Both the position numbers and the translations under genes were made by a program. A stretch of DNA of 32,000 bases from contig NZ_CP042911.1 in assembly GCF_008065095.1 (NCBI RefSeq), forward strand, positions 8,490,001 to 8,522,000, given 5' to 3'. Positions within the stretch are counted from its first letter, which is position 1. Each line of letters begins with the position of its first letter. Origin of the DNA: Gemmata obscuriglobus (GTDB lineage: Bacteria > Planctomycetota > Planctomycetia > Gemmatales > Gemmataceae). A model generated the notes under the pieces. That model was not told the origin of the DNA. It made no database searches and saw only the letters and a list, made by a program, of their open reading frames with translations. Positions 1 to 32,000 of the stretch are shown here, one piece after another.

Positions 1-281
1 GCCGGCCGGTCGAGCGGGCCGACGCGCGAGCACTTCTGGGCCTGGTGCGGTCCCATTGGCGCATCGAGAACCAACGCCACGACGTGCGCGATGTGACCTT
101 GGGCGCGGATGCGTGCCGGGTCCGCAAGGGGGCCGCACCGCAGGTGCTCGCGGCCCTCCGCAACGCCGCCATTCACCTGCTCGCCACCGTACCCGCCGAC
201 CGCACGCCCGAAGAACTCGAATGGCTCCAGCGACACCCCGAACACGCACACAACCTTATCGGCATCACCCAACGTGAATAA
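1..281 (+). CDS. ISAs1-family DDE transposase, C-terminal fragment (5' end outside the window)
   Basis: Frame 3 is open from the window edge to the stop at 279-281. The translation ..LLGLVRSHWRIENQRHDVRDVTLGADACRVRKGAAPQVLAALRNAAIHLL.. carries the HWRIEN..RDVTLGEDA block typical of ISAs1 transposase C-termini. It aligns with the second copy at 8859-9209. Confidence 0.8.
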   Translation, partial: RPVERADARALLGLVRSHWRIENQRHDVRDVTLGADACRVRKGAAPQVLAALRNAAIHLLATVPADRTPEELEWLQRHPEHAHNLIGITQRE

Positions 282-293
282 CGGAATGGCCCT
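1..293 (+). mobile_element. Right-hand end of an ISAs1-family insertion sequence (the rest lies outside the window)
   Basis: The transposase C-terminus (CDS 1-281) is followed by gtgaataacggaatggccct at 274-293. Its reverse complement, agggccattccgttattcac, matches the terminal inverted repeat of the complete ISAs1-type element (7983-8002) at 17 of 20 positions. Confidence 0.7.
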
Positions 294-574
294 GCTGGGA
301 ACCGGAGGACCGATAAACGGAAGCGCGGCGCGGCTGCGTAACTGTTACCCGCGGAGCGACCCGCGCTGTTGAGATGATCGGGTGGGCGCGCGTAAACTGG
401 AGATGAGGCGGTGTCCGACAGACTTGGGGTGCGAACCTCGCTCCCCGGCCGCCCGTAGAAATAGAAGCCGGCTCGGTTGCCAATTCGCCGCCGGTAACAA
501 TCCACCGCCCACCCGCAGCAGTGCCCCGCGAAACGGGGCCGGGCGGCTCACGCACCAAAGGAGGTTGCGCAGTT

Positions 575-1480
575 ATGTCCGTGCTCGGAAAGCGAATCGT
601 GGCGGCCGGCGTGCTCGGCGCCGCCGCCCTGTCCGTCGGCATCGGGGTGTCGCTGTCGAACGCCGATGAGCCGAAGGCAACGAAGCCGCAGCCCGCTCCG
701 CTCGTCGCCCCCGGCGAGTTCGGTCCAGCGCAGGACCAGTTACGGCGAGCGATGGAAGCGCTGGCCAAGGACCCGAACGACCCGGCCGCGCGGCAGTTGC
801 TCGACGAGGCCTGGGGCCGGATGATGAAGGGGTTCCCTGCCGGACCCGGCGGGTTCCCCGGGCTCACGCCCCCCGCTCCCGCCACACGGCCGCGCCTGGG
901 CGTCCAACTCGAGCCGCTGAGCCCAATCGTCCGCGATCAGCTCGGCCTGGATGCGGGCGTCGCCATCGCCGGCGTGCTGGAGGGCTCGGCAGCCGAGAAG
1001 GCCGGGTTCAAGGTGCACGACATCGTGGTCGAGTTCGCCGGCCAAGCGACACCCGACCCGGCGGATTTCATGCGGCGGGTGGGCGAGGCCAAGGCCGGCG
1101 AGAAGGTCGACGCGGTCGTCGTCCGTAAGGGCAAGAGGGTCGAGCTGAAAGGGATCGAGCTGCCCGCGGTGACGCAACAGCCCCGAGCGTTCGAGTTGCC
1201 GCTGAACCCCCGGGCGTCGGACAAGGGCCGGGCCGGGAACTCGGCCTCGGTGTCGGTGTCGGGTGACACGTTTACCATCGACGCGACCCAGGACGGCGTG
1301 TCCTACCTCATCACCGGTAAAGTTGGACCGGACGGGGTGACTGCCGAAAAGGTGAGCGTTAAGGCGGGTGACGAGGCGATCGAGGCGGCCGAACTCGGGA
1401 AGGTGCCCGAGAAGTACCGCTCGACCGTGGAGCGGCTGCTGAAGCTCGTCGGGAAGCCCCGCGGGAAGGTCATCGACTGA
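575..1480 (+). CDS. Secreted PDZ-domain protein
   Basis: ATG at 575 lies 9 nt after AAGGAGG. N-terminal signal peptide MSVLGKRIVAAGVLGAAALSVGIG. PDZ-like core GVQLEPLSPIVRDQLGLDAGVAIAGVLEGSAAEKAGFKVHDIVVEFAGQ..VDAVVVRKGKRVELKGIEL. No protease domain is present. Confidence 0.7.
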   Translation: MSVLGKRIVAAGVLGAAALSVGIGVSLSNADEPKATKPQPAPLVAPGEFGPAQDQLRRAMEALAKDPNDPAARQLLDEAWGRMMKGFPAGPGGFPGLTPPAPATRPRLGVQLEPLSPIVRDQLGLDAGVAIAGVLEGSAAEKAGFKVHDIVVEFAGQATPDPADFMRRVGEAKAGEKVDAVVVRKGKRVELKGIELPAVTQQPRAFELPLNPRASDKGRAGNSASVSVSGDTFTIDATQDGVSYLITGKVGPDGVTAEKVSVKAGDEAIEAAELGKVPEKYRSTVERLLKLVGKPRGKVID

Positions 1481-1500
1481 GCAACATATGGACTGTTTGA

Positions 1501-1530
1501 GCGGCCCCGGCTCATGGCCGGGGCCGTTTC
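1501..1530 (+). terminator. Rho-independent-type terminator after the PDZ gene
   Basis: Perfect 10-bp GC stem cggccccggc (1502-1511) / gccggggccg (1517-1526), 5-nt loop tcatg, followed by ttt. It lies 20 nt after the stop codon. Confidence 0.65.
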
Positions 1531-1762
1531 GCTGTTCGGCCACCGCGGGCGTTCCGGTGCCCGTGTTTTCGCGTTGTCGCACTCGAATTTGCCAGACGGC
1601 ACTCGGCCGCGGCCCGACTTCTGAAATTGCTTTTGCGGTGGACGCGGCTCATCACTCGGGTTTACGCTCCTCGAAGCGGAGAAACGGACCGCCCCGTTGC
1701 TCCCGAGCCTGCGGGGCGTTGCGAAGCTCGGCGATTGTAACGACGGGCTCGAGAGGTGACCG

Positions 1763-2266
1763 ATGACGGACGCGATGAGCGACCAGTACCGCCGCTGGTT
1801 CGAGTACGAGCGGGACGCAAACGCCAAGGTGCTGGCGTCCCTGGAAACCGTTCCCCCGGACCGGCGCGACGGACCAGAGTACCAGCGGGCGGTGTCCGTT
1901 TTGGCGCACGTGGTGGCCGCGCGGCGCGTGTGGCTGGAGCGGCTCGGCGTGCTCCCGCCCGGCACCGCCACGTTGTTCCCCGACGGCGCCGGGTTCGAGC
2001 GGGTGGCGGCCGAGTGCCGGGAGGTCGAGGGGCACTGGACGGCGTTCCTCGCCGGCCTCGACGCCGCGGCGCTGGCCCGGACGTTCGAGTACCGGAGCCT
2101 CGACGGCGGCCGGTTCCGCAATGCCATCGGGGACATCTTGGCGCAACTGTTCGGGCACTCGTGGTACCACCGGGGCCAGATCGCCATGCTGGTTCGGGCC
2201 GCGGGCGGCGCGCCCGCCGTCACGGACTTCATTTACTGGTGCCGCGAGCCGGTCCCGGGCGCGTAA
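1763..2266 (+). CDS. DinB-family (DinB_2-like four-helix-bundle) protein
   Basis: 167 aa. GAGAGG lies 6 nt upstream of the ATG. The sequence YRRWFEYERDANAKVLASLETVP...LAHVVAARRVWLERL...ILAQLFGHSWYHRGQIAMLVR has the His-containing helices typical of DinB/YfiT-like proteins. Confidence 0.75.
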   Translation: MTDAMSDQYRRWFEYERDANAKVLASLETVPPDRRDGPEYQRAVSVLAHVVAARRVWLERLGVLPPGTATLFPDGAGFERVAAECREVEGHWTAFLAGLDAAALARTFEYRSLDGGRFRNAIGDILAQLFGHSWYHRGQIAMLVRAAGGAPAVTDFIYWCREPVPGA

Positions 2267-2268
2267 CG

Positions 2269-2520
2269 TCAGTCGCGGGTCGCGTAAATGTACGTGACGC
2301 TGCCGTCCGGGTAGCAGATGTGGAACATGAACGCCCGGTCGGGTTCAACGGCCTCGCCCGTATGGAACTTGCGCCCCCGGTCGTTGACGTGGAACGGGGT
2401 GTACTTCCCGGCGGCCGGGTCGCCGCCGACCCGGAGCACCCGCACGGCCGCGGGCAGTTTGGGCGCGGGGCGGTCGCGGACCGTCCAGCCGAGGGCGGCG
2501 GCAAGGGCGAGCCGGCGCAT
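2269..2520 (-). CDS. Small secreted hypothetical protein (83 aa)
   Basis: ATG at 2520 is preceded by AGGAG about 7 nt upstream. Signal-peptide-like MRRLALAAALGW. Convergent with the DinB gene; the two stop codons are only 2 nt apart. The longer ORF start at 2625 has no RBS and an Arg/Gly-rich leader. Confidence 0.5.
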   Translation of the reverse strand: MRRLALAAALGWTVRDRPAPKLPAAVRVLRVGGDPAAGKYTPFHVNDRGRKFHTGEAVEPDRAFMFHICYPDGSVTYIYATRD

Positions 2521-2693
2521 GGCGATCTCCTGTGGTGCGGTCACCAGATGAACGTCTCGGTCCGTCTCAATCGGACAGCCGACGCCACGGCCCGGGCGCC
2601 GCTCTCCCGAATTCCCCCGCGTCACTAGACCTATCGTACCGGCGGCCTCGTCTTGAGGAGTAACCGCACACGTTCCCAGGTGGGGCTCGATTT

Positions 2694-3581
2694 ATGTTCG
2701 TTTCGGTCGGCTGCACGAACTGCGGAAAGCCGTTCCAAGTGCCCGAGGCCGCGCCCGGGCCAACGGCTCGGTGCCCGTGGTGCCAGGCCGACGTGGCCGT
2801 CCTCCCGGGCGCCGCATCCCCACGGCCCGCCGCGGCCCCGACCGAACCACCGGCCCCGAAGTGGCTCAAGAAGTATACCGCCGACGCCCCCCGGGCACGC
2901 CCCGCACCGGTCACAACGCCGCACGGGCAGGAACCGCTCTCGCTCGACGACGACGAGCCCCCGGTCGCGCGGCCCGGCCCGAGGGCTCCGCGGTTCCGCC
3001 CCGCGACGGTCGCGGCCGTCGCCGGCGTCTCGCTCGCGGCGCTGCTGCTGACCGTTGCGGCGCGCGGGTACGGGTCCGGTCGCGTGCAGGAGTGGTTCTG
3101 GACCGAGTACACGCCGCCCGACTGGTCGTGTTCGGTGCTGCTCCCGGCAACGCCGTCGGAACAATCGATGGAGGCGAACCCGGACGGCTTCACGACCGGC
3201 GGTAAGCGGTACGACGCGAAGGGCTGGCTCACCCGGTCGGCGGCGTGGCTCGCCTGGAGCGACCTCGACCCCGCGTTCGCGAAGTCCGTCGCGGCCGACA
3301 AGGAGGGTAAAACGGCTTCGCACGCCCTGCGCGCCGAACTGGTGCGCGAGGCGTCACGGCTCCGGGGCACCATAACGAAGGAGGGCGGCGTGCAGGCCGG
3401 TTCCGGCTGGGGCTACGAGGTTCACATGGACACCCCGCGCGGGAAGGTGATCGAGTGGCTGATCGTGCGGCCCGCCGCCCCGCGCCCGCGGCTCTACGTG
3501 TACGGGCTGGAGGCCACCAACATCTCGCCCGACAGCGCGGCCGTCCGCCGCATGTTCACATCGTTTCAGGTTCACGAGTAA
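2694..3581 (+). CDS. Hypothetical membrane protein with N-terminal zinc-ribbon (CxxC..CxxC)
   Basis: 295 aa. N-terminus MFVSVGCTNCGKPFQVPEAAPGPTARCPWCQADV, then a Pro-rich linker, one hydrophobic helix (TVAAVAGVSLAALLLTVAA) and a C-terminal domain of about 170 aa with no family I recognise. Confidence 0.6.
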   Translation: MFVSVGCTNCGKPFQVPEAAPGPTARCPWCQADVAVLPGAASPRPAAAPTEPPAPKWLKKYTADAPRARPAPVTTPHGQEPLSLDDDEPPVARPGPRAPRFRPATVAAVAGVSLAALLLTVAARGYGSGRVQEWFWTEYTPPDWSCSVLLPATPSEQSMEANPDGFTTGGKRYDAKGWLTRSAAWLAWSDLDPAFAKSVAADKEGKTASHALRAELVREASRLRGTITKEGGVQAGSGWGYEVHMDTPRGKVIEWLIVRPAAPRPRLYVYGLEATNISPDSAAVRRMFTSFQVHE

Positions 3582-3761
3582 CACCGAGCGGCGTGGGCTG
3601 ATGTTGCTTGGCGTACAGCTGGTGTTGAGTGCGGCCTGCCTAATCCCGAGAGCGGTGATCGAACAACCATCACGACACCGACCGTTTTCGCAACCGCTCG
3701 CGGAGCGAGCGGGCCACACTCCGGACACGCCGGGTCTTCCGTGAACCGCCGTCCCACCGGG

Positions 3762-6095
3762 CTATCGTCCGGTGACGCGGGTCGCCTGCTCCTCACGTAG
3801 CGGGTTCGTCAGGTGCGCCGCCTTCACCTCGGCCTTGAACCGCGCGTCGCCCGCCTGAGCCGCGTCCATTTCGACCGTGAACGTGAGCGTTCGGCCGGGC
3901 GGTAACTCCTCGACGGCGGTGAACGTGATGCGCCCGTTCGCGTCGGCGCGGCCCTCGGCGGCCCCGCTGCCGCGGACGAACTTCAGTTCGGGGGTCGCGG
4001 TCGCGGACACTTCGATGTTCCGGGCCGAGACGGTGCCCTGGTTCTTCACGCGGATCTGGTACTTCGCCCGCTTGCCGGCCTCCACGACCCCCGGGGGCGT
4101 GGCCAGTTCCAGCGCCAGGGCGGCCGTCCCGATGATCGCCACGGCCGCCTCGCCGCGGGCCTCGACCGGCGCGCCGACCGCCTTCCCGTTGCTGACCGCG
4201 TCGCCGAGCGCCGACACCGTCACGGCCCCCTGCGGCGCCAGCCGGACCGCGTCGGCGTCGAGCGTGAACGACTTCTGCGCCCCGGGGGCCAGTTCCGCAA
4301 TCTTCCACTGAACGGGACCGGCGCCGACCGACCCGCCGTCCGCGGCCGTCACCTTCACCTCCGCCGGCACGGCGGCGCGGACGACCACGTTCGACACCGC
4401 CGCGTCGCCGCGGTTCGTCACGGTAACGGTCCAGGAGACCTGCTGGTTGAGGTACGCGAGCTTCGACCCGCTCACCGCAACGGCCAGTTCGGCGCGCCGC
4501 ACCTCGATCGTCAGCGGTTCGGCCGTGCCGGAAAGGTTCCCGTCCCCCGTGGCGCTGGCGCGGACGCCGAACTTGCCGGCCGCTTTGGCGCTGAGCGGCA
4601 AGTCGAGCGACTTCGTTTGGCCCGGGTTGAGCGTACCGGCCGGAAGCTCGATCGGTTTGCGGTCGGCCGCGGGCGCCAACCCGTCGTCCGCCCGTGCCCA
4701 CACCGTCACGTTCGCCGCGGCGGCCGCGCCGGTGTTGGTGACCAAAACGCGGGCCGCGATCTTCTCGCCCGCGAGCGCGATCGCAGGCGCCTCGACGAGC
4801 ACCTGGAGCTTGGCCTGCTCGACGCGCACCGTTTCGCTGGTGTCGGCCTGCAGCCCGTCCCCGGTGACGGCGTCGGCGCGAACGGTGACCGCACCGAGCT
4901 TCGCGGGCACCACCTGGAGCGTGACCTGCTGCTTGCCCTTCCCGCTCACCGGCGGCAGGTCGAACGTGAGAGCGCCGCTCTTGTCCAGGCCGGTCGGGGG
5001 CGGGTCGCTGCGCTCGAGGGTGGCGCCGTCCGAAAGCGCGACGCTGATGCGCGCGTCCCGGCTGTCCACACCGGCCACGTTTTCGAGCGTCACCGTGACC
5101 GGGAACGGCCTGTTGGGGCCGGCCACCGGCGGGGCGGTCATTTTGAGCTTCACCGAGGGCGCGGCCCATTCGATGGTGGTCTCGCGCCGGCCCACCACGG
5201 CGCCCGGCCCCACGCCGCTTTCGGACGGCTTCACCACCTCCACCGCGACCCGCGTTTTGCCGGCCTTGGGGTCGCGCTGGACGAGCCGCACGGTCGCCTC
5301 GTTGCTGCCCTCGAGGCTCGCCTCCGCCTCCTTCCCGCCGGACCCGGACAGGGCGACCGTTTCGTTACCGGCGGCGACCAGCGTGGCCGGCGGCCCTTCG
5401 AGCACGCGGTAGCGAACGCGGAAGTTGCCGCCGGCGTCGGTCGCGGTCGGGTTGATGCTGGTCGCGAGCGTGGTCTCGCCGCCGACCCGCACGGTCACCG
5501 GCTCGGGGAACTTGAACCGCGCGTCGCCCCACATCACCTTCGTCACGACGCGGCCGTTGTCCCAGTTGAACACCTCTGGCGCGTACGCCGTCACGACCGT
5601 CTCGCCCGGGATCGCGGAGCTGAGCACGACGAACGTTTGCCCCGGTTCGACCGCCACATCGTCCTTCGGGTCGTCGTTGCCCCGGGTTATGGTTTTGGGG
5701 ACGTAGGACGTGTGCGTGACGGCGCGCTTGTTGTCGATGAGGTACCCGCGCCCGCGGGTGACCCCGGACTCGTCGGCCTCAATGATGTTCCCCGGCCCCT
5801 CGACGATCCACTCCACGCGCCGGTCACGGCGCGGCGTCCCGTCCTTGTCGTACACGGTTGCCACGAGGACGATCTGCGACCCGAGAGGGGCGTTGACGAG
5901 CCCGCCGGGTTTGACCTCAAGGCGGTGCGACTTGGGGTCGAAGTCGCGGAAGTACCCGCGCCCGCCCGGTTTGGCGTGCGTCTGCTCGATCGGCCCCGGC
6001 GGGATGAGGTACGGGAAGTATCCCGGGGTGTACGTACACCCGCCCGCGGTCACGGTCGCGGCGAGAGCGATAACAGCGGCGAGGCGTACAGACAT
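3762..6095 (-). CDS. Large cell-envelope protein with DUF11/CARDB-like repeat domains (possible lipoprotein)
   Basis: ATG at 6095 with GGGAGGA 9 nt upstream. Signal peptide MSVRLAAVIALAATVTAGGC, with a Cys after the hydrophobic core. Repeated modules of the form LVTNTGAAAAANVTVWA / VTVTNRGDAAVSNVVVRA / IRVKNQGTVSARNIEVSA are characteristic of DUF11 conserved repeat domains. The upstream in-frame extension to 6263 is Arg-rich and lacks an RBS. Confidence 0.75.
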   Translation of the reverse strand: MSVRLAAVIALAATVTAGGCTYTPGYFPYLIPPGPIEQTHAKPGGRGYFRDFDPKSHRLEVKPGGLVNAPLGSQIVLVATVYDKDGTPRRDRRVEWIVEGPGNIIEADESGVTRGRGYLIDNKRAVTHTSYVPKTITRGNDDPKDDVAVEPGQTFVVLSSAIPGETVVTAYAPEVFNWDNGRVVTKVMWGDARFKFPEPVTVRVGGETTLATSINPTATDAGGNFRVRYRVLEGPPATLVAAGNETVALSGSGGKEAEASLEGSNEATVRLVQRDPKAGKTRVAVEVVKPSESGVGPGAVVGRRETTIEWAAPSVKLKMTAPPVAGPNRPFPVTVTLENVAGVDSRDARISVALSDGATLERSDPPPTGLDKSGALTFDLPPVSGKGKQQVTLQVVPAKLGAVTVRADAVTGDGLQADTSETVRVEQAKLQVLVEAPAIALAGEKIAARVLVTNTGAAAAANVTVWARADDGLAPAADRKPIELPAGTLNPGQTKSLDLPLSAKAAGKFGVRASATGDGNLSGTAEPLTIEVRRAELAVAVSGSKLAYLNQQVSWTVTVTNRGDAAVSNVVVRAAVPAEVKVTAADGGSVGAGPVQWKIAELAPGAQKSFTLDADAVRLAPQGAVTVSALGDAVSNGKAVGAPVEARGEAAVAIIGTAALALELATPPGVVEAGKRAKYQIRVKNQGTVSARNIEVSATATPELKFVRGSGAAEGRADANGRITFTAVEELPPGRTLTFTVEMDAAQAGDARFKAEVKAAHLTNPLREEQATRVTGR

Positions 6096-6290
6096 CGGTT
6101 GCGTTCCTCCCGCTCCGGGGCCGGGCGGCGGAATACGCAAGAGCGGAAAGAAGTGCAAGCCGGAGTGCGGGGGCGTGTCTCCTGGTTCACGGGCGGTTGG
6201 TCGAAACGAGCCGGCGGCGTGGGCGACGGCACACCTTGCCCGTCGCCCACGCCGCCGGCTCACCGAACCATCACCGCTCCGGCCGCCCGC

Positions 6291-7022
6291 TCAGTCGTCG
6301 TTGCTGACGCTCATGAAGATGCGGAGCACGTACCAGAACAGCAGCGCCACCGAGGCGAACAGTTGCAGCGAGGCCGACACGTGCTGGTCCGTGCCGTAGT
6401 GGTGGATGATGTTCGACGTGTCGTAGATGATGAACCCGCACGCGAGGGCCACCATCGCCACGGCGAACACCAGCCCCAGGCTGAACCCGCCGATCACCGC
6501 CGCGATCACCAGCCCCAGCGCGAGCAGGGCCCCCACCCACAGGATCGGGCCGAGGAAGGAGAAGTCCTTACCGGACAGGAACACCGCGGCCGTCAGCCCG
6601 GCGAACGCCGCGAGCGTCACGATCCCGGCCTGGAGGGGCAGCGCCTTGCCCGCGTACTGCGGCGCCTGCGTCGCCACGATGAGGATCGGCAGGAAGATGA
6701 CCACTTCGAGCAGCACGTACAGGGTGAGGCCCGCGTACTGCAACCCGATCGACTGACGCGACCGGGCCATCGCCTGCGCCGCCAGCCCGCCGACCACGAA
6801 CAGCACCATCAGGCCCAGCCAGGCCATGTTCCCGCCGCCCATGAAGACGGAGCGGACGATGTCCCGGCCGAGGCCCGACTCGAGCAGAACGGCCTCAATC
6901 CCGACGAACGCCAGGATCGCACCGGTCAGGTGGGCGTAGGTGCGGCGGATGAACGCGAGCCGCACGTTCGGCGGCGCCGCCGCGACCGGTTCACTGTGGT
7001 AGCCGTCAACGAGGTAACTCAT
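6291..7022 (-). CDS. Bax inhibitor-1/YccA family inner-membrane protein
   Basis: 243 aa with about 7 predicted TM helices. N-terminal FIRRTYAHLTGAILAF and C-terminal ..IIYDTSNIIHHY....ASLQLFASVALLFWYVLRIF are typical of the BI-1/UPF0005 family. GGAGA lies 9 nt upstream of the ATG. Confidence 0.85.
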   Translation of the reverse strand: MSYLVDGYHSEPVAAAPPNVRLAFIRRTYAHLTGAILAFVGIEAVLLESGLGRDIVRSVFMGGGNMAWLGLMVLFVVGGLAAQAMARSRQSIGLQYAGLTLYVLLEVVIFLPILIVATQAPQYAGKALPLQAGIVTLAAFAGLTAAVFLSGKDFSFLGPILWVGALLALGLVIAAVIGGFSLGLVFAVAMVALACGFIIYDTSNIIHHYGTDQHVSASLQLFASVALLFWYVLRIFMSVSNDD

Positions 7023-7091
7023 GCCTGGGTCTCCGAATGGTTACCCCAATTCTACGCAACTGTCGTGCCCCGGCACAAGTTCCGATCGCGA

Positions 7092-7880
7092 TCAGAGGTC
7101 GAACACGGCTTCGCCCAGCCCGACGTTCCGCTTCACGTCGCTGAAGCTGTACGCCTCGAACAGGTCGCCGACCGCGGCGCCGGACTTCGGCTGGTCGTAG
7201 GCCTCGTACCGGAGCGGCAGCTTCGTTTCCTTGTCGACGTACACCAGCGTGCGGTGGGCGTGGCGGAACGCGTGCGGCCGGCGGGTGAAGATCTCGTAGC
7301 GGGTCACGTTGCGGCCGGCGAACTGGAAGTCGCCCGTGTAGACCTCCACCGGGTTGTTCAGCGCCTTCTCGCGGGCCGCGGCGGTCGCGACGCGATCGAC
7401 GACGGCCGACATCGTCCAGTCGGCGACGGGGTGCCGGTTCTCGGCCAGGAACTTCGAGTCGTCCAGGTCGAGGGTGCGGAACCCCTTCGCGCCGCCGACG
7501 CCCGCCGGGCGGTACCGGAACTTGTCATTCTTGCGGGCCGCGGTGTAGGCGACTTCCATGCCCGCGATCGCGTCCGGGCGGGCGAACCGCACGTACACGC
7601 CGCCCGGGTTCAGCCGCACCTTCATCTCCGCGACCTGCTCGGCCGACAGCGCGCCCTTCACCACCTCCTGGCGGGTGAAGGTGCAGGTGTAGTCGCGGGT
7701 TTTGCCCAGCGCGCCCTTCGCCTCCGCGATCATGGTCGCGAGCGGGTCGGTAATTTTGGCACCCTCGGGCGCTTTAGGCGCTTCGGTTTTGGGCGCCCCG
7801 CCCTTCGGCGGCTGGGCGACGACCGCCCCCACGCCGAGTACCCCGGCAAACGCCACCGCCAGCCACGCCTTCGCGCGCAT
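7092..7880 (-). CDS. Secreted DUF1571-like protein
   Basis: ATG at 7880 (GGGAG upstream). Signal peptide MRAKAWLAVAFAGVLGVGAVVA. Body ..KTRDYTCTFTRQEVVKGAL..VYVRF..FRYRP..DL. resembles DUF1571 proteins common in planctomycetes. The family call is from memory of the pattern, not from a search. Confidence 0.6.
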   Translation of the reverse strand: MRAKAWLAVAFAGVLGVGAVVAQPPKGGAPKTEAPKAPEGAKITDPLATMIAEAKGALGKTRDYTCTFTRQEVVKGALSAEQVAEMKVRLNPGGVYVRFARPDAIAGMEVAYTAARKNDKFRYRPAGVGGAKGFRTLDLDDSKFLAENRHPVADWTMSAVVDRVATAAAREKALNNPVEVYTGDFQFAGRNVTRYEIFTRRPHAFRHAHRTLVYVDKETKLPLRYEAYDQPKSGAAVGDLFEAYSFSDVKRNVGLGEAVFDL

Positions 7881-7982
7881 GTTCGCTCCCCCCGCGGACA
7901 CCGAATCGGGACACTTTGCGGGCCACATAACAACCGCGCCCGGATCGGGGAAGAGCAGTTCGCGTAAGAGGGTGCCCCTCTC

Positions 7983-9230
7983 AGGGCCTTTCCTTATTTC
8001 ACCTTGCTTACACGAGGGAACGTGGCTATGTGGGGCGCCTTCTCGCAGCCAGGAAGGTACCCATGTCTCCTTGCACCCTGGTCGATGCCCTGGCGGCGGT
8101 TCCCGATCCCCGCAGCAAGCACGGCCTTATCCACCCACTCGCCCCCTTCCTCGGACTCGTCGCCCTCGCCATGCTCATGGGGCGCACCAGCCTCAATGGC
8201 ATCGCTCGCTTCGGGCGACAGCACGGACCCGCCCTCGCCCATGCCCTCGGCTTCCGACGCGGCAAGACCCCGGCCGTTTCCACGCTCTCCCGCACCCTGC
8301 GACGCTTCGACGCCGACCAACTGGAGCACGTCCTCTCGTACTGGATCGCCAGCCGCGTCGACCCGGCCGCCTTCACACACATCTCCATCGACGGCAAGAC
8401 CCTTCGAGGCTCTCGCAACGGCGCGATCCCCGGTCAGCACCTGCTGGCCGCATACGCCCCCACCGTCGGTGCCGTACTCGCCCAGGTCAAGGTCGATGCG
8501 AGCACCAACGAGCACAAGGCCGCCTTGACGCTCCTCGGCATTCTGCCGCTGCGAGGGAAGGTCGTGGTCGGCGACGCCATGTTCTGCCAGCGAGACCTGG
8601 CCGAGGAGGTGGTCGGGGCCGGCGGCGACTACGTGCTCACGGTGAAGGACAACCAACCCGGATTGGGGATCGACATCCGAGCCGGGTTCGCCTTCGAGAC
8701 CGCCGCCCGATCGATCGCGGCGGCCACTTCCCCCTGGGGATCGGCCTCCGCCCGCCCCGAGCCGCATCGCCACGACCGTCGATAAGGGTCACGGCCGCAT
8801 CGAGAAGCGGACGCTGCAAACGACCTCGATTCTGACGTGCTCGCCGACGTGGGCGGGGGTGAAGCAGGGCTTCCAGTTGACGCGTGAGCGGACGGTCCGA
8901 GGCCAAACGACGGTCGAAGTGCATTTCGGCATCACGAGCCTGTCGGCCGAGAAGGCGGATGCGGCCACACTCCTGAACCATGTGCGGACGCACTGGCGCA
9001 TCGAGAACGAACTGCATTACGTGCGTGACGTGACACTGGGCGAGGACGCGTGTCGTGTGCGCATGGGGCACGCACCACAGGTGCTGGCGGCGCTGCGGAA
9101 CGCCGTGGTGCACCTGTGGCGTGAGGTCAAGGCGGTGAGTTGCCCGGAGGCGATCGAGCGGCTCCAGATGGACCCGGCAATGGCCAAGGGACTTATCGGA
9201 GTTACGTAGAGTGAATCAAGGAAAGGCCCT
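7983..9230 (+). mobile_element. Complete ISAs1-family insertion sequence (about 1.25 kb)
   Basis: Terminal inverted repeats agggcctttccttatttcac (7983-8002) and the reverse complement of 9211-9230, agggcctttccttgattcac, match at 18/20. The element is flanked by a perfect 11-bp direct repeat ggtgcccctct (7971-7981 and 9231-9241), interpreted as the target-site duplication. The boundary is ambiguous by 1 nt. Confidence 0.85.
8063..9209 (+). pseudogene. ISAs1-family DDE transposase interrupted by one frameshift
   Basis: The N-terminal part runs in one frame from ATG 8063 (AGGAAGG upstream): MSPCTLVDALAAVPDPRSKHG...GGDYVLTVKDNQPGL, with stop at 8783-8785. The C-terminal part is in the +1 frame: ..TVDKGHGRIEKRTLQTTSIL..WAGVKQGFQLTRERT...HWRIENELHYVRDVTLGEDACR.., with stop at 9207-9209. 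The shift must lie between about 8690 and 8778. The C5 run (8730-8734) and G4 run (8736-8739) are the obvious candidate sites. Confidence 0.8.
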
Positions 9231-10691
9231 GGTGCCCCTCTGGATTTTGGCCCGTTATTGGTTTTCCCAAAACCCCTTCCACTCCGGCCCCGCTGCTAAT
9301 GCCCCCAGTTCGACAAACGGTGCCACATGCCCCAGATTCCATCTCGCCCCAGTTTGTTTCATTCTGATGTTGAGCAATTGCTTAACCGTTCCCTCCACCA
9401 ACCCGCTTCCAATCGACTGCCCCCGCCGCAAACGCACCGCATAATTCAACCGCCCCTGTTGGCCACAAAAGTAATTCAATACGCCGCCCAAGGCGGCTCC
9501 GTCGCCTCCGGCGGGCATCTGCCCGGTCAGTTCTCCGATCCAGTCCACCAACCCGGGATATCCGTCTTCCAGCAGCTTCGACTTGCCCCGGACAAACGCC
9601 GTCGCGGCTTGGACCCCGGGACCGAACACCGCCTTCGCCCCGCTGGCGAGGTACTCCGCCCCATGCCAGAAGTCGAGGACCTGGGTCGCGTCACGGAAGT
9701 GCTGCTCGGACACGTTCCACAACCACTCGGCCCCATCCCCCAGTACCGTCATTTGGCTCGAATCGGTCCACTCCAGTCGCGTGGCCTCGTCGTGACACCG
9801 CTTCCCGAACAGGCTCGCCTCCTCCACGGCCGCGATCACCGACCGCGCCAACGGGGTTGGCAGGTCGCGTCCCTCCCAGTCCATCGCCGTGGTCGGCGCA
9901 CTTCGCTCGCGCCGGGCAAAAACGGCCATCTTGAGATCCCGCCAACCGTCCTCCACAGTGTTGACCTTGCCCGCGTCGATGTGCAACTCGCTGTCCACCG
10001 GCCGCTCGGTCCTGGCCGCGGCTTGGGCTCGGGTGAAGACTTCAGCGGTCGAGCGGTGTTGCCGGGTGGCGGTGGCCTGGGCCGCCGTGGCGTGGCAGAG
10101 TTGCCGGATGGTGTTGTCGTCCAATTCCCAGCCGACCACCTCGGCCAGAGTCACTTCGGCTTTGGCGAAGGACTGTTGGACGCCCAGCAAGACGGCCATC
10201 CGACAGGCGCCCGGGGTGACGTAGCCGCTGAGGCCCAGCCCGCGATCGGCTCCGAACTCGCCTTGCCCGCAAGTGGGGCAGTGGAAATACCTCCGCTCCA
10301 GCTCAATCGGACCAACGGCGGTCACAACCGTTCGGGTGTGCGGTCCTTTGGAGCGCCCGGGGTGCGTCTTCGCGCAGGTGCGGGCGCGCCCCCTTTTTGC
10401 TCGTCCTTCTCGATCCGTGAACCCAAGGCGGCACCGAGTGTGGTCCGCAACAGTTTGCGCCCTTGATCGAGTGCATGCTTCTCGCAGGCGGCCAGGACCG
10501 TGCCGTCGGGAGCTTCTTGGGCCAGACGATTCAGGTCCGTGAAATAGCCCAGCAGTTGTTCCAAGGCCAACCGTTCGGATTCGGTACTGTATTCTATAGT
10601 CAGCGTCGGCATCAGTATCCCTCCCAGATTGCCACGGCTTCCCCAGCCGGCTCCCATACCGTTCACAAATGCCAAAATCCAGAGGGGCACC
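9231..10691 (-). mobile_element. ISKra4-family insertion sequence (about 1.46 kb)
   Basis: Perfect 21-bp terminal inverted repeats: ggtgcccctctggattttggc (9231-9251) and its exact reverse complement gccaaaatccagaggggcacc (10671-10691). The transposase stop codon lies 4 nt from the inner edge of the left repeat. Confidence 0.85.
9255..10612 (-). pseudogene. ISKra4-family transposase, two overlapping frames joined by a -1 shift at an A5G5 run
   Basis: N-terminal frame from ATG 10612 (GGGAGG 7 nt upstream): MPTLTIEYSTESERLALEQLL...SRIEKDEQKGG.., stopping at 10322. The -1 frame continues ..KRGRARTCAKTHPGRSKGPHTRTVVTAVGPIELERRYFHCPTCGQGE...VLGDGAEWLWN...LDFWHGAEYL...GQSIGSGLVEGTVKQLLNIRMKQTGARW.. 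to the stop at 9255. These motif blocks are typical of ISKra4 transposases. The frames switch at caaaaaggggg (minus strand; plus-strand C5T5 at 10389-10398). Confidence 0.8.
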
Positions 10692-11004
10692 CCTCTCGTA
10701 ACCCTGCACCGCACCCGAAAAGGACTAAAGTCCCGGTGGTGATGCTACAGACTCAGTTTTTGCTGCGAATTGGGGGCGCCGGCAGCCCGCGTTTCCGTTT
10801 TAACCCTCACCCGGATGATATCCGCTCCTCCGCTCGTAATCCGCGGCGGGTCGTGCCGGTCGTAAGCCCTTACGGTTTACCCAGATTCAGCGTGTTCTCA
10901 TTTCTTCCGGAGTAAAATCGGTTACGCTCGAAACACCTCCGACACACCACAGGTAACGATCCCCACCCGCCAACGGATTCGTGTGGGCGGAGGTAGGTAT
11001 CACT

Positions 11005-12774
11005 ATGCAACTACTTCAGACCCTCGTTCACCGCGGCCTGCTCCCCGAGGGCGACCGGTTCCGCGCCAGCGAAGCGATCAAAGCCAGCCCCGACTACCCG
11101 CCCCACCAGGTCCTGATCGACAAGGGCTTCGTTCGCGAGGACGCGCTCCTGCCGGTCCTGGCCGAGGAGTTCGGCCTCGAACAGGTGGACCTGTCCCACG
11201 CGAAGATCGAAAAGGACGTGCTCGCGGCCATGCCGCAGAAGCTGGTCCACCGCAAGAACCTGATGCCGGTCGCGCGGCACAACGGCACCCTGATCGTCGC
11301 CACCAGCGACCCGTTCGACGTGTACGCGCTCGACGAGCTGCAGACGCTCACCGGGCTCCACGTGATGCCGGTGCTGGCCCCGGCCCGCGAGATCACCCGC
11401 CTCATCAAGCAGCACTTCGGGGTCGGCGGCGACACCGTCGCGGCGCTCGCCGAGGAGGCCAAGAACCAGGACGACATCGAGCTGCTCGAGGCGCTCGAGA
11501 CCGACGACTCCGAGATGGCGAAGGCCGCCCAGGAGGCGTCGGTCGTCAAGCTCGTGAACCAGATCCTCGTGGAGGCGGCGAACGAGCGCGCCTCCGACAT
11601 CCACGTCGAGACGGAAGAGAAGGGCATCCGCATCCGCTACCGGATCGACGGGCTGCTGCAGAACCAGAACCTGCCGCCGGAGATCAACCGGTTCGCGCTG
11701 GCGATCGTGAGCCGCCTGAAGATCATGGCGCGACTCAACATCGCCGAGAAGCGGCTCCCGCAGGACGGCCGCATCAAGATGAAGGTGCAGGGCCGCGAGA
11801 TCGACGTCCGCGTGTCCATCATCCCGATGATCCACGGCGAGGGGATCGTCATGCGGCTGCTCGACAAGGGCCGCATGTCGTTCAACCTCAAGAACTGCGG
11901 GATGCTGCCGGACATCTACGGGAAGTTCAAGCAGGTCATCGACCGGCCCCACGGGATCGTCCTCGTCACCGGCCCCACCGGGTCCGGGAAGTCCACGACC
12001 CTCTACTCCGCGCTCAACGAGATCAAGGACGAGGTCACCAAGATCATCACGGTCGAGGACCCCGTCGAGTACAACCAGGACGGCATCTCCCAGATCCAGA
12101 CGCACGCGAAGATCGGGCTCACGTTCAGCCACGCGCTGCGCTCGATCCTGCGGCACGACCCGGACGTGATCCTGGTGGGCGAGATCCGCGACAAGGAGAC
12201 CGCCGAGATGGCGATCCAGGCGTCGCTCACCGGCCACATGGTGTTCAGCACGCTGCACACCAACGACGCGCCCAGCGCGTTCACCCGCATGATCGACATG
12301 GGCGTCGAGCCGTTCCTCGTGTCCTCGACGGTGGAAGGGGTGATGGCCCAGCGGCTGGTGCGGACCATCTGCCCGGACTGCAAGACCACCTACGTGCCCG
12401 ACCCGGACGAGCTGCCGCTGGACTTCCCCGGCCGCAAGGGCGCCCCGCAGCCGGCCCCGGACATCGCGATCCAGCAAGGGCTGGTGGAGATGATGAACAC
12501 CGGCCCGGCGGCCGACGGGAAGCTGTGGAAGGGGACGGGGTGCCGCGCGTGCCGCCAGGGCGGGTACCGAGGCCGGACCGGCATCCACGAGCTGCTGCTC
12601 AACAACGACGTGATGAAGGAGCTGGTGGTCCAGCGGGTGAACTCGAGCGTCATCCGCCTGGAGGCGCTCAAGGCCGGGATGATCACGCTCCGCCAGGACG
12701 GGTGGCGCAAGGTGCTCAACGGCACCACCACCGTCGACGAGGTGACCCGCACCACCGCGGGCGACATCTCATAA
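11005..12774 (+). CDS. gspE: Type II secretion / type IV pilus assembly ATPase (GspE/PilB family)
   Basis: 589 aa. ATG 11005 is preceded by GGAGGT. N-terminal GspE_N/MshEN-type domain, Walker A VTGPTGSGKSTT, Asp/His boxes (ILVGEIRD, TGHMVFSTLHTND) and a tetracysteine motif CPDC..CRAC followed by GYRGRTGIHELL. Confidence 0.95.
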   Translation: MQLLQTLVHRGLLPEGDRFRASEAIKASPDYPPHQVLIDKGFVREDALLPVLAEEFGLEQVDLSHAKIEKDVLAAMPQKLVHRKNLMPVARHNGTLIVATSDPFDVYALDELQTLTGLHVMPVLAPAREITRLIKQHFGVGGDTVAALAEEAKNQDDIELLEALETDDSEMAKAAQEASVVKLVNQILVEAANERASDIHVETEEKGIRIRYRIDGLLQNQNLPPEINRFALAIVSRLKIMARLNIAEKRLPQDGRIKMKVQGREIDVRVSIIPMIHGEGIVMRLLDKGRMSFNLKNCGMLPDIYGKFKQVIDRPHGIVLVTGPTGSGKSTTLYSALNEIKDEVTKIITVEDPVEYNQDGISQIQTHAKIGLTFSHALRSILRHDPDVILVGEIRDKETAEMAIQASLTGHMVFSTLHTNDAPSAFTRMIDMGVEPFLVSSTVEGVMAQRLVRTICPDCKTTYVPDPDELPLDFPGRKGAPQPAPDIAIQQGLVEMMNTGPAADGKLWKGTGCRACRQGGYRGRTGIHELLLNNDVMKELVVQRVNSSVIRLEALKAGMITLRQDGWRKVLNGTTTVDEVTRTTAGDIS

Positions 12775-12897
12775 TTCGGAACGCGGAGTTCGGAATTCGG
12801 AGTGAGAACACGCGCCGAGTTTCGCGTTTCGCAATCAGCCTGTACGCGGCTTGGGACTTTGTTTTCGTTCCGCACTCCGAACTCCGCATTCCGAATT
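12773..12897. repeat. Intergenic palindromic element built from 7-nt periodic TTCGGA-type units (between gspE and gspF)
   Basis: The left arm aattcggaacgcggagttcgga[attcgga]gtg (12773-12804) pairs with the right arm cactccgaactccgcattccgaatt (12873-12897). The match is 21/22 plus gtg/cac, with a 7-nt bulge that is one extra repeat unit and a spacer of about 68 nt. The left arm starts inside the gspE stop codon. The right arm ends 6 nt before the gspF ATG. Confidence 0.8.
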
Positions 12898-12903
12898 CGC
12901 GCT

Positions 12904-14115
12904 ATGCCTGACTTCACCTACGAAGCGCTCGCCCGGACCGGGGCCAAGTCCACCGGGACGCTCACCGCCAACAGCGAGCGCGAGGCGGCGCTGATCCTCG
13001 ACGGCCGCGGGCTGTTCCCGCTCAAGATCAACCTGGCCAAGAACCAGGCGGCCAGCGCCGGCGGGTTCTTCGCGGGGGTCAGCGGGCGCCAGGTGGCGAC
13101 CATGTACGCCCAGCTCGCCGACCTGCTGCACTCCGGCGTGCCGCTGCTCCGGTCGCTGGAGCTGCTCGAGCGCCAGAGCACCAACAAGTTGCTTCAGTCC
13201 GTGCTGCGCGACGTGCGCGCCCGGGTGGCCGACGGCACCGGGCTGGCGCAGTCGATGGCCGCGCACCCCAAGGTGTTCAACGAGCTGGCCGTCAGCATGG
13301 TCCGCGCCGGCCAGGAGGGCGGGTTCCTCGAGGACGTGCTCAAGCGCATCGCCGCGTTCGTCGAGCACCAGGAGGACCTGAAATCGAAGGTGGTCGGCGC
13401 GATGGCGTACCCGGTGTTCCTGGCGCTGGCCGGGGCCGGCGTCGTCGCCGTGCTGATGGTGTTTTTCGTGCCCAAATTCGAACCCATCTTCGAGAAGCTC
13501 AAGGAAAAGGACCAGATGCCCGACATCACGTCCCTGCTGCTGGACGTGAGCCACTTCATCCAGGGCTACTGGTGGCTGGTGCTGCTCGCGGTCGGCGGCG
13601 CCGCGCTCGCGTTCCGGTGGTGGTCGCGGACGCCCGACGGGCGCATGCTCCTGGACCGGATCAAGATCCGGCTCCCGCTGTTCGGCCCGGTGTTCATGGG
13701 GCTGGCCCTGTCCCGGTTCTGTCGCATCCTGGGGACCATGCTGCACAACGGCATCCCGCTGCTGAAGTCGCTGACCATCGCCAAGGACTCGACCGGCAAC
13801 AAGCTGCTGTCCGCGTCCATCGAGAAGGCGGCCGAGAACGTGACCGCCGGGCAGAAGCTGGCCGACCCGCTCCGCAAGAGCGGACACTTCCCCAACGACC
13901 TCGTCGAGATGATCACGATCGCCGAGGAGGCGAACACCCTCGAAAAGGTGCTGGTGGACGTGGCCGACGGCCTGGACAAGCGGACCGCCCGGAACCTGGA
14001 GCTCATGGTGAAGCTGCTCGAGCCGCTGATGCTCCTGTGCATGGCCGCGGTGGTGGGCACCATCGCGGTGGCGCTGCTGATGCCGGTGTTCAAGCTGAGC
14101 AACACCCTGGACTGA
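12904..14115 (+). CDS. gspF: Type II secretion system inner-membrane platform protein (GspF/PilC family)
   Basis: 403 aa starting MPDFTYEALARTGAKSTGTLTANSEREAALILDGRGLFP. Two T2SSF-type repeats and 3 TM segments, with typical length and position after gspE. The ORF-track start at 12802 would translate the palindromic repeat and is rejected. Confidence 0.93.
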   Translation: MPDFTYEALARTGAKSTGTLTANSEREAALILDGRGLFPLKINLAKNQAASAGGFFAGVSGRQVATMYAQLADLLHSGVPLLRSLELLERQSTNKLLQSVLRDVRARVADGTGLAQSMAAHPKVFNELAVSMVRAGQEGGFLEDVLKRIAAFVEHQEDLKSKVVGAMAYPVFLALAGAGVVAVLMVFFVPKFEPIFEKLKEKDQMPDITSLLLDVSHFIQGYWWLVLLAVGGAALAFRWWSRTPDGRMLLDRIKIRLPLFGPVFMGLALSRFCRILGTMLHNGIPLLKSLTIAKDSTGNKLLSASIEKAAENVTAGQKLADPLRKSGHFPNDLVEMITIAEEANTLEKVLVDVADGLDKRTARNLELMVKLLEPLMLLCMAAVVGTIAVALLMPVFKLSNTLD

Positions 14116-14135
14116 GCCGCTCGTACAATCGCCAC

Positions 14136-14172
14136 GAGAAGGCGCGGGCGGGTGCCCCGCCCGCGCCTTCTC
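14136..14172 (+). promoter_or_regulatory. Perfect 17-bp GC-rich stem-loop between gspF and the major pseudopilin gene
   Basis: gagaaggcgcgggcggg (14136-14152), loop tgc, cccgcccgcgccttctc (14156-14172). There is no T-tract after it. A TATACT hexamer lies at 14198-14203, 37 nt before the ORF start at 14240. Confidence 0.6.
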
Positions 14173-14239
14173 ATGGCGGGTTAACCGTCCCGCGGGATAT
14201 ACTGACTGTAGGCCGCAAGCCGCCGTCCGCTCCTACCGA

Positions 14240-14719
14240 ATGAGGTTCCGACCCATGCTGCTGACCACGACCCGCCGCCCCTCGCCGGCCCGCCGCCGCG
14301 AGGCGTTCACCCTGATCGAAGTCCTGGTGGTCGTCGCGATCCTCGTGATCCTGGCCACCATCGCCGCGGTCGCCGTGCCGAAGCAAATGATGGAAGCCAA
14401 GAAGGGCACCGCCATCACCGGGTGCGCCACCATCTCGAAGGCCGTTGACCTGTACAGCACGAGCGTGTCCAACCCGGGCACCTCGGACGACGAGCGGCTC
14501 CCGCAGAACCTGGAAGCCCTGGCGAACCCGGGGTGGTCCTCGTCGTTCCTGCCGGACGGGGAGCGGAGCCTCATCGACCCGTGGGGCAACCGCTATCAGG
14601 CCATGAACGCGGTCAAGGACGACGGCATCACGCCGTACATCCTCGTGTACACGACCGCCCCGGACGGGACGAAGATCAGCCAGTTCGGGGCTGGCGCGAA
14701 GTCCCGCGTGAACCAGTAA
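14240..14719 (+). CDS. gspG: Major pseudopilin (GspG-like), prepilin-type N-terminal methylation domain
   Basis: The N-terminus ..RRREAFTLIEVLVVVAILVILATIAAVAVP is a class III signal/methylation motif with Glu at +5. The DPWGNRY motif is typical of GspG. An alternative start at ATG 14255 is possible. Confidence 0.88.
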   Translation: MRFRPMLLTTTRRPSPARRREAFTLIEVLVVVAILVILATIAAVAVPKQMMEAKKGTAITGCATISKAVDLYSTSVSNPGTSDDERLPQNLEALANPGWSSSFLPDGERSLIDPWGNRYQAMNAVKDDGITPYILVYTTAPDGTKISQFGAGAKSRVNQ

Positions 14720-14749
14720 CCTGCCCCGGTACCCTGAGGAGCGGTTGCC

Positions 14750-15295
14750 GTGACCACCCGCACCGCCCGCCGCCGCGGCTTCACGCTGCTCGAAGTGCTG
14801 CTCGTCATGGCGGTGCTCATCCTGCTGGCCGCCGTCATCCTGCCGGGCATGAACACGGTCCGCGGGGACTCCCGGCAGTACGCCGCGGTGGACGCGATCC
14901 GGACCGAACTGGGGGCCGCCCGGTCGCGGGCCGCACTCGAGAACCGCCCGTACCGGCTCGCCATTGACGCGGCCGGCAACCGGCTCCGCCGCGCCCCGGA
15001 CGGGGACGACTTCGCCGGCGCTGCGGCGACCGACCACCCGGACGGGGCCTCGGTCGCCGTGGACTTCGAGTTCGAGCGGGCGACCGCCGAAATCCTCTCC
15101 GACCCGTCCTCGTCGGTCTCTCCGGACGGCTGGCAGACGATCGCCGTCGTGCTGCCGGCGGGCACCTGCCTGGACGACACCCTCACAATCGGCGTGCGGG
15201 ACCGCGACAACCCCAACGCGGTGGTCCGGGTGAACATCCGCGGGCTGAACGCCACCGCACGCATCGTGACCGCCGCCCCGGAGAACCGGAAATGA
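14750..15295 (+). CDS. gspH: Minor pseudopilin, GspH-like
   Basis: GTG start with GAGGAG 8 nt upstream. MTTRTARRRGFTLLEVLLVMAVLILLAAV prepilin motif (G|FTLLE). 181 aa. The position after gspG matches the canonical order. The H assignment rests mainly on position and size. Confidence 0.75.
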   Translation: MTTRTARRRGFTLLEVLLVMAVLILLAAVILPGMNTVRGDSRQYAAVDAIRTELGAARSRAALENRPYRLAIDAAGNRLRRAPDGDDFAGAAATDHPDGASVAVDFEFERATAEILSDPSSSVSPDGWQTIAVVLPAGTCLDDTLTIGVRDRDNPNAVVRVNIRGLNATARIVTAAPENRK

Positions 15296-15753
15296 TTCGC
15301 CGCCCCGCCCCGCGCCCCGGGCTGTCGCTGATCGAGGTGCTGCTGGCGCTGGCGATTCTGATGTTCGCGCTGGCCGCGGTCAACCGGCTCGTGGAGGTGG
15401 GGTCGCAGCACGGGGACTACGCCCGCGCGTCCACCCGCGGCGCCAGGCTGGCGCAGAGCAAAATGGCCGAAGTCGAGGCCGGAACGGTTCCGCTCGACAG
15501 CCCCGCGACGGGGCAGTTCGAGAACGACGACGCCGGCTGGGCCTACGCGGTGACGCCGGAAGCGGCCGGCCCGCCCAACCTGTACAAGGTCACCGTCAAG
15601 GTGTCCCGCACCATAAGCGGACAATCGTTCGATGTCGTGCTCACGCAGATGATTTTCGACCCGGCCATGACCGGCTCCTCGGCCCAGGCCGAGCGCCCGC
15701 CGGCCGAAGAGCCCGCCGACACCAGTTCGACCACGACCGGAGGAACCCCGTGA
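15292..15753 (+). CDS. gspI: Minor pseudopilin, GspI-like
   Basis: ATGA overlap with the gspH-like stop. RPGLSLIEVLLALAILMFALAAV prepilin motif, followed by LAQSKMAEVEAG. Small size (153 aa) and position support the call. Confidence 0.75.
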   Translation: MIRRPAPRPGLSLIEVLLALAILMFALAAVNRLVEVGSQHGDYARASTRGARLAQSKMAEVEAGTVPLDSPATGQFENDDAGWAYAVTPEAAGPPNLYKVTVKVSRTISGQSFDVVLTQMIFDPAMTGSSAQAERPPAEEPADTSSTTTGGTP

Positions 15754-17234
15754 TGCTGCTGACCGTGCCGGCGGGTGTGAAATGCCGGGCCGCGCGCCGC
15801 TCCGGGTTCACGCTGCTCGAACTGCTGCTGGCCGCCGTTCTCGCGGCGGCGCTGCTCACCGCCTTGTACATGGCCATGTCGGTGACCGTCCGCCAGACCC
15901 AGGTGAGCCGCGACGCGAGCGACGTGGAGCACCTGTACCGGGGCGTGTTCAACAAGTTCTCGACGGACCTGAGCGGCACGCTGGCCCCCCTCCCGCCCAA
16001 GTCCGGCGGGAACGCCGCGCCGGGCGGCGGAACGGTCCTGACCGCAACAGACACCGGCTCGACGGCGTCGGCAACCGGTGCTACCGGAACCGGCGGCACC
16101 GGTTCTACCGGTTCGGCAACCGGTGCCGCCGGGGCGACAACTACAACTGGCTCCACGGGCACTGGGACCGACACCTCAACGCCCAGTACGACCGATACTG
16201 CAACGGCGGTCGAAGCTAGCCCCTCGTTCCAGGGCGGCGTGGTCGGGACCGACAAACAGTTGACGGTTTATGCCGGTCGGACCCCGGAGTCGTACACGCG
16301 GTTCGGAGATTCGGGCGATCAGGCCCGGAGCGACCAGCGGCAGATCGTTTACTGGATCGGGGAGGGCGGCGGGCTGTACCGGCGCGAGCGCCCGTGGATC
16401 ACCGGCGACACGCTCAACGACGACCCCGACCCGTCGGCCCCGGACGCGGTTCTGCTGGCCGAAGAGGTTGTGGACCTGACGTTCGAGTACACCGACGGCT
16501 CGGGCACCTGGGAAACCGAGTGGGACGGCGCGACCCCCGGCCCGGACGGGGTAACGCCCCTGGGGCCGCCCCGCGCGATCAAAGTGACGCTCACGATGCG
16601 CATCCCGCTGAGCAAGAACGAGGTCGTGGAGAAGACCGTGACGCACGTGATCGCGGTCCGCGCGGCGCCCGGCACCTACACGGTCCCACTCGTCGAGGCG
16701 CCAGTTGATGGTGCCACCGGCGTTACCGACAGCGGCACGACCGGCAGCACGACCGACGGTAGTGGCGCGACGGCTGGCGGTGCGACCGGGGGCACTGGCG
16801 GCGGTATGGGTGGTGCAGGCGGCGGCCGTGGCGGTGCGGCCGGTGGTGGGGGTGGTGCGGGTGGTGGCGGGATGGGTGGAGGTGCCGGGCGTGGCGGGGC
16901 CGGTGGTGAAATGGGCGGCGGAGGTGGAGGCGGTGGCGGCCGTGGTGGCGCGGCAGGCGGTGCGGGTGGAGGTGGCGGTGGAATGGGTGGAGGCGGTGGC
17001 CGTGGTGGTGCGACCGGCGGTGGAGGCGGCGCGGGTGGAGGAGGACGTGGTGGCGCGGCCGGTGGTGGAGGCGGTGCGGGCGGCGGTGGAATGGGTGCCG
17101 GCGGTGGCGGTGGCGGCCGCGGTGGCGCAACCGGTGGCGGTGGTGCCGGCGGCGGCGGTGGCGGGCGCGGGGGGGCTGCGACTGGTGGCGGTGGCGGTGG
17201 CGGTGGGCGTGGCGGAGCCGGAGGCGGGCGATGA
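15750..17234 (+). CDS. gspJ: Minor pseudopilin, GspJ-like, with internal Thr/Gly-rich insert and a C-terminal Gly-rich RGG/GGM tail of about 150 aa
   Basis: GTGATG overlap with the gspI-like stop, and GGAGGA upstream. RRSGFTLLELLLAAVLAAALLTALY prepilin motif. The globular part ..IVYWIGEGGGLYRRERPW...VVDLTFEYTDGSG.W...PRAIKVTLTM.. is GspJ/PulJ-like. The ORF then stays open through the GGN tract to a TGA that overlaps the gspK ATG (ATGA at 17231). Confidence 0.8.
   Translation: MMLLTVPAGVKCRAARRSGFTLLELLLAAVLAAALLTALYMAMSVTVRQTQVSRDASDVEHLYRGVFNKFSTDLSGTLAPLPPKSGGNAAPGGGTVLTATDTGSTASATGATGTGGTGSTGSATGAAGATTTTGSTGTGTDTSTPSTTDTATAVEASPSFQGGVVGTDKQLTVYAGRTPESYTRFGDSGDQARSDQRQIVYWIGEGGGLYRRERPWITGDTLNDDPDPSAPDAVLLAEEVVDLTFEYTDGSGTWETEWDGATPGPDGVTPLGPPRAIKVTLTMRIPLSKNEVVEKTVTHVIAVRAAPGTYTVPLVEAPVDGATGVTDSGTTGSTTDGSGATAGGATGGTGGGMGGAGGGRGGAAGGGGGAGGGGMGGGAGRGGAGGEMGGGGGGGGGRGGAAGGAGGGGGGMGGGGGRGGATGGGGGAGGGGRGGAAGGGGGAGGGGMGAGGGGGGRGGATGGGGAGGGGGGRGGAATGGGGGGGGRGGAGGGR
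16770..17231 (+). repeat. Degenerate GGN-codon low-complexity tract (coding, extreme G-richness on the + strand)
   Basis: About 460 nt consisting almost entirely of ggc/ggt/ggg/gga/gcg codons. Eight Arg codons in ggNcgNgg context and five atg codons are spread at irregular spacings of 39-108 nt. The antisense frames give poly-Pro. Confidence 0.9.
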
Positions 17235-18877
17235 AACTGCACACACGAAGTGCGGAACGCGATGCGCGTCCCGGGTACGTCATTTTTGCCGTCCTCGTGG
17301 TGGTGGTGGTGCTGTCCCTCGTCGCGTACCGGTTCGCCGACGCGATGAGCGGGGAGTACCGGGCCGGCGCCCGAGCCGGCGAAGACGCCCAGGCGAAGTC
17401 GGCGGCGCTGTCCGGGTTGCACTACGCCGCCGCGGTCCTTTCGGACCGTGAGACGCTCAGTAGTGAGTTGGGCGGGAACCCGTTCGACAATCCCGACATT
17501 TTCGAGCGCTTCGAAATAACGGCCGGGGGCGACGGCCCCGCACGCAAGACGGCGTACTTCGACATCCGGTGCGTGGCCACGACCGCCAGCGGCACCCGCG
17601 AGCAGCGGTTCGGGGTCATTGATGAGGGCGGGAAGCTCAACATCAACAGCCTGATCGCGCTCGACCCTACCGGCGAGGTGCTCTACAACGCGCTGCTGAA
17701 GATCCCCAACATGACGCCCGAGATCGCCGACGCCATCGTCGACTGGGTGGACGCCGACGACACGAAACGCGCCAGCGGGGCCGAATCCGCCGAGTACGGT
17801 TCCCGCTCGAACCCGTACAAGGCGAAGAACGGGCCGCTGAACTCGCTCGACGAACTGCTGCTGGTTCAGGGGATCACCCCGGACCTGCTGTACGGCGGGG
17901 ACCGGAACCGCAACGGCGTGTACGACGACGGGGACGACAGCCAGGACGGCGGGTGGGCCGATTACCTCACCGTATACGGGCGCGAGCTGAACGTCGCGTC
18001 CGACGGGCAGGTGCGGACGTACCTCAACGGCGACAACCTCACGACGCTCCAGCAGCAACTGGGGCCGCAGTTGGGGGACGAACTGACCGCTTACGTGCTC
18101 GCGTCGAAGCTGTTCACCGTGACCGCGGCCAGCACGAGTACACGCGTGACACTCAGCGGCACGAACGCGACCTCGGGCGCAACGGTTCGCCTGAACGCGA
18201 CCGTTCAGACGGGCGGGAATACGGGGAGTACGTCCCAGCGGGCCAAGCGGGCCGCGACGCTCGACGAGTTGCAGGCCGCGGTGTCGACGAAGATGGCGAA
18301 CACGTTTACCGGCGGGAACCGGGTGAAATCGCTGCTGGACCTCGTGGACACCAGCATCACCCTGCCCCGGGCCGCGGACGCGAAGGACGAAGACCCGGAC
18401 GTGGTCGCGTACTCGCCGCTGAGCGACGCCACCAAACGCGCGACCCTGCTCGCGACCCTGATGGACCGCACCACCACCAAGCAGGCGGTCGAGTTGGTGC
18501 CGCGGATCAACGTGAACACGGCGCCGCGCGAGGTGCTGATGGCGATCCCCGGCATGACCGACGCCGACGCGGACGCGATCATCACGGCGCGAGCGAGCGT
18601 GCTGCCGGGCGACCCGGCGTACCAGTCGGCCGCCTGGGTAATCACGTCCGCCGGGATCACGCCCGCGATGTTCAAGGCGTACGAGAAGTACATCACCGGC
18701 AGCACGATGGTCTACCGGGTGCAGTCGATCGGGTACTTCCTGGAGGGCGGCCCGGTGGCCCGGATGGAGGCGGTGGTCGATACGAACCAGGGGGCCCCGC
18801 GGTTCCTGTTCGTTCGCGACCTCACGGACCTCGACAGCCCGCGCGGGTTCGATCCCGCGAAAGTGACGAAGCCATGA
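17231..18877 (+). CDS. gspK: Minor pseudopilin GspK (T2SS K family)
   Basis: 548 aa. Hydrophobic N-terminus GYVIFAVLVVVVVLSL without Glu+5, as expected for GspK. Motifs VIDEGGKLNINSL, ADAIVDWVDADD, NGPLNSLDELLLVQGITPDL and RINVNTAPREVLMAIPGMTDADADAIITAR. Confidence 0.9.
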   Translation: MKLHTRSAERDARPGYVIFAVLVVVVVLSLVAYRFADAMSGEYRAGARAGEDAQAKSAALSGLHYAAAVLSDRETLSSELGGNPFDNPDIFERFEITAGGDGPARKTAYFDIRCVATTASGTREQRFGVIDEGGKLNINSLIALDPTGEVLYNALLKIPNMTPEIADAIVDWVDADDTKRASGAESAEYGSRSNPYKAKNGPLNSLDELLLVQGITPDLLYGGDRNRNGVYDDGDDSQDGGWADYLTVYGRELNVASDGQVRTYLNGDNLTTLQQQLGPQLGDELTAYVLASKLFTVTAASTSTRVTLSGTNATSGATVRLNATVQTGGNTGSTSQRAKRAATLDELQAAVSTKMANTFTGGNRVKSLLDLVDTSITLPRAADAKDEDPDVVAYSPLSDATKRATLLATLMDRTTTKQAVELVPRINVNTAPREVLMAIPGMTDADADAIITARASVLPGDPAYQSAAWVITSAGITPAMFKAYEKYITGSTMVYRVQSIGYFLEGGPVARMEAVVDTNQGAPRFLFVRDLTDLDSPRGFDPAKVTKP

Positions 18878-18987
18878 CGTGTTTCGGGATCGGGGCCGAG
18901 TGCCCGCCGTGCCGCGAAAGCCGGCGCACCCGCTAAACGCGGAACGCCAAATACTGAACATCCAAACGCCAAACACCCAGACGCCAA

Positions 18988-20571
18988 GTGTCCAACTTCA
19001 TCGCGATCGATCTGGAAGCGGGCGGCGTGTACGCCGTATCTGGGGGCACCCGCGGCGGCGCGAAAGTGCTCCACGCGCTCGCCTGGACCAACACGGACGA
19101 GGAACCGCCGCCGCCGCTGTCGGCCGAAACCGCGAAGTCGTTCGGCGAGGCCCTCCGCGCGAAGCTCAAGGACGCCGGTATCGCGCCCGCGCCGGTGCTC
19201 GTATCGGTCGGCCGCGACCGGGTCATCCTCAAGGAACTCCGGCACCCGCCGGTGCCGCCGGCAGACGAGCCCGCGGTCATCCGGTTCCAGGCCGTCAAGG
19301 AGATGTCCGAGTCCCCGGACGACGTGGTCCTCGACTACGTGCCGATTGGGGATACGAGCGCCGGGGCGGGCGAGCGGCGCGCGATGGCCGTGATGCTCCG
19401 CAAGGACGTGCTCAACGCGATTACGGCGATGACCACCGCCGCGGGGCTGAAGTTGGCCGGCGCCACCCCGCGCCCGTATGCCGTCGCGGCGGGGCTGGGC
19501 CGGGCGTTCGCGCTCGGCGCAGCGCCCGCGCCGGAGCAGAAAACGGACACGGTTGCGGCGCTCACGCTCGGCCCGGGCGGGGGCGAGTTCACGGTGGTCC
19601 GCGGCGGCGAGATGGTGCTGACGCTCGCGATCCCGGCGCCGGTGATGGTCAGCGAGGCAATGCTGGTGGCGCAACTGCGGCGCAACCTCACCGTCTACGC
19701 GGGCCAGCACCCCGGGCACCCGATCACGGCCGTGTACCTCGCCGAGGTCGGCCCGGGCTGGGCCGGGCGGCTCGAGACCGCGCTGGGCGTGCCGGTTCAC
19801 GACTACGATCCGCTCGCCGGGGCGGTGCCGAAGGTTCCGGAGCACCTCCGCGGGCGGTTCGCCGGCGCCGTCGGGCTGCTCGCGGCCAAGGCCCACGCCG
19901 CCGACCTGCCGATCAACTTCGCCTCGCCCCGCCAGCCGCGGACCACCGGCGACCCCGGGAAGCGCCGGCTCCTGTTCGCCGCGCTCGCGGCCGTCCTGCT
20001 GGTGGGCGGGAGCCTCGCCGTCGGGGTGCTGCTCCGGGACTGGGCCGTCGGCGGGGTGGAGGCACTCGCCGCCGAGCGGGACGAGCTGAAAGGGCGGATC
20101 GAGAAGGGGGCCGCCGGCGCGAAGCAGGCCGACGCGATCGACGCGTGGACCAAGCGCCGGGTCGTGTACCTGGACGAGCTGCACGACCTCGCGGACCGGA
20201 TGCCCGGCGACGACAGCATCCGGGTCACCGAAATCAAGTCCACCCCGGGCCAGATCACGAAGGACGGCAAGCAGCCCGTTCAAGCGAACGTGGAGCTGCG
20301 GGTCGCCGCGGTCGCCGGGCCGCCGGTCCACGACCTGGTGTCCGCGTTCGAGAACGACAACCCGCGCCCGGAGGCGGGCAAGGTGGTCAACAAGTACTAC
20401 ATCGGCACCAACCCCACCGGCGGCGGCGCTCTGACCAGCTCCGGTTCGAGCAAGCACACGCAAGGGTTCACGGTGAAGACCCAGGTGAACTACCGCGAGC
20501 CGAACAAGTACGACCGTGCGCCGAAGTTCACCCCGCCGAAACGGAGCTGGGGGCTGCCCGCGTCCCAGTGA
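18988..20571 (+). CDS. GspL-like assembly-platform protein (PilM-like cytoplasmic domain fused to a PilN-like TM/periplasmic part)
   Basis: GTG start. The N-terminus FIAIDLEAGGVYAVSG... resembles the actin-like PilM/GspL cytoplasmic domain. DLPINFASPRQPR, followed by the TM helix RLLFAALAAVLLVGGSLAVGVLL and a coiled coil, resembles the PilN/GspL C-terminus. It sits directly after gspK. Confidence 0.7.
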   Translation: MSNFIAIDLEAGGVYAVSGGTRGGAKVLHALAWTNTDEEPPPPLSAETAKSFGEALRAKLKDAGIAPAPVLVSVGRDRVILKELRHPPVPPADEPAVIRFQAVKEMSESPDDVVLDYVPIGDTSAGAGERRAMAVMLRKDVLNAITAMTTAAGLKLAGATPRPYAVAAGLGRAFALGAAPAPEQKTDTVAALTLGPGGGEFTVVRGGEMVLTLAIPAPVMVSEAMLVAQLRRNLTVYAGQHPGHPITAVYLAEVGPGWAGRLETALGVPVHDYDPLAGAVPKVPEHLRGRFAGAVGLLAAKAHAADLPINFASPRQPRTTGDPGKRRLLFAALAAVLLVGGSLAVGVLLRDWAVGGVEALAAERDELKGRIEKGAAGAKQADAIDAWTKRRVVYLDELHDLADRMPGDDSIRVTEIKSTPGQITKDGKQPVQANVELRVAAVAGPPVHDLVSAFENDNPRPEAGKVVNKYYIGTNPTGGGALTSSGSSKHTQGFTVKTQVNYREPNKYDRAPKFTPPKRSWGLPASQ

Positions 20572-20669
20572 CGACAGCGCGCCGCACCGCCGACACCAAA
20601 AAACAACACGCCCGGACCGCCAGCCGGATCGGGTGAGACGCACCGAACCACCGCGAAGAAGGCCGACCG

Positions 20670-22391
20670 ATGACCCCGCGCGACCAAAAGATGGCCCTCC
20701 TGCTGATCGGCGCCACGGCCCTGATCGTGGGGATACTCGGCGGCTACTTTTTCGTGTACGATCCGATCCTGAAGGGGCGGGCCGCGGAGGCCGAGCTGCA
20801 AGGCGAAATTGCGGAACTCCGCGAAAAAGCCGACCAGCAGGACGCCAAGCTCAAAATGCTCAAGGTCCAGCAGGTCCAGAGCCTGCCGGCCGATCAGACC
20901 ATCGCCAAGCAGGAGTACTTCGTCGCGCTGGAGTCGCTGATCGGTCGGGCGATCCACACCGCCGAGGAGGCGGGCGTGCCCAGGGGCGAGATCAAAGCCG
21001 CGATCAACGTGAAGGCGGTGGACAACAGCGCTCGCGGCGTGCCCGAGCTGTCCAAGGGCAAGCCGATGTACACCAAGTTGGCCTACACGGTGGTGGTTCG
21101 GAAGGCCGACATGTGGGTGGTGCGCGACGTCCTTAAGGCGTACTACGAGCTTAACCTGCTGCACCAGATCACCCACTTCAACCTGAAAAAGGACGACGAG
21201 AACGCGAAAGGGCCGGTGAAGCGCAACGACCTGACGCTCGAGTTCACCACGGAAGCGATCATCGTGGAGGGGATGACGACCGGACCCCAGTACCGGCGCA
21301 CGCTGATCGCGGTGCCCAGCGCGTTCGCCGCGGCCGGCGGCGGCGGGCTGCAACAGGTGCTGGAACGCAACACCGAAATCGGGCGCGGGGCGTCGGCCCG
21401 GCCGTCCCTGCCGGTGCTCGCCACCAAGCCCCGCGACTACAGCCTGATCGTGCTCAAGGACCCGTTCAACGGCCCGCTCCCGCCGCCGCCGCCGTTCTCG
21501 CTGGAACCGGTCAAAGATGTGACCGTCAAGCAGAACGACACCCGGGCGGCAACGGTGAAGCTGGCGGCGAAGGGCGAAGGGGCGGCGGGCGCCACGTACC
21601 GGATGATCGTGTCGAACGTGTCCGGCCAGCCGTTGCCCGAGGGCGAGATCAAGGGGCGGGGGCCGACGTTCGAACTGCCCAAGACTTCCGCGGGTGAGGG
21701 AACGGCAAAGGTCGAGGTGATCGCCAAATCCGCCGAAGGCAAAGAGGCCCGGACCACGTTCCGGGTGAAGGTGGAGCCGGAACCGGAGACCCCAATAGTC
21801 ACGCCGCCGATCAAAGACGACGTGTCACACGCGATCATCCTGACCATGCTCACGATCCGTCACGAGGACGGCACCGCGTCCGCCGCGATCCGCGACGGGG
21901 CCAACCGGCAGCGGTATGAGATCGAGATCGAGGGCAAGAAGGTTACCGTCGGTAAGTTCTACTACATCAAGGACAAGAAGAAGGAAGATGAGGTCGACAA
22001 GAGCGGGGTGCTGCTGATTTCGGACGACAGCAGCGGGACCAAACGCACCTTCAAGGTGATCGGGGTGGACGGCGAGGGGCTGATCCTGGAAGACCTGAAG
22101 CCGAGCGGTGACGCGCCGAAGACCGAGGCCCCGCGACCGCGCGGACCGGGTGGGCCACGCGGCGCGACGCCCCCGAAGCAGGGGCCGGCGAACCCGGTGG
22201 CGGCAATGGGCGGGAACATGGCGTCCGGGGCCGGGATCGTCGCCAGCGCACCGAAACTCTACCGCTGGACCGTCGGGCAGTCGCTCTACACGATGACCAA
22301 GGATGGACCGCTGAGCGAGCGGGACGCACAGAAGGTCCTCAAGCAGGCGGCCGACAGCGGCCCGATGCTCGAAATTGCCGTGAACCAGTAA
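20670..22391 (+). CDS. Enlarged GspM/PilO-like bitopic membrane protein with extra periplasmic domains
   Basis: 573 aa. N-terminal TM (MALLLIGATALIVGILGGYFFVY), then a coiled coil (AAEAELQGEIAELREKADQQDAKLKMLK) and an alpha/beta region, as in PilO/GspM. Next come a PPPPPP linker, a beta-rich (Ig-like?) segment, a Lys/Glu-rich beta segment (RYEIEIEGKKVTVGKFYYI..KRTFKVIGVDGEGLILEDL) and a Pro/Gly linker. The domain calls are inferred from sequence patterns only. Confidence 0.6.
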   Translation: MTPRDQKMALLLIGATALIVGILGGYFFVYDPILKGRAAEAELQGEIAELREKADQQDAKLKMLKVQQVQSLPADQTIAKQEYFVALESLIGRAIHTAEEAGVPRGEIKAAINVKAVDNSARGVPELSKGKPMYTKLAYTVVVRKADMWVVRDVLKAYYELNLLHQITHFNLKKDDENAKGPVKRNDLTLEFTTEAIIVEGMTTGPQYRRTLIAVPSAFAAAGGGGLQQVLERNTEIGRGASARPSLPVLATKPRDYSLIVLKDPFNGPLPPPPPFSLEPVKDVTVKQNDTRAATVKLAAKGEGAAGATYRMIVSNVSGQPLPEGEIKGRGPTFELPKTSAGEGTAKVEVIAKSAEGKEARTTFRVKVEPEPETPIVTPPIKDDVSHAIILTMLTIRHEDGTASAAIRDGANRQRYEIEIEGKKVTVGKFYYIKDKKKEDEVDKSGVLLISDDSSGTKRTFKVIGVDGEGLILEDLKPSGDAPKTEAPRPRGPGGPRGATPPKQGPANPVAAMGGNMASGAGIVASAPKLYRWTVGQSLYTMTKDGPLSERDAQKVLKQAADSGPMLEIAVNQ

Positions 22392-22405
22392 TGAGGCTTC
22401 TCGCA

Positions 22406-22440
22406 CAGAGCGGCCCCTCATCTTGTGGGGCCGCTCTGTA
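22406..22440 (+). terminator. Operon-end stem-loop after the last gsp-like gene
   Basis: Perfect 13-bp stem acagagcggcccc (22406-22418) / ggggccgctctgt (22428-22440) with the 9-nt loop tcatcttgt, 15 nt after the stop codon. There is no clear T-tract. Confidence 0.65.
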
Positions 22441-22891
22441 CGACGCTGTGGTGTGGTGGTTTTCGCCCCTTTACGGTGAAAGTGCCCTTCCTGCGGTGCT
22501 GACTCCGTTACAGCAACTCAACCGGGGCAACTGCCGGGTCACGGACGGGACATTCGCTGGCACCTGACTGGCTGTTCGCTGATCATTTGCTGGCGTGTTG
22601 CTACCCACAAATCCCCCACCCTCCCAGTCTGTAGATCCGCTTTGCAGGCCCGGCACTGACTGCTCGAATAGAAGCCGGACAACGGACGCAATAGCTTCCC
22701 GTTCCGTCACTTGCGTCCAATTTATCTCGCACGCACGGCTTTGCCTTTCGGGTAGCCGCGCGGCCGTTACTGCCGCTTGACATCAGCCGGTAGAGCCGCG
22801 GACTGCCGGAAGTGCCGCGGCGAAAAAAGGCGAGCGAGGATATCCGATGTGCCGACGACCGGGGCCGGTTGAACACGAGACGCGCGTCGCT

Positions 22892-23701
22892 TCACCCGTC
22901 GGACTTGTCGCGTCGGTCCGCTTCGGGCGCGTCGGTGTCGCCGTCGCGCTTCATCTGGCGCGAGGCCCACAGCAGTTGCCGCGCGAGGCCGTGCAGGATC
23001 TTCACTTCTTGTGGCGTCGGCATTGCCCGGCCGACGAGTTGGCGGATGGCGTGCATCAGCGAATCGCCCTTCTCGCCGAACAGGTAGCCCACTTCGGTGA
23101 GCGCGTGCCGCAGGTGCTCGAACATCCGGTCCTGGTCGGCGAACGGGGCCACCGCGCGCTCGGGGATCTCGGGCTTGCCGCGGGCGTCGTTGAGCCGCTT
23201 CGACCACGCCTTTCGGAACTCGTAGCAGCAGATCGCGACCGCCTGTGCGAGGTTGAGCGAGCCGGACGCGGGGTCGGACGGGACGTTCACCAGCCCGTGG
23301 CAGCGGCCGATCTCCTCGTTGCTCAGCCCGTGCGGCTCCGGGCCGAACACGACCGCCACCGGGCCGGCCTCGGCCGCCGCGAGCAGTTCGGGCATCTGCT
23401 CGGCCGCGGTGCCGATCGTTCCGGAGCGGAACACGCCGGCCGTGAGCGAGGACGTGGCGAGGGAGAACACGCAGTCGGAGAGCGCGTCGCCGAGATCGGG
23501 CACCACGCGGGCCGCGTCGAGCACCGCGAGCCCGTGCGTCGCCATCCGGCGGGCGTCGAGGTCGCCGGTGGACGCGTAGGGCGCGACCAGCACGAGGTCG
23601 GACAGTCCGAAGTTGCGCATCACGCGCGCGGTGGCACCGAGGTTGCCCGCGTAGTGCGGGCGCACCAGAACCACGCGGCACCGGGTCAGAAGGTCGGTCA
23701 T
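22892..23701 (-). CDS. trmJ: TrmH-family group 1 RNA 2'-O-methyltransferase (TrmJ/LasT-like, SpoU domain)
   Basis: 269 aa. CRVVLVRPHYAGNLGATARVMRNFGLSDLVLVAP.., ..VAVVFGPEPHGLSNEE.. and ..VNVPSDPASGSLNLAQAVAICCYEF are the three SPOUT motifs. A C-terminal helical extension follows, as in TrmJ. Confidence 0.8.
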   Translation of the reverse strand: MTDLLTRCRVVLVRPHYAGNLGATARVMRNFGLSDLVLVAPYASTGDLDARRMATHGLAVLDAARVVPDLGDALSDCVFSLATSSLTAGVFRSGTIGTAAEQMPELLAAAEAGPVAVVFGPEPHGLSNEEIGRCHGLVNVPSDPASGSLNLAQAVAICCYEFRKAWSKRLNDARGKPEIPERAVAPFADQDRMFEHLRHALTEVGYLFGEKGDSLMHAIRQLVGRAMPTPQEVKILHGLARQLLWASRQMKRDGDTDAPEADRRDKSDG

Positions 23702-24549
23702 GAAGCGATTTTAGGCGCGCCCGTAACGACCGGCACGGACGTGGTTGCGGGCGCGGGGGCCGGGGCCGGTTTGGCGGCGGGCCGGTTGAACCGGAACAGC
23801 AGCGGCATCAGCACCAGCATGGTGACGAGTGTGCCCACCGCGGTCAGCCCGAGCGCGTGCGCGAGCGAGTACCGCAGCACCGGCCACGTCACCGCCAGCC
23901 ACAGCACCAGCAGCACGAAGTTCAGCAGCAGCGCCAGAAACACGGTCTTGTTGCTCGGCACGAACAGGGTTCCCATTTGCACCGCTTCGACGTACCGGCT
24001 GCCGTTCTCCTCGTTGAACCGCCGCTCGGGGGTGTAGCTCTTCGACTTGCCGCCCGCGGTCTCCTTGACGATCGCGTTGTAGCGAACGGGGGCCGGGTCC
24101 TCCGGCCCTTTCAGGCGGATCGCCCCGGTCATGAACGACCCGGAGTTGTCGCTCCCGTTCATGATGAACGGCTCGCCGGTGCCCTCGCGGAGGAACTGGG
24201 TGCCCCCCGGCGCGCGTTTGAACTTTACGACCTCCTCGACCGTCTTCCCGCTCGCGTCGGTCCGGAGCACGCCGGCCACCGCGGGCCACCGCACCGCCTC
24301 GAACTCCGTGAACTCGGCCGTGCTGTACGGGGCGAAGTTGAAGAACGTGTCGTACCGCCCGGGGTTCGACTTGTCGAGCGCCGACCAGAAGGTAATGAAC
24401 CCGCCGAGCAAGAGCCCCCCGACCGCGGCCCGCACCGGCAGCCGCGACGCTGCCTCCTGGTACAGGTACCCCTGCGCCACGATCGAGACGCCCAGGAACA
24501 GCGCGGACAGGCCACCGGTCAGCAGCACGAACACCAGGAGCAACGTCAC
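23698..24549 (-). CDS. Hypothetical 4-TM membrane protein with a large loop domain
   Basis: The stop overlaps the trmJ-like ATG (ATGA at 23698-23701). The preferred start is GTG 24549 (GAGG 7 nt upstream), giving VTLLLVFVLLTGGLSALFLGV... The ORF-track start at 24801 adds an Arg/Pro-rich leader and is unlikely. Two N-terminal and two C-terminal TM helices flank a soluble region of about 150 aa. No family recognised. Confidence 0.55.
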   Translation of the reverse strand: MTLLLVFVLLTGGLSALFLGVSIVAQGYLYQEAASRLPVRAAVGGLLLGGFITFWSALDKSNPGRYDTFFNFAPYSTAEFTEFEAVRWPAVAGVLRTDASGKTVEEVVKFKRAPGGTQFLREGTGEPFIMNGSDNSGSFMTGAIRLKGPEDPAPVRYNAIVKETAGGKSKSYTPERRFNEENGSRYVEAVQMGTLFVPSNKTVFLALLLNFVLLVLWLAVTWPVLRYSLAHALGLTAVGTLVTMLVLMPLLFRFNRPAAKPAPAPAPATTSVPVVTGAPKIAS

Positions 24550-24788
24550 GGCGGCCTCGCCCGGAGGGACTTCGGAACGGTTCGGAACTCCAGAGCCAGG
24601 GGCGTTCCCGCAGGCCCTCGGCCGGGTTCTACGCCCCGACCGACGCCAACACGCTATCCGCGCGGCCCGCGCGGGGCAAGGGGCGGGCGGCCCGAGACCG
24701 CGGTTGACCTCCCCCCGGCGGGTCGCTATTCCGGCCGCACGCCAAGCGATCTTCGGTTGCTCACGCCCGTCCGCGGGCCGGGGGAAAC

Positions 24789-25730
24789 TTGTACCGGGCA
24801 CTGACCATAGCCTCCGCGGCCGTCGCAGCCCTGTTGCCGACCGGTTGCGCCAACATGTGGGACGCGGTCACCAGCCGCCAGTTCCGCGAGGCCCCGTACA
24901 AGACGGTCCGCAACGTGGTCGTGCCCGAGGACCCGGTGACGGTGCTCCGCGGCGGCCCGGACCGCACCGGCGACGACCGCGCCAAGGCGATGCACCGGCT
25001 CAAGGAGCCGGCCCGCAACGGCGGCTCGCAGGAAGACCAGGACCAGATGATGGAGATCCTCACCCGGGCCGCGACAAGCGACCCCAGCCCGGTGCTGCGG
25101 TTCGCGGCCATTGAGGCGCTCGGGCGGTTCGAGGACGAGCGCGCGATGAAGGTGCTCATCAGCGCGTACCAAACGGCCGACGGGCTGACCGACGCGGAGC
25201 GGGCGGCGCCGAAGCCGGCGGCGGAGCGCTCCGCGGTGGTGCCGGCCGGGGCCAGCGCCGGCCGGCTGCCGACCCGCACGGGGTTGGAGATCGGCCCGCT
25301 GAAGGGGCCGGCCGGGTACGCGCCCGACACCGTCGCGGCCCTGCGGTGCCGGTGCCTGGAGTCGCTCGGGCGGACTCACAAGCCCGAAGCGGCCCGGTTC
25401 CTGGCGGTGGTCGTGGGCGCGGGCGGGGCGGACGCGTCGGCCCCCGGCGGCGACGACCCCGAGGTGCGCCAGGCGGCGGTGCGCGGGCTGAGCGAGTGCC
25501 GCCAGCCCGAAGCCGTGGCGGCGCTGGCGGAGGTGCTCAAGCAGCAGGCCGGCAAGGACGTGGTGCTCGCCCGGCAGTCGCACGCGGGGCTCATGAAGCT
25601 GACGGGCAAGCGGCTCCCGCCGGACCCGCAGCAGTGGAACGAGGTCGTTCAGGCCGGCGTCACGATCGCCCCCGAGCCGAGTTGGTTCGAGAGCACCATC
25701 CAGAACGCGGCCTTTTGGCAGAAGAAGTGA
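24789..25730 (+). CDS. HEAT-repeat protein with signal peptide (possible lipoprotein)
   Basis: TTG start. (M)YRALTIASAAVAALLPTGC has a Cys after the hydrophobic core, but the lipobox is non-canonical. Repeated ..VLRFAAIEALGRF.., ..LRCRCLESLGR.., ..VRQAAVRGLSEC..PEAVAALAEVL segments look like HEAT/PBS-lyase-type repeats. Confidence 0.65.
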   Translation: MYRALTIASAAVAALLPTGCANMWDAVTSRQFREAPYKTVRNVVVPEDPVTVLRGGPDRTGDDRAKAMHRLKEPARNGGSQEDQDQMMEILTRAATSDPSPVLRFAAIEALGRFEDERAMKVLISAYQTADGLTDAERAAPKPAAERSAVVPAGASAGRLPTRTGLEIGPLKGPAGYAPDTVAALRCRCLESLGRTHKPEAARFLAVVVGAGGADASAPGGDDPEVRQAAVRGLSECRQPEAVAALAEVLKQQAGKDVVLARQSHAGLMKLTGKRLPPDPQQWNEVVQAGVTIAPEPSWFESTIQNAAFWQKK

Positions 25731-26089
25731 TCGCACGGATCGAGCCACGATCGTTTCAGGGGCGCCCGGGAAGACCCTCGGCGCCCCACTCCCATCTCAT
25801 CGACGTTCTGTCGACTCTCGCTCGCCTTCACCGATCGTATCAATTGTGCTGATCGGCACGAGCCGAACAATGGCGCAAGATTCGGAAGCGGTGGCGAAAC
25901 CGGATGAGCGGGCAAAGGCCGCGGGTTCCGACGGTTCGGTCGGACGCAGCGGAAAAGCGGAGAAAAATCCGCCCGCCCGGGCGCGTCACAGCCCGACAAC
26001 GGTTAACATGTCGAAAATACGCGCTCGCGGCCCGCGGCCGTGGAACCCCAGTCGAACCCGTGGCTCCCCGCACGCACGGAGCAGCACCC

Positions 26090-29000
26090 ATGTCGAACCC
26101 CGCCGATCCGAACGACCCGAACGGCCCGAATTCGCCCGACCACGCGGCGCAAAACGAGGACGCGAACACGGGCACGGGCTCGCGGTTCGAGTTCACACTC
26201 CCTGAGGACGCGGACACGTTCAACAAACTGCCGCCGATCCCGTCCCCGGACTTTGCCAGCGGACCCGGGCTCGCGCCGCCGCCGCCGCCCAACCCGTTCG
26301 GGTTCGGCACGCCCGAGAGCCGTGGCTCGTTCGGCGATTTCGGCCTGCCGCCGGTTCCCGAAGCGGCACTCGAACCGGTGCCCGCCGAGGACGCGTTCGA
26401 ACTGCCCGAGTTGTCGGCCGGAGCGGGCGACTCGGCCGCCCTTTTAACACCCCCGGACGCTCAACCGCTCGAACCGCCCCTCCACCTCGATTCGGCCGAC
26501 CTGCCCGGTGTGGCGGACCTGGATCAGCCGATTGCCGATTCGTTCGAGCTGCCCGAGCCGCCGGTCGAGCCGGCGCCGGATCACATGGCGCTCGCCGAGA
26601 TCGATCTGAGCGACGCGACACTGGAAGCGCTTCCGATCGCGGACGGCGCCCACGCGGAGCCGATCCCGGTCGCTGAACTCGAGGAGCTGCCCGACGGTTC
26701 GTCCGTCAACCTTGGGGCTGGGGCACCTCAAGCCGGTTCACTCGGGAGCGTGCCGGACGTGAACGCGCTGCGTCCCGCCCGGCCGGCGTCGAACGGGTCC
26801 ACCGCGGAGTTGCCGCGGGCCTCGCTGAATCCCGCGGACGTCCGCGGCAGCTCGTTCGAGTTCGAACTGCCCTCCAGCGTCAACACCTACAGCGATCTGC
26901 CGCCGGTCCCGGGGCCGGACGAACTCGGGTCGAAGAGCGACTTCGGCACGCTCCCGCCGCGCCCGGCGGCGGTTCCGCGAGACGCCTCGTTCGACTTCAT
27001 TAACGTGGGTAGCCGGGGTTCGTTCGCGGACCTCGACGCGAACGGCCGTCCGGTCGCGAAGGCCACACCGGCGCCGGACCCGGCGGTCCGGCTCGGGAAC
27101 GTGGAACCGGTCGAGCCGGTCGCCCCTGTGTCCGGGTGGCTCGACCCCGAATCACACCTGTCGGCCGCGCCGCACCCCGACGCGGTGGGCGCGTCGGACA
27201 TTTTCGCCGCGCCCGCTCCCCACGCCGAGCCGTCCGAAACGTCCGACGTGTTGGCCGCGACCTCCGGCTCTCAGCCGTTCGAGGTTGTACCGCCGCCGCT
27301 CGGCAGCGCGTCCCACGAGGACGACGACTTCAGTGACCTGCCACTGGCCGAGGTGGACGACGCCCCCGAGAGCGGGGACCTGCACGCCCTGCGCGGCGAC
27401 GACGAATCGATCCACGACATGCCGGCGCCGGACGCGGGCGGGCCGCTGTTCGACTCGGGACCGCTCGTCAACGCGCCGGACCTGCCGCCGGGAGCGGACG
27501 ACGAGCCGGACTACGGCGCGCCGCCGGCGTTCACCCCGGACGCGTCCAGCATCCTCGCCGACCTGAGCGCGCCCGACTTCACGCTGGACGACGCGTCGTC
27601 CGTTCAGGTCGAAGCGCCCGGGATCGCGCGCACCCTGGGGAGCGGGCCGTCCGAGGCCGCTTTCGAACTGACGGTGCCCGACGATCCCATCTCGGCCGAC
27701 CTGTTCGGGGACGCCGAACAGGGGGGCGGGGCGACCGGTTGGGACGAGCAGAGCGGCCCCAACCTGCTGGCCGGGCGCTCGGGCGGCGACGAGCCGACCG
27801 ACCTCGATTTGCTCGACGACGATGCCCCGCTCTCATCGGCCCCGTCGAGCATCTTCTCCGGCGCCCGGGACGCCGGAAATAAGAGCGGGAAGCGCACCGC
27901 CCCCCCGGTGCCTCCGGACGCAACCGTCGCGGCGGAACCGCTCGGCACCGGCTCGAAGAACCGGCCCGCCGTGCCCAACATCGACTCCCGCGACTTCGAA
28001 CTCCCGGGTGCCAAGAGCGGCCCCGCGGACGACGAGGCCGGACAAATCGACTTCGAAATGGGCGACGCGGACGACGGGGAACACACGCGCGCCGCGCCAC
28101 AGGACGTGTCCCTTTCCGCGATCATCCGCGACGAACTGCCGGACGACTCCGAGGAGATGAGCACCCGGATCGCCCCCCGTCGCGTTCCGAACCCGGACGA
28201 CGAAACCCGGCCGCCCGAGGTGAGCCTGGACTACCTGTCCGAATCGACCGAAGGGTCCGCGCTCGCGCTGCCGCTTCAGGCCGGGGCGGCCGCGAAAAGC
28301 AAGGCGAAGGACAAGAGCAAGAAGGGCCGGCCCGCCGTTCCGGACGAGCCGGACACCGTTACCAAGCCGACGAAGGTGGCCCCGTCACGGCTCGCGAACG
28401 CCGACGAGACCGGAACCGAAGAGAGCGTTGTCGCGGGCAGGAAGGGGAGCGGGCTGCTCGTCGGCGCGCTGTTCGGCGCGCTGGCCGCCGGTGGGGCGTG
28501 GGCCGGGGTGTACTTCGGCGACGTGATCCCGAACGCGCGGCCGGGCTCGGGGGCCGCGCCGGTGGCACAGACCGGCACCAAACCGGCCGGCCCGGCGCCG
28601 GCCGCACCGGCCGGGGCTGTGTCGCTCGACCCGCAGGCCGCGTTCGCCGCGGGCGCCGCCGCGAAGGCGGTCGAGCACTACAAGGCAACGCCCCCCGCGA
28701 CGCTGACCGAGAAGACCGACGCGGGCTACGTGCGCGTGTTCGCCAAGGCCCAGGCGCTCGCCGCCGGGGCCACGGTGCCCGCGAACGACGCCGACCTGCT
28801 GGCGGCCCGCAAGGATCTTGAGGACGTGATCGCGCGGCCCGACGCGACGGCCGAGCCGGGCGGCGTGGCCCGCGGGGTGAAGGCCAGCGTCGCGCTCGGC
28901 GCGTCCTACGAACTGGCGGGCGACCTCAAGGCCGCTCGCAAGGTGTACACCGAGGCGGCGGAACGGTACCCGGCCCACAAGGCCACGTTCGAGGCCCACC

Positions 29001-30904
29001 TCGACCGGCTCGACGCGACCGCGCCGCCCGCACCGAGCGGCACGTCGCGCCGCCCGGCGTCGCCTGAAACGGGCCTCTTGCTCGCGACCGCGTTACTGCT
29101 CCAGGACGCGCCGGCGGCCGGCGCCGTGGAGCCCGGCGTGTACTACTGGAAGGCGGTGAAGGCCGCCGGCGCCGGTAAGTACAAGGACGCGCTCGAACTG
29201 ATCGATAAGGCGAAGGAGTCGCACCAGCAGCTCGCACCCGGGTTCAGCGGCCGCGGGGTCAACGCGCTGTCCGACCCGCGCGAGCAGATCTTCGCCCGGG
29301 CCTGCGACGACCTGAAGGCGTACTGGAAGCTACGCGGGGCGGTGTCCGGCAACCCGGACATGATCGCGGAGATCAAGAAGGACGGCGGCGCGCTGGCGAA
29401 GTCGCTCGACGCGTTCGCCAAATCGTCCGAAGTTGCCACCGCGGCCGAGAAGGAAGTCGCCGCGGCCCGCGAGGCGGTCAAGAAGCTCGAGGGCGAGGTG
29501 GTGAAGCTCGGCACGGACGCGAAGGCTTCCGAACAGGCCAAGCGTGAAGCGGAGACGAAGCTCGAAAAGGCCGCGGCCGATTTGAAGACCACCGAGGCGA
29601 AGCTCACAACCGCCACGGACGAACTGAAAGCCGCCGCAAAAGACATCGAAACGAAGCAAGGCGCCCTCGCGGCCCTGGCGGACGTGCTGAAACCGGCCAC
29701 ACCGGTTCCGGACAAGTGGGGGCCGGCGGACCTGCTCGCCGCAACCAAGGCCGTCGTGGCACGGGCCACCGGGCCGGACCTGAAGGCGCTGGTTCCCAGC
29801 ACGATGGCGGCGGTCGGCGGGGGCGGGCTGACTACGGGGCAGCTCGTGGAGATCGCCGAGCGGCTGAATAAGGCCGAGACCGTCGCAAAGGACGCGCTCG
29901 CGAAGCTGACGACCGAAACCAAGCGGCTCACCGACGCCCACGCCGCCGAAACGAAGAAGCTCAAGGAGGAGCGAGCGACCGAGGCGAAGAAGCTCACCGA
30001 CGCCTACGCCGCTGACATCAAGAAGCTGAACGACGCCCACGCCGAGGCCGTGAAGGCGCTCAAGGACGGCAGCGCCGAGGAGCTGAAGAAGCTCACCGAC
30101 AAGTACGCGGCCGACTCGAAGAAGCTGACCGACGACTACGCCGCGGCGGTGGCGAAACTCAAGGACGAGCACGCGACCGCCCTCCGCACCGAGCAGGACA
30201 AGACGGAAGCCGAGAAGAAAAAAGCCGCAGCGCGCGAGATCGAGTTCCAAAAGCAGCTCGGGAGCGCCGTCACCCCGGGGCAGGTGATGGACCTCTGGAT
30301 ACCGATCCTCGCCGACCTGCGCCGGGCGTCGGACGCCGGCCCGGCGCTCGCGGCGGCGCAGAAGACGATCGCGAGTTCGTCCCCGGATTCCGAGGACGCG
30401 GCAAAAGGGCAAACAGTTGCCGGCCTGGCGTACCTGATCCGGGGCGAACTGGCGAGCGCGCGGGAGATGTTCCAGGCGGCTCGGCGCAGCCCCGCGCACA
30501 AGGCGGCAGCGGGCAAGCCGTGGGCCGTCGCCGCCGACACCGGGCTGGACGCGGTCACGGACCCGGCGGCGGCGTTCCGCCGGCCCGTGGTGCTCCCGCC
30601 GGTGGACCTTCGCGCCGCAGCCGGTTCGCTCAACACCGGCATCGCGGCGTACAAGGGCGGTCGGTATGACGCGGCCGTGAGCGCCCTGCTGGACGCCGTG
30701 AAGCACAACCCGGCGGACCCGGTGGCGTGGTACTTCCTGGGCGCCGCGCGGTGGGCGCGGGGCGACGAAGAGCAGGCGAAAAAGGACTTCGCGCAAGGGG
30801 CCGAGCGCGAGAAGGTGTCGACCGCCCCGAACAGCACGACGAGCGACGCGCTGTCGCCGCTCCAGGGGGCGGCCCGTGACGCCATCGACCGCGTTCGCCC
30901 GTAA
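26090..30904 (+). CDS. Very large (1604 aa) bitopic protein: acidic Pro-rich repeat-motif N-terminal region, one TM helix, TPR-like and coiled-coil C-terminal region
   Basis: ATG 26090 (GGAG 9 nt upstream) begins MSNPADPNDPNGPN. About 780 aa are D/E/P-rich with repeated FE[FL]xLP motifs. TM helix GLLVGALFGALAAGGAWAGVYFG (about 28448-28520). Then Ala/Lys/Glu-rich coiled coil, eight 11-residue repeats and a C-terminal TPR-like unit (YDAAVSALLDAVKHNPADPVAWYFLGAARWARGDEEQAKKDF). The in-frame extension back to 25904 is Arg-rich and rejected. Confidence 0.75.
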   Translation: MSNPADPNDPNGPNSPDHAAQNEDANTGTGSRFEFTLPEDADTFNKLPPIPSPDFASGPGLAPPPPPNPFGFGTPESRGSFGDFGLPPVPEAALEPVPAEDAFELPELSAGAGDSAALLTPPDAQPLEPPLHLDSADLPGVADLDQPIADSFELPEPPVEPAPDHMALAEIDLSDATLEALPIADGAHAEPIPVAELEELPDGSSVNLGAGAPQAGSLGSVPDVNALRPARPASNGSTAELPRASLNPADVRGSSFEFELPSSVNTYSDLPPVPGPDELGSKSDFGTLPPRPAAVPRDASFDFINVGSRGSFADLDANGRPVAKATPAPDPAVRLGNVEPVEPVAPVSGWLDPESHLSAAPHPDAVGASDIFAAPAPHAEPSETSDVLAATSGSQPFEVVPPPLGSASHEDDDFSDLPLAEVDDAPESGDLHALRGDDESIHDMPAPDAGGPLFDSGPLVNAPDLPPGADDEPDYGAPPAFTPDASSILADLSAPDFTLDDASSVQVEAPGIARTLGSGPSEAAFELTVPDDPISADLFGDAEQGGGATGWDEQSGPNLLAGRSGGDEPTDLDLLDDDAPLSSAPSSIFSGARDAGNKSGKRTAPPVPPDATVAAEPLGTGSKNRPAVPNIDSRDFELPGAKSGPADDEAGQIDFEMGDADDGEHTRAAPQDVSLSAIIRDELPDDSEEMSTRIAPRRVPNPDDETRPPEVSLDYLSESTEGSALALPLQAGAAAKSKAKDKSKKGRPAVPDEPDTVTKPTKVAPSRLANADETGTEESVVAGRKGSGLLVGALFGALAAGGAWAGVYFGDVIPNARPGSGAAPVAQTGTKPAGPAPAAPAGAVSLDPQAAFAAGAAAKAVEHYKATPPATLTEKTDAGYVRVFAKAQALAAGATVPANDADLLAARKDLEDVIARPDATAEPGGVARGVKASVALGASYELAGDLKAARKVYTEAAERYPAHKATFEAHLDRLDATAPPAPSGTSRRPASPETGLLLATALLLQDAPAAGAVEPGVYYWKAVKAAGAGKYKDALELIDKAKESHQQLAPGFSGRGVNALSDPREQIFARACDDLKAYWKLRGAVSGNPDMIAEIKKDGGALAKSLDAFAKSSEVATAAEKEVAAAREAVKKLEGEVVKLGTDAKASEQAKREAETKLEKAAADLKTTEAKLTTATDELKAAAKDIETKQGALAALADVLKPATPVPDKWGPADLLAATKAVVARATGPDLKALVPSTMAAVGGGGLTTGQLVEIAERLNKAETVAKDALAKLTTETKRLTDAHAAETKKLKEERATEAKKLTDAYAADIKKLNDAHAEAVKALKDGSAEELKKLTDKYAADSKKLTDDYAAAVAKLKDEHATALRTEQDKTEAEKKKAAAREIEFQKQLGSAVTPGQVMDLWIPILADLRRASDAGPALAAAQKTIASSSPDSEDAAKGQTVAGLAYLIRGELASAREMFQAARRSPAHKAAAGKPWAVAADTGLDAVTDPAAAFRRPVVLPPVDLRAAAGSLNTGIAAYKGGRYDAAVSALLDAVKHNPADPVAWYFLGAARWARGDEEQAKKDFAQGAEREKVSTAPNSTTSDALSPLQGAARDAIDRVRP
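29921..30184 (+). repeat. Eight tandem in-phase 33-bp repeats encoding 11-residue units
   Basis: KRLTDAHAAET / KKLKEERATEA / KKLTDAYAADI / KKLNDAHAEAV / KALKDGSAEEL / KKLTDKYAADS / KKLTDDYAAAV / AKLKDEHATAL. The unit starts fall at 29921, 29954, 29987 ... 30152, exactly 33 nt apart. Confidence 0.9.
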
Positions 30905-30920
30905 GCGACGGAACGAGATG

Positions 30921-30970
30921 GCGACGGGCACGGGCCGGCACCTCGCGAGGTGCCGGCCCGTGCCCGTCGC
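30921..30970. terminator. Perfect 50-bp palindrome, likely a bidirectional terminator between convergent genes
   Basis: gcgacgggcacgggccggcacctcg (30921-30945) is followed directly by its exact reverse complement cgaggtgccggcccgtgcccgtcgc (30946-30970). It lies 17 nt after the stop of the 1604-aa gene and 75 nt beyond the stop of the minus-strand propeller gene. gcgtttg follows on the + strand. Confidence 0.75.
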
Positions 30971-31045
30971 GCGTTTGCTCAAAACGCAGTCGTGGCCGCC
31001 TGTCGCCGTGTTGTACCGATGGCGACCGGCCAACCGCCGGGTGCG

Positions 31046-32000
31046 TTACCGCCAGTCGAACAGCGTCAATGCGAGCGCCGCGTTCGGTTCGGCTCGGTCC
31101 GAAGCGAAGACCGTTTTTGCCCCCCGGCCGTCTGCCCTCACCACACCGACCCGCCAACCGACACTCAACAATTCTCCGAACTGACGGTGGGAGTACAGGA
31201 ACCCGACGCGCGCCCCGTCGGGCGACCAGCGCACTCCGAACGGGTCGTTGGCGACATCCGCGCTACCGGGTTCGGACGCGACAACCGTGTGCGTGTTCCG
31301 CGCGAGGTCGAGAACGGCCACCCGAACCCCCGGCATGTGAACCGTTTCCTTTCCATCTTTGACCGGGTGCGTGGTTCCGTACTGGTACGCGACCCGCTTC
31401 CCGTCCGGTGACAGCGCGGCGCACACCACCGACATCAATGGTTCGGCGGCCTCCTTGGACGGACACAGCACCTCACTCGTCTTGCCGTCCGCAGAGACTT
31501 TGCACAACACCCCGCGGGTGCTGTACTCAAGGTTAAAATTAATCGAATGTTCGTCTCGGATCGTCAGGAACCACGTGCCGTCGGGAGCCCAGTCCACAAC
31601 CCGGTGATACTTTGGCACGTTCAGGGCGGTTGTTCTCCCCGCGCCCAAGTCGATCCGCACGTGCTCGTAGCCCTGGGGGCCGATCAGAGGTTGTGTGAAC
31701 CGGAATCCGACCGCCTTCTTCCCGTCCGGCGACCATGCCGTGATGTACGGCACCCCGCCCGCCGCGAACAGCGCCTCGTCCCCCTTCGCTGCCTTCACCG
31801 GAGCGACCACCGGAGGCGCCCCCGGGCTGAGCAGGTACAGCCCCTTGCGGGTATTGAGTGGGAGCCGGCCGTCCGGCGCGGCCCGCCCGCACGGGCCCAA
31901 CGGTTGCGCCAGGATCGCACTTAGCCCGCTTGTCGAAGAGAGCTTGGTTGCAGCCGTATGCCTCAACTCAACCCCTGCCCCGGCGTCCGCCTCCGTCACC
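31046..32000 (-). CDS. TolB-like / WD40-like (PD40) beta-propeller protein, N-terminus probably outside the window
   Basis: Repeated W(S/A)PDG motifs (ITAWSPDGKKAV, VVDWAPDGTWFL, ALSPDGKRVAYQ, VRWSPDGARVGF) are typical of PD40 propeller blades. The frame is open to the window edge and no signal peptide is visible. Confidence 0.7.
   Translation of the reverse strand, partial: VTEADAGAGVELRHTAATKLSSTSGLSAILAQPLGPCGRAAPDGRLPLNTRKGLYLLSPGAPPVVAPVKAAKGDEALFAAGGVPYITAWSPDGKKAVGFRFTQPLIGPQGYEHVRIDLGAGRTTALNVPKYHRVVDWAPDGTWFLTIRDEHSINFNLEYSTRGVLCKVSADGKTSEVLCPSKEAAEPLMSVVCAALSPDGKRVAYQYGTTHPVKDGKETVHMPGVRVAVLDLARNTHTVVASEPGSADVANDPFGVRWSPDGARVGFLYSHRQFGELLSVGWRVGVVRADGRGAKTVFASDRAEPNAALALTLFDWR

What the first reader, a model, noticed from the sequence alone, without database searches (positions are those of the whole stretch)
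16770..17234. GspJ-like minor pseudopilin carries a basic glycine-rich RGG/GGM tail of about 150 aa
Seen: after a normal-looking pseudopilin body (prepilin motif GFTLLELL, globular part ending ..AIKVTLTMRIPLSKNEVVEKTVTHVIAVRAAPG), the same frame stays open for about 150 more codons. These are almost only Gly with Ala. They contain eight GGRGGA-type boxes, five GG(G/E)MGG boxes and a single acidic residue, and the protein ends ..GGGRGGAGGGR. The stop codon overlaps the gspK start (ATGA), so the tract lies inside a translationally coupled gene rather than in a spacer. Established: GspI-J-K form the tip of the pseudopilus, and typical GspJ proteins are about 200-230 aa with no such tail. RGG/RG-rich glycine tracts are best known as flexible nucleic-acid- or polyanion-binding modules in eukaryotes. 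Inference: a flexible polycationic extension at or near the pseudopilus tip could bind anionic polymers (DNA, polysaccharide, cell-wall material) or plug and gate a channel. I do not recognise this architecture as described.
Basis: partly seen in the sequence, partly recalled or inferred. Interest (0 to 1): 0.7.

Follow-up and report, generated by a model that had tools for sequence, protein, structure and literature searches.

The report
Glycine-rich disordered tail on planctomycete GspJ
A secretion-machine tip protein (GspJ) of a Gemmata-like planctomycete really carries a 152-residue floppy glycine tail dotted with arginines. The tail is an extreme form of a tail found across its bacterial family and not described in the literature I could search, and its function is still unknown.

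Summary
ORF 15750-17234 (494 aa) is a GspJ-type minor pseudopilin. It has the prepilin motif and reaches the Pfam T2SSJ threshold. Its AlphaFold body matches XcpW/GspJ in Foldseek.

Residues 343-494 (nt 16776-17231) are 73% Gly. They hold 8 RGGA boxes, 5 GGxMG boxes and one Glu. The stop codon overlaps the gspK start (ATGA). An independent assembly carries the same tract.

The tail is not a one-off. Nearly all Gemmataceae GspJ orthologues carry a 40-245 aa low-complexity tail. These tails are G/S/T/P-rich, have one K/R about every 15 residues, almost no D/E, and end in GGG[RK]. The wider planctomycetal family has tails of about 17 aa, and the other phyla sampled mostly have none.

The conserved C-terminus is dual-coded with the gspK Shine-Dalgarno sequence and start codon. 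The internal R boxes look like in-frame duplicates of that terminal box.

Composition and codon choice look selected, so the tail is most likely translated and constrained. It is predicted to be disordered.

It fails the eukaryotic RGG-motif spacing criterion and lacks the FimT GRxR motif. Polyanion binding therefore remains an inference.

Verdict: an undescribed variant of a known protein, of moderate interest.

The parts
15750..17234 (+). gspJ-like minor pseudopilin gene, 494 aa including the tail. The alternative start ATG at 15753 gives 493 aa.
   Evidence: ORF list. Pfam T2SSJ 28.5 bits against a cut-off of 28, plus N_methyl. The AF2 body matches XcpW in Foldseek at E 3.5e-6.
15795..15869 (+). 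Class III (prepilin) signal: leader, G19|F20 cleavage site, E24, and the start of the hydrophobic alpha-1 helix.
   Evidence: Pfam N_methyl aa 16-40. TIGR02532 above its cut-off. The sequence reads RSGFTLLELLLAAVL.
16005..16223 (+). Internal low-complexity insert, aa 86-158. It is T/A/S/G-rich and acidic (4 D/E, 0 K/R).
   Evidence: pLDDT below 50. Across 93 family members the insert has K+R 0.2% and D+E 7%.
16224..16673 (+). GspJ beta-sheet globular domain, aa 159-308.
   Evidence: pLDDT 81-97, with strands E164-302. Foldseek hits are XcpW chains 6utu, 5bw0 and 3nje.
16674..16775 (+). Proximal linker, aa 309-342 (TYTVPLVEAPVDGATG...). Its first ~17 residues are conserved in Gemmataceae. Net charge -4.
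   Evidence: Consensus TYTPxxxxxxTDGxT in A1. Homologue tails. Charge.
16776..17231 (+). Distal Gly-rich tail, aa 343-494. It consists of nine R-terminated units of 7-24 aa (GGA[A/T]GG...GGGR), five of them with an internal Met. Net charge +8.
   Evidence: Sequence. Composition and units. pLDDT 38-49 in the full model and 42 when folded alone.
17208..17234 (+). Terminal box CGT GGC GGA GCC GGA GGC GGG CGA TGA (RGGAGGGR*). It is dual-coded with the gspK Shine-Dalgarno sequence (GGAGG, 17220-17224) and start codon (ATG, 17231-17233).
   Evidence: The same peptide and near-identical DNA occur in lineages only about 45% identical in the body (L067, L069). In 16 of 18 Gemmataceae junctions (14 orthologue loci and the window among them) the gene ends in a G-rich SD-like run, an NNA codon (13 CGA or AAA, one CAA) and TGA.
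17231..18877 (+). gspK-like minor pseudopilin gene, translationally coupled to gspJ by the ATGA overlap.
   Evidence: Pfam T2SSK_1st 1.7e-18, T2SSK and HHH_3. NF037980 101 bits, below its cut-off of 130.
15292..15753 (+). gspI-like gene. Its C-terminus TTTGGTP is likewise dual-coded with the gspJ SD (GGAGGA) and the GTGA/TGATG overlap.
   Evidence: Pfam T2SSI and TIGR01707. Junction sequence.
10981..15295 (+). Upstream operon genes: gspE (10981-12774), gspF (12802-14115), gspG (14240-14719) and gspH-like (14750-15295).
   Evidence: Pfam T2SSE 1.2e-135, T2SSF 5.8e-55, T2SSG and N_methyl.
18988..22391 (+). Downstream operon genes: a PilM/GspL-like 527-aa protein (18988-20571) and an unannotated 573-aa protein (20670-22391).
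   Evidence: Weak PilM_2 and Amuc_1101-family hits; no family found for the 573-aa protein. The same gene order occurs in L066, L067 and L069.

Best explanation
The tract is a real, translated, intrinsically disordered C-terminal extension of the GspJ minor pseudopilin of a divergent T2SS-like operon in a Gemmata-like planctomycete. It is the Gly/Ala/Arg/Met-rich extreme of a tail that nearly all Gemmataceae GspJ proteins carry.

Origin (inferred from sequence patterns). The ancestral short S/T/G tail ends in Gly codons that double as the ribosome-binding site of the overlapping gspK gene. In Gemmataceae this 3' box (RGGAGGGR*) was duplicated in frame many times. That gave an array of short units, each with one basic residue.

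Constraint (shown). Selection keeps the array in frame, free of acidic, hydrophobic and Cys residues, sparsely basic, and encoded without long G runs.

Mechanism (inferred, not shown). The tail acts as a long flexible, weakly cationic tether. Its contour length is about 50-65 nm and its coil radius a few nm. It sits on an otherwise strongly acidic pseudopilus tip (GspI -4, GspJ body -17, GspK -15). It would make multivalent, low-affinity electrostatic contacts with the acidic tip itself or with anionic envelope or substrate polymers, and would occupy space around the tip or in the secretin vestibule. It would not be a sequence-specific binding domain.
For: Identity of the protein:
- Pfam T2SSJ and N_methyl hits.
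- The AF2 body has pLDDT above 90, and the top 8 Foldseek hits are all XcpW/GspJ.
- The gene sits in gspG-H-I-J-K order with gspE and gspF upstream.

The tract is real:
- An independent assembly is identical in length.
- P0071 was seen with the same sequence on 11 contigs from several sequencing runs.

The tail is family-wide:
- Tails of 40-245 aa occur in most of the 104 homologues, with the same operon context and the same 4-nt J/K overlap.
- The wider family (942 representatives at E<=1e-30) has a median tail of 17 aa.

Selection on composition:
- The non-Gly residues are only A, R, T, M and E. V, D, S and C are absent, although they make up 56% of the one-step neighbours of the Gly codons.
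- Against G. algarum, 66% of conserved tail residues differ in codon. That is about the level expected for unrelated Gly codons, yet Gly identity is kept.
- In the same 93 proteins the internal insert has 0.2% K+R and 7% D+E, while the tail has 4.5% K+R and 1.1% D+E.

Codon choice:
- The tail uses GGT 41% and GGA 13%, against 5% each in neighbouring genes.
- This gives a longest G run of 7 and one G4 motif. Recoding with the genomic usage gives means of 12.6 and 6.6.

Duplication origin:
- All 8 internal R boxes read G-R-G-G-A, like the terminal box, and mostly use the rare CGT codon.
- All DNA self-matches in the tract are spaced by multiples of 3.

Disorder: pLDDT is below 50 both in the full model and when the tail is folded alone.

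Charges.
Against: - No experiment shows that the tail is present in the mature protein.
- The composition tests overstate independence, because the units are duplicates.
- Concerted evolution of repeats could preserve composition without protein-level selection.
- Frame maintenance could be selected only to keep gspK coupled.
- The composition varies widely between lineages (Gly 8-68%, S/T 0-64%), which argues against any specific binding chemistry.
- No partner has been identified.
- No secretin gene lies in the window.
Confidence: 0.55

Rival explanations
1. Near-neutral by-product. The (GGN)n tract is slippage or duplication debris seeded at the Gly-coded gspK ribosome-binding site. It is tolerated because a disordered tail does no harm. 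It stays in frame only because frameshifts would uncouple gspK or read into it. It has no function of its own.
For: - The terminal box is constrained at the DNA level by the gspK SD and start codon.
- Length and composition vary enormously between lineages, and Gly-rich versions arose several times.
- The alternative frames of (GGN)n contain no stops, so frameshifts would be deleterious for gspK.
- The wider family functions with tails of about 17 aa.
Against: - D, E, S, V and C are excluded despite saturated synonymous change.
- The charge polarity is opposite to that of the internal low-complexity insert in the same proteins.
- Long tails are retained across essentially the whole Gemmataceae clade.
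- Codon choice avoids G runs.
- In about 250 kb of Gemmataceae sequence, Gly-rich tracts are almost confined to gspJ.
Confidence: 0.25
2. The tail is a dedicated polycationic RGG-type module that binds nucleic acid or anionic polysaccharide at the filament tip, by analogy with the Arg-rich flexible tail of the DNA-binding minor pilin FimT.
For: - The tail has net charge +8, is free of acidic residues and is flexible.
- FimT binds DNA through arginines in a flexible C-terminal tail (PMC8897410).
- Pili-like fibres of Gemmata bind dextran, and the uptake mechanism is unknown (PMC5394234).
Against: - Arg density is low, at one per about 17 residues.
- There is no di- or tri-RGG motif and no GRxR motif.
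- Orthologues use K or fewer charges and S/T/P instead of Gly.
- The protein is a GspJ, not a GspH/FimT-family pilin.
- No retraction ATPase or competence gene lies in the window.
- Dextran is uncharged.
Confidence: 0.12
3. Structured polyglycine-II domain. The Gly tract folds into a PGII helix bundle or sandwich, as proposed for mycobacterial PGRS domains, the snow-flea antifreeze protein and phage gp38 adhesins. It would form a compact tip module.
For: - The tract is 73% Gly with small residues.
- The Gly/Met tails of GroEL populate PPII conformations.
Against: - AF2 gives pLDDT of about 42 and pTM 0.11 for the tail alone, and pLDDT below 50 in the MSA model.
- There is no regular GGX/GXX triplet register, and unit lengths vary from 7 to 24 aa.
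- Orthologous tails are S/T/P-rich.
Confidence: 0.05
4. Artefact or non-protein signal. Either a sequencing or assembly error hides a stop codon, or the tract matters only as mRNA, for example as an array of SD-like sites or a G-quadruplex tuning gspK translation.
For: - G-rich repeats are error-prone.
- The tract contains 10 GGAGG motifs.
Against: - An independent assembly is identical.
- Orthologues in more than 60 genomes or contigs keep the frame open up to the J/K overlap.
- The GGAGG count equals the codon-shuffle expectation (10 versus 9.95), and the motif is depleted in G. algarum.
- G4 motifs are avoided.
- There is no Rfam hit.
Confidence: 0.03

Closest known systems
Canonical T2SS minor pseudopilin GspJ (XcpW in P. 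aeruginosa, EpsJ in Vibrio; PDB 6utu, 5bw0, 3nje, 3cfi)
   Same: It shares the prepilin signal, the long alpha-1 helix, the two-sheet beta domain and the position between gspI and gspK. It presumably has the same role in the I-J-K tip complex.
   Different: Canonical proteins are about 190-230 aa and end with the beta domain. This one has a 73-aa acidic insert and a 186-aa post-domain extension, 152 aa of it Gly-rich. It scores below the NCBIfam GspJ equivalog cut-off (19.9 versus 64.85 bits).
FimT, the DNA-binding type IV minor pilin of Legionella and Acinetobacter (PMC8897410)
   Same: Both are minor pilins whose flexible, Arg-containing C-terminal tail is exposed on the filament. FimT is the best precedent for a tail-mediated polyanion contact.
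   Different: The FimT tail is about 13 residues with clustered arginines and a GRxR motif. FimT belongs to the GspH/FimT fold and works in a retractile competence pilus. The tail here is 152 residues, has one Arg per ~17 residues, has no GRxR motif, and sits on a GspJ fold in a T2SS-like operon.
GroEL/Hsp60 C-terminal (GGM)n tails (bioRxiv 10.1101/2024.05.27.596059)
   Same: Both are bacterial Gly/Met-rich, flexible C-terminal tails that project into a confined chamber. Short-tailed relatives of this GspJ end in TTGGM, and this tail contains five GGxMG boxes.
   Different: GroEL has a contiguous 13-residue GGM repeat on a chaperonin. Here the Met residues are isolated in a much longer Gly/Ala/Arg tract on a pseudopilin.
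Eukaryotic RGG/RG (GAR) motifs, as in FUS, nucleolin and fibrillarin
   Same: Both have Arg flanked by Gly in a disordered, Gly-rich context.
   Different: The RGG boxes here are 11-21 residues apart instead of 0-4. Charge density is roughly 3-5 times lower. The location is periplasmic or extracellular, and no methylation or RNA context is known.
Mycobacterial PE_PGRS proteins (PGRS domain)
   Same: Both are long Gly-Ala-rich repeat tracts in a high-GC bacterium, are surface or envelope associated, vary in length, and evolve by in-frame repeat turnover.
   Different: There is no PE domain and no GGA/GGN triplet regularity. The tract here is Arg/Met punctuated, occurs as a single gene per operon rather than a multigene family, and is attached to a pilin fold.
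Modular type IV pilins (S. sanguinis PilB/PilC, CofB, ComZ; PMC8179133)
   Same: The concept is the same: an extra C-terminal module grafted onto a tip-located minor pilin to add a function.
   Different: Those modules are folded domains (vWA, lectin, beta-solenoid). That survey calls GspI and GspJ non-modular. Here the graft is a low-complexity disordered tail.

Membership tests
GspJ (T2SS minor pseudopilin J) | Class III signal peptide: G|F-T-L-x-E with Glu at +5 and a hydrophobic alpha-1N helix | tested here: met
   The sequence reads RSG|FTLLELLLAAVL. Pfam N_methyl scores 22.7 bits against a cut-off of 21.2, and TIGR02532 scores 18.9 against 16.3.
GspJ (T2SS minor pseudopilin J) | T2SSJ domain at or above the curated threshold | tested here: inconclusive
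   Pfam PF11612 scores 28.5 bits against a cut-off of 28.0 and just passes. The NCBIfam TIGR01711 equivalog scores 19.9 against 64.85 and fails. A PDB profile search gives EpsJ/XcpW only at E 0.3-0.9.
GspJ (T2SS minor pseudopilin J) | GspJ three-dimensional fold | tested here: met
   The AF2 body has pLDDT above 90. The top 8 Foldseek hits are all XcpW chains, with E 3.5e-6 to 3.5e-4, probability 1.00 and TM (target) 0.46-0.55.
GspJ (T2SS minor pseudopilin J) | Gene neighbourhood gspG-H-I-J-K with the GspE ATPase and the GspF platform | tested here: met
   The same order occurs in L066, L067 and L069.
GspJ (T2SS minor pseudopilin J) | Forms the GspI-J-K tip complex and supports secretin-dependent secretion | not testable with these tools
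   No multimer modelling or experiment was possible. No secretin, gspC or gspO gene lies in the window.
RGG/RG motif proteins | Two or three RGG (or RG) boxes separated by 0-4 residues (definition recalled from the literature) | tested here: not met
   The regex RGG.{0,4}RGG finds none. The 8 RGG boxes are separated by 11-21 residues.
FimT-type DNA-binding minor pilin | GspH/FimT fold with a conserved C-terminal GRxR motif or clustered arginines | tested here: not met
   The fold is GspJ. The regex GR.R finds none. FimT features were taken from PMC8897410.
GroEL-like GGM tail | Contiguous (GGM)n repeat at the extreme C-terminus | tested here: not met
   There are five isolated GGxMG boxes in 152 aa, and the C-terminus is GGGR. 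Short-tailed relatives do end in TTGGM.
Polyglycine-II bundle domains (PGRS, sfAFP, gp38) | Regular GGX/GXX register that folds into a confident PGII bundle | tested here: not met
   The tail alone gives pLDDT 42.4 and pTM 0.11, and in context pLDDT is below 50. Unit lengths are irregular, from 7 to 24 aa.
Gemmataceae long-tailed GspJ (group defined here) | After the ...VRAAPG end of the domain come three parts: a conserved TYTPPLLEAPTDGA linker; at least 40 aa of low-complexity, non-acidic tail with K/R about every 15 residues; and a terminal GGG[RK] overlapping the gspK start | tested here: met
   The window has TYTVPLVEAPVDGA, a 152-aa tail, R spacing of 7-24 residues, the terminus GGGR and the ATGA overlap.

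The most novel reading that the evidence does not exclude
The long, sparsely cationic tail is a functional 'fishing line' or soft piston head at the tip of a planctomycete-specific type IV filament. On this reading it captures or sweeps macromolecules (polysaccharide, DNA, protein) into or out of the greatly enlarged Gemmata periplasm, or it acts as a length-setting tape along the pseudopilus. The basic residues are about 15 aa apart, roughly 4.6 nm when extended, which is close to one pseudopilus helical turn (pitch recalled from the literature, not checked here). That would make gspJ tail length a genetic handle on the still uncharacterised planctomycetal macromolecule-uptake and crateriform-fibre system.
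Probability: 0.1. Interest if true: 0.8.

Novelty: new variant of a known kind. Interest (0 to 1): 0.45.

Why it matters
GspI-J-K tip complexes are regarded as compact, and a published survey of modular pilins calls GspI and GspJ 'non-modular'. A clade-wide disordered extension of 40-245 residues on GspJ shows that the pseudopilus tip can carry a large flexible appendage. Gly-rich analogues occur in some Verrucomicrobia.

The finding also gives a concrete example of how a ribosome-binding site embedded in the 3' end of an upstream gene can seed a coding repeat expansion.

Type II secretion and type IV filament biology in Planctomycetota is almost unstudied. A 2025 review of the phylum does not mention it, and the mechanism by which Gemmata fibres bind and import macromolecules is open. 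The tail is therefore a cheap, specific target for deletion or swap experiments. If it proves to be near-neutral, it is still a clean case study of constrained low-complexity evolution.

Tried and rejected
1. Assembly artefact or wrong frame. An independent assembly is identical. The frame is conserved in orthologues. The other long ORFs over the tract (16676-18976 on the minus strand, poly-Pro; 16705-17451 on the plus strand) are mirror or shifted readings of (GGN)n, without the codon-position GC profile of the neighbouring genes.

2. Tail composition driven by genomic GC. There is no correlation across 15 loci (Spearman rho 0.12-0.22, p>0.4).

3. The tract as an array of SD-like sites. The GGAGG count equals the expectation from shuffling the Gly codons, and the motif is depleted in G. 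algarum.

4. G-quadruplex or RNA element. G4 motifs are avoided and Rfam finds nothing.

5. A folded PGII domain. AF2 gives no confident structure.

6. The tail as a portable module found on other proteins. A tail-only search of 5.8 billion proteins returned nothing at E<=0.001. The likely cause is HMMER's low-complexity correction, so the result is uninformative. A scan of about 250 kb of Gemmataceae loci found Gly-rich tracts almost only in gspJ.

7. A hypermutable contingency locus. There are no perfect repeats and within-tract identity is at most 71%. Identical alleles occur across samples.

8. Literature searches for a prior description found nothing relevant: Gemmata with pseudopilin; Planctomycetes with T2SS and GspJ; minor pseudopilin with glycine-rich; pseudopilin with disordered.
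Full report
**1. The observation**

ORF 15750-17234 on the + strand encodes 494 aa. It starts with a prepilin signal (RSG|FTLLELL), has a body ending ...THVIAVRAAPG at residue 308, and then stays open for 186 more codons.

The last 152 codons (aa 343-494, nt 16776-17231) encode G 111, A 21, R 9, T 5, M 5 and E 1. They contain eight RGGA boxes and five GG[G/E]MG[G/A] boxes, and the protein ends GGGRGGAGGGR. The final CGA codon overlaps the gspK start as cgATGA, with GGAGG six bases upstream.

A Logan assembly of run SRR5887558 is 99.99% identical over 11.3 kb and has the same tract length. Its single mismatch falls in the tail, G347 versus R. I cannot tell whether that run also gave rise to the window's own assembly.

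**2. What the protein is**

- Pfam gives T2SSJ (28.5 bits against a cut-off of 28) and N_methyl.
- The NCBIfam GspJ equivalog cut-off is not reached.
- A PDB sequence-profile search finds EpsJ/XcpW only weakly.
- An AlphaFold2 model built on 93 sequences has pLDDT above 90 for the alpha-1 helix (aa 22-80) and the beta domain (aa 160-305). Its eight best Foldseek matches in the PDB are all XcpW, the P. aeruginosa GspJ (E 3.5e-6, probability 1.0).
- The gene lies in the operon gspE-F-G-H-I-J-K, followed by a PilM-like gene and a gene for a 573-aa protein of unknown family.

It is therefore a divergent but genuine GspJ-type minor pseudopilin. Two segments are modelled as disordered (pLDDT below 50): a 73-aa insert at aa 86-158, and everything after about residue 320. 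The tail folded alone gives pLDDT 42 and pTM 0.11.

**3. Relatives**

The body retrieves 104 proteins, all annotated or placed in Gemmataceae: Gemmata, Frigoriglobus and Fimbriiglobus.

After the ...VRAAPG anchor almost all of them have three parts:
- a conserved linker, TYTPPLLEAPTDGA;
- a low-complexity tail of 40-245 aa;
- a C-terminus GGG[RK].

Tail composition varies widely (Gly 8-68%, S+T 0-64%, P 0-25%). Three properties are constant:
- Acidic residues are almost absent (D+E 1.1%).
- Hydrophobic residues are almost absent.
- There is one K or R about every 15 residues (median 15, IQR 9-20). It is typically preceded by GG, with G at position -2 in 92% of cases for R and 71% for K. Met makes up about 1.7%.

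The closest named species, G. algarum JC673 (GspK 84% identical), has an even longer tail of the same G/A/R/M type.

Very Gly-rich, R-type tails also occur in lineages only 45-47% identical in the body: P0055, P0060, P0071 and P0119. These are interspersed with short-tailed relatives on a neighbour-joining tree, so this type arose more than once.

A profile search of 1.84 billion representatives finds 942 family members at E<=1e-30. Among the best 150 the median tail is 17 aa, and 72 of the 84 that could be anchored have 30 aa or fewer. Long tails are therefore a Gemmataceae speciality.

GspJ next to GspK in Nitrospira, Cellvibrio, Casimicrobiaceae and others has no tail. Some Verrucomicrobia do have one: Luteolibacter carries ...GGGGRGPGGGGGGGGRGPGGGG..., and an Akkermansiaceae genome carries GGGG/TTP tracts ending in KP.

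**4. The conserved C-terminus is dual-coded**

- In the window and 14 of the 17 orthologue loci whose junction could be read, the gene ends in a G-rich SD-like run (GGAGG in many), an NNA codon and TGA. The NNA codon is CGA or AAA in 13 loci and CAA in one. The Gly codons thus form the gspK Shine-Dalgarno sequence, and the obligatory NNA codon before TGA supplies the A of the gspK ATG.
- One further locus has TAA followed by ATG.
- The two short-tailed loci end ...GGGGGGATG TGATG or TAG.
- Lineages as distant as the window, P0055 and P0071 share the identical peptide RGGAGGGR* and nearly identical DNA.
- The same logic holds at the gspI/gspJ junction...ACCGGAGGAACCCCGTGATG, where GspI ends TTGGTP.
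- All eight internal Arg boxes of the window read G-R-G-G-A, like the terminal box, and six use the rare CGT codon.
- All DNA self-matches in the tract are spaced by multiples of three, and none exceeds 71% identity. TRF finds diverged periods of 45-48 nt.

I infer that the tail grew by old, in-frame duplications of the 3' terminal box.

**5. Is the tail merely tolerated, or constrained?**

Several observations argue for constraint at the protein level.

(a) The one-step mutational neighbours of the tail's Gly codons should be 56% S, C, D or V. None of these occurs among the 31 one-step residues (A 21, R 9, E 1). Under equal, independent rates the probability is about 1e-11, which is overstated because the units are duplicates.

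(b) Third positions are T- and A-rich (GC3 0.52 against 0.85-0.95 in neighbouring genes), so GC pressure cannot explain the G/C-only first and second positions.

(c) Against G. algarum, 66% of identical residues in the tail use a different codon. This is roughly the random expectation, and compares with 25% in the beta domain. Gly is nevertheless retained.

(d) In the same 93 proteins the internal insert has 0.2% K+R and 7% D+E, while the tail has 4.5% K+R and 1.1% D+E. These are two low-complexity regions with the same mutational background and opposite charge.

(e) Gly codon choice in the tail is GGT 41%, GGA 13% and GGG 9%, against 5%, 5% and 40% in neighbouring genes. This keeps the longest G run at 7 and the number of G4 motifs at 1. 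Recoding with the genomic usage gives means of 12.6 and 6.6 (minima 8 and 3) in 500 trials.

(f) In about 250 kb of Gemmataceae sequence, Gly-rich tracts of 40 aa or more are almost confined to gspJ.

Tail composition does not track locus GC. GGAGG motifs are not enriched beyond what the codon usage predicts.

**6. How it may work (inference)**

The distal tail carries +8. The rest of the tip is strongly acidic: GspI -4; GspJ helix 0, insert -4, beta domain -9 and linker -4; GspK -15. The tail is about 50-65 nm long when extended, and as a coil its radius is a few nm, comparable with a secretin vestibule (my estimate from polymer scaling).

The most parsimonious reading is a flexible, multivalent, weakly basic tether. 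It would make transient electrostatic contacts with the acidic tip or with anionic envelope or substrate polymers, and would occupy volume around the tip. Nothing here shows binding.

The RGG analogy is weak. No two RGG boxes lie within 4 residues of each other, there is no GRxR motif as in FimT, and orthologues swap R for K and G for S/T/P. The GroEL GGM tail is a second partial analogue.

A near-neutral by-product, kept in frame only for the sake of gspK coupling, remains a serious rival. I give it about 0.25.

**7. Novelty**

No paper in the searchable library describes such a tail. A survey of modular pilins calls GspI and GspJ non-modular. A 2025 review of Planctomycetota does not mention type II secretion, pilins or secretins. 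Database records call these proteins only 'prepilin-type N-terminal cleavage/methylation domain-containing protein' or GspJ.

Boedeker et al. showed that pili-like fibres of G. obscuriglobus bind dextran, and that macromolecules reach the periplasm by an unknown route. A link to this tail is pure speculation, but it is testable.

**8. Verdict**

The feature is real and conserved within a family. It looks compositionally constrained and is not described in the literature I could search. It is a new variant of a known protein, a minor pseudopilin with a long disordered tail, and not a new kind of system. Interest is moderate, at 0.45.

Noticed in passing
window 16005-16223 (GspJ aa 86-158): A second low-complexity segment lies inside the same protein, between the alpha-1 helix and the beta domain. 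It is T/A/S/G-rich and acidic, and is conserved across the planctomycetal family with essentially no K or R (0.2%). Its charge is the opposite of the C-terminal tail's.
   Followed up: partly
window 15736-15756 (gspI/gspJ junction): GspI ends TTGGTP. Its last codons (ACC GGA GGA ACC CCG TGA) carry the gspJ SD (GGAGGA) and the GTGA/TGATG start overlap. This is the same dual-coding principle as at the gspJ/gspK junction.
   Followed up: yes
window 16788: The only difference between the window and the Logan contig SRR5887558_422 over 11.3 kb lies inside the tail: G347 (GGG) in the window versus R (AGG) in the contig.
   Followed up: yes
window 10981-22391: The T2SS-like operon gspE-F-G-H-I-J-K, PilM-like gene and 573-aa unknown gene has no secretin, gspC or prepilin peptidase gene within the window. 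All NCBIfam equivalog cut-offs (GspG, H, I, J, K) are missed. The PilM-like protein weakly resembles the Akkermansia Amuc_1101 family (E 0.004).
   Followed up: partly
window 8030-10709: Transposase-like genes lie directly upstream of gspE: DDE_Tnp_1 at 8030-8785 on the + strand, and a UPF0236-like gene at 9255-10709 on the - strand. GC dips to 0.62-0.63 here, against about 0.70 elsewhere.
   Followed up: no
L049 4781-5722 (Luteolibacter MAG); L050 4862-5713 (Akkermansiaceae MAG): Verrucomicrobial GspJ homologues also end in Gly-rich tails. Luteolibacter has ...GGGGGPGGGGGQGGGGRGPGGGGGGGGRGPGGGG...PRN, and the Akkermansiaceae genome has GGGGTTPGGGGG...GGGGGGKP. The phenomenon may therefore be wider within the PVC superphylum.
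   Followed up: partly
L004 4677-6001 (Gemmata sp. IIL30): The gspJ orthologue is split into two overlapping ORFs, with a frameshift in the low-complexity insert region. This is either a pseudogene or an assembly error.
   Followed up: no
L048 and L051 (Vreelandella utahensis): This gammaproteobacterial GspJ carries a short acidic Gly/Asp/Asn/Glu tail (...GSGDNGDTGDNENGEDDE). Its charge sign is opposite to that of the planctomycetal tails.
   Followed up: no
window 3762-6263 (-) and 25904-30904 (+): Two large neighbouring genes encode an 833-aa DUF11/CARDB repeat protein and a 1666-aa TPR-containing protein. No link to the pseudopilin operon was established.
   Followed up: no
L004 12426-12572: This is the only other basic Gly-rich tract seen in the Gemmataceae loci (RGGGWGGGGNWGGGDPRWGGGPGGGG...). 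It lies in a 728-aa ORF about 6 kb downstream of gspK in Gemmata sp. IIL30.
   Followed up: no
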